A DNA stretch of 64,000 nt, from contig CAVVVC010000004.1 in NCBI GenBank assembly GCA_963751595.1, positions 73,262-137,261 on the forward strand, written 5' to 3'. Of the stretch, positions 1-64,000 are shown piece by piece; positions within the stretch are counted from its first letter, which is position 1; each line of letters opens with the position of its first letter. The DNA is from an uncultured Gammaproteobacteria bacterium. Lineage in GTDB: Bacteria; Pseudomonadota; Gammaproteobacteria; Pseudomonadales; JAHEGP01. Both the position numbers and the translations under genes were made by a program. Below the pieces are notes generated by a model. That model was not told the DNA's origin and ran no database searches. It saw only the letters and a list, made by a program, of their open reading frames with translations.

Positions 1-556
1 ACAGCTTTTTACACGCATTGATTGCTGCAGCAACGCTTTCACGACTCGGCTTCCCGGCGATGGCTGCCAGCAGCCACTGTCCTTCGTCCAGTTGAGCCAG
101 CCCTTTTTCGTGCTCCAGCAGCAAGCGAGCGACCCGATTTGGCCAAAACATGCGCCGGGTACCGATAAGCTCTGCCACTGCGAACAAATGCGCGGGCGTA
201 TTCAACTCCTGCAGAATCGGCAGAGCATATTGATAGTTGTCGCTCCAGCCATCGTCAAAGGTAATTGCGCAGGCTTTCATGGGTAGCGTTTTTCCATCCC
301 GCGCCCGGCGGTGCCATTCTGACAGAGGCATCGGCTCGAAAAACTCGGCTAGAGTTTTCAAGTGCTCCCGAAACGTGTCCGGTGTGACCACCATCCCCGG
401 TTCCTCGGCCGCGTAGCGCGGGTCGGTGGAGGGCAATACCCGGTGATACATGAGCACCCACAGACAGGGTTGGCGCTGCGGCAGCCGGTGACTGCCGAAA
501 GTTGCAGCCGTAGTTTGTATCAGCTGCTTGGCGAGAGCCTTGGGGTAGTTGGTCAT
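1..556 (-). CDS. polysaccharide deacetylase (NodB-type), partial: C-terminus runs off the left edge
   Basis: Own translation of the minus strand from the ATG (complement of 554-556) gives MTNYPKALAKQ...WVLMYHRVLP...MKACAITFDDGWSDNYQYALPILQELNTPAHLF. The frame is open to position 1, so it is absent from the ORF track, which lists only shadow ORFs here (92..286, 255..635, 362..628). YHR and ITFDDG blocks are NodB-homology hallmarks. Confidence 0.75.
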   Translation of the reverse strand, partial: MTNYPKALAKQLIQTTAATFGSHRLPQRQPCLWVLMYHRVLPSTDPRYAAEEPGMVVTPDTFREHLKTLAEFFEPMPLSEWHRRARDGKTLPMKACAITFDDGWSDNYQYALPILQELNTPAHLFAVAELIGTRRMFWPNRVARLLLEHEKGLAQLDEGQWLLAAIAGKPSRESVAAAINACKKL

Positions 557-790
557 CGGTCTGGGTCACAAATTGCTTGGGGTTGGGGTTGCATACAGTT
601 GCGCCAACGAGGTGGACAGGCGCTTTAACGAACACTAAAAGTCTATCAGATTATGCTGCTTTTACTGTAATCAGCGACTATTTTTATAAGGGTAGTCCTG
701 AAGGCTGAATCGTTTAAAAAGCAGTTTTTATGGCGTATCATGCGCCGCTCCCGATCGACCACTCTTTTTAAGGCAAAAATCCCAGGCGTT

Positions 791-1876
791 ATGAAGATTT
801 TGCACGCTATCGAGACATCCGGCCCGGGTGGTGCCGAAAACTTTCTGATCCGGATGGCACTGGCCCTGCGCCCGCAGGATGAGTCCAGCGTCCTGTTACT
901 GAAGCCCGGTTGGCTGCAGCAGCGCCTTATCGATCTGGAGATACCCGTGGTCGTTGAGCCACTGTCGAGAAGCTTCAACCCGCTTTGGCTCTATCGTGCG
1001 TTCAAGCTGGTGAAGGAACAGCAGATCGACGTCATTCACAGCCATGAGTTTGCAATGAATTCGCACCTGGCCCTGGTGGCAAAAGCCGCAGGTGTGCGAC
1101 ACGTCGCTACAGTGCATGGGAGAAAGTACTATGGCGACTCCAGTGCGAGAAGGGCTGTCTACCGGATGGTAGCCCGGTTATCCGGTCTCGTCGCAGTATC
1201 AGAGGACATTAAATCCTACCTTGTCGACTCGGTGGGCGTTGCCCCGGATCGAATCACCGTCATCCGAAACGGTATAGCTGTTGAAGACTATCAACAGAAT
1301 AGCGACGACCCGGCGCAAATAAGAAGCGACCTGGGGTGTTCGGAACGAGACTTTCTGATTTGCGCTATCGGTAACCTCTATCCAGTGAAAGGGCACTGTC
1401 ACCTGATACGTGCCATGGCAAGGCTCGTTCCCCAGCACCCCGAGTTGAAATTGGTCATTGCGGGCCGGGGGGGAGAACAAGCGGCACTGGAGCAACTGAT
1501 TGCTGAACTTCAGCTAACAAATCATGTCTCACTACTTGGGTTCAGAAACGATGTCCGTGAAATTTTGTTGGCGGCCGACCTTTTCGTCATGCCCTCCCTC
1601 TCTGAGGGGTTGCCGCTTTCACTTCTTGAAGCGATGGCGGCGAAAAAGCCTGTGATTGTGACAGACGTTGGTGGAATGCCTCAGGTAATCAAAAATGGCG
1701 TCATGGGTCTGGTCGTCCCGCCGGCTGACGACGACCAACTGGCCCGGGCAATAAATTCTATATTGACTGGCGGCAAGCGAAACGAGTACGTGGCAGCCGC
1801 GTTCGAGGAACTTGAAGCGTCTTATTCGATTGGAACGATGGTGGATGACTATCGTCGGCTTTACGGCACCGGATGA
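791..1876 (+). CDS. glycosyltransferase, GT4 / group 1 (GT-B fold)
   Basis: ORF 740..1876. The ATG at 791 gives a typical N-terminus, MKILHAIETSGPGGAENF. The C-terminal half carries the GT4-type block VMPSLSEGLPLSLLEAMAAKKPVIVTDVGG. Motif recognition only. Confidence 0.8.
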   Translation: MKILHAIETSGPGGAENFLIRMALALRPQDESSVLLLKPGWLQQRLIDLEIPVVVEPLSRSFNPLWLYRAFKLVKEQQIDVIHSHEFAMNSHLALVAKAAGVRHVATVHGRKYYGDSSARRAVYRMVARLSGLVAVSEDIKSYLVDSVGVAPDRITVIRNGIAVEDYQQNSDDPAQIRSDLGCSERDFLICAIGNLYPVKGHCHLIRAMARLVPQHPELKLVIAGRGGEQAALEQLIAELQLTNHVSLLGFRNDVREILLAADLFVMPSLSEGLPLSLLEAMAAKKPVIVTDVGGMPQVIKNGVMGLVVPPADDDQLARAINSILTGGKRNEYVAAAFEELEASYSIGTMVDDYRRLYGTG

Positions 1877-1964
1877 AAAGGGGCTGCTTGGATAGCTCGC
1901 GGCTGCCAAAAAACGGCGGGACAAAAACGCTCCGCGAGGGGCAAGAGCCTGGGCGTTATGACCC

Positions 1965-2189
1965 ATGGAAATGAGTTTGAAAATGAAGAATATGGGGTTT
2001 CTGATAGATGGTAATGGTCAGGTCACTATTGGACGCAGTGTTCCAGTCAGTTGCGCCACGATTGCCGTCAATGAAGACCAGTGTATGGCCATGTTGGTAA
2101 GGCGTGAAGGGGAGAGCTTCATGGATTTGCTTGCTAGATTTGATGCCGCCATCGAGAAGGCCCATAAAAACGAAATTTTTATTGACTAA
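1965..2189 (+). CDS. small hypothetical protein (74 aa or shorter)
   Basis: This is the only sizeable ORF in the 1877-2392 gap. No signal peptide and no family recognised. Start is uncertain (several in-frame Met codons). Confidence 0.35.
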   Translation: MEMSLKMKNMGFLIDGNGQVTIGRSVPVSCATIAVNEDQCMAMLVRREGESFMDLLARFDAAIEKAHKNEIFID

Positions 2190-2392
2190 GAAAAGGCAGC
2201 GGGGGCTACGCAACGCCATTTAAGGCGCGATGATTCTAGCGCGGTATTTGAGCGACCGACGCCGACCGCTGCCGCTTTGGGCGCGCAGTCAGAATTCAGA
2301 CCCCTCAATGTTGTATAATTTCACACAAAACCTATAGACAATAGATAGACGAAAAATTTTTGGCCTAAATCCAACTTTACCAAGAGAGTGCA

Positions 2393-3268
2393 ATGAAGCT
2401 ATCGAAAAAGATACCACTACTAATGGGAACGATTTGTTGCCTGGCTGTTACCTCCCATGTGTCGGCCTGGTCAATGCGTCAGGATTGCGAAGGTCCGCTG
2501 GGCGTTAAGGTTGATGGCATGTTCAAGGCCACAACCTACACGAATGAGCAGGTAAAGGCGGGGTCTACTAGTTGCAGGCTTGCGGTAAGAAAGGGCACCG
2601 TAGGTTGGGGCGAGTTTGGAGCGATGATGCTTTTCCCTGAGCCGCTTGTAAAAGGGCAGGAGCTATGGATCCGTCTCGACCTGTTTGTCCCTGAGGGTTT
2701 TGATTACACGGCTAATCCTCAACTGAAATTTATGCGGGTGCATACTCAAAGCAGAGCGGGTGAAAATTTTGGTTATCTCGATTTCCTCATTACTCCGGAT
2801 GGCCCAAGCCATTGGAGCAAAAAGCTGAACGGATTAACCGACGCACCTTTTTATTTTTATTACGAAACCGTCGTAAACCAGGAATACCCGGGAAGCTACG
2901 AAAAAGATCGTATTAAAAAGGGCCAGTGGGAGAGTTTCGAGATTTACTATTATCTTGACTCTGTTTCCACCGAAAACAACGGTAGGGGCCGTGTCAGGAT
3001 CTGGAAGAACGAAGAGCTATTGGCGGATCTTCCGAGTCAAACTACATTGAAAAACGCCGAGGCCGTGGCAAATTCGTTTTTATTGTTTACGTACTGGAAT
3101 GGCGGGTCACCTCAGGATCAGCATCTATACATAGACAATATCGTAATTACCTCAGATAGACCCTCAAACGTCGACGCTGCCGGATACAGCTTCATTGGGA
3201 AGGGGTCGGCGAAAGCGGAGTCCCCCAAGCCCATGGCGCCCAACAATATCAAAATCGGCTTCCGATGA
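2393..3268 (+). CDS. secreted protein, paralog of 5234..6082; tentatively polysaccharide-lyase-like / ConA-like jelly roll
   Basis: Signal peptide MKLSKKIPLLMGTICCLAVTSHVSA. It shares blocks with 5234..6082: KFMRVHT/KFIRFKG, RVRIWKNEELL/FVRVWFNDELV, LFTYWNGGSPQDQHLYIDNIVI/LFTYWNGGAPKDQHLWVDDIRI. The CDS is solid; the lyase-like label is from memory of similar architectures and is unverified. Confidence 0.6.
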   Translation: MKLSKKIPLLMGTICCLAVTSHVSAWSMRQDCEGPLGVKVDGMFKATTYTNEQVKAGSTSCRLAVRKGTVGWGEFGAMMLFPEPLVKGQELWIRLDLFVPEGFDYTANPQLKFMRVHTQSRAGENFGYLDFLITPDGPSHWSKKLNGLTDAPFYFYYETVVNQEYPGSYEKDRIKKGQWESFEIYYYLDSVSTENNGRGRVRIWKNEELLADLPSQTTLKNAEAVANSFLLFTYWNGGSPQDQHLYIDNIVITSDRPSNVDAAGYSFIGKGSAKAESPKPMAPNNIKIGFR

Positions 3269-3531
3269 GGCTCTGAAATTCAGCTGTAACTCGGGGGCCA
3301 AATCCTGAGCCTAGCCCGCTTCGCTCACCGATTTGGATTGGTCTGCCGGTAGAGACACATTTCAGGTGCTACGCCCGCGATTTTCGCCGTAGCTACATTG
3401 ATGGTGTATCCGCGAAGGCGACAGCCACGCATTTTCAGAGAGATCGGGGCCACCACGGTTACTTTCCGCAGCTTCAGGGCAAAGGCATTCACAGCCAGTG
3501 GGTCAATGGCTGCAAGACGTTTTTGAGCAGT

Positions 3532-5061
3532 GAGCCCTTACCCTGGCGGCACCCAGGCCGGATAGCGGTGAATGTTGCTCAAGATCTGGGCAAAGTCACT
3601 CGCATAGGGATAGGTTTGCGAGAATGACAGCCAAACCTTGCGTACGGTGATCTTGATTCGGGCGCCGATTTTCAACAGCTTCAGGCGGATGGTTGTACAT
3701 TGTGCCCTGGCGTGTTGGGTGCCTTGCAGCCCCATCCGGCGTAAGCCGTGCATCAACACGTACGCGAAGGAGGAGAAGTACAGCCGGAGTTGGTTGGCTC
3801 TCATCGTCGCTGTGCTGGTGCGGTCAGCAAACAGTCCCAGTTGCTGCTCCTTGATTCGGTTCTCCATCTCTCCGCGCGCACAGTAAAGCTTTTCATATAG
3901 GCGCTTGGCACCGGCCCGCCGCAGGGGGAGGTTGGTGACGACAAACCGCGGGTTTGCCTTGTTGGGGAGATACTCTGCCTTCCCCACCACCCGCCGTTCG
4001 CGGGACCAGCTTTTACGGGTCCGGTAACGGAAGTCGCGGAACCGGCGTGCCGCCTTGCCGGTGCGTTCGTGTTCCAACTTTGCCAGATGCATCTCCTGAC
4101 CCAGCGCACGGTTCAGTCGCTGATTACGGCCCAAGCCCAGCACATAGCTCACTTTGTTGTCTTCGCACCAGGCCATGATCGTGTCCCGGCAAAAACCGGA
4201 ATCGCCGCGGATGATGATCCGGGTCTTCGGCCAGTGTTCGCGGATCTGGGCCACGATGCGTTGCAGTTCCTCCACGCTACCAAGGGCACCGTCTCGATTC
4301 GAGGGGCGTAGTCGGGCACACAGCAGATGCTCACCACAGAAAATGTAGAGCGGCATGTAGCAGTAGCATTTGTAATAGCCGTGAAAGAACCGGCCTTCCT
4401 GGTGGCCATGGAGTGGATCGTCGGTGGCATCCAGGTCCAGCCAGATCTCCCGTGGTGGCTTCTCGTAGGACTCGACAAACACATTCACCAGCAGCCGATC
4501 CAGTGCCGCCGCGTCCGCTGCGACCTTCTTGTAGCGGTGCCCCGCCGCCGAGGCCGGGTCGCTGAGTTCCAATCGATTGAGGGTGCTGGAACCGGCCAGC
4601 GGATTGCCGCGATCCTGCTCCCGTTCGCGGTGTTCACCGGTCAAATCGGGTTTGCCGACCAGTAACGCCAACGCACTATCGGCACGAAGCACATCATGAT
4701 CGTTGAGATCCTCATAGCCCAGGGCCAGGCCATAGACCCGCTGCGCGACCAGAGAATGAGCGCTGTGCTCGATACTGTTGGAGTTGCGGTAATCGGTGAA
4801 GCAACGGGCCATCCGCTCCAGCAGACCTATCCGCTGATCAACCTCCCGCAGCAGCAGTCCACCACCGTCGGAAGTGATCCTGCCGCCGTCAAAACAACCC
4901 ACCACATCGCGGCGACCCAGAGCGTGAAATTCCAGTTGATTCGCAGTACACTCTGTCGACATGGGCCTTCTCTTCTGTTCGCTCGTAAAGTGTTGTTCGC
5001 ACTCACTTTATGCAACAAAGAAAGGCCTATTTCAATTCTATCGGTGAGATTTTCGGGCTAG
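3532..5061 (-). mobile_element. IS1380-family insertion sequence, copy 1 (apparently intact)
   Basis: Contains the intact 474-aa transposase. The right boundary is set by where identity to copy 2 stops (gagattttcggg at 5046-5057 and 9532-9543). The left boundary (~3532) is approximate. No clear terminal inverted repeats or target duplication could be confirmed by eye. Confidence 0.75.
3538..4962 (-). CDS. IS1380-family DDE transposase
   Basis: 474-aa ORF. The N-terminus ...FHALGRRDVVGCFDGGRITSDGGGLLLREVDQRIGLLERMARCF...AQRVYGLALGYEDLNDHD is the characteristic IS1380-family (DDE group 1) pattern. Confidence 0.9.
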   Translation of the reverse strand: MSTECTANQLEFHALGRRDVVGCFDGGRITSDGGGLLLREVDQRIGLLERMARCFTDYRNSNSIEHSAHSLVAQRVYGLALGYEDLNDHDVLRADSALALLVGKPDLTGEHREREQDRGNPLAGSSTLNRLELSDPASAAGHRYKKVAADAAALDRLLVNVFVESYEKPPREIWLDLDATDDPLHGHQEGRFFHGYYKCYCYMPLYIFCGEHLLCARLRPSNRDGALGSVEELQRIVAQIREHWPKTRIIIRGDSGFCRDTIMAWCEDNKVSYVLGLGRNQRLNRALGQEMHLAKLEHERTGKAARRFRDFRYRTRKSWSRERRVVGKAEYLPNKANPRFVVTNLPLRRAGAKRLYEKLYCARGEMENRIKEQQLGLFADRTSTATMRANQLRLYFSSFAYVLMHGLRRMGLQGTQHARAQCTTIRLKLLKIGARIKITVRKVWLSFSQTYPYASDFAQILSNIHRYPAWVPPG

Positions 5062-5233
5062 AAATCTCACTCCCAGAATTGAAAAAGGCCTTTCTAGACT
5101 CTCAAGGTTGTGATTACTGTAAATGGCGACTGCTTCTCAAGCTCCAAAGAATACGATGGCCGGCTTGGAAAGTCTGTCATACAATTTTGATATATAGATT
5201 TGTCTTATTTATACCTTTAGGTCTTGGAGTCCA

Positions 5234-6082
5234 ATGATTAACCGTATGTTTCTTTCAGCACTATTAGTTGCTGTTTTATTACCTTTAAAACCACACGCTT
5301 GGGAGCTAACTCGGAACTTCAATGCAGGGAAAATAGGTGACCATGCGGACCATGTGCCAGACGGTTTTGATGAGGCTGGCGGGCATAGTTATTATAGTGA
5401 TGAGCAGGTGGCCGAGGGTCGCGCTGCGGCTATCCTGAACACTGTAAGTGGCAGTTCCGGTTGGGCAACCTGGGGCGGCGTAATAAAGTTCCCCACGAAC
5501 CTCTATGCCGGCGATGAGTTGTGGTTTCAGGTATGGCTCTACGTGCCCTCTGATTTTCAGTTAACGACTGACCAAGGAAGCCTTAAATTTATTCGATTTA
5601 AAGGAAAGCGAGCAGATGGTAAAGGTGACGGAATGATAGACATTCAGTTGCGCGACCAAGGATCAGGAAAAGAAGCGTTCAGAATGATTAGAGAAGTAGC
5701 AACTGATGGCGGCTGGCACTATTTTGGCAATGCAAGCGATTTCAAGCGCGACAAGTGGCATAAGTTTAACGTCCATCTGGTAGTAGATCATATCGCGCAA
5801 AGCAATGGCGGTCGGAGCTTTGTACGTGTGTGGTTTAACGATGAGCTGGTGGTCGATGCCAAATCAATGCGCACTCTGGCATCTGAAGGCGCCTATCTAG
5901 ACTACCTGTATCTTTTTACCTACTGGAATGGCGGAGCACCAAAAGATCAGCATTTGTGGGTGGACGACATCCGCATTGCGTCTAAACAGCCAGAATGGGC
6001 AAATGGTTTTCCATCTGTTTCTGATTCTCGCCCACGCTCTCCAGCTGCAAAAGTAAGTTTTAGAGCCGGGGCTGGGGGCTGA
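5234..6082 (+). CDS. secreted protein, paralog of 2393..3268 (lyase-like, tentative)
   Basis: Signal peptide MINRMFLSALLVAVLLPLKPHA. Conserved blocks are shared with 2393..3268 (see that entry). Sequence looks AT-rich. Confidence 0.6.
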   Translation: MINRMFLSALLVAVLLPLKPHAWELTRNFNAGKIGDHADHVPDGFDEAGGHSYYSDEQVAEGRAAAILNTVSGSSGWATWGGVIKFPTNLYAGDELWFQVWLYVPSDFQLTTDQGSLKFIRFKGKRADGKGDGMIDIQLRDQGSGKEAFRMIREVATDGGWHYFGNASDFKRDKWHKFNVHLVVDHIAQSNGGRSFVRVWFNDELVVDAKSMRTLASEGAYLDYLYLFTYWNGGAPKDQHLWVDDIRIASKQPEWANGFPSVSDSRPRSPAAKVSFRAGAGG

Positions 6083-7074
6083 TGAAGCTCGAGGAGTCTA
6101 CAGGAAGAGAAAAAGGGGGCATTTTCATATCCTTTTTAATTCCTGCTCTCAATGAAAAACGTAACATTACCGAATGCATTAATCAGATAAGGCTATGTGT
6201 TCCGACAAACGTATCGTATGAGATAATCGTTGGCGATCACGGTTCAACTGACGATACAGCAAAGTTGGTGGATGCGGCGGGGGCAAAGGTGGTTTCTCAA
6301 GCGGGGGGGACTATAGCGTCGCTGCGGAATCATCTTGTACGTTCAGCGTTTGCGAGTATTGTGGTTTTTATTGACGCCGACATTAGGCTTACAGTTGAAT
6401 GGGGTGAAAATATTGAGGAAGCCTTGGTATTGCTTTCAAAAGCCCCACTAACTATCGTTGGGTCCCCATGTTATCCATCAGATGAAAAAAGTTTGTTGAA
6501 CAAATTTTGGTTCTACCCGATAGCTACCATGCCTAAAAAGTATATCGGCACTGGGCATATGATCTTTTCGAAAACTGCGTTTGATAGAGTTGGCGGCTTT
6601 GATCCCGCTCTCGCTTCGGGAGAAGATTGCGCTTTTTGCAATGCAGCACAAGAAGCGGGCTGCAGTCTAAAAGTAATTTCTGAGCTTACTGTAACGCATC
6701 TAGATTATCCAAAAACACTTGGAGAGTTCGTTAGGCGAGAAATCTGGCATGGCGTTGGGGATTTCAACTCAATTGGTTCCTTTTTTGCTTCCCGAGTAGC
6801 TCTTGTCTCAGTTGGATTTACCCTTCTTTGTCTTCTAACAATATTCTCAACTCTTTGCTGCTCCAACTTGCATGGTTATGGCTTAGGGCTGCTGGTATTG
6901 GTGCCGACGCTGCTTTCTTTTTATAAATTTCGTGATTTGGGAATGAGCAAGCGAATTCCCAATATCTTCTTGTGTTCGGTCTACTTGCTTTCTAGATCGC
7001 TTTCATTTTTTTATCGAGGTGCGCATAAGCGCATTTATAGTTCCAAATTAGCGAATAACACTGCTGTCCCATAA
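6082..7074 (+). CDS. glycosyltransferase family 2 with C-terminal membrane segments
   Basis: GT2 N-terminal pattern ISFLIPALNEKRNI...IVGDHGSTDDT...VFIDADI and an acidic SGEDCAF block. The hydrophobic C-terminus is VALVSVGFTLLCLLTIFSTLCC...LGLLVLVPTLLSFY. The start overlaps the stop of the upstream gene (ATGA). Confidence 0.8.
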   Translation: MKLEESTGREKGGIFISFLIPALNEKRNITECINQIRLCVPTNVSYEIIVGDHGSTDDTAKLVDAAGAKVVSQAGGTIASLRNHLVRSAFASIVVFIDADIRLTVEWGENIEEALVLLSKAPLTIVGSPCYPSDEKSLLNKFWFYPIATMPKKYIGTGHMIFSKTAFDRVGGFDPALASGEDCAFCNAAQEAGCSLKVISELTVTHLDYPKTLGEFVRREIWHGVGDFNSIGSFFASRVALVSVGFTLLCLLTIFSTLCCSNLHGYGLGLLVLVPTLLSFYKFRDLGMSKRIPNIFLCSVYLLSRSLSFFYRGAHKRIYSSKLANNTAVP

Positions 7075-7117
7075 ACGATGACTAAAAAAGGCTTGAAAAC
7101 CGACTTGTTTTGTTACA

Positions 7118-8019
7118 ATGAGATCGCCAAAAGTCATTGAAAAACAAGAAGGAGTGCAGACCTTGGCCCATAATAATACCGTGTTTTCTCAGTTGCTCAA
7201 ACTGGTCCCGAGACATGAATTTGAAACACTGGCGAATCAGCACCGTGTGGGACGACAACTACGCAAAATGAACCGCTGGTCGCAGTTTGTTTCCATGGCG
7301 CTTGCTCAACTGTCTGGATGTGCCAGCCACCGCGATGTGGTCGGCAACATCGCCGCTCAGAAAGCCAAGCTCTACCATCTTGGCATGGCCTCTGTCAGTC
7401 GTTCATCCTTGGCCAGAGTCAATGAAAGGCAACCCCGCTCGCTGTACGAAAATCTGTTCGCCAGATTTCTATCGCGATGCCAGGTTCTTGCACCTCTCGC
7501 CACGGCTTCCGGTTTAAAAACAAGCTGTATTCCCTTGACGCTTCCACTATTGACCTGTGCCTGAGCGTCTTCCCCTGAGCGAAGTTCCGCACAAAAAAAG
7601 CGCCGTCAAACTCCATGTCGGTCTCGACCATGATGGTCTTCTCCCGGCCTTCATGACTGACCATCACTGATGGCAAAACCCATGACATCATGGCCGCCAG
7701 AAGTTTAGAACTGCCGAAACACAGTATTGTTGTCTTCGACCGAGGCTATACGGATTACGCCTGGTATAAGCAATTGAATTCAAATGATATATTCTTCGTC
7801 ACCCGACAGCGTAAAAATGCCCGCTTTCGTGTTGCTGAACGTCGGTCCATCAATAAAGCCAAAGGACTGACCTCCGATCAAACCATTTACCTGGCCGGTA
7901 GCAAAGCCACCAATTGCCCGATAGCGCTGCGTCGTATTGGTTACAGGGATCCAGAAACCAGGATCCAGCATTTCTTCCTGACCAACAATTTTGGCTCTTT
8001 TGAATTTCGAGTGGGTTAA
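7118..8019 (+). pseudogene. IS4-family transposase, decayed and 3'-truncated
   Basis: The N-terminus AHNNTVFSQLLKLVPRHEFE...RWSQFVSMALAQLSG...RSSLARVNE (7118..7564) is IS4-type. The reading continues only by changing frame three times: HGFRFKNKLYSLDASTIDLCLSVFP*AKFRTKK, then KKSAVKLHVGLDHDGLLPAFMT, then TDGKTHDIMAARSLELPKHSIVVFDRGYTDYAWY...IFFVTRQRKNA. There is also one in-frame TGA. It ends where IS1380 copy 2 abuts. Confidence 0.85.
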
Positions 8020-9448
8020 GCAGCATGCGGATTGATGCTCTCCCTGTTGCTCAGGATCTGGGTAAAGTCACTCGCATAGGGATAGGTTTGCGAGAATGAC
8101 AGCCAAACCTTGCGTACGGTGATCTTGATTCGGGCGCCGATTTTCAACAGCTTCAGGCGGATAGTCGTACATTGTGCCCTGGCGTGTTGGGTGCCTTGCA
8201 GCCCCATCCGGCGTAAGCCGTGCATCAACACGTACGCGAAGGAGGAGAAGTACAGCCGGAGTTGGTTGGCTCTCATCGTCGCTGTGCTGGTGCGGTCAGC
8301 AAACAGTCCCAGTTGTTGTTCCTTTATGCGGTTTTCCATGTGGCCGGCGAGGTCTCACCGCGCGCACAGTAAAGCTTTTCATATAGGCGCTTGGCACCGG
8401 CCCGCCGCAGGGGGAGATTGGTGACGACAAACCGCGGGTTTGCCTTGTTGGGGAGATACTCTGCCTTCCCCACCACCCGCCGTTCGCGGGACCAGCTTTT
8501 ACGGGTCCGGTAACGGAAGTCGCGGAACCGGCGTGCCGCCTTGCCAGTGCGTTCGTGTTCCAACTTTGCCAGATGCATCTCCTGACCCAGCGCACGGTTC
8601 AGTCGCTGATTACGGCCCAAGCCCAGCACATAGCTCACTTTGTTGTCTTCGCACCAGGCCATGATCGTGTCCCGGCAAAAACCGGAATCGCCGCGGATGA
8701 TGATCCGGGTCTTCGGCCAGTGTTCGCGAATCTGGGCCACGATGCGTTGCAGTTCCTCCACGCTACCAAGGGCACCGTCTTGATTCGAGGGGCGTATTCG
8801 GGCACACAGCAGATGCTCACCACAGAAAATGTAGAGCGGCATGTAGCAGTAGCATTTGTAATAGCCGTGAAAGAACCGGCCTTCCTGGTGGCCATGGAGT
8901 GGATCGTCGGTGGCATCCAGGTCCAGCCAGATCTCCCGTGGTGGCTTCTCGTAGGACTCGACAAACACATTCACCAGCAGCCGATCCAGTGCCGCCGCGT
9001 CCGCTGCGATCTTCTTGTAGCGGTGCCCCGCCGCCGAGGCCAGTTCGCTGAGCTCCAATCGATTGAGGGTGCTGGAACCGGCCAGCGGATTGCCGCGATC
9101 CTGCTCCCGTTCGCGGTGTTCACCGGTCAAATCGGGTTTGCCGACCAGTAACGCCAACGCACTATCGGCACGAAGCACATCATGATCGTTGAGATCCTCA
9201 TAGCCCAGGGCCAGGCCATAGACCCGCTGCGCGACCAGAGAATGAGCGCTGTGCTCGATACTGTTGGGGTTGCGGTAATCGGTGAAGCAACGGGCCATCC
9301 GCTCCAGGAGACCTATCCGCTGATCAACCTCCCGCAGCAGCAGTCCACCACCGTCGGAAGTGATCCTGCCGCCGTCAAAACAACCCACCACATCGCGGCG
9401 ACCCAGTGCGTGAAATTCCAGTTGATTCGCGGTACACTCTGTTGGCAT
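8016..9448 (-). pseudogene. IS1380-family transposase, copy 2, disrupted
   Basis: Split into ORFs 8324..9448 (374 aa) and 8016..8339 (107 aa). Relative to copy 1, a 14-nt insertion (gtggccggcgaggt, ~8340-8353) shifts the frame. The C-terminal end diverges (..ILSNRESINPHAA versus ..ILSNIHRYPAWVPPG). The rest is near-identical to copy 1 by eye. Confidence 0.9.
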
Positions 9449-9547
9449 AGGCCTTCTCTTCTGTTCGCTCGTAAAGTGTTGTTCGCACTCACTTTATGCA
9501 ACAAAGAAAGGCCTATTTCAATTCTATCGGTGAGATTTTCGGGTTAG
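8040..9547 (-). mobile_element. IS1380-family element, copy 2 (defective; left end replaced or truncated)
   Basis: Nucleotide identity with copy 1 runs from about 8045 (gttgctcagg) to 9543-9547. It has the same orientation as copy 1. Confidence 0.8.
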
Positions 9548-9656
9548 TCACTGCACCGGGTTTCAATGCGTCGTCAGCTTTCTGAGCAGGGTCTAATTTA
9601 CGCTATCTCTCCAAATTATGTGGGTGGGGAAGCAAGCAGAAATACGGAATCGAGAA

Positions 9657-10676
9657 ATGAATAACGATCTATCTGTCAAAAGAGTTTTTGAGCTAGACGT
9701 TCTAAGATTTTTTGCCGCAATTGTAGTTGTAGTTTATCATCTGACTTACAGGCAAATTGATGGAGATTGGCTGTTCCCCGCAGTTGATGCTTTTAGCCGC
9801 TATGGATATCTTGGTGTAAACCTTTTCTTCCTAATCTCAGGGTTCGTCATAATTTGGAGCGCTGACGGCCGTTCACCAAAGCAATTCTTGATAAACAGAT
9901 TTTCAAGACTCTATCCAATTTTTTGGGTATCAATCGCAATCACTATAGTTGCTTTGTATTTTCTGCAAGGCATAACATTCGACTTTTACCGCATCTTTGC
10001 CAATATGACGATGGCCGCGGGATACTTAGGCGCGGACTATATCGACGATGTCTACTGGACGCTACAGATTGAACTCAAATTTTATTTTCTCGTTTTTTTG
10101 CTCATTGTGTTTCGACAGACTACTAACCTAGACCTTTGGCTTTCTATCTGGTTAGCTGGATCTGTCGCAGCAATCTTCTGGCCAGGTATTTCATTTCTAG
10201 TAATATATCCATACGGCCCATATTTTATTGCAGGTGCGACTTTCTATCTAGTATGGAAGAATAACCTGACAACTCAAAGATGTATTATACTTGCAATATG
10301 TTGGGCGCTATCAATATCCCAATCTATTGGAGCAGTTTCTAGTTTTATTGTCGAACCATCCACTTATAGTGCTCTTATCGCCCCCATCATCGTTAGTTGC
10401 TTTTACTTGGTACTACTAGGTATTGCTTTGGGACATGTAAAAATCGGAGAGAAGCGGTACCTATATATACTTGCAATGATGACCTATCCTTTGTACCTGC
10501 TTCACGACAAATTTGGAAAGGCTATCTACGACTCCATTGATACTGGAAAGTACCTATCACTCCTGATTGTATTGTTGGCTATTTTCGCCCTTTGCTACGC
10601 TTTGGCTATGTACGTTGACCGGCCGCTCAATACTCTATCGAAGCGCCTGCTTAAGCGACTATTTTCATACCCCTGA
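9657..10676 (+). CDS. acyltransferase family 3 (OafA/NolL-like membrane O-acyltransferase)
   Basis: ORF 9618..10676; the ATG at 9657 is preferred. The N-terminal pattern FELDVLRFFAAIVVVVYHL...GYLGVNLFFLISGFVI plus about 10 hydrophobic segments is typical of acyltransferase_3. Sequence looks AT-rich. Confidence 0.8.
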   Translation: MNNDLSVKRVFELDVLRFFAAIVVVVYHLTYRQIDGDWLFPAVDAFSRYGYLGVNLFFLISGFVIIWSADGRSPKQFLINRFSRLYPIFWVSIAITIVALYFLQGITFDFYRIFANMTMAAGYLGADYIDDVYWTLQIELKFYFLVFLLIVFRQTTNLDLWLSIWLAGSVAAIFWPGISFLVIYPYGPYFIAGATFYLVWKNNLTTQRCIILAICWALSISQSIGAVSSFIVEPSTYSALIAPIIVSCFYLVLLGIALGHVKIGEKRYLYILAMMTYPLYLLHDKFGKAIYDSIDTGKYLSLLIVLLAIFALCYALAMYVDRPLNTLSKRLLKRLFSYP

Positions 10677-10700
10677 ATTCGCAGTTTGAATGGCGGGATG

Positions 10701-11060
10701 TGAAGTGGTTCAATAGATGTGACCATCCCAGTTAACGAATAATATTCTGAAACTGGAGGATTGATGTGACGACACGAAAGACAATATTCAAGAGAATTCA
10801 AGCTGGACGCTATCAGCTTGGTATTGGAGCAGGGCTATTCACGCGCGGAGGCAGCTCGCAGTCTGGAGATTAACGCCAATATGCTGGGCCGCTGGATAAA
10901 GGAGCATGAAGGCGATGACGGCCAGGCATTTCCGGGTAATGGAAAACTGACTGCCGAGCAGGCGGAGATTCGCCGGTTGCGAGAGGAGAATCGTCGCCTG
11001 AAGATAGAGAAAGATGTATTAAAAAAAGCGACGGTCTTCTTCGCGCGAGAAACGAATTGA
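10701..11060 (+). mobile_element. IS3-family remnant (left end plus OrfA only)
   Basis: IS3-type terminus TGAAGTGG begins at 10701. The ATG at 10764 is followed immediately by an in-frame TGA. The frame then reads RHERQYSREFKLDAISLVLEQGYSRAEAARSLEINANMLGRWIKEH...LKKATVFFARE (HTH OrfA). No OrfB/DDE part follows. Confidence 0.75.
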
Positions 11061-11506
11061 GACCTCCTTTCCCTTCTCCCGCGTAAAGTCGACAGCAATA
11101 CGGTTAAGAGTAGCAAAGAATTGAGGTCCAGGGTGCGGGGACCCTTTTGACTGACGCAGATAAAACCGGGACGCTATGGTTACTGCGAACGGTACTGCGC
11201 TTTGTATCAGAAAAGCATGTGATGAAAATTGCTTTGGAGCGAAGCGTCCCATTCGAGACGCCCTCTTGGGCTCGCCTCCCGAGGGCAGCCGTGTCCTCCG
11301 ATAACCAATTGATCTGCATTTAAGCTGTAGAAGCTTCCTAGCAGTCTGTCGGACTTGACTGCGGCACGCGCTCGTACGTGAAGGCAAATACTATTTTCGA
11401 GGCCGAATACAAAATGACCCAACATAGCGCACCGAAAATAGTACAAATATTGACCACCTTGCAGGCTGGGCGCCCAAGTCCGACGGACTCCTAGGCTACT
11501 GGACTT

Positions 11507-12652
11507 CTATTTTTGCGTGTGCTTCGGAATGGGTGATCTAGCAAGCAATTGCTGCTCAACCTGGGTTGATTTCGTCATCGGATTGAATGGGTGGTGCTTT
11601 AATTTCAGGCAAGGCTTTTCGATAAAAAACCAGGAAAGCACCGCAACCACAACCGTAACGAGTAACGCCACAAGGCTCCAGAATATGCTTCCGGAGAAAC
11701 CAAGGTATATCAAGAAGTTGACCACGGGCATATGGTAGATGTAGATGCCATAGGAGAAATCGTTACCCCGCGTGATTCGCCGTGCCAGGTCAGGCTTGGA
11801 ATAGGCAGCAGAAAAAACCAGAGGAACCAGCAACAAATAAAATAGCGGGTCTATGTTGTTGCCGAAGTTGGCGTTATGCTGTGAAGCGAAATAGCCAATG
11901 ATTATGTATATGCCAAGCAGATATTTAAATTTCCCTGCCAGCAGCCTGTGGAAAAACTCGAAGTTCCGCTGGAAGAACATGCCAACGAGAAACATGTAAA
12001 ACCAGGGCGCAAACGATACGGATGCCAGCTTGTAGATCAGGTTCTCGCTGTAGCTCCCGTGCAGGTAACTGTAAGTGCGGTTGATTGCGAAGAATACGGC
12101 AATGACCAACAACAATTTGATATTGCCGGCTTTGTCGAGCCTCAGCACGAAATACAGCAACGGCACTATCACGTAGAATTGTAGCTCAACGGTAATCGTC
12201 CACAGGCTGCCGTTGAGCACCCCGTCGCCATAGCCGCGCATAAAGTCAGGATTATAAAACTGGAGAATGCTAGATTTCGCCAGGAAAAGCTGTAGCCAGG
12301 CTGAGAAGGGCTCATGCACGCTCGCCATGTACCCACTGATGAATATCAAAACGAAAGACAGGCACACAGCGGTTATCAGCCCCGGATAGACTCGCAATAT
12401 CCTGTTTGAAGCGTATTCACTGATGCGCGAGTTTGACTCAAACGAACGGGTAATCAGGTAGCCGCTGACGAAAAAGAAAATCGGGACGCCGGGGAAAATA
12501 TGCAGCAAAAAGAGTATTCGATCCCAAATTCCGGAGGCCTCCACGCCCATGATATGGAGCGCATGCAAGAGTGCTACCTGCGAGGCAGCAAAGAGGCGAA
12601 TCAGGTCGAAGTTGTTGTGCCGAAAACTTGGGATGGTGCGGGTTGGATTCAT
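11507..12652 (-). CDS. acyltransferase family 3 (membrane O-acyltransferase)
   Basis: 381 aa. Pattern NNFDLIRLFAASQVALLHAL...FFFVSGYLITRSF with many TM segments. This is a second, divergent acyltransferase_3 gene. Confidence 0.8.
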   Translation of the reverse strand: MNPTRTIPSFRHNNFDLIRLFAASQVALLHALHIMGVEASGIWDRILFLLHIFPGVPIFFFVSGYLITRSFESNSRISEYASNRILRVYPGLITAVCLSFVLIFISGYMASVHEPFSAWLQLFLAKSSILQFYNPDFMRGYGDGVLNGSLWTITVELQFYVIVPLLYFVLRLDKAGNIKLLLVIAVFFAINRTYSYLHGSYSENLIYKLASVSFAPWFYMFLVGMFFQRNFEFFHRLLAGKFKYLLGIYIIIGYFASQHNANFGNNIDPLFYLLLVPLVFSAAYSKPDLARRITRGNDFSYGIYIYHMPVVNFLIYLGFSGSIFWSLVALLVTVVVAVLSWFFIEKPCLKLKHHPFNPMTKSTQVEQQLLARSPIPKHTQK

Positions 12653-12800
12653 ATTGGGAGTGCTTGATTTCCAGATAGGGTGGGCTTATTGTCGGGGTAA
12701 ATCGTCCCAGCGACCATGCGTCTTGGCGGCTGATAGGGGCCCCCATTTACTGCCCCGCATAAATGACCGGGACAATCACTATACAGCTCGTATACCTGAG

Positions 12801-14093
12801 TCAAGCTTCTGATCCCAGGGGTGCGCGCGATGTGTCGAGTTTGTTCTGCACCGCAATTTCGCCTTCGACAGAGTTTTTCAGGCTCAGGGCAAACATGATC
12901 ATAAAGTATGTATAGGGGTAAAGAGCCACCGACATAAAAAATGCCCCGATAAAATAGACGATTTGAGCGACGTCCATGCCAATTGTAAACTGATACAGCC
13001 AAGGCTGCTCCTTATCAAGAGCCGACCCTCTCAAAAGGCGGCGGCTTTTTTTGTTTATCCTGAATACGATGAAGTACATCCAAAGGTAGGTAATCAGCCC
13101 GAGGTATCCCATCTCACTTGAAGCTTGTATCAGCGTGTTGTGGGCGACCTCCTTGCGTTGCCTAAACCCGCTGCCTTCAGGAATTTCATCCGCATAGTTG
13201 GCATGAAAATAGGATGGAAAAGCCTGAAAACCCACACCCAACCAGGGGTATTTTTGGGTCATTTCGATTCCTTTTTCCCAATACAGTAACCGCGATTGCG
13301 AAGTCGCGTCTTCCCCGGCTGAAGTAAAACGCTCCTTTTGTTCATCCGGCAGTAGTGAGTAACCGCCGTAGGCCAAGGCGCAAGCGATCAACAGGTATTT
13401 AAAATTGAGCTTGCCCTTGAAAAGGAAAAAGGTGCCAATCAAGAGAGCAAGTTGGGATCCTCTAGAGCTTGCGGCCAGCACCGTCATTACCGTGGTTAAC
13501 GGAAAAATATAGTAAACCTTCCTTATATGCCTGTTGCCGATCATGACCGATAAGCTCAAGATGGTTAGCATGGCCATCAGTAGCGAAAGCTCACCGGAAT
13601 TCTGAAAGAAGCCTGCTGGCCCGGAAATACCGAAATCCTGGAAGCCGAAGCCCCGCTGTACCCAGGTCCTTGCGCCGAAGAAGGAAATCTTGAACGTTGT
13701 CAGGAAGAACAGTATGAGGATTAGCTTCAGCTTTCGGGTGGAATTGATGCAGCTCGTAAAGCAGAGCGTCTCCAGCAACCAAATCAAGGGTATATCGACG
13801 TTCCTGAACGAAATTTCCGGGTATTCTGAATAGTAGGCTGACAGCAGGCAGACTATCGCGAAGGCCAGTATGGTGAAGTGTGGCAGCTGGAACTTCAGAG
13901 TCCCCTTGGCGGTGGCATACAACAGGCCGCTGATAATGAATAGCTGGGTCCAGGGGATAATGTCCAGCATCGGGAAGATTACGTGGGGCCTCAGGTAAGA
14001 AAAAATGATGTACCCCGCCACAATGTAAAAGCCCAGATCCTCACTGCGACAGTCCAGAAAATACTGTTTGAAGTCCAGATAGAGCTTTTTCAT
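12801..14093 (-). CDS. O-antigen ligase / Wzy-type polymerase-like membrane protein
   Basis: ORF 12801..14183; the internal start MKKLYLDF at 14093 is preferred. At least 10 hydrophobic segments. The central block LAASSRGSQLALLIGTFFLF and a large loop (..LYWEKGIEMTQKYPWLGVGFQAF..) resemble the Wzy_C / O-antigen ligase family. PEP-CTERM loci often contain such a ligase. Confidence 0.7.
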   Translation of the reverse strand: MKKLYLDFKQYFLDCRSEDLGFYIVAGYIIFSYLRPHVIFPMLDIIPWTQLFIISGLLYATAKGTLKFQLPHFTILAFAIVCLLSAYYSEYPEISFRNVDIPLIWLLETLCFTSCINSTRKLKLILILFFLTTFKISFFGARTWVQRGFGFQDFGISGPAGFFQNSGELSLLMAMLTILSLSVMIGNRHIRKVYYIFPLTTVMTVLAASSRGSQLALLIGTFFLFKGKLNFKYLLIACALAYGGYSLLPDEQKERFTSAGEDATSQSRLLYWEKGIEMTQKYPWLGVGFQAFPSYFHANYADEIPEGSGFRQRKEVAHNTLIQASSEMGYLGLITYLWMYFIVFRINKKSRRLLRGSALDKEQPWLYQFTIGMDVAQIVYFIGAFFMSVALYPYTYFMIMFALSLKNSVEGEIAVQNKLDTSRAPLGSEA

Positions 14094-14628
14094 AGTAAAT
14101 ACAGGTTTCTTTTGCAGTGGGGCATCATAGGGAGCGCGTTTCGTTGGGGAGATGGGCCGGTCTCGATGGGCTTGGTACACCATTTTGTGACATCTGGATT
14201 GCTGACCGCGGTGACATGCATGCTTGGTTCAGGGTTTTACTCTTCGTCTACGTTCAATTTCGGCATGTGCTAAAATCAAAGGCCTGGGTTTCGCTGAAGT
14301 CAGCGCCGATTCTGTGGGTCAAAGGTGAGCTTGTTGGTCTGTGGTAAGCGCTGAAGCCATTTCTTTACGCGCCCTGTACTCGCAAAACATGGACATTGGG
14401 CCCTCTGACAGGGGCTGGAGGGTCTGGTTACCCACAGCAATGGCAATCAACCCAACCACGCGGGTAAAGATCTGGAAAGGTAGAATTGCCCCAATTGCCT
14501 ATATTGTAGTTCGATTGCTTTTAAAGTGACAAAGAAATATGCGGCCTCTTCAGCTTGCATGGTCCGGTGTTCACTTTCAGGCAGGTGAGCTGGTGCCATG
14601 ATACGAGTAAACCGGGGAAAACGACGAA

Positions 14629-15798
14629 GTGGGAAATGTACTAGTTACAGACGGTAATCAGCGCGCCGCTCTGGCCGTGACGAGATCGCTTGGCCAGCGG
14701 GGGGTGAAGGTCGTCACGGCGGACTGCTGCAGTCCGACGCTGAGCTCCAGATCAAGATATTCCGCCGCGGCTGAAGTCTACTCAGACCCCAATGAGTTGA
14801 GCGGATTTCTCGCTTCAATACGGCGAATTGTCGAACGGCATCGAATCGCTACGATTATCCCGATTTCCGAGATAACGCTGTTCACCTTGCTGCAGCACAG
14901 GGAAGAGCTGGGGGATGTCGAAATTCCATTCGACAGCTATGAAAAGATATCCTTGTTGTCCGACAAAGCCAGGCTGGTCGAACTGTGTCAGGAAAAGGGC
15001 TTCCCCTGTCCGAAATCAGCCTACTTTGAGAATGGGGCTGCCGCCATGGAAGCCTATAGCGGTTTCGAATTCCCTGTAGTGCTGAAGCCCTACAAATCCA
15101 GGATATTTTCCAACGGCGCATGGATTTCAACGGGCGTGAAGTATGCTGCATCTGAAGCTGAGTTGCGCCAGCTATGCACCATGAGTCCGGTATTTGCTGG
15201 ATTCCCCTTCATGATACAGGAATACATTGAGGGCCATGGGCAAGGTATTTTCTTGCTATGTGATCATGGCAAGCGTATCGCGACTTTCTGTCACAAGCGC
15301 CTGCGGGAAAAGCCCCCCTCCGGCGGTGTCAGTGTTCTCTGCGAGAGTGTTGAGCCTCCGCAAGAGATGCTGGCGATTGCCAGTGATCTGTTGGCCTCGG
15401 TGGCGTGGCATGGGGTTGCCATGGTTGAGTTCAAGGTCAACGATGAGCGCGGGCCTTTTATCATGGAGGTCAACACGCGGTTCTGGGGTTCGCTGCAACT
15501 GGCGATAGACTCTGGTGTCGATTTTCCCTATCTATTGTATGAAATGTATGCGGGCGAACCGACAGCAGCAATCACAGAATTCAAGACAGGTCAGCGACTG
15601 CGTTGGCTGATTGGCGACCTTGATCGCCTTTACCTTGTGCTCAAATCTTCAGACTATTCGGTTTCCAAGAAATTGGCGGAAGTTCTTGCCTTTTTCGCCC
15701 TGTTTCGCAGGGGCCAGCGCTACGAAGTGAATCGCTTCGGGGATATCGGGCCGTCCGGGGAGGAGTTACGTCAGTATTTCGCGAGTTTCATTCGCTGA
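14629..15798 (+). CDS. ATP-grasp family enzyme
   Basis: 389 aa with a GTG start. N-terminus VLVTDGNQRAALAVTRSLGQRGVKVV. Central blocks FPVVLKP...MIQEYIEG...GVAMVEFK...FIMEVNTRFWGS match the ATP-grasp fold pattern. Confidence 0.75.
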   Translation: MGNVLVTDGNQRAALAVTRSLGQRGVKVVTADCCSPTLSSRSRYSAAAEVYSDPNELSGFLASIRRIVERHRIATIIPISEITLFTLLQHREELGDVEIPFDSYEKISLLSDKARLVELCQEKGFPCPKSAYFENGAAAMEAYSGFEFPVVLKPYKSRIFSNGAWISTGVKYAASEAELRQLCTMSPVFAGFPFMIQEYIEGHGQGIFLLCDHGKRIATFCHKRLREKPPSGGVSVLCESVEPPQEMLAIASDLLASVAWHGVAMVEFKVNDERGPFIMEVNTRFWGSLQLAIDSGVDFPYLLYEMYAGEPTAAITEFKTGQRLRWLIGDLDRLYLVLKSSDYSVSKKLAEVLAFFALFRRGQRYEVNRFGDIGPSGEELRQYFASFIR

Positions 15799-15800
15799 CG

Positions 15801-16499
15801 CTAATTATTGCCGCCAGCAGCGCCCTGTGCCTGTTTGATTTCGCTTCCGATGCGATAGATCGCCTGGTCGATTCTGTCGAAACAGCTGCCAAAGTATATG
15901 TCAGACCGGCAAATGGGATCCTGAATGAAGGGCGTGGGTGATCGGGACCAAACCCCGAGCAAGGTCAACTGGACCGGGAGCCCTCCCGGGTTATTACTTG
16001 CCAGGGCCTGTTCAATGGCTTGAATGTGCCCGGGTTCCACTGCTAAAACGAGGTCGTCGGCCTGTAACTCGATATTATAAATGGAGCGACAAACATGGGG
16101 TGTTAAATCAATGCCTCTTGCGCTGCCATTGCGAATTGCTTCCGTACTGGCTCCCTTGGTTTCATCGGCGTCGATTCCGTAGGAAATGCAATCGAAGCCA
16201 AGAGACCTGGCTTTGGCCTCACCGTAGGCGCTTCTGTTGATGTTTCCCAGACAAACAAATACAAGCCGATTGACCCTGCTCCAGTCGGGGTTGGCGTAAC
16301 GTCTGTACGCGCCAAGCCAGTAAAGCATTTTGTAATAGAGGGTCTTTACTGTTGCTTGCCGTCCACCCGTTTTTTCCAGAATCATCTTTGCTGCGGAAAC
16401 CTCTTGGTTGAGCGCTAAGGTAGGGGGGCTACCCTGTTCGCAGATTTGCGAAGACAGCCCGGTGCCAAGCTTATTCTTGGCTTTCACTGTTTTGGCCAA
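15801..16499 (-). CDS. low-molecular-weight phosphotyrosine phosphatase-like protein (start uncertain)
   Basis: The CX5R(S/T) P-loop LVFVCLGNINRSAYGE, followed by ...DLTPHVCRSI... The N-terminal ~80 aa of the 232-aa ORF may not be translated (internal Met codons are available). Confidence 0.65.
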   Translation of the reverse strand: MAKTVKAKNKLGTGLSSQICEQGSPPTLALNQEVSAAKMILEKTGGRQATVKTLYYKMLYWLGAYRRYANPDWSRVNRLVFVCLGNINRSAYGEAKARSLGFDCISYGIDADETKGASTEAIRNGSARGIDLTPHVCRSIYNIELQADDLVLAVEPGHIQAIEQALASNNPGGLPVQLTLLGVWSRSPTPFIQDPICRSDIYFGSCFDRIDQAIYRIGSEIKQAQGAAGGNN

Positions 16500-17076
16500 T
16501 GAATCGACGGGTGATCAAGTTGCATACGCGCGGCGGGTCCTGGGAGCTCTGGTGCATCGGGCACGCATTATATCGAGTTACGTCCGGGCGACAAATACGC
16601 CTGGTGAATCATTCCTGGTGCAACCCTATAATACATGGTTTGAGCATAGACTGTCGTGGGCAATTCAGCTGTGGAGACTTTCAAAAAGCCATCATCAATT
16701 GCAGCGTGCTTCGGTATGCGGTGGATTTCAGCCGGCGAGTAGCAGGTCTCCGATAGCCGTTTTTGAGCTTTCTAGCTTCGAGTTTTTGCGATCAGCGGCT
16801 GGCATTGCAAAGGGTTGATGTGCAATCAATATCACTGTTTGCACCCACGTTTTTTGTCTATTGTTATGAAATGAAACCAAAGACTAAACCTGCCAGCGCC
16901 TCCGGTGTGACGAGGGCACCAGCTACAACGATTGACTGTCATCATACTATTAAACGTGTTGGCGGTTGTTTTGGCGCACCCTCGGCTTTCATCCAAACCT
17001 TGGCCGCATCGATAGTACGAGTTTCGAAGTGGCGCGCGCAACCAGGCTCAAAGGCTTCACAATCCAGGAAATAGTA

Positions 17077-18249
17077 ATGCCAGACTTTTTAATAACGTAT
17101 CACGTGCCAGCGAACACGGGTTACGCGATCGAACCTCTTGAAATTACGTTTTTTGAGGTTGTTTCCCGCTTTCTCGAACGCAGTGGTTCAAATGGTAAAG
17201 TTCACCTGGGTTACAAAAATTACGACTTTGGCAAGCCCCGCTGGCTGGGAGATAAGGAGGTTCCGCTGCTCAAACTAAGCTATCGGACAATGTCCGAGCA
17301 GGAAAGCGCGAAGCTTGAGCAATACCTCAAGCGACACTCGATCAAGTATGTACTGGCCTTTGATCTATCGATCGGAACGAGGATTTGCGGCGCTTTTCGC
17401 CGCGGGGGGGTTCAGTCCATTTTTAGCTACAGAGGTGCGCCAGCAAGTGCAATCAATAGCGGAGTCAAGTTATTGCTGAGGCGAATCCAGGTAATGCTTA
17501 TACGCAATAAACCCACCATGAATATTTTCGAATCCTATGGGATGCAGTACACCGGCACCCATGGCAGCGGAATACCAGCGAGCGCCGCGCGTGTCGTGCG
17601 GCCCGGAATAGAGCTTGAAGCATTTACCCGGGCCGGCGAGGAAGACCACGTATACCGACAGTTTGATATACCGCGCTCCCGAAAGATTTTTTTCTACGCG
17701 GGGCATATGGAAGAGCGCAAGGGCGTCCATGTCATCATCAAGGCGGCCGCAGAATTGATCAACAAGCGTGGCCGAGATGACCTGCATTTTTTATTGTGCG
17801 GTGACCGGCAGGATGAAAAATCGATATTTGACAGTCTTTACAAAGGTACCGCAGCAGAGGGACACATAAGCTTTGGCGGTTATCGAGGCGACATACCACA
17901 ATTGCTCGCCGGCAGTTATGCCGGCATCATTGCCTCAACGGGTTGGGATTCCTTCACCTTCACCTCCATGGAAGTTGGTGCCTCCGGGCTTCCACTGATC
18001 GTGTCCGACCTCGTCGGGCTCAATGAGGCTGTGGTGGATCAAAAAACGGGCTTCCTTGTCAGGCCTGGGGATCACCTGCAACTTGCAGACAAGGTAGAAT
18101 ATCTTGCAGACAATGAAGCAGTCAGGGACCAAATGGGTCGATTCGCCTTCGAGCGAGTGCTTGAGGAGTTTACGGTGGAGGCTCAACGGGCGGCGTTGCT
18201 CGACGTAATTGAGAGCCATGTGGCCAGGCGAAGCGGTGGCTGCCGCTGA
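17077..18249 (+). CDS. glycosyltransferase, GT4 / group 1
   Basis: ORF 16966..18249; the ATG at 17077 (MPDFLITYHV) is preferred. The C-terminal GT4 block is GIIASTGWDSFTFTSMEVGASGLPLIVSDLVGLNEAVVDQKTGFLV. Confidence 0.75.
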   Translation: MPDFLITYHVPANTGYAIEPLEITFFEVVSRFLERSGSNGKVHLGYKNYDFGKPRWLGDKEVPLLKLSYRTMSEQESAKLEQYLKRHSIKYVLAFDLSIGTRICGAFRRGGVQSIFSYRGAPASAINSGVKLLLRRIQVMLIRNKPTMNIFESYGMQYTGTHGSGIPASAARVVRPGIELEAFTRAGEEDHVYRQFDIPRSRKIFFYAGHMEERKGVHVIIKAAAELINKRGRDDLHFLLCGDRQDEKSIFDSLYKGTAAEGHISFGGYRGDIPQLLAGSYAGIIASTGWDSFTFTSMEVGASGLPLIVSDLVGLNEAVVDQKTGFLVRPGDHLQLADKVEYLADNEAVRDQMGRFAFERVLEEFTVEAQRAALLDVIESHVARRSGGCR

Positions 18250-18342
18250 ACGCGTCAAAGCGTTCTATCTGATCAGGATTGTTCAACCTGCACTCGCTTC
18301 ACCCCTTTCTGTCGTTGGGCGCATCGCCCGGTACACCAGGCG

Positions 18343-20064
18343 TCAGTCTCCAATGTACGTCAAGGGATAAAGCCGAATATCTGCTCGATAGTAGTGGCCC
18401 AGATCTACCGGAGATCCAACGACGACCGCAGGGTTTTGCTGGATCGCAGCAAGCGAGGTCTGGTCATTCCATATGTCGCTGAACAGAAAGTAATCCGGTC
18501 TGATTTTCTCTATACCCTCGGCCCGGTTGATGGTCCAGTTGACATAGAGCGCGGGGATTCTCGACTCTGCGGCAAAAAACGGCGCCCAATCACCTGCCAC
18601 TGATTTGCCCGCAGCAACATGTCGCTGCAGATTCGAGCGCACGGCCTGTGAGTCGAAGGAAGGCGCGGCGAACTGGGTGCCCGTTATTGCCACGCTCATC
18701 GCAAGATAGCCAATAAGCGAAGCTGCAATGCAGGTTCTTAGTCGGTTTTCGCGCAGATAACCACGGCTTCGATAGAGTAGTCCAAGCACCAGCAGGGACA
18801 GTGCCGGAAAAGCCCAAAGCAATGTCTCTTTGCTCAACGCCGCATCTTCTCCGAATACTGGAGCCAACAGGTAGCTGTTTCCCACGCTCAGCAGCGACTG
18901 AATGATCATCACCCCAAGCAGGCCTATGGCGATGTGCTCCACCCTGGATAGTTCAGCCCGGTGTCGAAGCGGTAAGGGGCTTGTCTGCTGTCGATAAAAC
19001 CAGTCGGCGATGACCAGTATGGCAGCCGGCACGACAGGTACTGAATACCGGGGAGGGTTGTAGCCAAAAAGATTGAGCAAAACCGGTACCAGCACAACGG
19101 TGGCGACCAGGGCCAGCCTGAACAGATTGCGGCGCAGTATTTGGGAGTCCGTCGCAATGGTGTGAATGAGGCAGAGATATGCCGTTGTAATCAGCAGCGG
19201 TGATAGCTCGGCGACGTTGTTCCAGAGGATTACCTGGGGATGAGCAATGATTTCTGAGACTCCAGCGGCCACTCGCCGCATCCAGATTCCCCGGGCCAGA
19301 AAAAGGACGAAAAGTACCAGCAGTGCCAGAACGGCGACCAGAATCAGGTTCCTGCGCGTCCGGAACCTGGCGAAGCGTTCGTCAACGGCGAAAGCCAGGG
19401 CAATCATTGCGCACGCAGGGGCGACATAAACCAGACCGGACATTTTTATCGACAGCCCGGCTACCACGCCAACCCCAGCGAGAATGGCGATTGCCTGCAC
19501 ATGCTGGTGTGGCTTTACCAGTATCAGCAGGAACAGGCCTGCATAGGTGAACAGAATCAGGTTGATTTCGAACAGGGCCACGCGCGAAAAACTGAACAGG
19601 GCGGGATCGACCGCGAGCAGGGTAGCTGCCAGCAGGACCGCCCCGGGGCTTAGATGGCGACTCAACACCGCCACTGCCATTACCAGAAAGCAGGCAAAAA
19701 CAAGCACACTAACCAGGCGGGCACTGGCAAGCTCCAACCCCCAGGCCTTGAAAGCCAGATAGTAGCTTTGCTGGGTGAGCGGACTTCCCTTGCTCCAGCC
19801 GGGATAGTTGTCGTGAGGGTTCCAGTGGGTGTCGCCAAACAGGATGCGATTTCTCGCGTCCAGGGTTTTATAGCCCTCATCGATTTGCAGGCCAACGTCC
19901 TTGGGGATATACCAGCCCGGTGGGTCTGCATCAAGGTTTAGTGTGCGGCTACCAACGGCAACCAGAACGATGAGTATCAGCGCCAGCCAGATGCTTGAGC
20001 TGCCAAGCCGTGTCAAGCGATGAGCTGTGCTTTGATCGAGCTTTTGCACGCTAGTGGTATTCAT
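18343..20064 (-). CDS. polytopic membrane glycosyltransferase, ArnT/PMT-like (GT39/GT83-type), tentative
   Basis: 573 aa with about 12 hydrophobic segments. The first loop carries acidic residues (DADPPGWYIPKDVGLQIDEGYKTLDARN). The C-terminal ~110 aa is a soluble domain. It is adjacent to two polyprenyl-phosphate GT2 genes. Confidence 0.55.
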   Translation of the reverse strand: MNTTSVQKLDQSTAHRLTRLGSSSIWLALILIVLVAVGSRTLNLDADPPGWYIPKDVGLQIDEGYKTLDARNRILFGDTHWNPHDNYPGWSKGSPLTQQSYYLAFKAWGLELASARLVSVLVFACFLVMAVAVLSRHLSPGAVLLAATLLAVDPALFSFSRVALFEINLILFTYAGLFLLILVKPHQHVQAIAILAGVGVVAGLSIKMSGLVYVAPACAMIALAFAVDERFARFRTRRNLILVAVLALLVLFVLFLARGIWMRRVAAGVSEIIAHPQVILWNNVAELSPLLITTAYLCLIHTIATDSQILRRNLFRLALVATVVLVPVLLNLFGYNPPRYSVPVVPAAILVIADWFYRQQTSPLPLRHRAELSRVEHIAIGLLGVMIIQSLLSVGNSYLLAPVFGEDAALSKETLLWAFPALSLLVLGLLYRSRGYLRENRLRTCIAASLIGYLAMSVAITGTQFAAPSFDSQAVRSNLQRHVAAGKSVAGDWAPFFAAESRIPALYVNWTINRAEGIEKIRPDYFLFSDIWNDQTSLAAIQQNPAVVVGSPVDLGHYYRADIRLYPLTYIGD

Positions 20065-20306
20065 GTTGATTTCGCATGGGGGAGGAGATCCTGTAACGCC
20101 TACGTCCCAGTATAGGATGCTTGATGCAGGCCATCATGCCCAGGGTAGTCCCCGGTAAATGCCATCGATGCGCCTTGGCGGGTGTGCCTCGATCCAGGGT
20201 CCGGGGGCGGGAGTATAGCAAAACCTGTTGCGTCGAAAACCGGGTTTGCCGAGTGAACCTTTACCGCGGGTGGACGCTTGCCAGCGAGACTTTTTTACGG
20301 ACATCG

Positions 20307-21254
20307 CTAGTTAATGATTTCCCGAATTTTATACTCTTTTACTTCCTTTGAGTGGGTAAAGATGATGGTTTCCCCTACCAGGCCGATCGCGATTAATTGA
20401 ATTCCCAAAACGATGAATAGAGCACTTATCAATAACAGCGGGCGGTCTGCTGCACCGACACTGAAGAAAAACCGCTGAACAGTGACCAGCAGCAGGCCAA
20501 GGCTTCCAAAAAGGGCCGCACCGGTTCCTATCAGGCCGAAGAAGCGCAACGGCTTTTTGTTGAATTTTGTAAGGAAAACAATGGTTAGCAAGTCGAGCAA
20601 GCGCCGAATGTAGATGCCGGGCGAATAAATTCGGCTGTGGGCGTCTGCCTCGGCCTGGGGAATACTCACCTCGTGTACCCTGAAACCCTGACCGCTGGCA
20701 ATGACGGGCAAAAAGCGGTGCTGGTCGCCGTAGATGTTGAGTTCGATCAGCACCTCCTTACGTACCAGTCGAACACCACACCCTAGATCGCCGAACTCGA
20801 TGTCAGTCAGGAATCGGATGGTCGAGTTGAAGAGGCTGGCTTGCGCCTGGTTCAAGCCGGAGTCGATTCTGGGGTCTCTGTTGGCTACCACCATATCGTA
20901 ATCGGCTATAGGGTCGAAAAGGCTGCCGAGACAGTCTGAGCGCACCTGTTCATAGGGGGGCAGTATTAATATCAGGTCTCCCCTGGCGGTGCTGGTGCCG
21001 ACTTCTATGGCGGTTGCTTCGCCAAAGTCCTTGCTGAGCACGAGCATCGAGGTGTCCTGATCCTTGCTCACCAGTGGTCGCAACTGGGCGATGATGGGTT
21101 CTGAGCTCGGTACCAGGACAAAAATGTATTCGAATGTCCTGCCCGTCGCTTCCAGTGCGCGTCGGTACTTCTGGTAGGTATTGATAGTTTGCTCATGCCG
21201 TTCACAAATGGGTATGACAACGCTGACGTCGATGGCAGGGGTTTCGCTAGTCAC
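20307..21254 (-). CDS. glycosyltransferase family 2 with C-terminal TM helices
   Basis: 315 aa. N-terminus VSVVIPICERHEQ.... The C-terminal hydrophobic pair is FFGLIGTGAALFGSLGLLLV / LLLISALFIVLGIQLIAIGLVGE. The start overlaps the end of 21247..22248. Confidence 0.7.
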   Translation of the reverse strand: MTSETPAIDVSVVIPICERHEQTINTYQKYRRALEATGRTFEYIFVLVPSSEPIIAQLRPLVSKDQDTSMLVLSKDFGEATAIEVGTSTARGDLILILPPYEQVRSDCLGSLFDPIADYDMVVANRDPRIDSGLNQAQASLFNSTIRFLTDIEFGDLGCGVRLVRKEVLIELNIYGDQHRFLPVIASGQGFRVHEVSIPQAEADAHSRIYSPGIYIRRLLDLLTIVFLTKFNKKPLRFFGLIGTGAALFGSLGLLLVTVQRFFFSVGAADRPLLLISALFIVLGIQLIAIGLVGETIIFTHSKEVKEYKIREIIN

Positions 21255-22248
21255 TGGATGAATCCTTATTGGTAGCGGGTTGCTTTAAGCTTGCCTGGCC
21301 CCTGGGCGCTCCGGTGTCGCGGCGGTATAACGCCAGGCTGGATAATTGCAGGTCGCCTTTCTGGTAAGCGAATTCGCACAGCAGCCCCAGCCCCATCAGG
21401 AACAGGGCGAGTGACAAGAGAATAACGGACATACTGCTGAAAACGATCGACGGTTCCTGGAGCGCCAGGTTTCTCGAGGCTTTGTACAGGTAGAACATGG
21501 AAACAACAAAGGGGACCGCTGCCAATGACGCGAACCAGCGGGCTGGATGCTTCATGAGGGATAAAATCGTCTTTATCGTGAGCAGGTCGATCAGTACCTT
21601 GTAGACCCGGGAAAGACCGTATTTGGACTCACCGAACTGGCGTGCATGATGCTTGACCTTGACTTGCGCGACCCTGGCGCCGGACAACGACAGCAGGGCA
21701 GGAATAAATCGGTGCATCTCGTTGTAAAAAGGGGTGCTCTTCATGACGCTGGCTCGGTAGACCTTCAGCGAGCAGCCATTGTCTTTGATAGGAACGCCGG
21801 TGACCTTGCCAATCAGCCAGTTGGCTATTCGCGAGGGGATCTTGCGGGTGAGCAGTTTATCCTGCCTCTTGTGCCGCCAGCCCACCACGATGTCGTATCC
21901 TTCAGTGAGCTTGTCGAGCATCATGGGAATATCACTGGGGTCGTTTTGAAGGTCCCCATCCATGGTGATCAGGATGTCGCCCCGAGCGTTGTCGATACCC
22001 GCCGCCATCGCAGGCGTCTGGCCATAGTTGCGGCGAAAGTCGATGACCCGCAGGCGCAAATCAGTTTTCGCCAACTCCGCTGCGCGAGCGAACGTACTGT
22101 CTGAGCTGCCATCGTTGACGAATAACAGCTCATATTGGTAATCGCGACTGTTCATGGCCGCCGTGATTGCTTCATACAGCGGTTGTACACTGTCTTCCTC
22201 GTTGTAAAGCGGAACGATCACCGAGTGAAGTCTGGCTGGAGTTTGCAT
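21247..22248 (-). CDS. polyprenyl-phosphate glycosyltransferase, GT2 (GtrB/ArnC-like)
   Basis: Pattern SVIVPLYNEEDSV...LLFVNDGSSDST...FRRNYGQTPAMAAGIDNARGDILITMDGDLQNDPSDIP plus two C-terminal TM helices is the GtrB/ArnC pattern. Confidence 0.8.
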   Translation of the reverse strand: MQTPARLHSVIVPLYNEEDSVQPLYEAITAAMNSRDYQYELLFVNDGSSDSTFARAAELAKTDLRLRVIDFRRNYGQTPAMAAGIDNARGDILITMDGDLQNDPSDIPMMLDKLTEGYDIVVGWRHKRQDKLLTRKIPSRIANWLIGKVTGVPIKDNGCSLKVYRASVMKSTPFYNEMHRFIPALLSLSGARVAQVKVKHHARQFGESKYGLSRVYKVLIDLLTIKTILSLMKHPARWFASLAAVPFVVSMFYLYKASRNLALQEPSIVFSSMSVILLSLALFLMGLGLLCEFAYQKGDLQLSSLALYRRDTGAPRGQASLKQPATNKDSSSD

Positions 22249-22377
22249 CGGGGCTGGGCTGCGACTAAGGCTGCGAATAGGGATTTGCGGTCAGGATAAA
22301 AAAATCATAGTTCATGGTACAGCCTTCTACAATGGGGCGTTGGATGGGTTGCATCACTCACGATAGGTTGTTGCCGA

Positions 22378-24075
22378 TCACTGAGAAAAAAAGCGGCTGC
22401 GTCGGAAATTCGCGTCGATCATGTGCAGGTCGCCCACGTGATTGAAGGTATGTGTTCCAATGATTCTCGAGTCCCAGTGGGGTTCAATGCTGGAAACCGT
22501 CTCTTCCTGATAGTCGTCTGCTGTCAGTTGCTTGATTTCGCTGAGCATAAACCCATAGCCATAGCGGTACGAGGAATTTTGGCCCGGCCTGTAAAGCCCA
22601 TCGCCGTGCCTGAATAGCTTGCCGGCCGGGCGTGCTTTTCGGCAGTCTGAAACGATCGGGTTTTTGGGGTGGGGCTGCCAGTCATTACTCAGCAAGCTTG
22701 CTGAGCTGAATATACAGAGCTCGTCCGCCAGGGAAGCTCCCCGGGTCACCGTCACGGTAGCAAACATCCACCAGCGGTCATTTTGGCGATAGAGCGTTGC
22801 GTCTCCGGCCCGAATATCTTCCATCAGGTTCATGGTGAACTCCCAACGGTGGGGGAAATCAACGCACTTATACAACTCAACCGTGCGATTGCTCTGGGTT
22901 TCAGGAATCATGTAGTAGTCGTCTTCATGCTTGAAAACGAACGGGTAGGACAAGTGGTAGGGGCGCTCCAGAACGGGCCTCGGGGCCTGGTAATTGCCGG
23001 TCTCATCCATTTCTATGACAGAAATGAATCCCCTGTCGGTGCCGAAAATAAACTCCTCGATAAAAATGTAGTACCGACCATCCTTCTGAATAATGTGGGG
23101 ATCGGCGTAAAAACGGTCTTTCGGCGGGAAAATCTTCTTGTAGCGCCAAAGCGAAGACGAAAAGGAGTCCTTGATGTCATACATCAATATCCACTGGTTG
23201 ACGTAAAAGTTGTTGTAGTAAAGCGCAACCGTTTTCTCGATGACTTTACTCCAGAGTAGCTTGGCCATTTCGTAATTGGTGGGTGCAACGTAGAGGCGCT
23301 CGGAGTAGATCTCGGGGTGACGGTTGTCGTGCTGGACCTGTTTGAAAAACGCGTCCGGGCCGACATCGTAAAGCTCCTTTAGCTTGCGGGTCATGAAAGA
23401 CAGGGATTTCCACTTGTTACGGCTGCGGTTGTCCCTGACCGACATCGAGCTGGTGCTGGAGTAGGAGCGATACAGCACGGTGCCATTGTCCAGGTCTTCA
23501 TTGAGGATCTGCAGGATGGAGCCATTGACTGGCCAGCTCTCCAGGCTCTCCCATAGCCCCGGAGGCCCGCCGCGGTTTATGCGGTTGTCGCCATGATGAA
23601 AAGACCACACCCCGTATCGGGCAATAGTCAGGATGTCTCCGCGCAGGATACGAAAACCGCAGCGAATGAGCACATCCAGTTTATGCGAATCAATCTGTTC
23701 GATATCGCTGCTCTGGAAGCGGTCAGACCACTTTGTCTTGATGGGTTGGCAGGGAATCGTCGGAATATCACCCAACAAGTCCCCTGCACCGACTTTCTCA
23801 CTGGCATCGGGAACCGAATGCTTGCGATCGATGAGGAAAAAATACAACGTGTCCAACAGGCGTCCCATGGCGATGGAGGGCAGGCGCTTGTAGTTTCGCC
23901 TCAATTTTTCGGCAAAACTGCGTTCGACTGTTTTTTGCACCGAGTCGTTGACAATTACCAGCTTGACCTCGGCGTAGTCAGATTGCTGGATATTCTCGAT
24001 CATTTTATGTTGCCATGCAGACACTTTCTCGTTGTCATCAAGCAACAGTCCGATCCGCAGTTTGGCATTAGTCAT
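22378..24075 (-). CDS. two-domain hypothetical protein: formyltransferase-like N-domain plus beta-propeller-like C-domain
   Basis: 565 aa. The N-part DVLIRCGFRILRGDILTIARYGVWSFHHGDNRINRGGPPGLWE resembles the formyl-transferase fold. The C-part (YADPHIIQKDGRYYIFIEEF...YPFVFKHEDDYYMIPE...RWWMFATV) resembles a GH43-like / five-bladed propeller. Both assignments are tentative. Confidence 0.5.
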   Translation of the reverse strand: MTNAKLRIGLLLDDNEKVSAWQHKMIENIQQSDYAEVKLVIVNDSVQKTVERSFAEKLRRNYKRLPSIAMGRLLDTLYFFLIDRKHSVPDASEKVGAGDLLGDIPTIPCQPIKTKWSDRFQSSDIEQIDSHKLDVLIRCGFRILRGDILTIARYGVWSFHHGDNRINRGGPPGLWESLESWPVNGSILQILNEDLDNGTVLYRSYSSTSSMSVRDNRSRNKWKSLSFMTRKLKELYDVGPDAFFKQVQHDNRHPEIYSERLYVAPTNYEMAKLLWSKVIEKTVALYYNNFYVNQWILMYDIKDSFSSSLWRYKKIFPPKDRFYADPHIIQKDGRYYIFIEEFIFGTDRGFISVIEMDETGNYQAPRPVLERPYHLSYPFVFKHEDDYYMIPETQSNRTVELYKCVDFPHRWEFTMNLMEDIRAGDATLYRQNDRWWMFATVTVTRGASLADELCIFSSASLLSNDWQPHPKNPIVSDCRKARPAGKLFRHGDGLYRPGQNSSYRYGYGFMLSEIKQLTADDYQEETVSSIEPHWDSRIIGTHTFNHVGDLHMIDANFRRSRFFSQ

Positions 24076-24309
24076 TGATATCGTCAGCCCAATGGCAGCG
24101 AATCGCCACCATTCGTGTATTGGAGTTTTTTGCGACCCGTAGGGTGTCGCGTCGTTGATCGGTAGCGGACAACAGCTTCCCTGAGAGCAACCAGCGTGTC
24201 TGAAAAGGCGTTAGCCTAACCGAATATTATAGACAAGATAAGCAGTCACCGGGAATCCCCTGCGGGGTTTGCCTGGCCGAAAGTACTCCCCCATGTGAGG
24301 TAGCTTGAA

Positions 24310-25416
24310 TCAATGCGCTGCCAACGTTTGCCGATAGAGCTCCAGGTGCCCCCGCGCCATGGCACTGGATGAGAAGTGTTTCTGCAACTGGTGGCGGGCC
24401 AATTCGGCCTTGCGGGCGGCAGCCTCGGGCTGTCGGATGATGTCCTCAAGCGCTCCGGCAAATGATTCGATCTGCTGACGATCCAGCACGCAACCAAACT
24501 CACCGTCCCCGAGTAATTCGGGCAAGCCCCCAATTCGGTGCGTTACGATCAATGTCCGGTGCTTCATGGCTTCCAGCGCAACCATGGGCAGGCCTTCATG
24601 GTCTGAGCAGATGACCAGGATATCAAGGTCAGCGATGTGAGCCTCGGCATTGTCGACATGACCTTCGAACGTAAGCTGATCATCGATGCCAAGCTCTGTG
24701 GCGAGCTCCGTGAGTGCAGGGCGCAGCGGGCCGTCGCCTATTATCCTGAAACACGCTTTGCTGGCAGTATTCGGGCTGGATAGAACCCTCGCCGCTATGC
24801 GCAGGAACAGGTCGACGCGTTTCACCGGCGCCAGCCGGCCAACGATGCCAATGGCGAGGGGAGGTCGGAATTTATCTTCCTGATCCCATTCATCCGGGCC
24901 GGTATCGATACCGTTGGCAATGACGCAAACTTTTTTGGTGCCGAAACTTTTCCGCAGCTCGGCTGCCAGGGGCGCAGATACCGCGATAATGCTGCGCTGG
25001 AGCAGCCGCCCCGACAGGAAGTCGATATCGTGAATGGCTCGTTTCCGCAGGTTCAGGGCGCTGAAAGAATGCTCGCTGGCGCCATGCTGGGTTCGCACAC
25101 TGGGTATCCGATGCCGTGTGCCAACCAGGCTGCCGATGATGTTTTCCTTCGAGCGGTGTGTATGAATGATGTCAGGCCGGGTTTTCTCGACCCACAGGCT
25201 AACAGAGTGCATTAGCTGCAAGGTGTTCTGGCGAGACTCGTCCAGCACGAGTAATTCGACGTCGGCGTCGCGGAGCTTCTCCGCCAGGGCCCCCGGATTC
25301 AGGATTACCGCCGCAATACGCACCTGAGAAGATTGCTGCAGCGCCAAAATCAGTGTGTAAAGCGCTTTCTCTGCGCCGGCCCATAGGTCTCCGGAGGCAA
25401 TATGAAGTACTTTCAT
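24310..25416 (-). CDS. glycosyltransferase, GT4 / group 1
   Basis: 368 aa. N-terminus MKVLHIASGDLWAGAEK. C-terminal block ILVICSDHEGLPMVALEAMKHRTLIVTHRIGGLPELL. Confidence 0.8.
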   Translation of the reverse strand: MKVLHIASGDLWAGAEKALYTLILALQQSSQVRIAAVILNPGALAEKLRDADVELLVLDESRQNTLQLMHSVSLWVEKTRPDIIHTHRSKENIIGSLVGTRHRIPSVRTQHGASEHSFSALNLRKRAIHDIDFLSGRLLQRSIIAVSAPLAAELRKSFGTKKVCVIANGIDTGPDEWDQEDKFRPPLAIGIVGRLAPVKRVDLFLRIAARVLSSPNTASKACFRIIGDGPLRPALTELATELGIDDQLTFEGHVDNAEAHIADLDILVICSDHEGLPMVALEAMKHRTLIVTHRIGGLPELLGDGEFGCVLDRQQIESFAGALEDIIRQPEAAARKAELARHQLQKHFSSSAMARGHLELYRQTLAAH

Positions 25417-25565
25417 CGAGGCAGTAAGTTACCCATCAAGAAAATATAAGCTGCGGTGATACGTGCAACTGACCAGTTTAATGCCATAATTGGGGCTGTA
25501 TTATAGCTGCTATCGGTTGCGCGTAGCGGGCTATCCCCAGTGAATCTTGTGCCGCGAGTTTCCCT

Positions 25566-26699
25566 ATGAAACTGGTTTTCTGGCTGTTGGCAGTGGCGAC
25601 AGCCTACAGTTACTTTCTCTATGCCGCATTGCTCCAACTGCTGCCCAAACGACGTGCCTACACGGAATTGGAGGGCAGTGGGGATCTGCCGAAGGTTAGC
25701 CTGATCATTACCGCGTACAATGAAGCGTCCCGGATTACTGAAAAACTCGAGAACTCCCTGGCCCTGGACTATCCCCTGGAGTTGCTTGAAATCATCGTCG
25801 CATCGGATTGTTCCGAGGATGAGACTGACGCCATCGGCGAGGACTTTGCGCCGGGACGGGTCAGACTGGTCCGCGCTGATGAGCGCAAGGGCAAGGAATA
25901 CGCCCAATATTGCGCGATAAAGCAGGCGAAGGGCGAGATTCTGGTCTTTTCTGATGTCGCCACCAGCATTTCACCCGGGGCCATCCGCAGTCTGGTGGAC
26001 TATTTCCGTGACCCTCGAATTGGAGCCGTGTCCAGCGAAGATCATTTCGTCAGTCAGGATGGCAAAGTGGTTGGAGAGGGTGCCTACGTGCGGTATGAAA
26101 TGTGGTTACGCCGGCTGGAGTCCGACTGCGCCGGCCTGGTTGGTCTTAGCGGCTCCTTTTTTGCGGCTCGAGCCTCGGTCTGCCAGCAGTGGGACATTTA
26201 CTCGCCCAGTGACTTCAATACCGCGTTGAACTGCGCCAGGCAGGACCTGATTGCCGTCACCGCGCCAGACGTTCAAGGGCATTACAAGGATATTGTCGAG
26301 GCCAAGCGAGAGTACCAGCGCAAGGTGAGAACGGTACTGCGGGGTATGACGGCGCTGCTGCGGCACCCTGAAGTCCTGAGCTATCCGCGCTTTGGCATGT
26401 TTTCGATGCAACTGTGGAGTCACAAGATCATGCGCTGGGCGGTGCCCTGGTTGCTGATAGCCCTGCTGGTGGTTTCGTTCCTGCTCTGGAATGACGGGGC
26501 GGTCTACCGGATTGCACTGCTTGCCCAGTTGGGATTCTATGGTGTGGGCCTGATAGGCTGGTTGATTCCATCCACTCGAGAGGTTGGCCTGGTGAGAATG
26601 GTGTATTTCTTTCTCCTGGTTAATGTTGCCCTGGCCGAGGCTTTTATCAAGTTGCTTAGGGGTGAGCGCATCTACGTCTGGAAGCCTTCCCAGCGGTGA
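25566..26699 (+). CDS. membrane glycosyltransferase family 2 (processive-synthase-like)
   Basis: 377 aa. An N-terminal TM segment, then VSLIITAYNEASRI...IVASDCSEDETD...VFSDVAT...SSEDHF, then C-terminal TM helices. Confidence 0.75.
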   Translation: MKLVFWLLAVATAYSYFLYAALLQLLPKRRAYTELEGSGDLPKVSLIITAYNEASRITEKLENSLALDYPLELLEIIVASDCSEDETDAIGEDFAPGRVRLVRADERKGKEYAQYCAIKQAKGEILVFSDVATSISPGAIRSLVDYFRDPRIGAVSSEDHFVSQDGKVVGEGAYVRYEMWLRRLESDCAGLVGLSGSFFAARASVCQQWDIYSPSDFNTALNCARQDLIAVTAPDVQGHYKDIVEAKREYQRKVRTVLRGMTALLRHPEVLSYPRFGMFSMQLWSHKIMRWAVPWLLIALLVVSFLLWNDGAVYRIALLAQLGFYGVGLIGWLIPSTREVGLVRMVYFFLLVNVALAEAFIKLLRGERIYVWKPSQR

Positions 26700-27871
26700 C
26701 TCATTCGCACCTGCTTACCCATTGGCTTGCGGGACGCTTGTCCCCCGTCGGCGAGCCCATTGAACTGCAAGCCGGAACGCCGCCGGCCGACAGCCTGTTT
26801 CCCGATGCCTATACCGCTGTGCTATTGAATAGCGGCACAGCGGCGCTGGCTCTGGCGATGGCAATCGCGGCCGAAGCGAAGGAGACTCCGTCACCCCGGG
26901 TGCTATTGCCCGCTTACGGTTGCCCGGATTTACTCGCAGCAGCCTACTATGCGGGTTTGCAGCCAGTGCTGGTGGATATTCACGCTGATAGCCCACGCTA
27001 TCAGCAAGCGGCTTTGGAGGACGCAATTAATGCAGACACCGTGGCAATCGTCGCTGTCAATTTTGTCGGCATTGCCGAAGACCTGGCAAGAATGCGTGCC
27101 CTGTGCGATCGTCATGGATTGGTCCTGATCGAGGATGACGCCCAATACCTGCCGCTGGACAGTGCCGGGTCGAGCTACTCGGGTGACCTGGTCGTACATA
27201 GTTTTGGTCGGGGCAAGCCTGTCTCCCAGGTCGGTGGGGGCGCACTTTTGCAGCGCCAACCGCCAGGAGGCACCGCGTCTGCCAGGTTTGATCACTTGCC
27301 GCTGCAGCAACTCTCCGAGCGCAACTGGCGGCTCAAGGCGCGCCTTTTCAACCTGATCCTGCGTCCTCAGATCTATCAACTGCTTGCGCTGCTGCCGTTT
27401 TTACAGATCGGCGCCACGCGTTATCACGCGTTGGAGGGAATTGAGCGAATGGATGCCTGGCGTAACGCCTATCTGCATTGCAACGTCGAGCTCTATCGCA
27501 AGCGATTCCGGCAGTTGCAGCAGCGATTGGATGTGGCGCTGGAGGCATTGCCCGGGTCTACCTACACCAATTTGCCGCGTTCCCACCAATGTCTGGATCG
27601 ACCCCTGTTGCGGTATCCGGTACTGTGTCGCAGTGAAGCTCAGTGCAATGCATTGTTTTCGGCGCTTGAGGGTGAGGGCCTGGGCGCCTCACGCATGTAC
27701 CGACGGGCGTTGCCGCAGATAGACAATATTCCCCACCCCATTGTCGGCGAGTTCACCGGTGCTGAGGCATTCGCCAGTCGTCTGTTGACGTTGCCGCTGA
27801 CCAGCTTTGTAAACCAGAAAAGGTTTGACAGACTGCTGGAGTTGTTGCACAACTACAGCGACTTCAGCTGA
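26696..27871 (+). CDS. DegT/DnrJ/EryC1-type PLP aminotransferase-like protein
   Basis: 391 aa. Blocks LNSGTAALALAM...LIEDDAQYLP...VHSFGRGKPVSQVGGGALL (putative PLP Lys). The start overlaps the upstream stop. Confidence 0.65.
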   Translation: MTHSHLLTHWLAGRLSPVGEPIELQAGTPPADSLFPDAYTAVLLNSGTAALALAMAIAAEAKETPSPRVLLPAYGCPDLLAAAYYAGLQPVLVDIHADSPRYQQAALEDAINADTVAIVAVNFVGIAEDLARMRALCDRHGLVLIEDDAQYLPLDSAGSSYSGDLVVHSFGRGKPVSQVGGGALLQRQPPGGTASARFDHLPLQQLSERNWRLKARLFNLILRPQIYQLLALLPFLQIGATRYHALEGIERMDAWRNAYLHCNVELYRKRFRQLQQRLDVALEALPGSTYTNLPRSHQCLDRPLLRYPVLCRSEAQCNALFSALEGEGLGASRMYRRALPQIDNIPHPIVGEFTGAEAFASRLLTLPLTSFVNQKRFDRLLELLHNYSDFS

Positions 27872-27963
27872 TGCGTGGTTCGCCCAGTGGCCGGTCCCCA
27901 GGGATCGATTGGCAACATGCTGGCCGTGTTTCCCTCCCCAGGGTTTCGATCCAGATCCGGCAC

Positions 27964-30603
27964 TTAGCGGTTTCGTGCCTGCTCCAGATGCCCTTGAATC
28001 ACGGTTGACCCCGGCTCCAATTGCAACGCCCTGTCAAGCCAGTGAATTCCCTGTTCGACGTCCCCCCGGGCCAGGTAAGCCATCCCCAGCGTGTCCAGTA
28101 CCGCGGAATTGTCAGGGCTCAATTGCTCGGCCATTTGCGCCAGCTCAAGTGCCCTGGCCGCCTTATCATCCGCGTCAAGGTACAGCCAGGCGAGATTATT
28201 GAGCGCCGTGACATTGTCGGGTTCAGCCTCCAGCACCTGCTGGTAGAGTGCGATCGCCGTGGTCGGGTCAGACGCATTCTGGGCCTCGATGGCTTTTACC
28301 AGAACAAGTGCGGTATCGCCGGGTAGCTGGGTGGACCAGTCCTTCGTGAAGGTATCTGCCCGCTCCGGGTCGGTAGCCTTTAGCAGTCGAAAAATCTTGT
28401 TTGCGAGGGGGGAGCTGGCCTGTACGTTCCAGGCATCGAAGTAAGCATTCAGGGCGGCACCGGAGTCACTTTCGCTGTAGATATCCCCCAACAACTCGTG
28501 TCCACTGGCGGGGGCAATTTGCAACAACAGCTCGGCCGCTTCATGGGCAGCAACGGGGTTGCCGTCTCGCATTTCGATTTCCGCCAGTAACTGCAGCAAT
28601 GGCCTTGCATTGGGGAGCTGTGCCAGGCCCCGGGTGAGCTGTTTGCGGGCCAGCGTGAAATCGTTCGTCACCAGGGATGCCTCGGTCAGGTGCCGGTAGA
28701 CTTCCAGGGCAACGCCCTCGATGTAAGCTTGCCCCGGCTGGCGTTGTATAGCCTCCTCGATCAGCGTGGCGGCGGCCTCTGCCTGTTGGTTGCGCAACCG
28801 GTATTGCGCCATGATCGACAGTGCCATCCCGCTTTGGGGGCGTTTTTCGCTTAAGGTTTGCAGCTTCTGCAGCCCCCGATCGACGTCGCCCTGTGCCTCT
28901 GTGCTACTGATGCTGCCTTTGAGGGCGTCGATGGAGTCCGGGACGATATCGAGGACACGTGAGAAATAGTCTTCGGCGCTGCGGTATGCACCCTCGCTGT
29001 AAGCCAGGCGCGCCATTGCCATCCACGCACTGGCATCATTCGGGGAGATCTTGATAGCGCGCTGCAAATGCTTGCGGGCATCGTCGGGGCTACCGGCCAT
29101 GAGGCAAGCAAGTCCGGCGAGCGTCTGTGCATGACTCTCATCCGGGCTGGCCCTGGCTATTTCCTGAGCCAAAGTCAGAGTCTCTTCGATTTTGTTACTG
29201 CCAAGCAGGAGCTGGACAAGCGCCTCCTGAACGGCCGGGTCGAGGGGGTCAGTTTCATAAGCCAGCCTTGCCTGTTCAAGCGCCTGTGGCAGCAAACCCT
29301 GTCGCTGGTAGAAGGTTAGCATGGCCAGTCGCAGGCGGTTGTTGTTCGGGTCTATCTGCAGCGACTTTTCGATGAAACTGATACCGGCAAGGTCCTGGCG
29401 GGCAAGCTTGGCAAGGCCAAAGAGCCCCAGCAGCGTGGCGTTGTCCCGGCGGGTTTGAAGCTCAGGCTCGAGGATCTCCAGAACCTGGTCAATCTCATTG
29501 AGTTGAAACTTGGCGCTCAGCAGCAGCTCCAGCGCAGAGCTGTTGGCGGTTTCCGGATCGATGTGGGCCATGAGCAGAGCGGCGGCCTGGGACACATCGC
29601 CCTGCATGTAGCTAACGATACCCAGCAGGGTGCCGGCAAAACTATCGCCGCCATTTTCCAGCACCTGCTTGAGTACCTCGCTGGCCTCGTGCAGCCTGCC
29701 GTCCTCGATCAGTTGGATACTTCGCTCGATGAGGGTTTTATTGGCGGAATATTCCGGAAGCTGTTGAGCCAGGGTTCGCTGATAAGCGGCGGCTTCGTCA
29801 GTGCGTCCGTGCAGGGTCAAGGCTCGTGCCATTAGCTGCAGCGCCTCGATTCGCTCGGGCAACATAATATCGGTTTCGGGGAGCTGGCCAAGTAGCTCAG
29901 TCAGTGATCCCTCTGCCTGCTCGTATTTGCCCCGTTGGACGCCAATGCCTGCTGCCAGAAGCCGGGCTTCAGCATTGAGGGGGCCGGTTGGATCCAGCAT
30001 TGGCTCAAGGGTTGCCAGGGCCGCCTGGGAATTGCCTTCCAACAAACTCACCCGCGCCAGTTCGACAATGACTCGGTCGCGGATCGGCCCGGCCGCCGCC
30101 TTTTGCAGAGCCGAGCGTGCGCCTTCCAGCTCACCCAGGCCCATCAGGGCTTGACCCAGGTAGAGCTGGTAGAGAAGACCTTGCTGGGGGCTGTTAGCGG
30201 CCGTGTCGCTGGCGAGCAGCAAATCCCGTGCCGAACGATACTTGCCCAGGCCATTGAGCGCCCGGGCTTGTTCCAGGGTTAGCGCGGGATGGTTTTTGTC
30301 CGGTGCCTTTGCCGCGGCCTCCACGGCACTGCGAAAGTACCCCAGCTGGTTGTAGAGGGAGACCATCAGGAGATGGGGAGCCATCTGCGATGGTGCGGCC
30401 CGGACCGCGTTTTGAGCCTGGATCAGTGCCGCCCTGAACTGTCCCTGCTCACGGTACTCCTGCGCGCTCTCCAGCTGTCGGGCAGCCTGCTCGGTGGCAG
30501 ATTGACCGCATGCAGTCAGCAGTAATGCGACTGCAAGGGTAAGCAGAGCGATTGGGCTCGAATGGTTGCGCTGCTGCGGTAGTTGTTGCCTGGCAATGGA
30601 CAT
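27964..30603 (-). CDS. prsT: PEP-CTERM system TPR-repeat lipoprotein
   Basis: 879 aa. Lipobox LLLTACGQ. TPR-like repeats run end to end. It lies immediately downstream of prsK-prsR, the arrangement described for the PEP-CTERM/EpsH system. Confidence 0.8.
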   Translation of the reverse strand: MSIARQQLPQQRNHSSPIALLTLAVALLLTACGQSATEQAARQLESAQEYREQGQFRAALIQAQNAVRAAPSQMAPHLLMVSLYNQLGYFRSAVEAAAKAPDKNHPALTLEQARALNGLGKYRSARDLLLASDTAANSPQQGLLYQLYLGQALMGLGELEGARSALQKAAAGPIRDRVIVELARVSLLEGNSQAALATLEPMLDPTGPLNAEARLLAAGIGVQRGKYEQAEGSLTELLGQLPETDIMLPERIEALQLMARALTLHGRTDEAAAYQRTLAQQLPEYSANKTLIERSIQLIEDGRLHEASEVLKQVLENGGDSFAGTLLGIVSYMQGDVSQAAALLMAHIDPETANSSALELLLSAKFQLNEIDQVLEILEPELQTRRDNATLLGLFGLAKLARQDLAGISFIEKSLQIDPNNNRLRLAMLTFYQRQGLLPQALEQARLAYETDPLDPAVQEALVQLLLGSNKIEETLTLAQEIARASPDESHAQTLAGLACLMAGSPDDARKHLQRAIKISPNDASAWMAMARLAYSEGAYRSAEDYFSRVLDIVPDSIDALKGSISSTEAQGDVDRGLQKLQTLSEKRPQSGMALSIMAQYRLRNQQAEAAATLIEEAIQRQPGQAYIEGVALEVYRHLTEASLVTNDFTLARKQLTRGLAQLPNARPLLQLLAEIEMRDGNPVAAHEAAELLLQIAPASGHELLGDIYSESDSGAALNAYFDAWNVQASSPLANKIFRLLKATDPERADTFTKDWSTQLPGDTALVLVKAIEAQNASDPTTAIALYQQVLEAEPDNVTALNNLAWLYLDADDKAARALELAQMAEQLSPDNSAVLDTLGMAYLARGDVEQGIHWLDRALQLEPGSTVIQGHLEQARNR

Positions 30604-30644
30604 TGGTCTCCCCGCTGGGCTTTAGCTCGCTGTCGCCGCAGGGT

Positions 30645-32015
30645 CTACTCGGCCTCGAGCTGAATTTCGTATTTCTTCACCAGGTCGTACAGGGTGGGTC
30701 GGGTAATGCCCAGCAGTTTTGCGGCGACCGTGATATTACCGCCGGCGAAGGCCAGGGCCTTGTTGATAGCGGCCTTCTCTGCATCGAAGCGCACCTGGCG
30801 CAGGTTGATCGATAGCCCGTCCGTTTGATCGAGGCCCAGATCTTCGGCACTTACCATTTTTTCGTTGCACATGATGACCGCGCGGCGGATTTTGTTTTCC
30901 ATTTCGCGGATATTGCCCGGCCAGGGGTAAGACTCGAGGGCGGCTGCGGCTTCCGGCGTAAACCCTTTCAGTGACTTGGAGTGCTCGGCGCAGAATTTTT
31001 GCAGGAGATGGCGCGACAAAAGTGTGCGATCCCCCTGGCGCTCCCGAAGCGGCGGAATGTTTATGACGATTTCACTGATTCGATAGAACAGGTCCTCGCG
31101 GAAGGTTCCCTCTGCCACCATCTCCTCAAGGGGTTTATTGGTCGCGCACACAACCCTGACATCGACCGCAATCAGTTCCCGCCCGCCCAGTCGTTCTATT
31201 TCCCGCTCCTGCAGAAAGCGCAATAATTTTGCCTGCAGAGCCAGGGGCATATCGCCAATTTCATCGAGAAACAGCGTGCCGCCATCGGCGGATTCTACTT
31301 TGCCAATGGTTCGCTTGGTGGCACCGGTGAAGGCACCGCGCTCATATCCGAACAGCTCGCTCTCCATCAGGTTTTCCGGTACAGCGGCACAATTGATGGC
31401 GACGAAACGTTTTTCGGCGCGGGGGCTCAGGCGATGAATTGCCTTCGCGAGTACTTCCTTGCCGGTTCCGCTATCCCCGAGCAGCAGGCAACTGACGGTG
31501 GTAGGGGCGATTTTTTCAAGGGTGGCGCAAATCCGCAGCATCGCACCGTCTGATGCAATAATGCCCTCGAGGGGGGATTTGTGTTCAAGTTGCATGCGCC
31601 GATGCTGTTCTTCGAGTTCGTAGATTCGAAAGGCGCGTCTGACCAAGAGATCGAGGGTATCGGTGTTCACCGGTTTTTCATAAAAATCATAAGCGCCCAT
31701 TGCGATGGCCCGGATCGCATTTTCGGTTTCATGGTGTCCGGTTACGACCACTATTTTTGTGGCGGGGGCTATTTCAAGGATCTCGCGGACTGTGGCAAAA
31801 CCCTCTTCGACACCTTCCTCGTCGGGCGGTAGCCCGAGATCCTGTAACACAACGCAGGGTTCTTCCCGCCTTACCGCGGCTATGGCACTGTCCCGGTCCC
31901 CCGCCAGGGCGACATCATACTGGTCGAAATGCCAGCGCAATTGGCTTTGCAGGCCAATGTCATCCTCTACGATTAACAACTTGGGTTTGGCGTCGCTATT
32001 GCTAGTGGTCGTCAT
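30645..32015 (-). CDS. prsR: sigma-54-dependent response regulator (NtrC/AtoC class), PEP-CTERM-associated
   Basis: 456 aa. Receiver domain (LLIVEDD...VLQDLGLPP), AAA+ domain with Walker A GDSGTGKE and the sigma-54 contact motif ESELFGYERGAFTGA, and a C-terminal Fis-type HTH (GNITVAAKLLGITRPTLYDLVKKY). Confidence 0.85.
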   Translation of the reverse strand: MTTTSNSDAKPKLLIVEDDIGLQSQLRWHFDQYDVALAGDRDSAIAAVRREEPCVVLQDLGLPPDEEGVEEGFATVREILEIAPATKIVVVTGHHETENAIRAIAMGAYDFYEKPVNTDTLDLLVRRAFRIYELEEQHRRMQLEHKSPLEGIIASDGAMLRICATLEKIAPTTVSCLLLGDSGTGKEVLAKAIHRLSPRAEKRFVAINCAAVPENLMESELFGYERGAFTGATKRTIGKVESADGGTLFLDEIGDMPLALQAKLLRFLQEREIERLGGRELIAVDVRVVCATNKPLEEMVAEGTFREDLFYRISEIVINIPPLRERQGDRTLLSRHLLQKFCAEHSKSLKGFTPEAAAALESYPWPGNIREMENKIRRAVIMCNEKMVSAEDLGLDQTDGLSINLRQVRFDAEKAAINKALAFAGGNITVAAKLLGITRPTLYDLVKKYEIQLEAE

Positions 32016-32020
32016 AAGAA

Positions 32021-34063
32021 TTAGGCCGCTTCCTGCTTTGACGCGATCAGTGGGATGGTGATGCAGATCGTGGTGCCGATCCCGGGCTCGCTCGAGACTT
32101 GCATGTCCCCGCCAATGGCTAGAATGTATTCCCGGGCCTGATAGACACCGATGCCCATGCCCTTGCCCGACTTTGTAGTGTCGAAAGGCTTGAAGAGCCG
32201 CCCTTTGACGAATTCCGCGCTCATACCTTCACCGTTGTCTTCAACTTCAATCACGGCCAGATTCTGGCGCTGCTCAAGTCGCACATCGATGAAGCCGCCG
32301 TCCGAGGTGGCATCCTGGGCGTTTTTGATCAGGTGGGAAAGTATCATCACAAGATTGTCATGATCGGCCTTCGCTTTCAAGCCCCTGGCCTCTAGCCGCA
32401 GTATCGGGGCGGGTTTGAGATCACCGCATTTTTTGATGACTTCGATGAGTGCCTGTTCCAGGTTTGTGCTCTTTGGCGGGATAGGCTCCTTGCGCTGCAT
32501 TTTGCCGAGCAGGTTGTTCATCCGCTTGACGGAGTTTTCGATGGTATTGATCATATCCTCTACAAACGCCGGGTTTTCCTTATGCTTGGCCGCATTTTCA
32601 ACCACCAGCGCTTGTTGGGCGATGAGGTTTTTCAGGTCGTGCATAATGAAGGCCGTGAGTTTGTTGTAGGCTTCGAATTGGCGAGACTGGGCGAGTAATT
32701 CGGCCGCCTGGTGTCGAGCCAGGTAGCTGGCCAACTGGCGGCCAACCGTTTTTAGAAGGTCCAGATCTTCCCAGGTCAGGTCACCCGAGTCGCTGCCCCT
32801 GACAAGACCAATGAATCCGAGCAGGTACTCTTCGTTGAAGAGTGGCACGATGATCCAGAGATTGTCGATATTGCTTGCCCAGCCGGGTATAAGCTGGTCT
32901 TCCGCATAGTCGCCCCCCGATTCAAATATCCATTCACGTTCGATCATGGTTTTGATGAAGGCAGAATCCGCCGGCTCGCTCGCTCCGGCGGGAAGACCCA
33001 TCGGGTAGGAAGCCTCCGCATCGAACTGATTCTCGTGGCGCAACCAGAGTATGCCGCCGGGGCTGTTGAAAACAGCACTCATCGCCTTGATCGCGCGTTG
33101 CTGCATATCATCTTCCCCGTAGGGTCGAGACAGCCGGTCAATCAACTTCAACCATTCCACGCGATAGTCGTATTTGTGACTGAAGAAGTTCTTGTTGATA
33201 AAAACCAGCGCCGAGGCCCGCAGACTTGGAACCGTGCTGATGATGACCAGGCCGATGATACCCGTGAAGGTGAGTACCTGTTGCAGTGCCGCGCCCCAGT
33301 TTTCACCGTACACCTTGATGTAGTAGCCCACGGTTGACATCAGGAACAACAGAACCCCGGCCCCAAGCAAACCGGTGGTGTAAAAGACCATGTTGCGGGA
33401 AAAGCTTACCTGGGGTGCGCTGTCAGTTTTCGCGAGGGTAACAATGAGAAACACACCCGCGATGCTGTAGATTGCGCCGCGAGCATTCCAGCTATCAGCG
33501 GGTGTTGTCTGGAATACCAGCATCTGCGAAAACAGGTACAAATCATAAATGAAGAGTGCCCCGAGCCCCAGGGCGAAGAACTTGATGGAGTGGCGGACCT
33601 TGACGCTCAGGTTCCGATACAACTGCTCCAGCAGTACCACTCCCAACACCGCCAGCAACAAGTTGGACCAGGTGATCATCGTACTGGCGTAGACCGCTGT
33701 CCTGGGCTGGTGCAATACCGTTTCCAGCACCGCAAACGCAATAATCGCCAAGATGAGGCCAGCACACAAAAATGCCATCCATTTGGGCAAATGGGTGCCA
33801 GTGAACGTGTGCACCATCCCGAAAATTGCCCAATACCAGAAGGTGTAGAACAGCAGATCGAAACAGAACAGTATCAGGGGAGAGGTGTTATAGTGGGCCT
33901 GGACCAGAACGGCCCCCATCCGTAGCGATGTGACGAGCGCAGCGATTGCCAGTGTGGCAGGATAATGGCGGCGGTAGCTCGGCGATGCCAGCTGCCAGAA
34001 CAAGATGAAAAAAGCGATGGCACCGGCGAACGAATTCAGATAATTAACGCCGAAATCCCACAT
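32021..34063 (-). CDS. prsK: sensor histidine kinase with polytopic N-terminal domain, PEP-CTERM-associated
   Basis: 680 aa. About 8-10 N-terminal TM segments, a GAF-like middle, an H-box FIMHDLKNLIAQ and an ATPase domain (..DNGEGMS..GKGMGIGVYQ..). It is directly upstream of prsR. Confidence 0.8.
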   Translation of the reverse strand: MWDFGVNYLNSFAGAIAFFILFWQLASPSYRRHYPATLAIAALVTSLRMGAVLVQAHYNTSPLILFCFDLLFYTFWYWAIFGMVHTFTGTHLPKWMAFLCAGLILAIIAFAVLETVLHQPRTAVYASTMITWSNLLLAVLGVVLLEQLYRNLSVKVRHSIKFFALGLGALFIYDLYLFSQMLVFQTTPADSWNARGAIYSIAGVFLIVTLAKTDSAPQVSFSRNMVFYTTGLLGAGVLLFLMSTVGYYIKVYGENWGAALQQVLTFTGIIGLVIISTVPSLRASALVFINKNFFSHKYDYRVEWLKLIDRLSRPYGEDDMQQRAIKAMSAVFNSPGGILWLRHENQFDAEASYPMGLPAGASEPADSAFIKTMIEREWIFESGGDYAEDQLIPGWASNIDNLWIIVPLFNEEYLLGFIGLVRGSDSGDLTWEDLDLLKTVGRQLASYLARHQAAELLAQSRQFEAYNKLTAFIMHDLKNLIAQQALVVENAAKHKENPAFVEDMINTIENSVKRMNNLLGKMQRKEPIPPKSTNLEQALIEVIKKCGDLKPAPILRLEARGLKAKADHDNLVMILSHLIKNAQDATSDGGFIDVRLEQRQNLAVIEVEDNGEGMSAEFVKGRLFKPFDTTKSGKGMGIGVYQAREYILAIGGDMQVSSEPGIGTTICITIPLIASKQEAA

Positions 34064-34090
34064 AAACTAACCGATGGTTGCCGCGCCAGG

Positions 34091-36355
34091 CTAGGTGGCG
34101 GTTGGACCCATTTCCTTTAGATTGCCGGCAATCTTGCTGAATGCCCGGTCAAAGAGCGGGCGATTGTCAAGAATGTAGGCGCGCTTGTTTTGCAGGTCCA
34201 GGGCCAAGTCCTTGCGTTTCTTCTCCAGTGTCTTAAAGCCGAAGCGATTGACGAAAACGTAGCTATCGTTCGCTTCCAGCTTGGCTGACAGTTTGCAGCG
34301 CAATCCCTTCCCCGACGCTTCATTGGTGAATACCAGCCACTGACCCGGTTGCAGGTTCTCGGCCTTGCGAATGAATTCGTAGGTAATGCGTTTAAGCTTA
34401 GCCTGCTGCCGCTCGACCGCAGACATTTCTTTCCAGCTTTTTTGCTCTTCCGCCTCGGTCAGGGCCGCTTTTTGCTCCGGCTTGAGGGGGTCGTAATGCA
34501 CCTCCTCAATTCGTCCGCGTGTCAGCGAATCGTGGATCTGGTCGACAACCGTGATAATGGCCTCCATATCGGATTCATTGGCCACGGTTTTGCAAAGGCC
34601 CTTGCGCAGATTCTGGCGCAGGCCAGGGAGTAGCTTGATGCGGCGGTTTTTGGACTTCTCATCAGTATGGTTGCGAACGCTCCAGATGAGGTCGTCGATC
34701 AGTTGCAATACCTCCAGCCACTCGGCGCTGTTGTCACCATGTTTCAGGTAGGTGAGCAACATAACCTTTTGCCATTCCTGCACCAAGAACCTTGTGATCG
34801 GCTCCGGGAGCAGGGCGTCCTTCAGGCGTTTGCGTAACTCCAGTTGGACTTTGGAGCGCGCTGCCTGGGTCTTTGCCTGCCCGGAGGCCATTTCCTTGGC
34901 CCGCTTCTCGATACGCTGGGCTTTTTGGTGCTGCTTGCTGGCTACTTCCTGCAGCTTGACTCGCATGGATTCGAATAGTTCACGATCAGCATGGGGCTGA
35001 TCGTGAACGGTTTGGATGATTTCCTCGATGGTCGCAACAATAGCGTCCTTGTGGTCGGGGTGGGTGTCATCGAAGCCCACGCCCAGCCGGGCAATCTCAT
35101 TGATGAGCATCCGCGCCGGGTGACGCTGGGTGTTGAAAAAATCGGCGTCGCGCAGGGCCAGCTTCAGTATAGGAAGCTGGAGTTTGCCGATCAACGCCTG
35201 AAAAGACATCGGCATGTTGGGGTCGCTGAGCGCGAAGTCAAAAAACATGGCCACGAGGTTGATGACATCCTCGTCGGGTGTTTCCAGCGCGTGATCCGGA
35301 GTGCCCGATGCATCCATCGACGCCATGATGTTTTCAATCGCGCTGCGGATGTCCAGGGTTTGTTGGTGAAGGATCTCCTCGTAGCTGATCGATGCCTGCA
35401 ACTCGGCCAGCAGGCGCACCAGCTCGTCCTGGCTGACGACGGGACCGGAGCGAGCGCTGTAGCGGGGGATGAACCCCTGTGGGCGGATATTTCTGCTTCG
35501 CAGACCACTGAGCAGCGAGCTCAAATCGGGCAGTCGATAGCTGGTGTCGCCGGCGGTGTTGTAGTCATCGAAGCCGGCGGGAATTTCCGGCCCGGACGGC
35601 TCCGGTTCACGATTCTCGGGCGGTGGTCGCCGGCTGGGCTTGTTGGGGCGCGGGGCCGATGCCTGTTTTTTTATCGTGCTTCGGATTTCTGGCAGTACGC
35701 CGTTCTTGATCAGCAGCTCGTTGATGCCGTCGTAGGTAGCGGGTAATTTGCCGACGACTTCGATGTCGAACGCTTTCAGGAGAACGATACGCGCCTTGAT
35801 TTGCAGCTCAAGATGCAGCGTTGCCAGCTTGAATGCACTGCAGATCGCATCGGGGCTGAGGGGGTTGTTCTGGTCATTGATCAGGTGGCCGGGCAGCAGC
35901 TTTTCCAGCCGACACTTGAGGTGGTAGATCGCTTCCTGGTTGTGGGCCCGCGACTTGGTCACCATCGACGAGAGGGCGACGTCCTGTTCCACCTCATCGG
36001 TCTCGACCAGGCTGAAGTTTTCCCGTTTGAGCTTTTCGGGAGCGGGGGGGACGTCGGGCTGACGCGACAGGAGTTTATTGAACAGTTCGGTGATATTGGC
36101 ACGGAAGCGGCTTTTGATTCCGCTGGCGCCGCTGCGGATCTCCCGCATGGAGTCAAAATAGATGGTTTGTTCGTTGTTGGAGCGCGCGCCGATGGAAAGG
36201 TCGTAGAGGGCGTCGTTGGCGTGCGTTAGCGTTCGTTCTATCTGCGAATCGAACTGGGAGAGGGCGTGGTCGCGTACCTGCTGCAATAAGACCGGCATCC
36301 CTCGATGGGTGGATTGCAGCTTTGCCGAGAGGTTGCCTTTTAAGTCACGACTCAT
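34091..36355 (-). CDS. DUF1631-like large cytoplasmic protein
   Basis: 754 aa with no signal peptide. The block FFNTQRHPARMLINEIARLG and overall size resemble the DUF1631 family as I recall it. Unverified. Confidence 0.5.
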   Translation of the reverse strand: MSRDLKGNLSAKLQSTHRGMPVLLQQVRDHALSQFDSQIERTLTHANDALYDLSIGARSNNEQTIYFDSMREIRSGASGIKSRFRANITELFNKLLSRQPDVPPAPEKLKRENFSLVETDEVEQDVALSSMVTKSRAHNQEAIYHLKCRLEKLLPGHLINDQNNPLSPDAICSAFKLATLHLELQIKARIVLLKAFDIEVVGKLPATYDGINELLIKNGVLPEIRSTIKKQASAPRPNKPSRRPPPENREPEPSGPEIPAGFDDYNTAGDTSYRLPDLSSLLSGLRSRNIRPQGFIPRYSARSGPVVSQDELVRLLAELQASISYEEILHQQTLDIRSAIENIMASMDASGTPDHALETPDEDVINLVAMFFDFALSDPNMPMSFQALIGKLQLPILKLALRDADFFNTQRHPARMLINEIARLGVGFDDTHPDHKDAIVATIEEIIQTVHDQPHADRELFESMRVKLQEVASKQHQKAQRIEKRAKEMASGQAKTQAARSKVQLELRKRLKDALLPEPITRFLVQEWQKVMLLTYLKHGDNSAEWLEVLQLIDDLIWSVRNHTDEKSKNRRIKLLPGLRQNLRKGLCKTVANESDMEAIITVVDQIHDSLTRGRIEEVHYDPLKPEQKAALTEAEEQKSWKEMSAVERQQAKLKRITYEFIRKAENLQPGQWLVFTNEASGKGLRCKLSAKLEANDSYVFVNRFGFKTLEKKRKDLALDLQNKRAYILDNRPLFDRAFSKIAGNLKEMGPTAT

Positions 36356-36544
36356 GAGACCGGACCTGCGCTAGGTTTGGGTCCAACATCGATTTGTAGA
36401 TTATTGATTTATATCAAGATATTAACCGACAGTCTACGCTGGACCAGTGCCGGCCATTCTAGCAAGTTTAACGGTTTAGTAAAATGTGAATTATGGTGCT
36501 CGAAAGCGGGGACGGCTGCTGCCGTGTACCCCGCAGGTGATGGC

Positions 36545-37147
36545 TCAGGACAGGGTGATGCCGACCCACTCGGAGGGATTGCTGGTGAGCCCCTGGGTGT
36601 CGACGGCGATGACCCGAAAACTGTAGTAGCCCGGCGGCAATTCCAGCGCCTTGCTTGCCTGCTGGCCACCTTCAACGTATTCCTGCTCAACCAGGCCCGG
36701 TTTGCCTTTCTGGGTGTATTCGATTATGAACCCGTCCAGCTCATTGGCCCCGAGAAGCTGGCCGTTTTCCCGCTGCATCGGTATGGTCCATTCAAGAGTT
36801 ACCGACTGATAACGTACCGGGTCTGCCGGCTCGGGGCGGGATTCGGGCTGAGCCGTATACATGGGTTGCTCTTTGCTGGCGGGCTGCTTAACCGGCTGGG
36901 CAGGGGGCTGTTCCTGCACCACCTGCTGCTCGGCTGGCGGGCTGGCGACCACTTTTTTGGCGGACTCCTCCGGCTCTGGCAGCGCCTGGGCTTTTTTCTC
37001 CGGTATAGTCCAGCCGGCGAGGACATTCGCGGTGCTATCGGCAGGCGCGGTGCTTGCCGTATTGCTGCCCGAACGGCAGGCCGAAAGTGAAAATGCAATC
37101 GATAGAATGATGAGCGTTCGTAGCATGGCAGTTTTTCCCGGTATCAA
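36545..37147 (-). CDS. lipoprotein with C-terminal FN3-like domain
   Basis: Lipobox SIAFSLSAC, a Pro/Glu/Gln-rich linker, then TLEWTIP...GFIIEYTQ...YYSFRVIAVDTQGLTSNPSEW (fibronectin-III pattern). The start may be the internal Met at 37126. Confidence 0.7.
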   Translation of the reverse strand: MIPGKTAMLRTLIILSIAFSLSACRSGSNTASTAPADSTANVLAGWTIPEKKAQALPEPEESAKKVVASPPAEQQVVQEQPPAQPVKQPASKEQPMYTAQPESRPEPADPVRYQSVTLEWTIPMQRENGQLLGANELDGFIIEYTQKGKPGLVEQEYVEGGQQASKALELPPGYYSFRVIAVDTQGLTSNPSEWVGITLS

Positions 37148-37285
37148 TATTATGCGGCATTGATCCAGAGTTTAGTTAAGCGCCGATACCCCTGGGCCGG
37201 GTTGGCAGATTGGGGTATGGATACTGTGACCAAAATCACCGCATATATGCAGGGTTGTGATCGGTTTCACAGCGAGGGGTTCGGC

Positions 37286-38248
37286 TCAGGTATCCCTGTC
37301 GACGGCCAGCTCGAGCAGGCGCAACAGCTCATTTTGCATTCCCGCGCACGGTAATCGTTGCAGTGCCTCCAGCGCCGCGTTGCTGTGGTGCAGCGCGGCG
37401 GCGCGGGTGTATTCAAGCGCGTCGGTCTGGTTTATCAGAGCCATGACCGCTGCGATACTCGCGGCACTTTTCCCGGCAATCGCCGTGCGCACAATGGCGG
37501 CGTCTGCGGAAGATGCGACTTGCATGACGCGAATCAGCGGCAGGGTTGGTTTGCCCTCGGCCAGGTCGTCGCCAACATGCTTGCCCATTTGCTCGGCTTT
37601 ACCGCTGTAATCGAGCACATCGTCGATCAACTGAAATGCCATGCCCAGGTGGTAGCCGTATTGCTTGCAGGCTGTCACGCTATCGGGATCGAGGTCAGAA
37701 AGCAGGGCTGCGCCTTCGGTGGCCGCCTGGAAAAGCGCGGCCGTTTTGCGCTTGATGACTTCGAAGTAAGCCTCTTCCGTCGTGTCCGGTTCGCCAGCAT
37801 TTTCGAGCTGCAGAACCTCACCCTCGGCGATCAGGTTGGTTGTGTCTGCCATCAGCCGCATGATATCCAGGTTGCCAATGCGGACCATGAGCTGGAATGC
37901 CCGGGAATAAATAAAGTCGCCCACCAGCACGCTGGGCGCATTTCCCCACTTGGCATTCGCAGTTTCCCGGCCCCGGCGAAGGGTCGAAACATCTACCACG
38001 TCATCATGAAGCAGGGTTGCGGTGTGAATAAACTCGATGACCGCGGAGAACTGGCGATGGCGCGGGCTAATTTTTCCGATCGCTCCGGCCATTAATAGCA
38101 CCAGCAGTGGGCGGATGCGTTTGCCGCCGGCATCGACGATGTATTGGCCGATGCTTTCCACCAGCCCCACATCAGAGTGCAGCTCCTGTATGATGAGCGT
38201 GTTAACGGCTTCGAAGTCGTCAGCGACGGATTGGCGAATAGCTTGCAT
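37286..38248 (-). CDS. ispB: octaprenyl diphosphate synthase
   Basis: 320 aa. First and second Asp-rich motifs LLHDDVVD and LIDDVLD. Lies divergent from rplU, as in many gammaproteobacteria. Confidence 0.9.
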   Translation of the reverse strand: MQAIRQSVADDFEAVNTLIIQELHSDVGLVESIGQYIVDAGGKRIRPLLVLLMAGAIGKISPRHRQFSAVIEFIHTATLLHDDVVDVSTLRRGRETANAKWGNAPSVLVGDFIYSRAFQLMVRIGNLDIMRLMADTTNLIAEGEVLQLENAGEPDTTEEAYFEVIKRKTAALFQAATEGAALLSDLDPDSVTACKQYGYHLGMAFQLIDDVLDYSGKAEQMGKHVGDDLAEGKPTLPLIRVMQVASSADAAIVRTAIAGKSAASIAAVMALINQTDALEYTRAAALHHSNAALEALQRLPCAGMQNELLRLLELAVDRDT

Positions 38249-38503
38249 GGGTGAGTGCCGGGTATTGAAACAGCAGCGGGCATGCTAGGTGCCGTGCCGC
38301 ACAGTGTCAAGGCTGCACAGGGGGGCGATAGCCCTAAAAATGGCTGTGCTGGCAGGCTTGCCCCGTCGTTTGTATTTCATTATAATTCGCGCCCCTGGAA
38401 GAGGCTCGGGATTTGTCCCACGGGCGCGGCTTGCGGGCTGTAAGAGACGAACTGTTACCAACGAACCAAACAAGCGAGCCGGGCTAGGCATCTGGAGAAA
38501 CGT

Positions 38504-38815
38504 ATGTACGCTGTAATTGAAAGTGGTGGTAAGCAACACCGGGTTCAGGAGGGCGAAATCCTGAAGCTGGAAAAGATTGAGCTGGGCACCGGTGAGAAAG
38601 TAGAATTCAACAAGGTCATGCTGGTGGGTGAAGGCGACAGCGTAAAAGTCGGCCAGCCCCTGGTAGAGGGTGCTGTCGTCACCGGCGAGGTGCTGTCGCA
38701 GGGGCGTCACGACAAGATTCACATCATCAAGTTCAAGCGCCGCAAGCACCATATGAAGCGCGCCGGGCACAGGCAATGGTATACCGAAGTGAAAATCACC
38801 GGTATCAGCGGTTAA
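38504..38815 (+). CDS. rplU: 50S ribosomal protein L21
   Basis: [25 protein letters not shown]...; 103 aa. Confidence 0.95.
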
Positions 38816-38832
38816 TAGCGGGGGAATAGGCA

Positions 38833-39090
38833 ATGGCTCACAAGAAAGCAGGTGGTAGTACTCGCAACGGACGCGACTCGGAGTCCAAACGATTGGGCGT
38901 GAAGCGTTACGGTGGTCAGAAAGTGGCGGCGGGATCTATTATCGTGCGTCAGCGGGGTACTCATTTTCACCCGGGTGAGAACGTGGGTTGCGGCAAGGAC
39001 CACACCCTGTTTGCGAAGGCGGACGGCGTGGTCGAATTCACCGTGAAAGGCCCCAAGCAGCGCAAGTTCGTCAATATCGTGGCAGCCTGA
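38833..39090 (+). CDS. rpmA: 50S ribosomal protein L27
   Basis: [29 protein letters not shown]...; 85 aa. Confidence 0.95.
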
Positions 39091-39137
39091 ATTCCCGGCT
39101 ATGCAACGCTGGCGCTGAGATATTAGCTGTCAGATTA

Positions 39138-39166
39138 AAAGCCCTGTCCTGCGACAGGGCTTTTTT
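39138..39166 (+). terminator. Rho-independent terminator after rpmA
   Basis: Stem gccctgtc (39141-39148), loop ctgc, stem gacagggc (39153-39160), followed by TTTTTT (39161-39166). Confidence 0.8.
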
Positions 39167-39367
39167 AATTCGGCTGTATTAACTTTATGCGCGAAAAGAC
39201 AGTTTAGTGCGTGAAACAACAGATTAGGACACAGCTTGTCTGTTAATACTTTAAGATACTTCCTCAACGTGCTGAATTAAAAGCATTTATGCTCGGCTGG
39301 AAATGATCGGTCCGAGTGTCACCAGCGCATGGCTGAGCCCGTTGTGGTGCGGGCGCGGCACGGCTAG

Positions 39368-40570
<1,203 letters not shown>

Positions 40571-40573
40571 GCA

Positions 40574-41701
40574 ATGGACGCGGGCCGCGACTATTTGCAG
40601 AAAACCCGCCGCTGGGTCATCAAGATCGGCAGCGCCCTGCTCACCGCCGACGGCCAGGGTTTGGACAAGTCCGCCATCGACACCTGGGTGGCGCAAATAG
40701 CCAGCCTGCGGCAGCAGGGCATCGAGGTGGTGCTGGTATCATCGGGAGCCGTGGCCGCTGGCCTGTCGCGCCTCGGTTGGTCGCGGCGGCCCCAGGCGAT
40801 TCACGACCTGCAGGCCGCCGCCGCGGTGGGGCAGATGGGCCTGATTCAAACCTGGGAAACGGCCTTTGCCCACCACCGGTTGCACACCGCGCAAATCCTG
40901 CTGGTACACGACGATTTGTCCAACCGCCAGCGCTACCTTAACGCCCGCCGCACCTTGCAAACGCTGTTGGGGCTGGGCGTCATTCCTGTGGTCAACGAAA
41001 ACGATACGGTTGCCACTGACGAAATCCGTTTTGGCGACAACGATACCCTGGGTGGTGTGGTGGCCAACCTGATCGATGCCGATCTGCTGGTTATCCTTAC
41101 CGACCAGCCCGGCCTGTTCGAGCAGGACCCCCGCCATTTTCCCGGGGCAACCCTGATCGCCCAGGCCAGGGCCGGCGATACCCGGCTGGATGCCTACGCC
41201 CGCGGGCCTGCGGGGTCGCTGGGGCGCGGCGGTATGCTCACCAAGCTGAGAGCGGCGCGGCTGGCAGCCCGTTCCGGTGCCCATACCGTTATCGCCGGTG
41301 GGCGCGAGCCCGGCGTGCTAGTGGATATTGCTGCCGGCAAAAGGGTGGGAACCTGGTTGCAGGCCGAGCAGCGGCCGGTTGCCGCGCGCAAGCGCTGGCT
41401 TGAGAGTCACCTGCAAATACGCGGTGTGTTGCACCTCGACGACGGTGCGGCCAGGGTGGTGACCCAGTCCGGCCGCAGTCTGTTACCTGTTGGTGTGGTC
41501 AAAGTCGAGGGCCGATTTGGCCGTGGCGAGATGGTGTCCTGTGTCGACCCCTCGGGGGTGGAAATAGCCCGGGGCCTTGTAAACTACGATGCCGACGAGG
41601 CGCGGCAGATAGCCGGGGTGGGGAGCGGGCTTATCGCCCAGGTGTTGGGTTATCACGATGATGATGAAATGATACACCGGGATAACCTGGTGCTGTTGTA
41701 G
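40574..41701 (+). CDS. proB: glutamate 5-kinase
   Basis: 375 aa. [12 protein letters not shown]...[11 protein letters not shown]...[22 protein letters not shown]... with a C-terminal PUA-like region. Confidence 0.9.
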
Positions 41702-41750
41702 TTATAGTCAGGAACCGCAAGCGCGTAATGATCAAAAGGGCTTTAACGAA

Positions 41751-41783
41751 AAAGGGGAGGCCATAATCCTGGCCTCCCCTTTA
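41751..41783. terminator. bidirectional hairpin terminator between proB (+) and the PEP-CTERM gene (-)
   Basis: The 10-bp stem aggggaggcc (41753-41762) pairs with ggcctcccct (41771-41780). On the minus strand it is followed by TTTTT, so it is strongest for the minus-strand gene. Confidence 0.75.
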
Positions 41784-41813
41784 CAGGTTTGCTCGCTAAA
41801 GCTCAGCCCGAAT

Positions 41814-42392
41814 TCAGCCTGCCTTGCAACGCCGCGCCAGGCCACCCAATCCCAGCAGGGCCGAGCCGAACAACCACACCGCGGCGGGCAGGGGAACTTC
41901 CGATACCGTCTGGGCAGAGAAGGTCAGGCCGGTTTCGTTAAATACGAAACTGCCCGGGGTGTCGTCAAAGCCAAGCAGGGTGAGGGTTCCCGTCGCTACA
42001 ATCTCCAGCAGGCCGGCATCGGTTTGTGACGCGGTGCCACTGCCGAGGATAAAGCTGGCCAGCGGGGCACTGCTGACATTCCACAATGTCGCCCCGGAGG
42101 CCGGCGCTGTGATAGCTCCCGTGGCATCCCAGGATATCGGGTTGGCGAAGGTTGCTGCTGAACCAGTGGGGACAAGTCCGGCAAAGTCGTCTGTTGTCAC
42201 GGCCACCTGGGCGAAGGTAATAGCCAGGTCGCCTGCTCCGCTGTCGGGCAGGTTGCCGCTGGTGGAACTTGTTCCAAAAAAGGCAATAGTGCTGCCTGCG
42301 CTGATCTGTGCCGCCGATGCCAGCGATGCACACAGCAACAGGCCGAGTCCAAAGGCGATCTGTTTTGCTTGTCGAATCCTTGTGTTGATCAT
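41814..42392 (-). CDS. PEP-CTERM (VPLPA-type) sorting-domain protein
   Basis: Signal peptide ...LLLCASLASAAQ, a Gly/Ser/Thr/Ala-rich body, and the C-terminus VSEVPLPAAVWLFGSALLGLGGLARRCKAG (motif, TM helix, basic tail). Confidence 0.85.
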   Translation of the reverse strand: MINTRIRQAKQIAFGLGLLLCASLASAAQISAGSTIAFFGTSSTSGNLPDSGAGDLAITFAQVAVTTDDFAGLVPTGSAATFANPISWDATGAITAPASGATLWNVSSAPLASFILGSGTASQTDAGLLEIVATGTLTLLGFDDTPGSFVFNETGLTFSAQTVSEVPLPAAVWLFGSALLGLGGLARRCKAG

Positions 42393-42608
42393 GCTTTCAC
42401 TCCCTGGTGATTATTGCCCCCGCGTTTTGACCGCGGAGTTTGTATTATTCCGTGTAGCGTCTAGCGTAAGTGCCTCACGCAGTTATCCCGCCGTCGTTCG
42501 TGCAGGTGCCCTGTGCGGTTGATGCTACAGGTGCAGCCTCACATATCATCGACTAGTTGTTGTTGCTACAGCCGCACAAACAGACAGCCTGGTTGGACGT
42601 CAGGCTCC

Positions 42609-43259
42609 TTACGCAGCAGCCTGGTTACGTCGACGGGCAACCCCGGCCAGACCCACCAACCCGGTGCCAAACAACCATACGGCGGCGGGTAAGGGCACTT
42701 CCTGCACGTCGAGGGTTGCGCCGGTGTAGCTAACATTGCCAACCTCTAAGCCGGCGCCATCAAACCAGGGGTCGGAAATTGCGTTGATCCCAAGAGTAAG
42801 AGGGGACGTTCCAAGGGCGGCGTCCGCCAGCACGCTAAACTGCAAGTCGTATACATCAAACAGGGTTCCCGCCGAGTCGCACCCAAAATTCAATGTACAT
42901 GTGGTCCATGTAACGTTTAGCGACCCTGCAACTTCATCTATGTTTACGACGTTAAATCCAGCGTCACCGCTGTTGTTCAGGAATTGGTTCAGCTGAATAG
43001 TTCTTATGCCTATGGCGACATTGCTCGGTGGTGCGTTTAGCGCCAGCCGCGTGGGGTCCCAGGTCAATTCGAAGCCTCCCCCGGCGGAACCTCCCTCTGC
43101 CGTGAAGTTGGCCGAAACTGAAGCATTGATGGTTGACCCCGGCACGCCTACCAGCGGATCCGGGTTGACAAAAATGTCGGCGGCATTGACACCGGTCGCC
43201 ATCAGGAAACCTGATACTCCGATCAATGTGCTTCTTATGCTGTTTTTCATCTTATTCAC
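42609..43259 (-). CDS. PEP-CTERM (VPLPA-type) sorting-domain protein
   Basis: Signal peptide ...GVSGFLMATGVNAADI and C-terminus VQEVPLPAAVWLFGTGLVGLAGVARRRNQAAA. Confidence 0.85.
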   Translation of the reverse strand: MNKMKNSIRSTLIGVSGFLMATGVNAADIFVNPDPLVGVPGSTINASVSANFTAEGGSAGGGFELTWDPTRLALNAPPSNVAIGIRTIQLNQFLNNSGDAGFNVVNIDEVAGSLNVTWTTCTLNFGCDSAGTLFDVYDLQFSVLADAALGTSPLTLGINAISDPWFDGAGLEVGNVSYTGATLDVQEVPLPAAVWLFGTGLVGLAGVARRRNQAAA

Positions 43260-43428
43260 TCCTTGGTAATTCTCGAAAGAACCGTTGTGTTATGCCACTT
43301 ACTTTTTTATTTGAGCGCGTCCTGCGCCCGAACCCTTTCTTTTTGCCGTAAGGCCATCATTGCTAACGGCGCCCCAAGCAAACTATCGCAAGACCCCCTT
43401 TCGAAATTGGGCGCTTACCGTAAAGTGA

Positions 43429-43444
43429 AGCAAGTACCGTGCCA
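43429..43444 (-). promoter_or_regulatory. sigma-54 promoter (-24/-12) for PEP-CTERM gene 42609..43259
   Basis: The minus strand reads TGGCAC-GGTAC-TTGCT, a full match to TGGCAC-N5-TTGCW. It lies ~170 nt upstream of the ATG at 43259. Confidence 0.75.
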
Positions 43445-43508
43445 GCATGCACTTTTACTCTGTTTCTCGGTCACTTAGCGATCGCTTTCAGGCCCTAAAA
43501 CAGGGGGC

Positions 43509-43628
43509 TGTATAGAATCTCGACACCTTTACAATTCCAATTTTTTTGCTGGGTGTATTAAATGCGTATTTAAATCATAAGGTTATGTGGCGAGCGGGCT
43601 GTAATCATCACTGTAAAAAATTTCGACA
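43509..43628. promoter_or_regulatory. two copies of a 17-bp TGT-N11-ACA motif (candidate enhancer-binding-protein sites), module copy 1
   Basis: TGTATAGAATCTCGACA (43509-43525) and TGTAAAAAATTTCGACA (43612-43628). They lie 65 and 168 bp upstream of the minus-strand sigma-54 element. The same pair recurs at 48729-48848. Confidence 0.55.
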
Positions 43629-43738
43629 ATCCTGAGTGGGTGTGCTACCAACCTGCGTGTTCCCGCTCGTTGGGCATTCTAAAGTCAGGATTTATGTGTC
43701 TCGATTCTGCGTAGCCGACAACGCCATCAGCCCACAGC

Positions 43739-44430
43739 GTGCGGATTGGAAGTCAGGAATCAACCAAAAAGCAATGGACGCTGCCAAAGTGATGGAGAGC
43801 TGACCAACCGGGCTATGCCTGCAGAGGTCGGTGTCAAACGACCTTCATGGGGTATTGGCTGAAGACCGTTGTCGTGATCGTTGCGGGACAAGGAGTGGCC
43901 CCTGTGGTGCGTCAAATTCAAATCGATAAGCCGGGTACACGCGAATTATCTGGAGGGCGCCGAAACTGACAAGGAGGCATTAACGATCCCGTGAAGTGTG
44001 ATCGGCACCAGGTTACCGGACGAGCGGTGTCCGGCATAGAGGCGGCGCGAGTTCGATTCAGGCGCTTTGGTGGAACTGGGTGAACTTGGGATCGTGATGT
44101 CAAGTGAGGCTGTCGAGTGAAGAAAAGCGGGCAGGAAGTACCGTGCACGACCCGCGGAGGGGCCGAGCTGTGCAAGCGATAAAGCATCTGTAATAGATGT
44201 GGAGCAAAGGGATCGGATTGTTTCAATCGCATCTATGGCCAAATCCGGTGGGGGTGAACGACTGATACTCGCGAAACCCCTTATTATTTGCAATCAGCTG
44301 GCAGGGGAGCCGTACCGGCGTGTTAAGGCCAATCGAGGAGCGGCAGGAATCGACGCGTCAACAGTCGAGAAATTCGACCCGGACCGCAATAGGCATCACC
44401 ACCGGGTCTGGAGTCCTGGCCTTTGACTGC
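43739..44430 (+). mobile_element. group II intron fragment (5' RNA domains plus first ~50 codons of the reverse transcriptase), 3'-truncated
   Basis: It begins with GTGCG at 43739, exactly where homology between the two regulatory-module copies breaks. ORF 44199..44426 contains ...EPYRRVKANRGAAGIDASTVEKFD..., the canonical N-terminus of intron-encoded RT/maturases. No RT core, domain V or domain VI follows. Confidence 0.7.
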
Positions 44431-44456
44431 GGCCAAAATCTCCTGGCGGCTCTTCG

Positions 44457-44490
44457 GGCGTGAGCTAAATCCCGGCTCACGCCGCTTTTG
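44457..44490 (+). terminator. terminator-like hairpin followed by a C10 tract
   Basis: The perfect 9-bp stem ggcgtgagc (44457-44465) pairs with gctcacgcc (44475-44483), followed by gcttttg and then cccccccccc (44491-44500). Confidence 0.45.
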
Positions 44491-44673
44491 CCCCCCCCCC
44501 TTTCTTTTTCAGCCGTCCATCGTTTCGATCAACGGGAGAGGTAAGCGGGGAGCTGCCCAAGAATAGCTATTCAAACCTGATAATCCAGCTAACTGTTTTT
44601 TTAAAGCTACGAGGGGGTGCCTGCTTCGGTAATCGAATCCGCTTTCAAGCAATCACTGAATTATCCCGCGCTG

Positions 44674-44690
44674 TGTCGGTATTTTTTACA
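44674..44690. promoter_or_regulatory. third (inverted) copy of the TGT-N11-ACA motif, module copy 1
   Basis: TGTCGGTATTTTTTACA lies 77-93 bp upstream of the plus-strand sigma-54 element. The identical 17-mer occurs at 49245-49261. Confidence 0.55.
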
Positions 44691-44766
44691 TATCACGAGG
44701 CCGTCAGGTAGTTGGGCTTGCTTGAGTCGGTGCTAAGTTGTTGTGCTACCAATTTTTTTATCACGC

Positions 44767-44782
44767 TGGCACGGCGCTTGCA
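44767..44782 (+). promoter_or_regulatory. sigma-54 promoter (-24/-12), operon A
   Basis: TGGCAC-GGCGC-TTGCA is a perfect consensus match. Confidence 0.8.
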
Positions 44783-44989
44783 GTTAAGCTCCATGTCAAG
44801 CAACTTGCTGCTCAGAATAAATTTCAATCATAAAGCGAGCGATCAATGATGCTTCTGTTGTGCGTTCAAATTATCCATCCAACCAGTAGGCATAGGCGTC
44901 TCTCCCCTTGGTGTGGCGATTGCAGTGTTGCTTTGACTGTTCGCTTTTGTCAGAGCTTGATTCAGGGGCGTTGTCGCTAGTCGGCTTCA

Positions 44990-45203
44990 GCAAGGTTTGC
45001 GATGCTGACTTCGATGGCAGACTCACCGAGACCTAGACGATTTCGGCCGAATCAGGAGCGTATTCGGTAGCCCGGTATCGGGTGGAATACCTTATGAAGA
45101 TGCAGATCATGCCGATTTAGATGATGGCGGCGCGGTTGACCTCGACGACCACTTTTCGATATGTCAGGGCTCAACTTGGGTGTACACGGTCCCTCAGGGT
45201 TGA
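44990..45203 (+). pseudogene. relic of the 3' end of a tagged paralog (degenerate copy of 47440..47661)
   Basis: Nucleotide blocks align with the end of gene 46417..47661: tgcgatgc, tcaggagcgYattcgg, ccttatg, gatcatgcMgattt, ggttRacctc, ttttcRatat, ggtccctcRgggttga. One frame reads DADHADLDDGGAVDLDDHFSI..., compared with DHADFTGDGVVNLSDFSIFR in the intact gene. It is broken by stops and indels. Confidence 0.65.
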
Positions 45204-45470
45204 GACCGAAAAAGCGGATACACGGTCCGCTGTGGCGATAGCCAACACAAGTTGTAAGGCGAGGAACACGGCGGTGAGGAAGCTGAATCAGGAACACACA
45301 GGGAGAACATGACGGCGGAGGTGTCACCAATCGAAGCTCGGGTATTGTTACCCGTGGCAAGCGCACCGTGAATAACAACTATCGTTTTCGCAAACGATAT
45401 AGAGACGACAAAGGTAACAGCACAAAACCCGGTCCAATTGAAATCTGACGTTAATGAGGTGGAAAATAAA

Positions 45471-46388
45471 ATGAAAATACCATTCCCTAACACTTGGTCT
45501 TGCAAGCGTTTCACTCTTTGCAAGCGACAGGCTGTCTCGCTGCTTGCTATTCCCCTGTTATGCCACAGTGTCTATGGCCAGGCGGCCGTGTTACTGCTGG
45601 AGGGTCCCATTAGCGCTTTGACTGATGATGGTGACGGCACGGGGAGCATTACCGTAATGGGGGTCACTGTCGACATTCCTGTCGGGACGCCCATTACCAC
45701 GCCGACAGCCTCGCTGGGTATCACGGCTGCCGCCAACCCTTCGGTTCTACCCGGTCGAACCCAGGCCGGCTTTGTTGGTGGTACGGCCATTATCGAGGGC
45801 AGCGGTGATCTTGCTGGCGGCTACAGCGCAGACTCGGTGTTTCTGGAGCCCGCCGAGAATATTCTGGGTGCCGCAACCACTTCACTGCCGGGTGAATCCC
45901 TGCAAGTAGCCGGTGTAGCACTGAGCCCCACCGGCGATGCGCGCATTCCGAATGGCCCCTTCACCAATGTTTTCGGCTTCGAAGTAGACCCCGACAGTGT
46001 GCCTCAGGGTTCTGGTGTTGTCTCTGAGGGCTATCTGTCCAATGATGGCAGCGGGGTGATGAATTACTTCGCGATTGAAGTCGATGGTGGCACTCTGGTC
46101 AATGCTGGCATCACCGAGGTCAGTATCTCCCGGGCGCAGTGCCAGGAAGATCCGGGGAACCCGATTGAGCTGCGAGTACAAGGAGCGGTCCATGATTTCG
46201 CCCCGAGCGATGTAAGCATTACCGATGGCGGGTCGCAGGTGCCCTTCGGCACCGTGACACCCGTCGCAGATGTTGCTCCCTTCGGCGTCTATTCCTTTGT
46301 TTTGAGGGGTGATGCCGCCTTTACAGTCTGTCCAACCAGTGTCTCGGCGACCTTTAATGGCGTAACCACTACCGCGGCGGTGAACTAA
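45471..46388 (+). CDS. secreted protein, unknown family A (untagged paralog)
   Basis: ORF 45438..46388. The ATG at 45471 follows the RBS gaggtgg. The N-terminus is hydrophobic. It aligns with 46417..47661 through LLLEGPISA..GSITVMGVTVDIP.GT.ITTPTA..PGRTQAGF.GGTAII...EPAENILGA...FGFEVDP...TEVS..RAQC..IELRV.G.VHD...FGTVT.VADV.PFGVY and ends (..TTTAAVN) where the neighbour's tag begins. Confidence 0.8.
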   Translation: MKIPFPNTWSCKRFTLCKRQAVSLLAIPLLCHSVYGQAAVLLLEGPISALTDDGDGTGSITVMGVTVDIPVGTPITTPTASLGITAAANPSVLPGRTQAGFVGGTAIIEGSGDLAGGYSADSVFLEPAENILGAATTSLPGESLQVAGVALSPTGDARIPNGPFTNVFGFEVDPDSVPQGSGVVSEGYLSNDGSGVMNYFAIEVDGGTLVNAGITEVSISRAQCQEDPGNPIELRVQGAVHDFAPSDVSITDGGSQVPFGTVTPVADVAPFGVYSFVLRGDAAFTVCPTSVSATFNGVTTTAAVN

Positions 46389-46416
46389 CAAGGGCATAGA
46401 CCCGGAGGTAATACGA

Positions 46417-47661
46417 ATGAAACACCTGACATCAGTTTTTCTGGGAAAAAATCGTCTGCAGCTGGCAGCGGGGATCACATTTATGGTGCTGAGTTTTCCA
46501 GCTAGCGCCGTGCCTCTGTTGTTGGAGGGGCCGATCAGCGCCATATCGGCAAACCCCGATGGCTCTGGCAGCATTACCGTACTGGGGGTTGTCGTCGACA
46601 TTCCGGCGGGAACCAGCATTACTACGCCGACTGCGACCCTTAGCATGAACCAGGCAGTCAACACCACCCCGCTACCCGGGCGTACACAGCCTGGGTTTAT
46701 TGGTGGCACAGCCATTATTGCAGGCACCTCGGTGGCGAGCGTCAATACCGCAGATAGCCTGTTTATGGAACCCGCTGAAAATATCCTCGGGGCCGATGTG
46801 ACTTCGACTCCCCCCGATGCCATTGCAATCGCCGGCGTCCCGATGGTGCCCATCTCTGATGTTCGCCTGCTCGCCGGCCCAGTGACCAATGACTTTGGCT
46901 TCGAGGTCGATCCTGCCACAGTGCCCAGCGGCGTTGACGCGGTCGCTGAGGGGTACTTTTCCAACGATGGCTCCGGTGCGTTCCAGTACTTCGCTCTAAC
47001 AGCCTCGGGAGGCGATATCCTCAACCCAGGCGTTACCGAAGTAAGCGTTATCCGTGCCCAGTGCAGGGCAGGGGCCACGCCCGCCGATCCCATTGAACTG
47101 CGAGTGCTGGGCGGCGTGCATGACCCCGCCGGTGGCACGGTCACCATCAGGGACTGGGGACCAACCACATTCGGTACGGTGACGGCCGTCGCTGATGTGC
47201 CGCCCTTTGGAGTCTACGACTTTCGAGTGCGAACCGGCTTCACTGTGTGCCCGTCCAGTGTAACCGTGGAGTTCAGCGGTGCATCCACAGTGGCCGCGGT
47301 AGCGGGCGGTTCGCCCGATGTTGATGGCGATGGCGTGCGCGATGACGTGGACAATTGCGTCGATGTGGCCAATGGGCCGCTTATCCCCGATGCCGGTGGT
47401 TTTATCCAACGCGATACCGACGCGGATGGTTTTGGCAATATCTGCGATGCGGATCTCAGCCAGGACGGTACAACAGTAGTGAACCTCAGTGACTACGCCT
47501 TGTTCAGGAGCGCATTCGGCGATACCGCACCGGGCACGGAGCCTTATGGGCCAGTGGATCATGCAGATTTTACTGGAGACGGAGTGGTTAACCTCTCCGA
47601 TTTTTCAATATTCCGGGCGCAATTTGGCGGTGAGCCTGGTCCCTCGGGGTTGAATCCGTAA
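46417..47661 (+). CDS. secreted protein, unknown family A, with C-terminal TSP3/dockerin-like module
   Basis: 414 aa. Signal peptide ...MVLSFPASA. It is a paralog of 45471..46388. The last 119 aa (47302..47658) are the shared module: DVDGDGVRDDVDNC...DTDADGFGNICDADLSQDG..VNLSDYALFRSAFG...ADFTGDGVVNLSDFSIFRAQFGGEPGPSGLNP. Confidence 0.85.
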   Translation: MKHLTSVFLGKNRLQLAAGITFMVLSFPASAVPLLLEGPISAISANPDGSGSITVLGVVVDIPAGTSITTPTATLSMNQAVNTTPLPGRTQPGFIGGTAIIAGTSVASVNTADSLFMEPAENILGADVTSTPPDAIAIAGVPMVPISDVRLLAGPVTNDFGFEVDPATVPSGVDAVAEGYFSNDGSGAFQYFALTASGGDILNPGVTEVSVIRAQCRAGATPADPIELRVLGGVHDPAGGTVTIRDWGPTTFGTVTAVADVPPFGVYDFRVRTGFTVCPSSVTVEFSGASTVAAVAGGSPDVDGDGVRDDVDNCVDVANGPLIPDAGGFIQRDTDADGFGNICDADLSQDGTTVVNLSDYALFRSAFGDTAPGTEPYGPVDHADFTGDGVVNLSDFSIFRAQFGGEPGPSGLNP

Positions 47662-48544
47662 GGTCAGGCAAGGCGATGCTGTGCAGTCAGGTATCTCAAG
47701 ATGCACCGCACGAAGCAGCGGCGGAAGTGTCTTGAATCAGGGCCACGGTGAATACACCCTGTACCGCTTCAGCCCATGATGGGCTGGTAGCGAGATATCG
47801 TGGCACGGCGCCGGCAATCAGCCGTAGGAGAAAATCGATAAGAGCATTGAAAACAGAGGCAAACATAAAGGTGTGTCTGTATCGCCAATCCAGCGGGGGC
47901 TGCGTAGCCGCTAATTGTGACAGGTGGTCCCGCCTGACAATGCCTTCGCTGCTCTTGCCAGCTTTGGTTCCACAGGCTTTACAGGCGGGAGTCAGGGGAG
48001 AATAAATACGGGGCCTGGGTTTCTAACAGGTAAAAGCGCCACACTTTAATGAGCTCAAGGCGTTGGTGCATGCCACCAGGCATCATCCTGTAGTGTATTC
48101 CTGGTCCTCGAGCGCGATACCGACATAGCGCCCAGGCGCTGGAAATGGATAGCGACGATGTATTCGATTGCCTCCCGCAGCAGGGCTGAAAAGCCTTTGC
48201 ATTACAGATCCTGCCCCCGATGAGGATAGTCTGGGTGGTCCTTCGTTGCTGGACTTCATCCCGCAGCTAGTAGCTAGCCGGCCGCGTTCCAAGCCAAGCC
48301 TAAATTTGACGCGCTTTCACGGGTTTTGCTCGGGGCGGCCTGTGCCGTCGAGGAAGCGGCTGGCTTTCTGTTGGCCGGCTGGGAGGAATTAGGCTGACAG
48401 CGTTGAAGCGCAGGGGAGGCCAGGAATCAGCGGCGAAATGGGCTGGAATTAGCGAGAGAAACTCAGCGATGGCGCGCAGTACTATGCCAGCATGCTTTTA
48501 CAACGTTTACGGACGCATAAAGAATGCTAGGAGGCGCTTTAGTT

Positions 48545-48713
48545 GGAATGGCACTTACTTAAGGAGAAGGGCATAGGATTTTCGAAGCGCCGCTCCGAGT
48601 GTCTACCCCGTCAGAACACGCTGTAAACCCGCCCCTGGGGGCTCTGCGCCGACATCCCTGTCGGCGAAGGTCCTGCCGATAGACACCCGAATCGGCTTAA
48701 GTCAGTGCCATTC
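48545..48713. mobile_element. MITE-like palindromic element (169 bp) inserted in regulatory-module copy 2
   Basis: The terminal inverted repeats are ggaatggcacttacttaag (48545-48563) and cttaagtcagtgccattc (48696-48713), matching at 17 of 18 positions. The flanking 9-bp direct repeats are gctttagtt and gctttcgtt. The interior is an imperfect long palindrome (for example cgccgaca-tccc-tgtcggcg). The element is absent from the homologous site in copy 1 (tcgctttcagg, ~43484). Confidence 0.65.
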
Positions 48714-48728
48714 GCTTTCGTTGGTTAC

Positions 48729-48848
48729 TGTATAAAATCTCCACACCCCTATAAATACAAGGGCTTTAATGACTTAATAAATTACTTCAATAAATCATCG
48801 GGTTATGTCAATAACAGGTGCCAATCATAACTGTAAAAAGTTTCGACA
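48729..48848. promoter_or_regulatory. two copies of the TGT-N11-ACA motif, module copy 2
   Basis: TGTATAAAATCTCCACA (48729-48745) and TGTAAAAAGTTTCGACA (48832-48848), with the same spacing as in copy 1. Confidence 0.5.
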
Positions 48849-49244
48849 ACACTCACTTAATGTGCTGACAACCTACCCCGTCCAGTCCGTGACCATTCTA
48901 AATCTGTGCTTACCCAATCGATTCCGCGCAGCTGAAAAAGGTATCAGCGTCCAAAGAACCGCCGATGTGTTGCCAGCGGGCGGTGGTAAAACCGGTGTCA
49001 TTATTATTCACGGGGCGTGGCACAAGCAGCCTGACTGGCAGCGATATCATCCTTAAATTTCCGGCATTTTCGATCAGCAAAGCTGGAAATTACGATTCAC
49101 TACAATCTTGATGCCGAGGGTCTTATCCAAAAATAGCTATACAGAATCTATGGAATGTAACTCGCTATTTTATAGGTGCGAGTGGGGTGCTTGCCTCGGC
49201 AAACCTATCCAGCTTTCGAAGAACCACTGAGACATTTCGTTGAG

Positions 49245-49261
49245 TGTCGGTATTTTTTACA
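49245..49261. promoter_or_regulatory. inverted TGT-N11-ACA motif, module copy 2
   Basis: TGTCGGTATTTTTTACA, identical to 44674-44690. It lies 78-94 bp upstream of the sigma-54 element at 49339. Confidence 0.55.
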
Positions 49262-49338
49262 TATTACCGGGGGACAAGGTCGATGCGCTAGCAATGGCTT
49301 GCGCCAAGCTCTTGTTTTACTAACTTTTATGCCACCGA

Positions 49339-49354
49339 TGGCATGCCCCTTGCA
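49339..49354 (+). promoter_or_regulatory. sigma-54 promoter (-24/-12), operon B
   Basis: TGGCAT-GCCCC-TTGCA lies ~270 nt upstream of the ATG at 49625. Confidence 0.75.
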
Positions 49355-49624
49355 AGAGCACTAGCACCAGGCGTCTTGCTGCTCAATATATTAATCATAA
49401 AGTGAGCGACCCACGATGTACCGATACGTCGAAGATAGAAACCTAACCAGAAGGCACTGTTGCGCCTCGTCGCCGTGGCGCAATGCAAGCCGTGCCGCTT
49501 CGACGGCTCGTGTGTTTGAAGGCACCTCAAGTGCTGTGCTGCTTTTCAATGCGACTCCCCCAGCGAGGCCGCCAGTGCATTTGGCATAGTTAATCATCAT
49601 CCAAAAAAACATGAGGACTCAGGG

Positions 49625-52207
49625 ATGAAATTGAAAACCAGGCAGGGTCTACCCGGCCCAACGACGTTATTACACTGCAGCTATACGACTTTGTTGGTCA
49701 GTCTGCTTGGATACTCGCTTCCAAGCGTCGCCCAGGCACCACCGCCATTTCCGGCGCTTGCCACCATCGCCGTTCCCCAGCCCCTCGACCTCAACCAGTT
49801 TGTTAGCAATCAGTTCGCGGCGGAGGCACTGGGTAAGGCGCTGTTCTGGGATATGCAACTGGGAAGCGACGGGGTGCAGGCCTGTGCCAGTTGCCACTTT
49901 CATGCCGGGGCAGACAATCGCACGGTGAACCAGATCAACCCGGGAACCCTGGGCAATGACGACCAGTTTGGTAACAATCGGCTCGGGTTGTTGGAACCGG
50001 CCCCGGGTGCGGTGCGGCTGAACCAGGAACTCACCCCGGCGCATTTCCCTCTGCACAAACTGAGAAACCAGCATGCCGTCGGCGAGCCGGGGAACAATGA
50101 GAGCAATGTGGTGGTTGACAACAACGACGTAGTGTCTTCCCAGGGCGTTGTGCTCATGGACTTCGTCGATATTCAAATCGGTAATCCGGTTGATATCGGC
50201 GCTGCGGTGGTTGATCCGGTTTTCAATGTCAACGGCACTAACGTCCGCCGGGTCGAGCCTCGTAATACCCCGACGGTCATCAACGCGGTATTCAATTTCG
50301 AGAATTTCCACGACGGTCGCGCCAATAATATTTTCAATGGCAATAACCCGTTTGGACCCGCTGACCCCAGGCCCCACCTGCTGAATAATGAAACCGGTAC
50401 GCTGGTTCCGGAGGAGCTGCGGCTGCGCCACTCCTCGCTGGCTTCCCAGGCAGTGGGACCACCGCTGAGCGATTTCGAAATGTCGTGGCGCGGTCGGACC
50501 TGGCCCAAGGTGGGCAAGAAAATGCTCAGCCTGGAGCCGCTGGCCCAGCAGGCGGTGTCTCCGGATGATAGTCGCCTGGGCAACGTGGCCGACACTTCCG
50601 ATGGAGCAGGATTAATCCCCACAGTCTCCTATGCTTCCTTGATCCAGTCAGCCTTCCCGGCAAAATACTGGAATAATACCACCGAGAAGGTGGTCTACGA
50701 TGCCAGTGGCGATCCCAGCTTTTTGCCTGGTCCCGCGGATCCTCTAAATACTAACGAATACACCCAAATGGAGGCCAACTTCTCCTTCTTCTTCGGTATC
50801 GCCCTGCAAATGTACCAGGCCACGCTCGTTGCCAGCGCTTCCAAGGTGGACAAGTTCATCGACGGCAGTGGCGCACTCACCAACGAAGAACAGCTGGGTA
50901 TGGATGTGTTCGCCAACGACGGCAACTGTCTGGCCTGCCATGGCGGCGGCACCTTGATGGATGTTGATACCGCACTTATCCAGGGCGTCGACCCGACCGG
51001 TAACCCCGTCCTTTTCGATCAGAATCCCTTGTTCGCCAATGAGTTCATGCAGATCGCCACGGGTTTTGGCCTCTATGATAACGGCTTTCACAATACCGGG
51101 GTGCGCCCCACGGGTAACCCGGCAGCGCAGGCATTTGATTATCTGGCTGTCAATGAAGACGTGGGGCGGGGCGGTATGACAGGTCTCGGAGGAGGCCTCA
51201 CTGAGGTTTCCCTGTCGAAGGGTATTCTGGGCTTGCAGAATACCGGCGGCCCTACACTGCAAATGCCCGGGCTGGCGCCATTGCCCGGCTATATGGCCGA
51301 ATGGGTGCCGCCACTGCCACTGGGTTTCTTACCCAATGACACCAACCCAATACCGGGGAGGGTCACCAACTTCGGTGCCTTCAAAACGCCTGGCTTGCGC
51401 AATATCGCGCTGCAGGGTCCCTACATGCATAACGGTGGCCTGTCGACCCTGCGCCAGGTGGTCGACTTCTACGTGCGCGGTGGCGACTTCCCTTTGACCA
51501 ATGCCCATAACTTCGATTCCGAGGGCATGACGGTACTGCCCTTGTTGCGCGACACCGGCGCGGTGCCCGGGCAGCCGACACCGGAACAACTGCGAGACGC
51601 ACTGGTGCAGTTTATGGTGGCCTTGACCGACTCCCGGGTGGCCAACGAGGAGGCACCCTTCGATCATCCGGAGTTGTTCGTACCCATTACCGGCACTGCG
51701 CCAGTTACCCCCGGTACCCGCGCGCTGCTGCTGGCAGACACTACCAATTTCCGCCAGGTCCCGGCTGTAGGCAGTGACGGTCGCAATGCGCTGTTCCTGC
51801 CCCCGCTAGGTACCTTTCTGGGTCTGAACCCCCGTAGCGCCAGCATTGTTGCCGATGCTGACCTCGATTTGATTGCCGACAACCTCGACAACTGCGAGGA
51901 CGATGCCAACCCCTTGCAGGAAGATGGCGAAGGGGATGGCGCGGGTGATGCCTGCGATAACTGTGTTGCCGTGGCCAATGCCGATCAGCGCGATACCGAT
52001 GGCGATGGCTTCGGCAATATCTGCGATGCGGACCTGAACAACGACGGCAACACCAACCTGACCGACTTTGGCCTTTTTCGAACTTCTTTCGGTGCGAGCT
52101 CGCCGTTAAGTCCGGCAGAAGAAAATGCGGATTTGAACGGCGATGGCACGGTGAACCTGAGCGACTTTGGCTTATTTCGGAGTATGTTCGGCCAACCACC
52201 GGGGTAA
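49625..52207 (+). CDS. di-haem cytochrome c peroxidase / MauG-family protein with C-terminal TSP3/dockerin-like module
   Basis: 860 aa with a signal peptide. Two CxxCH sites (ACASCHFHAG and NCLACHGGG). Family blocks LGKALFWDMQLGSDG and FKTPGLRNIALQGPYMHNGGLSTLRQVVDFY. The last 118 aa (51851..52204) are the shared module. Confidence 0.85.
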   Translation: MKLKTRQGLPGPTTLLHCSYTTLLVSLLGYSLPSVAQAPPPFPALATIAVPQPLDLNQFVSNQFAAEALGKALFWDMQLGSDGVQACASCHFHAGADNRTVNQINPGTLGNDDQFGNNRLGLLEPAPGAVRLNQELTPAHFPLHKLRNQHAVGEPGNNESNVVVDNNDVVSSQGVVLMDFVDIQIGNPVDIGAAVVDPVFNVNGTNVRRVEPRNTPTVINAVFNFENFHDGRANNIFNGNNPFGPADPRPHLLNNETGTLVPEELRLRHSSLASQAVGPPLSDFEMSWRGRTWPKVGKKMLSLEPLAQQAVSPDDSRLGNVADTSDGAGLIPTVSYASLIQSAFPAKYWNNTTEKVVYDASGDPSFLPGPADPLNTNEYTQMEANFSFFFGIALQMYQATLVASASKVDKFIDGSGALTNEEQLGMDVFANDGNCLACHGGGTLMDVDTALIQGVDPTGNPVLFDQNPLFANEFMQIATGFGLYDNGFHNTGVRPTGNPAAQAFDYLAVNEDVGRGGMTGLGGGLTEVSLSKGILGLQNTGGPTLQMPGLAPLPGYMAEWVPPLPLGFLPNDTNPIPGRVTNFGAFKTPGLRNIALQGPYMHNGGLSTLRQVVDFYVRGGDFPLTNAHNFDSEGMTVLPLLRDTGAVPGQPTPEQLRDALVQFMVALTDSRVANEEAPFDHPELFVPITGTAPVTPGTRALLLADTTNFRQVPAVGSDGRNALFLPPLGTFLGLNPRSASIVADADLDLIADNLDNCEDDANPLQEDGEGDGAGDACDNCVAVANADQRDTDGDGFGNICDADLNNDGNTNLTDFGLFRTSFGASSPLSPAEENADLNGDGTVNLSDFGLFRSMFGQPPG

Positions 52208-52248
52208 TAGCGCGCTGCTGTGAAGACAGAAAAACAAGGATAATAAAA

Positions 52249-53484
52249 ATGAAACTTTCTGAAAACGCTGCGTCTCATTGTCCCCGAGCGGGGGGCGCAG
52301 CAAAGGCGGTGTTACTGGCTGTTCTTCTCGCTGCAGGCCCCGCCCAGGCGGTGCTGGTGGATTTCGGCCCCATTGATCCTTCGCACGGTTACCCTCTGTG
52401 GTACCGCGGCGCAGATGGTCTTGGCCTTGAATTGTGCCTCAGCGAGGCCGCCGCCAATGCTGCTATTCCGGGTAACCTGCTTTGTCTGCTGGATCCAGGT
52501 GAAAGGCAGGAGCCAGGCAATCCGTTCATATCCTACCCGGATAATTTCTGGCCGGAGGTGTTCTGGACCCGGGTAGATGCAGAAACGCCCACAGCTTTGG
52601 GTAGTGCATTGTTGGTAACGGCCTTGGAGGGGGCATTTTTCAATGAGGAACCGGTCGCCGGCGAAAATATCAGCTTTGCCCGCATTCGCGTTCGTATCGA
52701 CAACCCGGTCGCGGGCGCAGACCTTAAGGTCACCCATCCTTATGGGGTATTGACCTTTGAGAATCAACCTGCGGGCCTGCGGGCCATCAATTTTACCAGC
52801 GATGTCGGAATACAGGCCACACCACCGCCGCCCAGCGACTATACCGGAGCACTGGGTGGCAGCATCGGACCTTTCCTGCGCTGGACCGCTCCGGACTTCC
52901 CGGTACTGGATCAGAATGGTGTCGCTTACATTGGCGATCCCAATATTCCCCATACCGTGACGGGCAGCCCGCTGGGCACCAACTTTTTCAGAGTTGAAGG
53001 GCCAGTGGGGTTAGGCAGCCCCGGCGCGCCCAACCTCTGTGCCGACCCGCTATTGGGTGACGATCCGACGGATTTCACCGATTGTATCGAGACCGACCTG
53101 TTTGTGGGTTCCGGGAAAATTGCTGATTCCGACGCCGATGGCAGCCAGGACCATGCCGACAATTGTCCCGCTGTAGCTAACCCGGGACAGCAAGATAACG
53201 ACCGCGACGGGCTGGGCAATGCCTGCGATAACTGCATTGATGTAGCCAACGCCGACCAGCGCAATACTGGCGCCAACCCGGCTTTTGGCAACATGTGTGA
53301 TGCCGATCTCGACAATAACGGTGTGGTAAATTTGGCCGATTATAGCCTGTTCAGGTCGGAGTTTGGGTCAGTAGAGCCTTTGAGCGCGGCGCAAGAGAAC
53401 GCAGACTTCGACGGTGACGGCAATGTCAATCTCGGCGACTTCAACCGCCTGAGGACAATGTTCGGAAAGGCCCCGGGGCCATGA
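52249..53484 (+). CDS. secreted protein, unknown family B, tagged
   Basis: 411 aa with a signal peptide ..LLAAGPAQA. Family-B blocks: GYPLWYRGADGLGLELC, FARIRVRIDNPVAGADLKVTHPYGVLTF, IGPFLRWT, HTVTGSPLGTNFFRVEGP, DLFVGSGKI. The last 120 aa (53122..53481) are the shared module. Confidence 0.85.
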   Translation: MKLSENAASHCPRAGGAAKAVLLAVLLAAGPAQAVLVDFGPIDPSHGYPLWYRGADGLGLELCLSEAAANAAIPGNLLCLLDPGERQEPGNPFISYPDNFWPEVFWTRVDAETPTALGSALLVTALEGAFFNEEPVAGENISFARIRVRIDNPVAGADLKVTHPYGVLTFENQPAGLRAINFTSDVGIQATPPPPSDYTGALGGSIGPFLRWTAPDFPVLDQNGVAYIGDPNIPHTVTGSPLGTNFFRVEGPVGLGSPGAPNLCADPLLGDDPTDFTDCIETDLFVGSGKIADSDADGSQDHADNCPAVANPGQQDNDRDGLGNACDNCIDVANADQRNTGANPAFGNMCDADLDNNGVVNLADYSLFRSEFGSVEPLSAAQENADFDGDGNVNLGDFNRLRTMFGKAPGP

Positions 53485-53566
53485 AGGACGCAGCACCGAT
53501 ACCAGCCAGACACATTGGGCCGTTTTGGTCTAGGAACAAAATATTTCAGGTTGCGGAGAATATAAG

Positions 53567-54865
53567 ATGAAAACGTTCAGACTATGGCTAGTGTCAAGTA
53601 CGCTGCTGATTGGCTTGGCACAGACCGGCTTGGCTGCCTGCCCCGCCGATGGCGCCAAGCCCATGAATATAGGGCCCCACTCCGCGCAGACCACGTTTCC
53701 GCTCTGGGTGCAGGACTCCGAGGGGTTGGCGCTGGAGATTTGCCCGGGAACTGATGCGGTTAACTGCATCTCGGTACCACCCTTCACCGCGGCCGATTTC
53801 CCCGGCGACCCGGATGCCGCCGCAAAAGCCGCGTTATCGCAACAGATAGGGTTTGGCGACGAGGGTTTCTGGGCCTCTGCGGAAACCAGCATTGCTTTAC
53901 CCGGCGGTGGGCAGGCTTTGCTGGTGTCCGCGGTTGAAGCCGCCTTCCTGCCGGATTTTGCCCCCGGAAACCAGGTTCCTTTCACCCGACTGCGTCTTCG
54001 CATCGACATCCCGCAGGACGGCACCTATATCGTCACCCATCCCTGGGGCCAGATCACTTACGACATCGTCGGCGCCGCCAATAGCGGGGATATCAACGAC
54101 TCCTTCGATATTCCCTTCGCGGCGGACCAGGTTGGCTACCAGGGTCGCATCGGCCCCGTCCTGACTTGGGACACTTTTCCCGACGATCCACTCCTCAGTG
54201 GTGGCGCTTACATCGGTACATTGGCCGTAGATCGCCCGGTGAAGGGTAGCCCCTGCGGCACCAATTATTTTCGTATCGAGGGCCCGAACATTGGTGGGAA
54301 CGGCATCGATTTTATCCAAACCGACCTGTTTACAGTCACCGGTAAAGTGTACACCGGCGCGTTACCGACACCGCTGGAGGTCAGTCAGGTGAGCTACAGC
54401 CGCGCTGCCAGTGGCAGGGTCAATGTGTTCGCCGAGGCGCCCACTCAGGCAACCGTGAGTTTTAGTGGTGGAGGTGATCTGCCCGCCGGTCAACTGCCCA
54501 TGACAGGAGACGGCAGCGGTCGCTTTTTTGGCAGTGTGGCGCTGGCACCGGGGGCGACACTACCGGCCGAGGTGACCGTCACGGCAAGCAATGCTGCGGT
54601 AGGCGCCCAACCGGCCGAGACCGTCAACCCCCTGGTTGACCTGGTTACCATTTCCCGGGCGGAATTTGATTACGCGACCGGTGATCTGACCATTGAGGCC
54701 CACTCCAGCGACGAGGTCGCGCCACCCGTGCTGTCCGCCCTGGGGCAAAACCTTAGCAACGGCGTGTTGAGCACCAATTTGATCGTTGCCCCGCCGACGG
54801 TGACCGTAAGTTCGTCTGCGGGCGGTTCCGCCACCATCCCAGTGACAGTGATTCACACCCCATAA
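53567..54865 (+). CDS. secreted protein, unknown family B, untagged
   Basis: 432 aa with a signal peptide ..IGLAQTGLAA. Blocks: FPLWVQDSEGLALEIC, FTRLRLRIDIPQDGTYIVTHPWGQITY, IGPVLTWDT, VKGSPCGTNYFRIEGP, DLFTVTGKVY. It ends VTVSSSAGGSATIPVTVIHTP, at the position where the next gene (..VTVSSSAGGLATSLVAVVNSADEDGDG..) continues into the module. Confidence 0.85.
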   Translation: MKTFRLWLVSSTLLIGLAQTGLAACPADGAKPMNIGPHSAQTTFPLWVQDSEGLALEICPGTDAVNCISVPPFTAADFPGDPDAAAKAALSQQIGFGDEGFWASAETSIALPGGGQALLVSAVEAAFLPDFAPGNQVPFTRLRLRIDIPQDGTYIVTHPWGQITYDIVGAANSGDINDSFDIPFAADQVGYQGRIGPVLTWDTFPDDPLLSGGAYIGTLAVDRPVKGSPCGTNYFRIEGPNIGGNGIDFIQTDLFTVTGKVYTGALPTPLEVSQVSYSRAASGRVNVFAEAPTQATVSFSGGGDLPAGQLPMTGDGSGRFFGSVALAPGATLPAEVTVTASNAAVGAQPAETVNPLVDLVTISRAEFDYATGDLTIEAHSSDEVAPPVLSALGQNLSNGVLSTNLIVAPPTVTVSSSAGGSATIPVTVIHTP

Positions 54866-54886
54866 GCGCAGCCGGAGACTGATAGA

Positions 54887-56614
54887 ATGAACAATAAAAT
54901 AGACAAAACCATGGTCCCGGTCTTGCTTGGTTTGCTCTTGAGCTCGACCACCAGCAATGCTGCGGATTTTTTTGCCGGCCCGCCGAACCCCAACAACGGT
55001 TTCTCGGAATACTTGACCGACGCCAATGGGCTTGAGTTAGAACTGTGCCTCGACCCCGCCTTCTGCCTTTTCGACCCTTTAGATCCGACCAACGATTTTT
55101 CAAATCAGATCGGCTTTGGTGCGGAAGGCTTCTGGTGGCTGGCCGAACCCGACACATCCGGCTTCCCGGGTACCATCGGGGCCACGCTGGTGCTTGCTGC
55201 CGAGGCCGCATTTGCCGCGGAAGTTCCCATTGATGGCGACCAGTTCCCCTTCACCCGGTTGCGCATTCGCCTGGATCTCCCGGTGCCAGGGATCTACCGC
55301 GTAACCGAGCCTTATGGGGTACACATTTACACCGTCACTGCCGTGGGTGCGGGCCTCGAGGTCAACGAAAGCTTCGACGTGCAGTTTAACCAGGGCACCA
55401 TCGATGACCAGGGCAATGTGACGGAAGCCGTCAACACCTATGGCGGCCCCTGGCTAACCTGGGATACCTACCCCAATGATGCTGCACTGGAAAACACCGG
55501 TGACGGGGTCGCGGATTTCATTGGTGACGGTGCCACCCCGCATGCGGTTATCGGTAGCCCCGCTGGCAACAACTTCTTCAAAATCGAGGCGTTTTCGGAC
55601 GCAGCCTTGACCGTCCCCTTGAACACCTTCGACCCAGGTGATGGCGATGACGATGGCAGTGCCAACAGTGTCACGGCCAGCCTGTTTACCGTGGTGGGTA
55701 AAGTCTACGACGGTCGACTCGCCACGGCAATGAGCGCCGAGCGCCTTACCTACTCGCGGGATGCCGGCGGTACCGGGCAGGTCGATGTATTCACCCGGGG
55801 CGCTGCGACCGCTAGCGTGACAGCTGCGGGCGGTCCCAATCTGGGCGGGCCTTTCAGCTTACTTGCGGATCAGGGCAACTTCTTTTTGAGCCAGCAGTTG
55901 ACGCCCAACGCGGTGGCATTGCCCTCTTCGGTAAACATTGAGGCAACCGATACGACCGCTGATCCGACCCGCTTGATTCAATCGCTGTCGGATTTCGTGA
56001 GCATTACGCGTGCGGAATATGACCTGGGAGCTTCGCCTCCGGCCCTGACCATCGAGGCTGCATCGAGCGATGCCCTGACTCCGCCGGTGCTCACGATCGT
56101 CGAGCTGGATCAGCCGCTGACTGCGGGCAGTGCAGTTATCACTGAAACGGCGGCGGGCGACCCGATCGCACCGCCTGCCTTGGTTACGGTGAGCTCCTCC
56201 GCCGGCGGACTTGCGACCAGCCTGGTGGCGGTGGTTAATTCAGCTGATGAGGACGGCGACGGCGTGTCTGATGACCTGGACAATTGCCCGCAGACTCCCA
56301 ACTCGGGGCAGGCGGATACCGACGCGGATAGTATTGGCAACGCCTGCGATAACTGCCTGCAAGTTGCCAACACCGACCAGCGTGATACCAATGATGATGG
56401 CTTCGGTAATGCCTGTGATGCAGACCTTGACAACAGCGGAGTCGTCAACTTGGCCGACTTTCAATTGTTTCGAGGCGTTTTTGGAGAGTCGCCATTGAGT
56501 CAACTTGGAGACGATGCCGATTTTGATGGCGACGGTAATGTTAATTTGGGAGATTACGGCAAGTTCAGAAGCGTGTTTGGGCAAAAACCCGGTCCATCAT
56601 GCTGTGCGCCTTAA
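54887..56614 (+). CDS. secreted protein, unknown family B, tagged
   Basis: 575 aa with a signal peptide ..LLSSTTSNAA. Blocks: FSEYLTDANGLELELC, FTRLRIRLDLPVPGIYRVTEPYGVHIY, GGPWLTWDT, HAVIGSPAGNNFFKIEAF, SLFTVVGKVY. The last 124 aa (56240..56611) are the shared module. Confidence 0.85.
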   Translation: MNNKIDKTMVPVLLGLLLSSTTSNAADFFAGPPNPNNGFSEYLTDANGLELELCLDPAFCLFDPLDPTNDFSNQIGFGAEGFWWLAEPDTSGFPGTIGATLVLAAEAAFAAEVPIDGDQFPFTRLRIRLDLPVPGIYRVTEPYGVHIYTVTAVGAGLEVNESFDVQFNQGTIDDQGNVTEAVNTYGGPWLTWDTYPNDAALENTGDGVADFIGDGATPHAVIGSPAGNNFFKIEAFSDAALTVPLNTFDPGDGDDDGSANSVTASLFTVVGKVYDGRLATAMSAERLTYSRDAGGTGQVDVFTRGAATASVTAAGGPNLGGPFSLLADQGNFFLSQQLTPNAVALPSSVNIEATDTTADPTRLIQSLSDFVSITRAEYDLGASPPALTIEAASSDALTPPVLTIVELDQPLTAGSAVITETAAGDPIAPPALVTVSSSAGGLATSLVAVVNSADEDGDGVSDDLDNCPQTPNSGQADTDADSIGNACDNCLQVANTDQRDTNDDGFGNACDADLDNSGVVNLADFQLFRGVFGESPLSQLGDDADFDGDGNVNLGDYGKFRSVFGQKPGPSCCAP

Positions 56615-56759
56615 CCCAAGGGCATGGGCAAGGATGCCCGTTGCGAAGAAAGGTGTCGGTCGGCAACAAATAATGGAATGAAAGGCCGAAAGGGATTGGT
56701 TGTTTCAGCAAGGCTGAGTACAAAGGCATGATCTGTAAAACAGATCGGGAGACAGGAAA

Positions 56760-59700
56760 ATGAAATCCAGAAAAACAAGATCGATAACTAAGTCGGTGCG
56801 AACCGCAAAAATGGCGGGCCTATTGGGCTTGGCTGGCCTTTCGCAGACGGCCACAGCCGCCGTCAACATACCCTCGGACATGCCCGCCAGTCCACTATTT
56901 GGCGCGCAGTCCTTTGCCCAGCAAATGCTGCGTTTCGAAGAGTTCGAGGTGCGCTTGATGCCGGCGCCCGGAGCCGACCAGACGAGAACATTCGATCCGC
57001 CCAATACCTGTGACGGCAGGCCGAACCCCTCCGCTATGGAGAGCCTGCTCGACGCGCCCCTGTGGCCAGATCCAACCATAGAGGCCAATACCAGTCTGCC
57101 CAACCCCTGGGCCGGGGCTATCGATAGCTGTATCCCGGGGGTCATTCCCAGCGGGGGCGCGATAGAGGGCAGGCCGCCGGGCGTGAGTTTCTCCCACCAG
57201 CGTTATGATGAGTTCCCCCCCGCGGTATACGCCCAGAGCATGATGGGCGCTGCCCGCGCCGGCACCGGTCGCCTGGATGATGCACAAAGCCACGGCTACG
57301 CAGTGGGTGAGTTCGCACCTGGCGGGCTATACCACAACACCACGGGCGCCTTCGGTGGTACCTCCAATGGCACTACCGCCGGCATTGAAATCAAATTTCA
57401 CCCCTCCATGCCGGCGCAGGATCCAAACCGGCTGTGGACCTTCGGCGATGGTACGCTGCCACCGAAACTACTGAGGGCCCGCTATGGCCAGCCGATTCTG
57501 TTTCGCCATTACAATGCCTTGCCCATCAACGTTGGCGCCAACGACGGCTTTGGCGAGCACACGATCACTACCCACCAGCACAATGGCCATAACCCCGGTG
57601 AGGTCGACGGCTTTGCCGGTGCCTACTTCTTCCCTGGACAGTTCTACGACTATCGCTGGCCCATGGTACTGGCGGGTTACGACAGCATCAACGCGGATGC
57701 GCGGGATCCCCGTGCCTCTACTCCGTGCTCAGCGGGCGAGGTGCTGATGATTGCCGACCCCAATACCGGCACAACCAAGCCCAAGACCTGCGACCCCGAA
57801 ACGCTAACGGTCAATATTCCGGGCGACTGGCGCGAGACCATGAGTACGCTCTGGTTCCATGACCACATGATCGACCGCACCTCGGAGAACGTCTACAAGG
57901 GCAACGCGGCGATGATGAACTACTACAGTGGCATCGATCGCGGCAAGGAAGGCTTTCGCTGCGATTATGCTGACACCCCCGAGCAGGATAATGTCAATCT
58001 GTGCTTCCCCAGCGGAACCGCCCTGGACTGGGGGAACCGCGATTACGATATCCAGTTGCTGATTGCCGCCAAGGCCTGGAATCAAAGTGGTCAGTTAGAC
58101 ATGGCGCTGGGCCTCAATGAAGATGGTTTCCTGGGAGACAGAATGACGGTTAACTGGCTGTACGAGCCGTATCTCGAGGTGCGTCCCCGCCGCTACCGCT
58201 TCCGGGTGCTCAACGGTGCCGTGGCGCGCTTCTTCAAGTTCGCTATTGTCGAGCAGGTGCAGGGTGGTGGTGGAACGTTCCAGGGCCCTCCGGGCTCTGG
58301 CGTGTCCTACAATCGGGTGCCGTACTTCATGGTTGCCAACGACGGCAACATCATGGAATATGCTGTTCCCTTTGGCCCGGGCAACCCCAATGGGGTCGAC
58401 CCGGATCTGCCGATTCAGTCAATTGCCGAAAGGTTCGATATTATCATTGACTTCGCCGGCAAGGCCGCGGGCACCAAGCTGTACATGGTAAACACCCTGG
58501 GGCATGACAATGGCCGTGGCCCCAAAGGTGTGGAGCCGCTCGCCAATATCCTCAATGGCACCTTCAGTCCAGAAATCCAACCCGGCTGCAATGACAACAA
58601 CTGCTGGTCAGACGACCCCACGCTGAGGCCCTTCCTGGAATTCCGGGTAGGCGCCTCTAACGGAGAGCCGGATTTGAGCATGGACCCCAACCTGTACGTC
58701 GCGACGGAGTTTGGTGGAGGGGGTAAAACCATGATTCCCCTGGTGCAATTTACCCAGGCGGAGCTCGATGGGGCCATCCATCGTACCTTCGACTTCACCC
58801 GGGGAGGTAATCCTGGAGAAGCAACCGATGGTCGCCAGACGCCTTGGGGTATCGTTACCGACGACGAGCCAGAAACTGGTGCTTGTTTAGATGATCCAAT
58901 CGCGAATCCGGGCACATGCTCCCGCACCGCCGACGTGAACCGGGTGTCGGCGGCCCCGGAAACCATCGGTGGCGGCGTCGAGATCTGGCACATCAGAAAT
59001 GGTGGCGGCGGCTGGGGCCACCCGGTGCATATCCACTTTGAAGAGGGCCAGTACCTGAACCGCGACGGAGCCATCCCGCCCCCCTGGGAGGTCGGCGCGC
59101 GCAAGGATATGTATCGCGTATCGGGTCTTGACGATCCCGGTAGCAGCTCGAATATCTCAGTTGCAATTCGCTTTCGCGAGTTTGCCGGTACCTACGTGGA
59201 GCACTGCCACAATACTACCCACGAAGACAAAGCCATGCTGCTGCGCTGGGATAACGAAATGCCGGGGCAAACGGTGCGCATACCGACACCGTTGCCGACC
59301 TGGGACGGCGTGGGCTATATCAGTGCCCTCAACCCACAGCCGTTTACCGACGCTACAGCAGTGGTGGAGTTACCAACCATCAAGACCGGTAACGTGGCAA
59401 TGGCGGCGGCTTCTGACCTGGACGGCGATGGCATTCTGGATAGCGTCGACAACTGTGTCATAGTCCCGAATCCGGGGCAGGAGGATGTGCTGGATATAGG
59501 TGGACCTGATGGCGTTGGCGATGCCTGCGATAATTGCCAACTGCTTGCCAACCCGGACCAGCTTGATACCAACGCCGACGGCTTTGGCAACGCCTGCGAT
59601 GCGGATCTCAACGGCGACGGCCAGGTGAACTTGGCTGACTTTGCTGAGTTCAGGGCGTCGTTCGGCACGAGCGGGAAAGATGCAGACCTCAATGGCGATG

Positions 59701-59780
59701 GCTTTGTGAATCTCAGTGACTTTTCATTGTTCAGAGCCAGGTTTGGAAGCGTTCCGGGACCGTCGGCAGGCAACCCGTAG
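56760..59780 (+). CDS. large multicopper oxidase with C-terminal TSP3/dockerin-like module
   Basis: 1006 aa with a Sec-type signal peptide. The four Cu-ligand motifs are HQHNGHN, LWFHDHM, HPVHIHFEEG and HCHNTTHEDKAMLL (CotA/bilirubin-oxidase-like HCHxxxHED..M). The last 123 aa (59409..59777) are the shared module. Confidence 0.9.
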   Translation: MKSRKTRSITKSVRTAKMAGLLGLAGLSQTATAAVNIPSDMPASPLFGAQSFAQQMLRFEEFEVRLMPAPGADQTRTFDPPNTCDGRPNPSAMESLLDAPLWPDPTIEANTSLPNPWAGAIDSCIPGVIPSGGAIEGRPPGVSFSHQRYDEFPPAVYAQSMMGAARAGTGRLDDAQSHGYAVGEFAPGGLYHNTTGAFGGTSNGTTAGIEIKFHPSMPAQDPNRLWTFGDGTLPPKLLRARYGQPILFRHYNALPINVGANDGFGEHTITTHQHNGHNPGEVDGFAGAYFFPGQFYDYRWPMVLAGYDSINADARDPRASTPCSAGEVLMIADPNTGTTKPKTCDPETLTVNIPGDWRETMSTLWFHDHMIDRTSENVYKGNAAMMNYYSGIDRGKEGFRCDYADTPEQDNVNLCFPSGTALDWGNRDYDIQLLIAAKAWNQSGQLDMALGLNEDGFLGDRMTVNWLYEPYLEVRPRRYRFRVLNGAVARFFKFAIVEQVQGGGGTFQGPPGSGVSYNRVPYFMVANDGNIMEYAVPFGPGNPNGVDPDLPIQSIAERFDIIIDFAGKAAGTKLYMVNTLGHDNGRGPKGVEPLANILNGTFSPEIQPGCNDNNCWSDDPTLRPFLEFRVGASNGEPDLSMDPNLYVATEFGGGGKTMIPLVQFTQAELDGAIHRTFDFTRGGNPGEATDGRQTPWGIVTDDEPETGACLDDPIANPGTCSRTADVNRVSAAPETIGGGVEIWHIRNGGGGWGHPVHIHFEEGQYLNRDGAIPPPWEVGARKDMYRVSGLDDPGSSSNISVAIRFREFAGTYVEHCHNTTHEDKAMLLRWDNEMPGQTVRIPTPLPTWDGVGYISALNPQPFTDATAVVELPTIKTGNVAMAAASDLDGDGILDSVDNCVIVPNPGQEDVLDIGGPDGVGDACDNCQLLANPDQLDTNADGFGNACDADLNGDGQVNLADFAEFRASFGTSGKDADLNGDGFVNLSDFSLFRARFGSVPGPSAGNP

Positions 59781-59907
59781 CGCCCCGCGGACCTGATGCA
59801 CTGGCGCGGTTTCATAGCCTGAAGCCGCGCCAATGTTAGTGGTGCTAGCTATTGGCTGTAAACCAGGTTGCTGGAACTAACCCGCTAAATGAAATTCAAG
59901 TAAGGGG

Positions 59908-60999
59908 TTGTATATGCATTGTTCTCGAAATACCGCCGGATTACCTCGAGCTGCTGCTGTCATCCTCCTGTTGATCGCTGCGATGTATCTCGCAACGGTC
60001 AATTTGGCCTGGGCGAAACCGGAGTTCCCCAACGTGGTGCTGATCAACCAGGACGGAGAGCCCCTGCGCTTTTACGATGACGTCATCAAGGGAAAGGTGG
60101 TGTCGATCAACTTCATGTTTACCAGTTGTGGCGATGCTTGCCCCCTGGAGACAGCCAAGTTGCGCACGGTGCAAAAGATGCTGGGGGAGCACTCCGGCAA
60201 AGACGTGTACATGTACTCCATCACTGTGGATCCCGATCGCGATACACCCGAGGTGCTCAAGGCCTATATGCAGAAATTCGACGTTGCCCCTGGCTGGCAG
60301 TTTCTCACGGGAGACAAGGAAGACATCGACCGGGTTCGGGACGCACTGGGCATGTTGAGTGAAAACGAGCAGGAGCTTAGCGACCATGTCATCAATTTTG
60401 TGCTGGGTAATGAGGAGACGGGGCAATGGTTTCGACGCACACCCTTCGATATACCCGAGGCACTGGTTTCGGTGTTACTTGGTCGCCTCCAGCAGCACCG
60501 CCTGACGGCTTCTTCTGCCGCCGTGTTCCCGAGTTACGCCGAGAGCAAGCCTCTGCCGGCTGCCAGCCCGGGTGAGGACCTCTACAACACGCGCTGCACC
60601 GCTTGCCACAGCATCGGCGGAGGCGACAAATTGGGGCCCGATCTGTTGGGTGTTGTTGCCCGGCGTGATCACCAGTGGCTGGTTCGCTGGTTGCAGGAAC
60701 CCGATGTCATGCTGGAGGAAAAAGATACCCTGGCGATGGAGCTATTCGCCCAGTACGGCAATGTGCCAATGCCTAATGTGCAACTCACTGAGCAACAGGC
60801 GCTTGACCTGATCCAGTACATGCAGACCGAAACCGAGAGGGTGGCCGCAGCCAACCGTGCCCGGGTTCCGGCAGACAGCCTTGATGGCATTGTAACGTCG
60901 CCCCGGGAGCAACCCGGCGCTCCACCAAGCTCCACCGCCGACGACGTAGTGCCGGATCAGGCGCGCCTGGAAACTTCACCGGCGGGAGACGCTCAATAG
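59908..60999 (+). CDS. SCO1/SenC-type copper chaperone fused to a c-type cytochrome domain
   Basis: 363 aa (TTG at 59908 or ATG at 59914) with an N-terminal anchor or signal. The thioredoxin-like domain has the CxxxC motif FMFTSCGDACPLE and a downstream His (SDHVINF). The C-terminal domain has CTACHSIGGGDKLGPDL and a distal Met (NVPMPNV). Confidence 0.8.
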   Translation: MYMHCSRNTAGLPRAAAVILLLIAAMYLATVNLAWAKPEFPNVVLINQDGEPLRFYDDVIKGKVVSINFMFTSCGDACPLETAKLRTVQKMLGEHSGKDVYMYSITVDPDRDTPEVLKAYMQKFDVAPGWQFLTGDKEDIDRVRDALGMLSENEQELSDHVINFVLGNEETGQWFRRTPFDIPEALVSVLLGRLQQHRLTASSAAVFPSYAESKPLPAASPGEDLYNTRCTACHSIGGGDKLGPDLLGVVARRDHQWLVRWLQEPDVMLEEKDTLAMELFAQYGNVPMPNVQLTEQQALDLIQYMQTETERVAAANRARVPADSLDGIVTSPREQPGAPPSSTADDVVPDQARLETSPAGDAQ

Positions 61000-61020
61000 G
61001 TCAGTACGGAGGGCAAAACC

Positions 61021-61797
61021 GTGCCAACGAATATCAAGAACAGGAAACTTGCTGCCGCGTTTTTTACCGTGTTGTGTCTTTTGCCCCGCACTTTGGCCCA
61101 GGCGGCCAATATCGACCAGCTTGACGATTTTGAGGACAATACCCTGCAGGGCTGGGCGATGGGAGTCCCTACAGTTACAGAGAACTTCATGAGCATCGTC
61201 GCCGATGGCGGGCCTGATGGCGTCGGCGATTCCTATCTTGCGGTACGGTCTGACAGCTCGATTATCCGAGGAGGTGGTCAGCGGTTGACATTTTTTAACC
61301 GACAGCAGTGGGCCGGAAATTACACCGCCGCGGGCATTACTGCGATCGCCATGGATCTGAAGAATTTCAGCACCGACCAGGTTCTTAATATGCGCCTCGC
61401 CGTCAATGGCGGCTTCGGCAGCGCCTCAACGGGTGGTGTAACCGGTGGCGTTTTTATCAGCAACTCCATCAGCAGATTGGAGGTTGGTAGCGGCTGGACC
61501 CGGGCGGTGTTTTCGTTATTGCCCGACGACCTGATAGCCATCAGCGGCGGCATTGGCGGCAACACCACCGGCAACGATGTGGCGGCAACCCTGGCAAACG
61601 TTCAGGAGCTGCGCCTGCTGAATAGCGAGACAGATAGCTGGAGCGGTCTTACCGTTACCGCCAGCGTTGGTGTCGACAACGTCCATGTAGTGCCATTGCC
61701 GCCGGCTTTTGCTATGTTCGGTTCGGCCTTGATGGCGCTCGTGGCGTTCCTGCTGGGGCGGAAAAACTGGTTTTTTGGAAGGAACAGCGGTGATTAG
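61021..61797 (+). CDS. PEP-CTERM sorting-domain protein
   Basis: 258 aa. The GTG start lies 21 nt after the SCO gene, behind the RBS ggaggg. Signal peptide ..LPRTLAQA. C-terminus VHVVPLPPAFAMFGSALMALVAFLLGRKN.... Confidence 0.75.
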   Translation: MPTNIKNRKLAAAFFTVLCLLPRTLAQAANIDQLDDFEDNTLQGWAMGVPTVTENFMSIVADGGPDGVGDSYLAVRSDSSIIRGGGQRLTFFNRQQWAGNYTAAGITAIAMDLKNFSTDQVLNMRLAVNGGFGSASTGGVTGGVFISNSISRLEVGSGWTRAVFSLLPDDLIAISGGIGGNTTGNDVAATLANVQELRLLNSETDSWSGLTVTASVGVDNVHVVPLPPAFAMFGSALMALVAFLLGRKNWFFGRNSGD

Positions 61798-61841
61798 ACC
61801 ACCCTGGTTCAGCAATTGGTCGCAAGAGGAAACAGCATAAA

Positions 61842-62261
61842 ATGAAGTGTCGCTCCGTAGTATTGGTTTCTCTGTTAGCACTGTCACCCGTTGTCTTCGC
61901 GCACGAAAATGCCAGCGCATCGAAGGCGGCAGTCAGCGCACAGCCGATGCAGCCGGCGAGTGAATCCGGTGCTGAAAAAGCTGTCTCGAACATGCCCAAA
62001 CCCAGTGAAGCCGAGGCGATAGAGGCCGCGGTAGCCTACCTGACCCGAGACGGAAGGTTGACCGTGGAGGAGACCGAGTTCCTCGCATGGGGCACCTACA
62101 GTGAACAATACGTTTACTGGCCGATGAAACTACGCATGCGTTATAAACGCGAGGGTGGAGAAAAGCTGAGGACGAACGACTACGCACTAAAAGTTTTCAA
62201 GGCAGCCAATGGTGATTGGCAAGCCGCACAATATTATGCCTGGCGTGCAGACTTCAAATAG
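61842..62261 (+). CDS. small secreted hypothetical protein
   Basis: 139 aa with a signal peptide MKCRSVVLVSLLALSPVVFA. No family recognised. Confidence 0.6.
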   Translation: MKCRSVVLVSLLALSPVVFAHENASASKAAVSAQPMQPASESGAEKAVSNMPKPSEAEAIEAAVAYLTRDGRLTVEETEFLAWGTYSEQYVYWPMKLRMRYKREGGEKLRTNDYALKVFKAANGDWQAAQYYAWRADFK

Positions 62262-62483
62262 CCTTCGGAGAAAGCCGAACAACCGGGTCGCGAACACGTC
62301 AGCGTGGGTAACAGGGCATTCACGTTGCCGCCGCCGATGCAGAGAACCTCAGGCTATACCTTCAAAGCCGCGGCGCGCGAGCCTCGGCCTTACTTCAGGG
62401 AAAGGATAATAAAGGGAAGGATAGGTGCAAGCGGTCGACAGGATCTTGTTTAATCCCTGTCGGGTCCGCAGCAGCCGGTAAGA

Positions 62484-62747
62484 TCAGGCCATCGCTTTAA
62501 CTTGCGCGTTCAATCGGCTCTTGTGCCGTGACGCCTTGTTTTTGTGCAAAATGCCCTTGTCGGCCATACGGTCGATAACCGGCACAGCCTCGGCATAGGC
62601 TTTCTGTGCTGCTGCCTTGTCGCCGCTGGCGGTGGCCGCATTCACTTTCTTGATGTAGGTACGCACCATGGAGCTCAAGCTCGCATTATGGCGGCGACGA
62701 GCTTCTGCCTGGCGTGCGCGCTTTTTTGCCTGGGGTGAGTTTGCCAC
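62484..62747 (-). CDS. rpsT: 30S ribosomal protein S20
   Basis: [35 protein letters not shown]...; 87 aa. Confidence 0.95.
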
Positions 62748-62779
62748 GGGTATTCCTCGGTCAATAAATTGGAGGGCGG

Positions 62780-62808
62780 ATTATTCCGATTTGCTCCCGG
62801 CTTGTCAA
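62780..62808 (-). promoter_or_regulatory. sigma-70-type promoter for rpsT
   Basis: The minus strand reads TTGACA (62808-62803), a 17-nt spacer, then AATAAT (62785-62780). The -10 element lies ~33 nt upstream of the rpsT ATG. Confidence 0.55.
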
Positions 62809-62999
62809 TATCCCTGGAAGATTCCCTGCAATGACGGCCCAGCGATCCTGCGCCGGGGTCGCGGCGCGAGGGCCGGCGAGCGCCGAAGGGGCCTTGGCTG
62901 CGCTGGAGCAAGCAGCGGCGTCATTTCAGTACGAGATCCATCAATCGGCCACACCAAACCCGGGGCGACGTCGCGAATGGGCCTAGTGTCCCGATGCGG

Positions 63000-63374
63000 C
63001 TATCCCCACCACCGCTGCCAGGCAATCATGCCCCACACCAGCAGTACCGTCATATTACTGATAAACACCAGCGCAGAGCCGAGGTCTTTTGCCTGTCCCG
63101 AAAGCGGGTGTTGTTCGGGGCTGATCCTGTCGACGATGGACTCGATTGCCGTGTTTATGAGTTCTGCGAACACCACCATGATGCAACTGAGCAGTAGCAG
63201 CAGGATCTCCACGGTGGTCTGGCCCAGCCAAAAGGCTGCAGGAAAAAGCACCAGGGCCAGCAGCATTTCCTGACGAAAAGCCTCTTCCTGTTGCCACGCG
63301 GCGCGAAAACCCTGAAAGGAGAATACCGTGGCGGCAATTAGCCGCTTTACCCCCCGGTTGCCGGGTTTGCTCAT
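63000..63374 (-). CDS. dgkA: diacylglycerol kinase
   Basis: ORF 63000..63443; the internal start MSKPGNRGVKRLI at 63374 is preferred. Blocks FRQEMLLALVL...VVFAELINTAIESIVDRISPEQHPLSGQAKDLGSALV match the DgkA pattern. Confidence 0.85.
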   Translation of the reverse strand: MSKPGNRGVKRLIAATVFSFQGFRAAWQQEEAFRQEMLLALVLFPAAFWLGQTTVEILLLLLSCIMVVFAELINTAIESIVDRISPEQHPLSGQAKDLGSALVFISNMTVLLVWGMIAWQRWWG

Positions 63375-63524
63375 GCAGGCTTTGTTGCCGGGCTTCTGAT
63401 CGCGGCCGTTGCCGCCGCCGGCTTGGGTGGGGGAGAAGTTCATAGGCTCAGTTCCGTCAATGCAGTTTGCGTGGGTTGGATGCGCAGTTTAGCCTGCGGC
63501 ACTGCCGGGCCGACAGGCATTTGC

Positions 63525-63863
63525 CTATTCTTTTTCGTTGCAGGCTTGCCTCGCCGCTGCGAGTTGCCGCGTGTGGCAACTGACCCGGGCGGTGTGGCTG
63601 ACACACCAATCCCGGCGATTGTCCCACGCGGTCAGGCTGCGAATCTGGCCGTTGGAACAGCGCACGGTGTAGATCGAGTATTGCTTACCCTCGCCGGAGT
63701 TGGCATCGCCCTCGAACTGTATTCGGGTTGGTGTCGCCGCGTACCCCGCCGGTGCCCAGGGCAAGAGCAGTGTGGCGGCCAGCCAGGGTAATGTCGCCCC
63801 AACAATCGAAAACCAGGGGCGCGATGGCACCCGGCTGTCCGCAGGGGCGCCGTGCCAGCGCAT
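63525..63863 (-). CDS. small secreted hypothetical protein
   Basis: ORF 63525..63887. The Met at 63863 avoids overlap with the upstream gene's stop. Signal-like LPWLAATLLLPWAPAGYAA. Cys-containing mature part. Confidence 0.45.
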   Translation of the reverse strand: MRWHGAPADSRVPSRPWFSIVGATLPWLAATLLLPWAPAGYAATPTRIQFEGDANSGEGKQYSIYTVRCSNGQIRSLTAWDNRRDWCVSHTARVSCHTRQLAAARQACNEKE

Positions 63864-63873
63864 TGCCCCCCGC

Positions 63874-64000
63874 CTAGTCGTTGGCAACGGTCGGGGGAAA
63901 GTTTTCGAACATCTTGGTCAGCGCCTTGCGCAGGTCCTGCTCTTTATCCGCCGGGCTGGAGGATTCTTCCAGCCGACTGTCGAGGGTGCCACGCCAAACC
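63874..64000 (-). CDS. C-terminal end of an unidentified protein (5' part beyond right edge)
   Basis: Own translation of the minus strand gives ..VWRGTLDSRLEESSSPADKEQDLRKALTKMFENFPPTVAND*, with the stop at 63874-63876. The frame is open to the window edge. Confidence 0.4.
   Translation of the reverse strand, partial: VWRGTLDSRLEESSSPADKEQDLRKALTKMFENFPPTVAND

Follow-up and report, generated by a model that had tools for sequence, protein, structure and literature searches.

What role is played by three exported proteins, members of no named family, whose genes stand in tandem directly after a gene for a MauG-like di-haem enzyme? The genes lie within a 64-kb window (64,000 nucleotides of an uncultured Gammaproteobacteria bacterium; all positions given here are those of the window, and all features are on its forward strand). 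In a preliminary description of this DNA, the three proteins were thought to be possible substrates or partners of the di-haem enzyme. Here, this idea is weighed against the domain structure of the proteins, the genes that surround them and the genomic settings of their relatives.

Three tandem paralogs and their head domain

As originally described, the three genes are tandem, with co-directional open reading frames at exactly 52249-53484 (paralog 1, 411 aa), 53567-54865 (paralog 2, 432 aa) and 54887-56614 (paralog 3, 575 aa). The gap between copies 1 and 2 is 82 nt and that between copies 2 and 3 is 21 nt, in agreement with the spacing first reported (21-82 nt). A further 41 nt separate the di-haem gene from copy 1, and each of the three open reading frames is preceded by a Shine-Dalgarno-like sequence. 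The proposed secretion is consistent with a signal-peptide-like N-terminus on all three proteins (approximately residues 1-34 of paralog 1, residues 1-24 of paralog 2 and approximately residues 1-25 of paralog 3).

All three paralogs have in common a beta-rich head domain of approximately 230 residues. In paralog 2, an untagged "short" member, the head (aa ~30-262; 53654-54352) is followed by two Ig-like domains (aa ~268-356, 54368-54634, and aa ~358-430, 54638-54856). In paralog 3, an anchored "long" member, two Ig-like domains (55736-56236) connect the head (aa ~26-283; 54962-55735) to a C-terminal TSP3/dockerin-like tag (aa 451-575; 56237-56611, located by tblastn). Paralog 1 has no Ig-like domains, and its head (aa ~35-291; 52351-53121) is therefore joined directly to its tag (aa 292-411; 53122-53481, identified with Pfam). 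This copy is more divergent than was initially noted: besides lacking the two Ig-like domains, it belongs to a separate, deeper subfamily (subfamily B), clusters with Pseudomonas and Nitrospirota members and has a head that is 37-39% identical to those of copies 2 and 3. It is missing from the closest relative, L006, and is found after the di-haem gene in loci L086 and L088.

The similarity among the three proteins is far beyond chance (BLASTP E-values of 5e-30 to 2e-59), and their paralogy can be accepted. Copies 1 and 2 are 37% identical over 271 aa (E-value: 5e-30), copies 2 and 3 are 36% identical over 440 aa (E-value: 2e-59), and copies 1 and 3 match in both the head (E-value: 2e-24) and the tag (E-value: 2e-37). 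The motif blocks attributed to the family are real and collinear but looser than listed: in block 1, copy 3 reads GFSEY..ANGL, without the P, W and D/E of the motif; in block 2 (F(T/A)R(L/I)R.R.D.P..G.Y), copy 1 is one residue longer; and in block 4 (H.V.GSP.G.N.F), copy 2 carries R instead of H. All three genes are under purifying selection, with dN/dS values of 0.18, 0.09 and 0.16 for copies 1, 2 and 3, respectively, a range (0.09-0.18) similar to that of the neighbouring enzymes.

The family was called unrecognised, and database searches gave no reason to revise this. Outside the tag, no Pfam model and no NCBIfam model (at E ≤ 0.01) matched any of the three copies, neither database matched any part of paralog 2, and a family profile had 0 matches at E ≤ 1 among all PDB chains. 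No catalytic motif or family match was found in the head in Pfam, NCBIfam or PDB sequences. AlphaFold2 modelled paralog 2 with a pLDDT of 91.8 over the full length and of 96.3 for the head alone. When the head model was compared with the PDB using Foldseek, no neighbour was identified (best E-value 0.64, TM ≤ 0.2), and the whole model matched generic Ig/FnIII chains only. By this comparison, the head is a confidently predicted fold without a solved relative, and its ligand therefore cannot be guessed from structure.

The invariant polar residues of the head are E99, E124, R141, R143 and D181 (copy 2 numbering, as below), with R145 and N233 nearly invariant. Of the four cysteines in paralog 2, C59 and C67 are invariant across the family and, as its sole invariant Cys pair, look like a disulphide. 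C25 and C230 tend to co-occur (31 sequences with both, 27 with neither and 6 discordant). Co-occurring Cys pairs would fit an oxidising, extracytoplasmic location. The check for conserved Trp/Tyr/His/Met clusters that was recommended in the preliminary description had a divided outcome: no cluster of His, Met or Tyr is conserved (the H223 position is R in copy 2 and the H158 position is E in copy 3), but one Trp is invariant in di-haem-linked members. This residue, in the GP.L.W(D/T) block, is W201 in paralog 2 (codon 54167-54169), W212 in paralog 1 (52882-52884) and W192 in paralog 3 (55460-55462), and its position is the sole aromatic one that never varies among the di-haem-linked members. 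It is present in 23/23 linked versus 10/16 unlinked members, a contrast that is phylogenetically confounded: as the Trp is kept in most members without a di-haem neighbour, the difference is largely phylogenetic.

The surrounding cluster and its shared tag

The gene upstream of the paralogs (49625-52207) encodes a di-haem enzyme of the CCP/MauG superfamily, 860 aa in length, that contains large insertions and ends in a TSP3/dockerin-like tag (51851-52204). Its MauG-like character was confirmed with Pfam (CCP_MauG, PF03150, 69.8 bits, cutoff 25.6) and by two CxxCH haem motifs (CASCH at aa 87 and CLACH at aa 435). Its best PDB match is MbnH (6e1c), and its scores with the NCBIfam models for MbnH (95.6 bits, cutoff 362.85) and MauG (72.2 bits, cutoff 443.85) are both far below threshold. 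Tyr616 (VVDFYVRGG) aligns with the Tyr of MbnH 6e1c and with the Tyr of BthA 6nx0 that is replaced by Met in 6v59; classical peroxidases have Met at this axial position, as does Nitrosomonas peroxidase 1iqc. Tyr616 is invariant in 15 di-haem orthologs and, from the alignment, is a candidate distal ligand of the second haem. The enzyme can thus be placed with the MauG/MbnH/BthA kind, as had been supposed, where by its sequence it is a distinct and much longer branch (860 aa, insertions and tag). The inter-haem Trp of the FWDGRA motif is absent: the window enzyme has FHDGRA (His229), and its orthologs have W, H or L. The di-haem enzyme accompanies the paralog family in one gammaproteobacterial clade only. 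Throughout the loci of this clade, the gene immediately 3' of the di-haem gene is a family member, which is of the copy 2 type in most loci and of the copy 1 type in the window, L086 and L088.

Downstream of the paralogs is a gene for a large multicopper oxidase (56760-59780, 1006 aa, identified by Pfam Cu-oxidase_2) with a C-terminal tag of the same kind (59409-59777). All four copper motifs are present (HQHNG at aa 272, HDH at aa 367, HPVHIH at aa 754 and HCHNTTHEDKAM at aa 815). Its relatives in the PDB are bilirubin oxidase, CotA and CueO. More than 4,700 homologs were found, some of them fused to cadherin-like, TSP3 or dockerin modules; they include one Sco1 and cytochrome c fusion and one protein labelled "manganese oxidase" by JGI. 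Identity with MnxG was considered and rejected, as the oxidase has no match to the NCBIfam model NF041487, and tblastn detected no MnxG anywhere in the window. The next gene (59908-60999) encodes a Sco1/SenC copper chaperone domain fused to a cytochrome c domain (Pfam SCO1-SenC 88.5 bits and Cytochrom_C 37.3 bits; CGDAC at aa 74 and CTACH at aa 230) and stays beside the oxidase gene in relatives. It is followed by two open reading frames, 61021-61797 for a protein of 258 aa whose C-terminus is PEP-CTERM-like and 61842-62261 for an exported protein of 139 aa. Neither protein has a family match, Pfam and NCBIfam included, and the gene pair is syntenic in L002, L006, L007, L009, L011 and L086.

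A second unrecognised secreted family is also present in tandem, as open reading frames at 45438-47661 that encode the untagged famA1 (316 aa) and the tagged famA2 (414 aa). These two proteins are 54% identical, and the tag of famA2 (47353-47658), the same as that of the paralogs, is their only Pfam match. The pair belongs to the same cluster in relatives and, in L006, separates paralog 3 from the oxidase. Kinship of the famA proteins with the paralog head was rejected (hhalign probability 5.9%).

Five tags occur in the window, all of them inside this cluster: on copies 1 and 3, the di-haem enzyme, the large multicopper oxidase and famA2. In copy 1, the tag scores 33.6 bits with Pfam TSP_3 (cutoff 25) and 27.9 bits with Dockerin_1 (cutoff 22.9); in copy 3, it scores 34.0 bits with TSP_3 and 17.0 bits with Dockerin_1, the latter under the cutoff. 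Neither model was found by Pfam in copy 2, which terminates at ..VTVSSSAGGSATIPVTVIHTP where copy 3 runs on from ..VTVSSSAGGLATSLVAVVNSADEDGDG into a 125-residue tag. The view of the tag as a discrete module whose edge coincides with a domain border, and which is missing from the middle copy, was therefore borne out. The further claim of gain or loss of the tag was not supported as worded, as this is no local event: at least 20 loci, with varying types of anchor, have a unit in which an untagged short gene precedes a long anchored one. Carriers of this unit include Pseudomonas, Methylobacter and several MAG lineages, and a neighbour-joining tree indicates that short/long pairs originated, or were homogenised, independently in several lineages. 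Based on gene order, we infer that the short and long proteins pair. Alternative C-terminal modules (cadherin-like, TSP3 and dockerin) are common to homologs of the paralogs and homologs of the oxidase.

Genomic neighbourhoods of the family

The paralog family comprises 1,525 clusters at 50% identity. Neighbourhoods were compared in 30 non-redundant related loci with flanks of at least 12 kb, an oxidase being counted within 10 kb; this sample is biased in that it was drawn from subfamily A sequence patterns plus hand-picked matches. A large multicopper oxidase, of the MnxG type or the type found in the window, is present in 21/30 of these loci and Sco1 in 17/30. The di-haem gene is present in 10/30, always together with a multicopper oxidase, and 11/30 have an oxidase without a di-haem gene. 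In the remaining 9/30, there is no oxidase, and the head is part of large adhesin-like proteins (1078-1689 aa) whose other modules are Ig-like, HYR, lamin-tail, CHRD, cadherin-like and fn3.

In several phyla, genes of the family are embedded in mnxG operons, at varying positions. In L021 and L022, the gene order is MnxG, two paralogs, beta-propeller, SurA and Sco1, and in L032 a family member is located between the Sco1 and cytochrome c binding protein genes. Other members in mnxG operons are those of L004 (Nitrospirota), L017 (Desulfopila) and L047. The MnxG fragments of L004, L021 and L022 score 700-1200 bits each with NF041487, and Stutzerimonas stutzeri L090 encodes a full-length MnxG (3679 bits, cutoff 3100) whose gene divergently adjoins gspG, gspF and two paralogs, the second with cadherin. 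Six more metagenomic loci, as well as Methylobacter, have triplets of oxidase, Sco1 and paralog. In L004, the immediate neighbour of the family member is a choice-of-anchor L protein (choice_anch_L, 188.9 bits). Downstream of the pair in Pseudomonas sp. MOB-449 and TCU-HL1 are CsgB/CsgA-like curlin-repeat genes, with a csgGFE-pseudopilin-secretin cluster facing it. In Pseudomonas, the family adjoins what look like dedicated secretion genes. The operon layout in the related loci matches that of the Pseudomonas putida GB-1 mnxG operon, which as published contains no gene of the paralog family (PMC11409713; PMC8218464).

The accessories of the Pseudomonas-type mnxG operon are a beta-propeller protein, two Sco1/SenC proteins, a cytochrome c binding protein and a SurA-like protein. 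Like these, members of the paralog family are exported and go with a large multicopper oxidase that is itself exported, and they are co-operonic with the same genes in L004, L017, L021, L022, L032 and L047. In contrast, they are not among the described genes of that operon, and the window has a different, shorter oxidase, a Sco1-cytochrome c fusion, a di-haem enzyme and dockerin-like tags. The tags recall cellulosome-type dockerin sets and dockerin-like modules outside cellulosomes, in that several proteins of one cluster share a calcium-binding, duplicated segment, and they suggest a shared partner on which the proteins assemble or to which they are anchored. Unlike in such sets, thrombospondin type 3 repeats precede the tag, the cargo consists of oxidases rather than glycoside hydrolases, and no cohesin-like scaffold was identified. 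The family also resembles the "choice-of-anchor" families of NCBIfam in combining one N-terminal domain with C-terminal anchors that vary by lineage, although the paralog head matches none of their models.

Possible roles of the three proteins

MbnH is known to oxidise a residue of MbnP to form a cofactor or metal site, and the same has been proposed for MopE in methanotrophs; proteins of this type are surface or periplasmic copper-binding proteins matured by a neighbouring MauG-like di-haem enzyme, and their copper site combines a Trp converted to kynurenine with His ligands. As in MbnP/MbnH and MopE(CorA)/MCA2590(CorB), the window has an exported, beta-rich protein directly after a di-haem enzyme that, by alignment, is Tyr-ligated, with a copper chaperone gene nearby, and many MbnPH neighbourhoods likewise include a Sco1 copper chaperone. 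If the paralogs were substrates or partners of the adjacent enzyme, the oxidised residue would most plausibly be the Trp of the GP.L.W block. In the window's clade, this idea retains some support: a family member always directly follows the di-haem gene, the putative Tyr haem ligand is typical of the protein-oxidising MauG/MbnH/BthA branch, and the Trp is invariant in linked members. Across the family, the idea does poorly, since the di-haem gene is present in only a third of the long-flank loci, never without an oxidase, and 11 loci have an oxidase but no di-haem gene. The same Trp also occurs in most unlinked members, there is no conserved His ligand pair or other His, Met or Tyr ligand set, no match to MbnP was obtained with NCBIfam, PDB sequences or fold comparison, and the enzyme itself falls far under the MbnH and MauG equivalog cutoffs. 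We consider this role unlikely.

Two other explanations draw on the same data. The paralogs might be general-purpose adhesin or matrix proteins whose link with oxidases is mere co-location in surface-protein islands, as could be argued from the large multi-domain adhesin-like proteins that carry the head, the nine loci without an oxidase and the curlin-repeat/csgGFE biofilm-matrix setting in MOB-449 and TCU-HL1. We regard this as rather unlikely: chance poorly explains a 70% rate of oxidase genes within 10 kb across at least five taxonomic groups and in varied order, some members sit between core mnxG-operon genes (L032 and L021), and the paralogs and the neighbouring oxidase have a C-terminal module in common in each lineage. 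It is very unlikely that the head is a metal-handling or enzymatic module, be it a hydrolase of an unrecognised kind or an extracellular carrier of copper or manganese for loading or feeding the oxidase. Linkage to Sco1 chaperones and copper enzymes, a fold without a PDB relative and conserved acidic or amide residues that could bind a cation (E99, E124, D181 and N233) would suit such a module, but copper-type His, Cys and Met residues are not conserved, the invariant Cys pair is disulphide-like, searches for catalytic motifs and family matches found none, and the Arg-x-Arg-x-Arg strand and paired Glu may be merely structural.

As exported copper oxidases of the manganese-oxidising kind are the usual neighbours of the family, the three proteins are probably helpers of these oxidases at the surface rather than targets of the adjacent haem enzyme. 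That they are exported, non-catalytic accessories of a manganese-oxidase-type multicopper-oxidase system at the cell surface has, in our estimate, about an even chance of being correct, and within it the best reading is that of surface scaffold or adaptor proteins. The coupling to oxidase and Sco1 genes, the shared anchors, the recurrent pair, the dN/dS values and the Cys pairs argue for this role; the window oxidase not being MnxG, the loci without an oxidase and the lack of a family gene in the GB-1 operon count against it. Each paralog would be exported via Sec, and a type II-like pathway would probably take it across the outer membrane. The calcium-binding tag would hold long members (copy 3 and, in a shorter form, copy 1) at the surface or in the matrix. 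As the same tag is found on the oxidase, the di-haem enzyme and famA2, all would be co-located, and the untagged copy 2 might be kept in place by pairing with its anchored neighbour. The heads, with their invariant polar set, may attach to the oxidase or to its insoluble product, thereby organising extracellular oxidation.

A more specific proposal, tentative and on balance improbable, is that the short and long pair is an unrecognised, non-catalytic part of the Gram-negative machinery for oxidation of manganese or a related metal, exported by an Xcm-type pathway and docking an MnxG- or McoA-like oxidase at the surface. If so, the pair might also seed the oxide and be needed for assembly or activity of the oxidase, as MnxE/F are for Bacillus MnxG, and the di-haem enzyme of the window's clade might in addition mature the proteins at the invariant Trp. 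MnxE and MnxF are likewise non-catalytic, lie beside a manganese-oxidising oxidase and could serve as an analogy for an obligatory accessory pair; as they are small (~12 kDa) and unrelated to the paralogs, any likeness would be functional only. MnxG- and McoA-type bacterial manganese oxidation shapes metal and carbon cycling, and the Gram-negative manganese oxidases are poorly defined biochemically. To our knowledge, the known partners of MnxG in its operon are all maturation factors. The presence in the window of several oxidative enzymes with one dockerin-like tag hints at an assembled extracellular oxidase complex. A large, unnamed exported family that occurs within mnxG operons of several phyla and, in Pseudomonas, near secretion-like genes is a concrete candidate for a missing component of such systems.

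Gene run and anatomy of the three paralogs

The three paralogs belong to a run of closely spaced genes, all on the + strand. The di-haem enzyme gene (49625-52207) is followed after 41 nt by paralog 1 (52249-53484), after 82 nt by paralog 2 (53567-54865) and after 21 nt by paralog 3 (54887-56614); next come genes for a multicopper oxidase (56760-59780, 145 nt downstream), a Sco1-cytochrome c fusion (59908-60999, after 127 nt), a PEP-CTERM-like protein (61021-61797, after 21 nt) and, last in the run, a 139-aa exported protein, p139 (61842-62261, after 44 nt). All three paralogs are preceded by ribosome-binding-site-like sequences, and their N-termini resemble signal peptides. Promoter and terminator scans across the cluster gave background level only, and an Rfam scan of the entire window gave no match. 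The manganese oxidase MnxG was looked for in the window and is absent. In P0325, a metagenomic homolog of the window oxidase, oxidase, Sco1 and cytochrome c are joined in one 1310-aa chain, evidence that the window oxidase is linked directly in function to the Sco1-cytochrome c gene downstream of it.

Paralogy of the three proteins was confirmed by BLASTP of their common heads (E-values of 5e-30, 2e-59 and 2e-24; 36-39% identity). The collinear motif blocks listed in the preliminary description exist, but are somewhat looser in the proteins than they were written, while the boundary of the C-terminal tag lies exactly where it had been placed. Compared with orthologs on the related metagenomic contig L086, dN/dS is 0.18, 0.09 and 0.16 for paralogs 1, 2 and 3 and 0.07-0.13 for the neighbouring enzymes. 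By these values, the three paralogs are functional genes.

The tag of copies 1 and 3 consists of thrombospondin type 3 (TSP3) repeats followed by a dockerin-like duplicated calcium-binding segment, and nothing outside it was matched by Pfam or NCBIfam in any of the three proteins. An AlphaFold2 model of copy 2 from a 49-sequence alignment (pLDDT 91.8) shows a beta-rich head (aa ~30-262) and, C-terminal to it, two Ig-like sandwiches; the head modelled alone reached pLDDT 96.3. In Foldseek searches of the PDB, the full model found only generic Ig/FnIII chains (TM<0.25) and the head alone nothing significant (best E-value 0.64, TM≤0.2), and the family profile found no PDB chain at E≤1. The family is thus, as first described, an unrecognised one: it is new to Pfam and NCBIfam models, and no solved relative was detected in the PDB. 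Copy 1 has no Ig-like domains and falls, with the Pseudomonas and Nitrospirota members, into a separate subfamily marked by SFARIRVR and RAIN.T.D.GI.

Two cysteines (C59 and C67 in copy 2 numbering) are invariant family-wide. A second pair, C25/C230, co-occurs (both present in 31 cases, neither in 27, discordant in 6), a pattern consistent with disulphides of an exported protein. Among polar residues, conservation is highest at E99, E124, R141, R143 and D181, which are invariant, and at R145 and N233, which are nearly so; Q136 was nearly invariant in earlier alignments.

Five TSP3/dockerin-like tags of ~120 residues (47353-47658, 51851-52204, 53122-53481, 56237-56611 and 59409-59777) occur in five different proteins. 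These are all of the tags in the window, they fall in one 15-kb cluster and their mutual identity is 50-62%. A tandem pair from a second unrecognised secreted family (45438-47661, +) repeats the pattern of a short and an anchored member seen in the paralogs: famA1 (316 aa) is untagged, famA2 (414 aa) carries the same tag and the two are 54% identical. The famA pair is assigned to the same cluster because it lies between paralog 3 and the oxidase in L006, the closest relative of the window. A distant relationship between famA and the head of the paralogs was ruled out (hhalign probability 5.9%). The 1.96 kb between famA2 and the di-haem gene (47662-49624) contain no ORF of >85 aa and no Rfam match, and coincide with a rearrangement breakpoint relative to L006.

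Elsewhere in the window there is a PEP-CTERM/XrtA regulatory set, with PrsK and PrsR (626.8 and 680.4 bits) and a PrsT-like TPR protein that falls slightly short of its cutoff (299.8 bits), as well as a VPLPA-CTERM protein. Features related to this system are found at 27964-34063 (-), 42609-43259 (-) and 61021-61797 (+), the last being the PEP-CTERM-like protein at the end of the oxidase cluster. Over its first 27 kb, the window resembles an exopolysaccharide locus. An IS1380-family transposase gene (406.9 bits) and a near-identical second copy split into two ORFs (3538-4962 and 8016-9448, both -) are inserted among these putative polysaccharide genes.

A recurrent short-plus-long gene pair

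A word-indexed search identified 149 relatives, and an exhaustive HMMER scan found 1,525 clusters (at 50% identity) at E≤1e-3, 361 of them at E≤1e-30. Every named member is annotated as a hypothetical protein, and neither a description nor a name of the family was found in the literature consulted. The head and two Ig-like domains are joined at the C-terminus to cadherin-like (Big_9/Cadherin_4/5), TSP3/dockerin, PKD, FG-GAP or CarboxypepD_reg domains, and some very large adhesin-like proteins contain the head together with HYR, CHRD, fn3 and lamin-tail domains.

At least 20 non-identical loci have two family genes back to back: a short one (420-500 aa; head and two Ig-like domains, no anchor) and, 10-70 nt downstream, a long one (550-990 aa) with an anchor module, which is TSP3/dockerin in the clade of the window and cadherin-like in Pseudomonas, Methylobacter and locus L022. 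In a rough neighbour-joining tree, pair members often group by lineage, but in the window's clade the copy-2 type and the copy-3 type form separate lineages of old origin. The pair has thus been homogenised or repeatedly created, and this speaks for selection on the gene arrangement. The untagged middle copy had been read as modular gain or loss of the tag; given the recurrence of the pair, the contrast is a stable design rather than a tag newly gained or lost.

Genomic context in relatives

Ninety loci were collected and relatives of all cluster genes were mapped on them by tblastn. Counts were made on 30 non-redundant loci with at least 12 kb of flanks, a sample that reaches down to ~30% identity and covers at least five taxonomic groups but is biased to subfamily A (from which the search patterns were derived) and to relatives of the window: 21 of the 30 contain a large multicopper oxidase and 17 contain Sco1. 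The di-haem gene is present in 10, always together with the oxidase; the oxidase occurs without it in 11, and both are absent from the remaining 9.

The window's clade comprises gammaproteobacterial MAGs, Thiohalobacter and one Methylococcales MAG, and its gene order is di-haem enzyme, short paralog, long tagged paralog, oxidase, Sco1/cytochrome c, PEP-CTERM-like protein and p139. The arrangement in L086 is identical to that of the window, while L006 (82-87% nucleotide identity) is without copy 1. In locus L088, the di-haem enzyme is followed by a copy-1-type gene, two unknown genes and the oxidase. The two intervening genes (11403-15703) encode large proteins of 645 and 771 aa with no Pfam match and no similarity to window genes, and occupy the place of the copy-2/copy-3 pair in that lineage. 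Methylobacter and Methylomicrobium have two or three family members with oxidase and Sco1, and no di-haem gene. Oxidase-Sco1-family member triplets were found in six more metagenomic loci.

Family members also lie in or beside mnxG operons in nine loci (L021, L022, L004 of Nitrospirota, L017 of Desulfopila, L032, L035, L031, L047 and L060), where the large oxidase matches NCBIfam NF041487 ("manganese-oxidizing multicopper oxidase MnxG"). Their companions are beta-propeller, SurA-like, double Sco1 and cytochrome c binding-protein genes, the same set as in the published mnxG operon layout of P. putida GB-1 (PMC11409713; PMC8218464). The place of the family member within the operon varies by lineage.

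The Xcm cluster, which acts in manganese-oxidase secretion, exists in P. putida GB-1 and KT2440 (PMC4509608; PMC3056050), and MOB strains have been described as manganese oxidisers (PMC13631088). In S. stutzeri (L090), gspG-gspF-short-long, with a long gene of the cadherin type, runs divergently from the genes for full-length MnxG (3679 bits against a cutoff of 3100) and its beta-propeller. In Pseudomonas sp. MOB-449 (NCBI's name for the strain) and TCU-HL1 (L087 and L089, 10001-21362 in each), the pair lies between two gene sets: upstream, a sigma-54 two-component system, and on the other side, genes for CsgB-like and long CsgA-like curlin-repeat proteins facing csgG-csgF-csgE, two pseudopilins and a secretin. 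Such a locus combines components of curli-type and of type II-type secretion. In work by de Vrind and co-workers from 2003, an xcmT1-xcmS pair and xcmX/T2/T3 with csg-like genes were reportedly needed to secrete the manganese-oxidising factor, and we take the settings in L090 and in MOB-449/TCU-HL1 to resemble that pair and that cluster.

The di-haem enzyme and the role of the family

The label MauG-like for the enzyme upstream of the paralogs is a fair one, as the protein carries two CxxCH motifs, scores above the Pfam CCP_MauG threshold and has MbnH (6e1c) as its best PDB relative, followed by classical peroxidases, BthA and MauG. Its Tyr616, invariant among orthologs, aligns with the BthA tyrosine that a deposited variant changes to Met (6nx0 vs 6v59) and with an MbnH tyrosine; a classical peroxidase has Met at this position. 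The enzyme is far below the NCBIfam equivalog cutoffs for both MbnH and MauG, and is a distinct, tagged branch of 860 residues. The inter-haem Trp of this enzyme family is a presumed electron relay between the haems. At this site (FWDGRA) the window enzyme has His229 (codon 50309-50311) and orthologs have W, H or L, whereas Tyr616, a ligand by alignment, is invariant; such variation is unusual for a presumed relay residue.

The preliminary description proposed that the paralogs might be substrates or partners of this adjacent peroxidase-type enzyme. The idea retains some weight, as adjacency to the di-haem gene is strict in the window's clade and W201 (W212 in copy 1, W192 in copy 3) is invariant there. 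However, no conserved cluster of His, Met or Tyr was found among the family alignments, conserved ligand residues are absent, the paralogs show no similarity to MbnP/MopE and the di-haem gene does not co-occur with the family as a whole, so that we regard a substrate role as distinctly unlikely. The strongest regularity is instead that the family is coupled to large exported multicopper oxidases with their Sco1 chaperones, and the paralogs, the oxidase family and the di-haem enzyme have C-terminal modules in common. Because of this coupling and these common modules, we favour exported accessory proteins that would be anchored at the cell surface together with the oxidase, the untagged member perhaps being retained by its anchored partner. 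The chance that the paralogs are functional accessories of the oxidase system is, in our judgement, about even. In this reading the head would bind the oxidase or its product, the specific ligand being a guess.

No oxidase lies within 10 kb of the family genes in P. taiwanensis (L001) and several metagenomic loci. Such loci, and the adhesin-like architectures of some members, would suit generic adhesin or matrix proteins, which we consider unlikely in view of the oxidase coupling. A head acting as a metal carrier or enzyme draws its positive support from context and seems very doubtful.

Manganese-oxidase operons and MauG-like maturases are already known kinds. What is new here, as far as sequence can tell, is an oxidase cluster in which an undescribed accessory pair occurs together with a di-haem enzyme predicted by alignment to be Tyr-ligated and with common dockerin-like tags. 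Structural biology gains an apparently new fold in the predicted head, and the manganese-oxidation field gains a specific, widely conserved candidate for knock-out, with a function suggested by its context.
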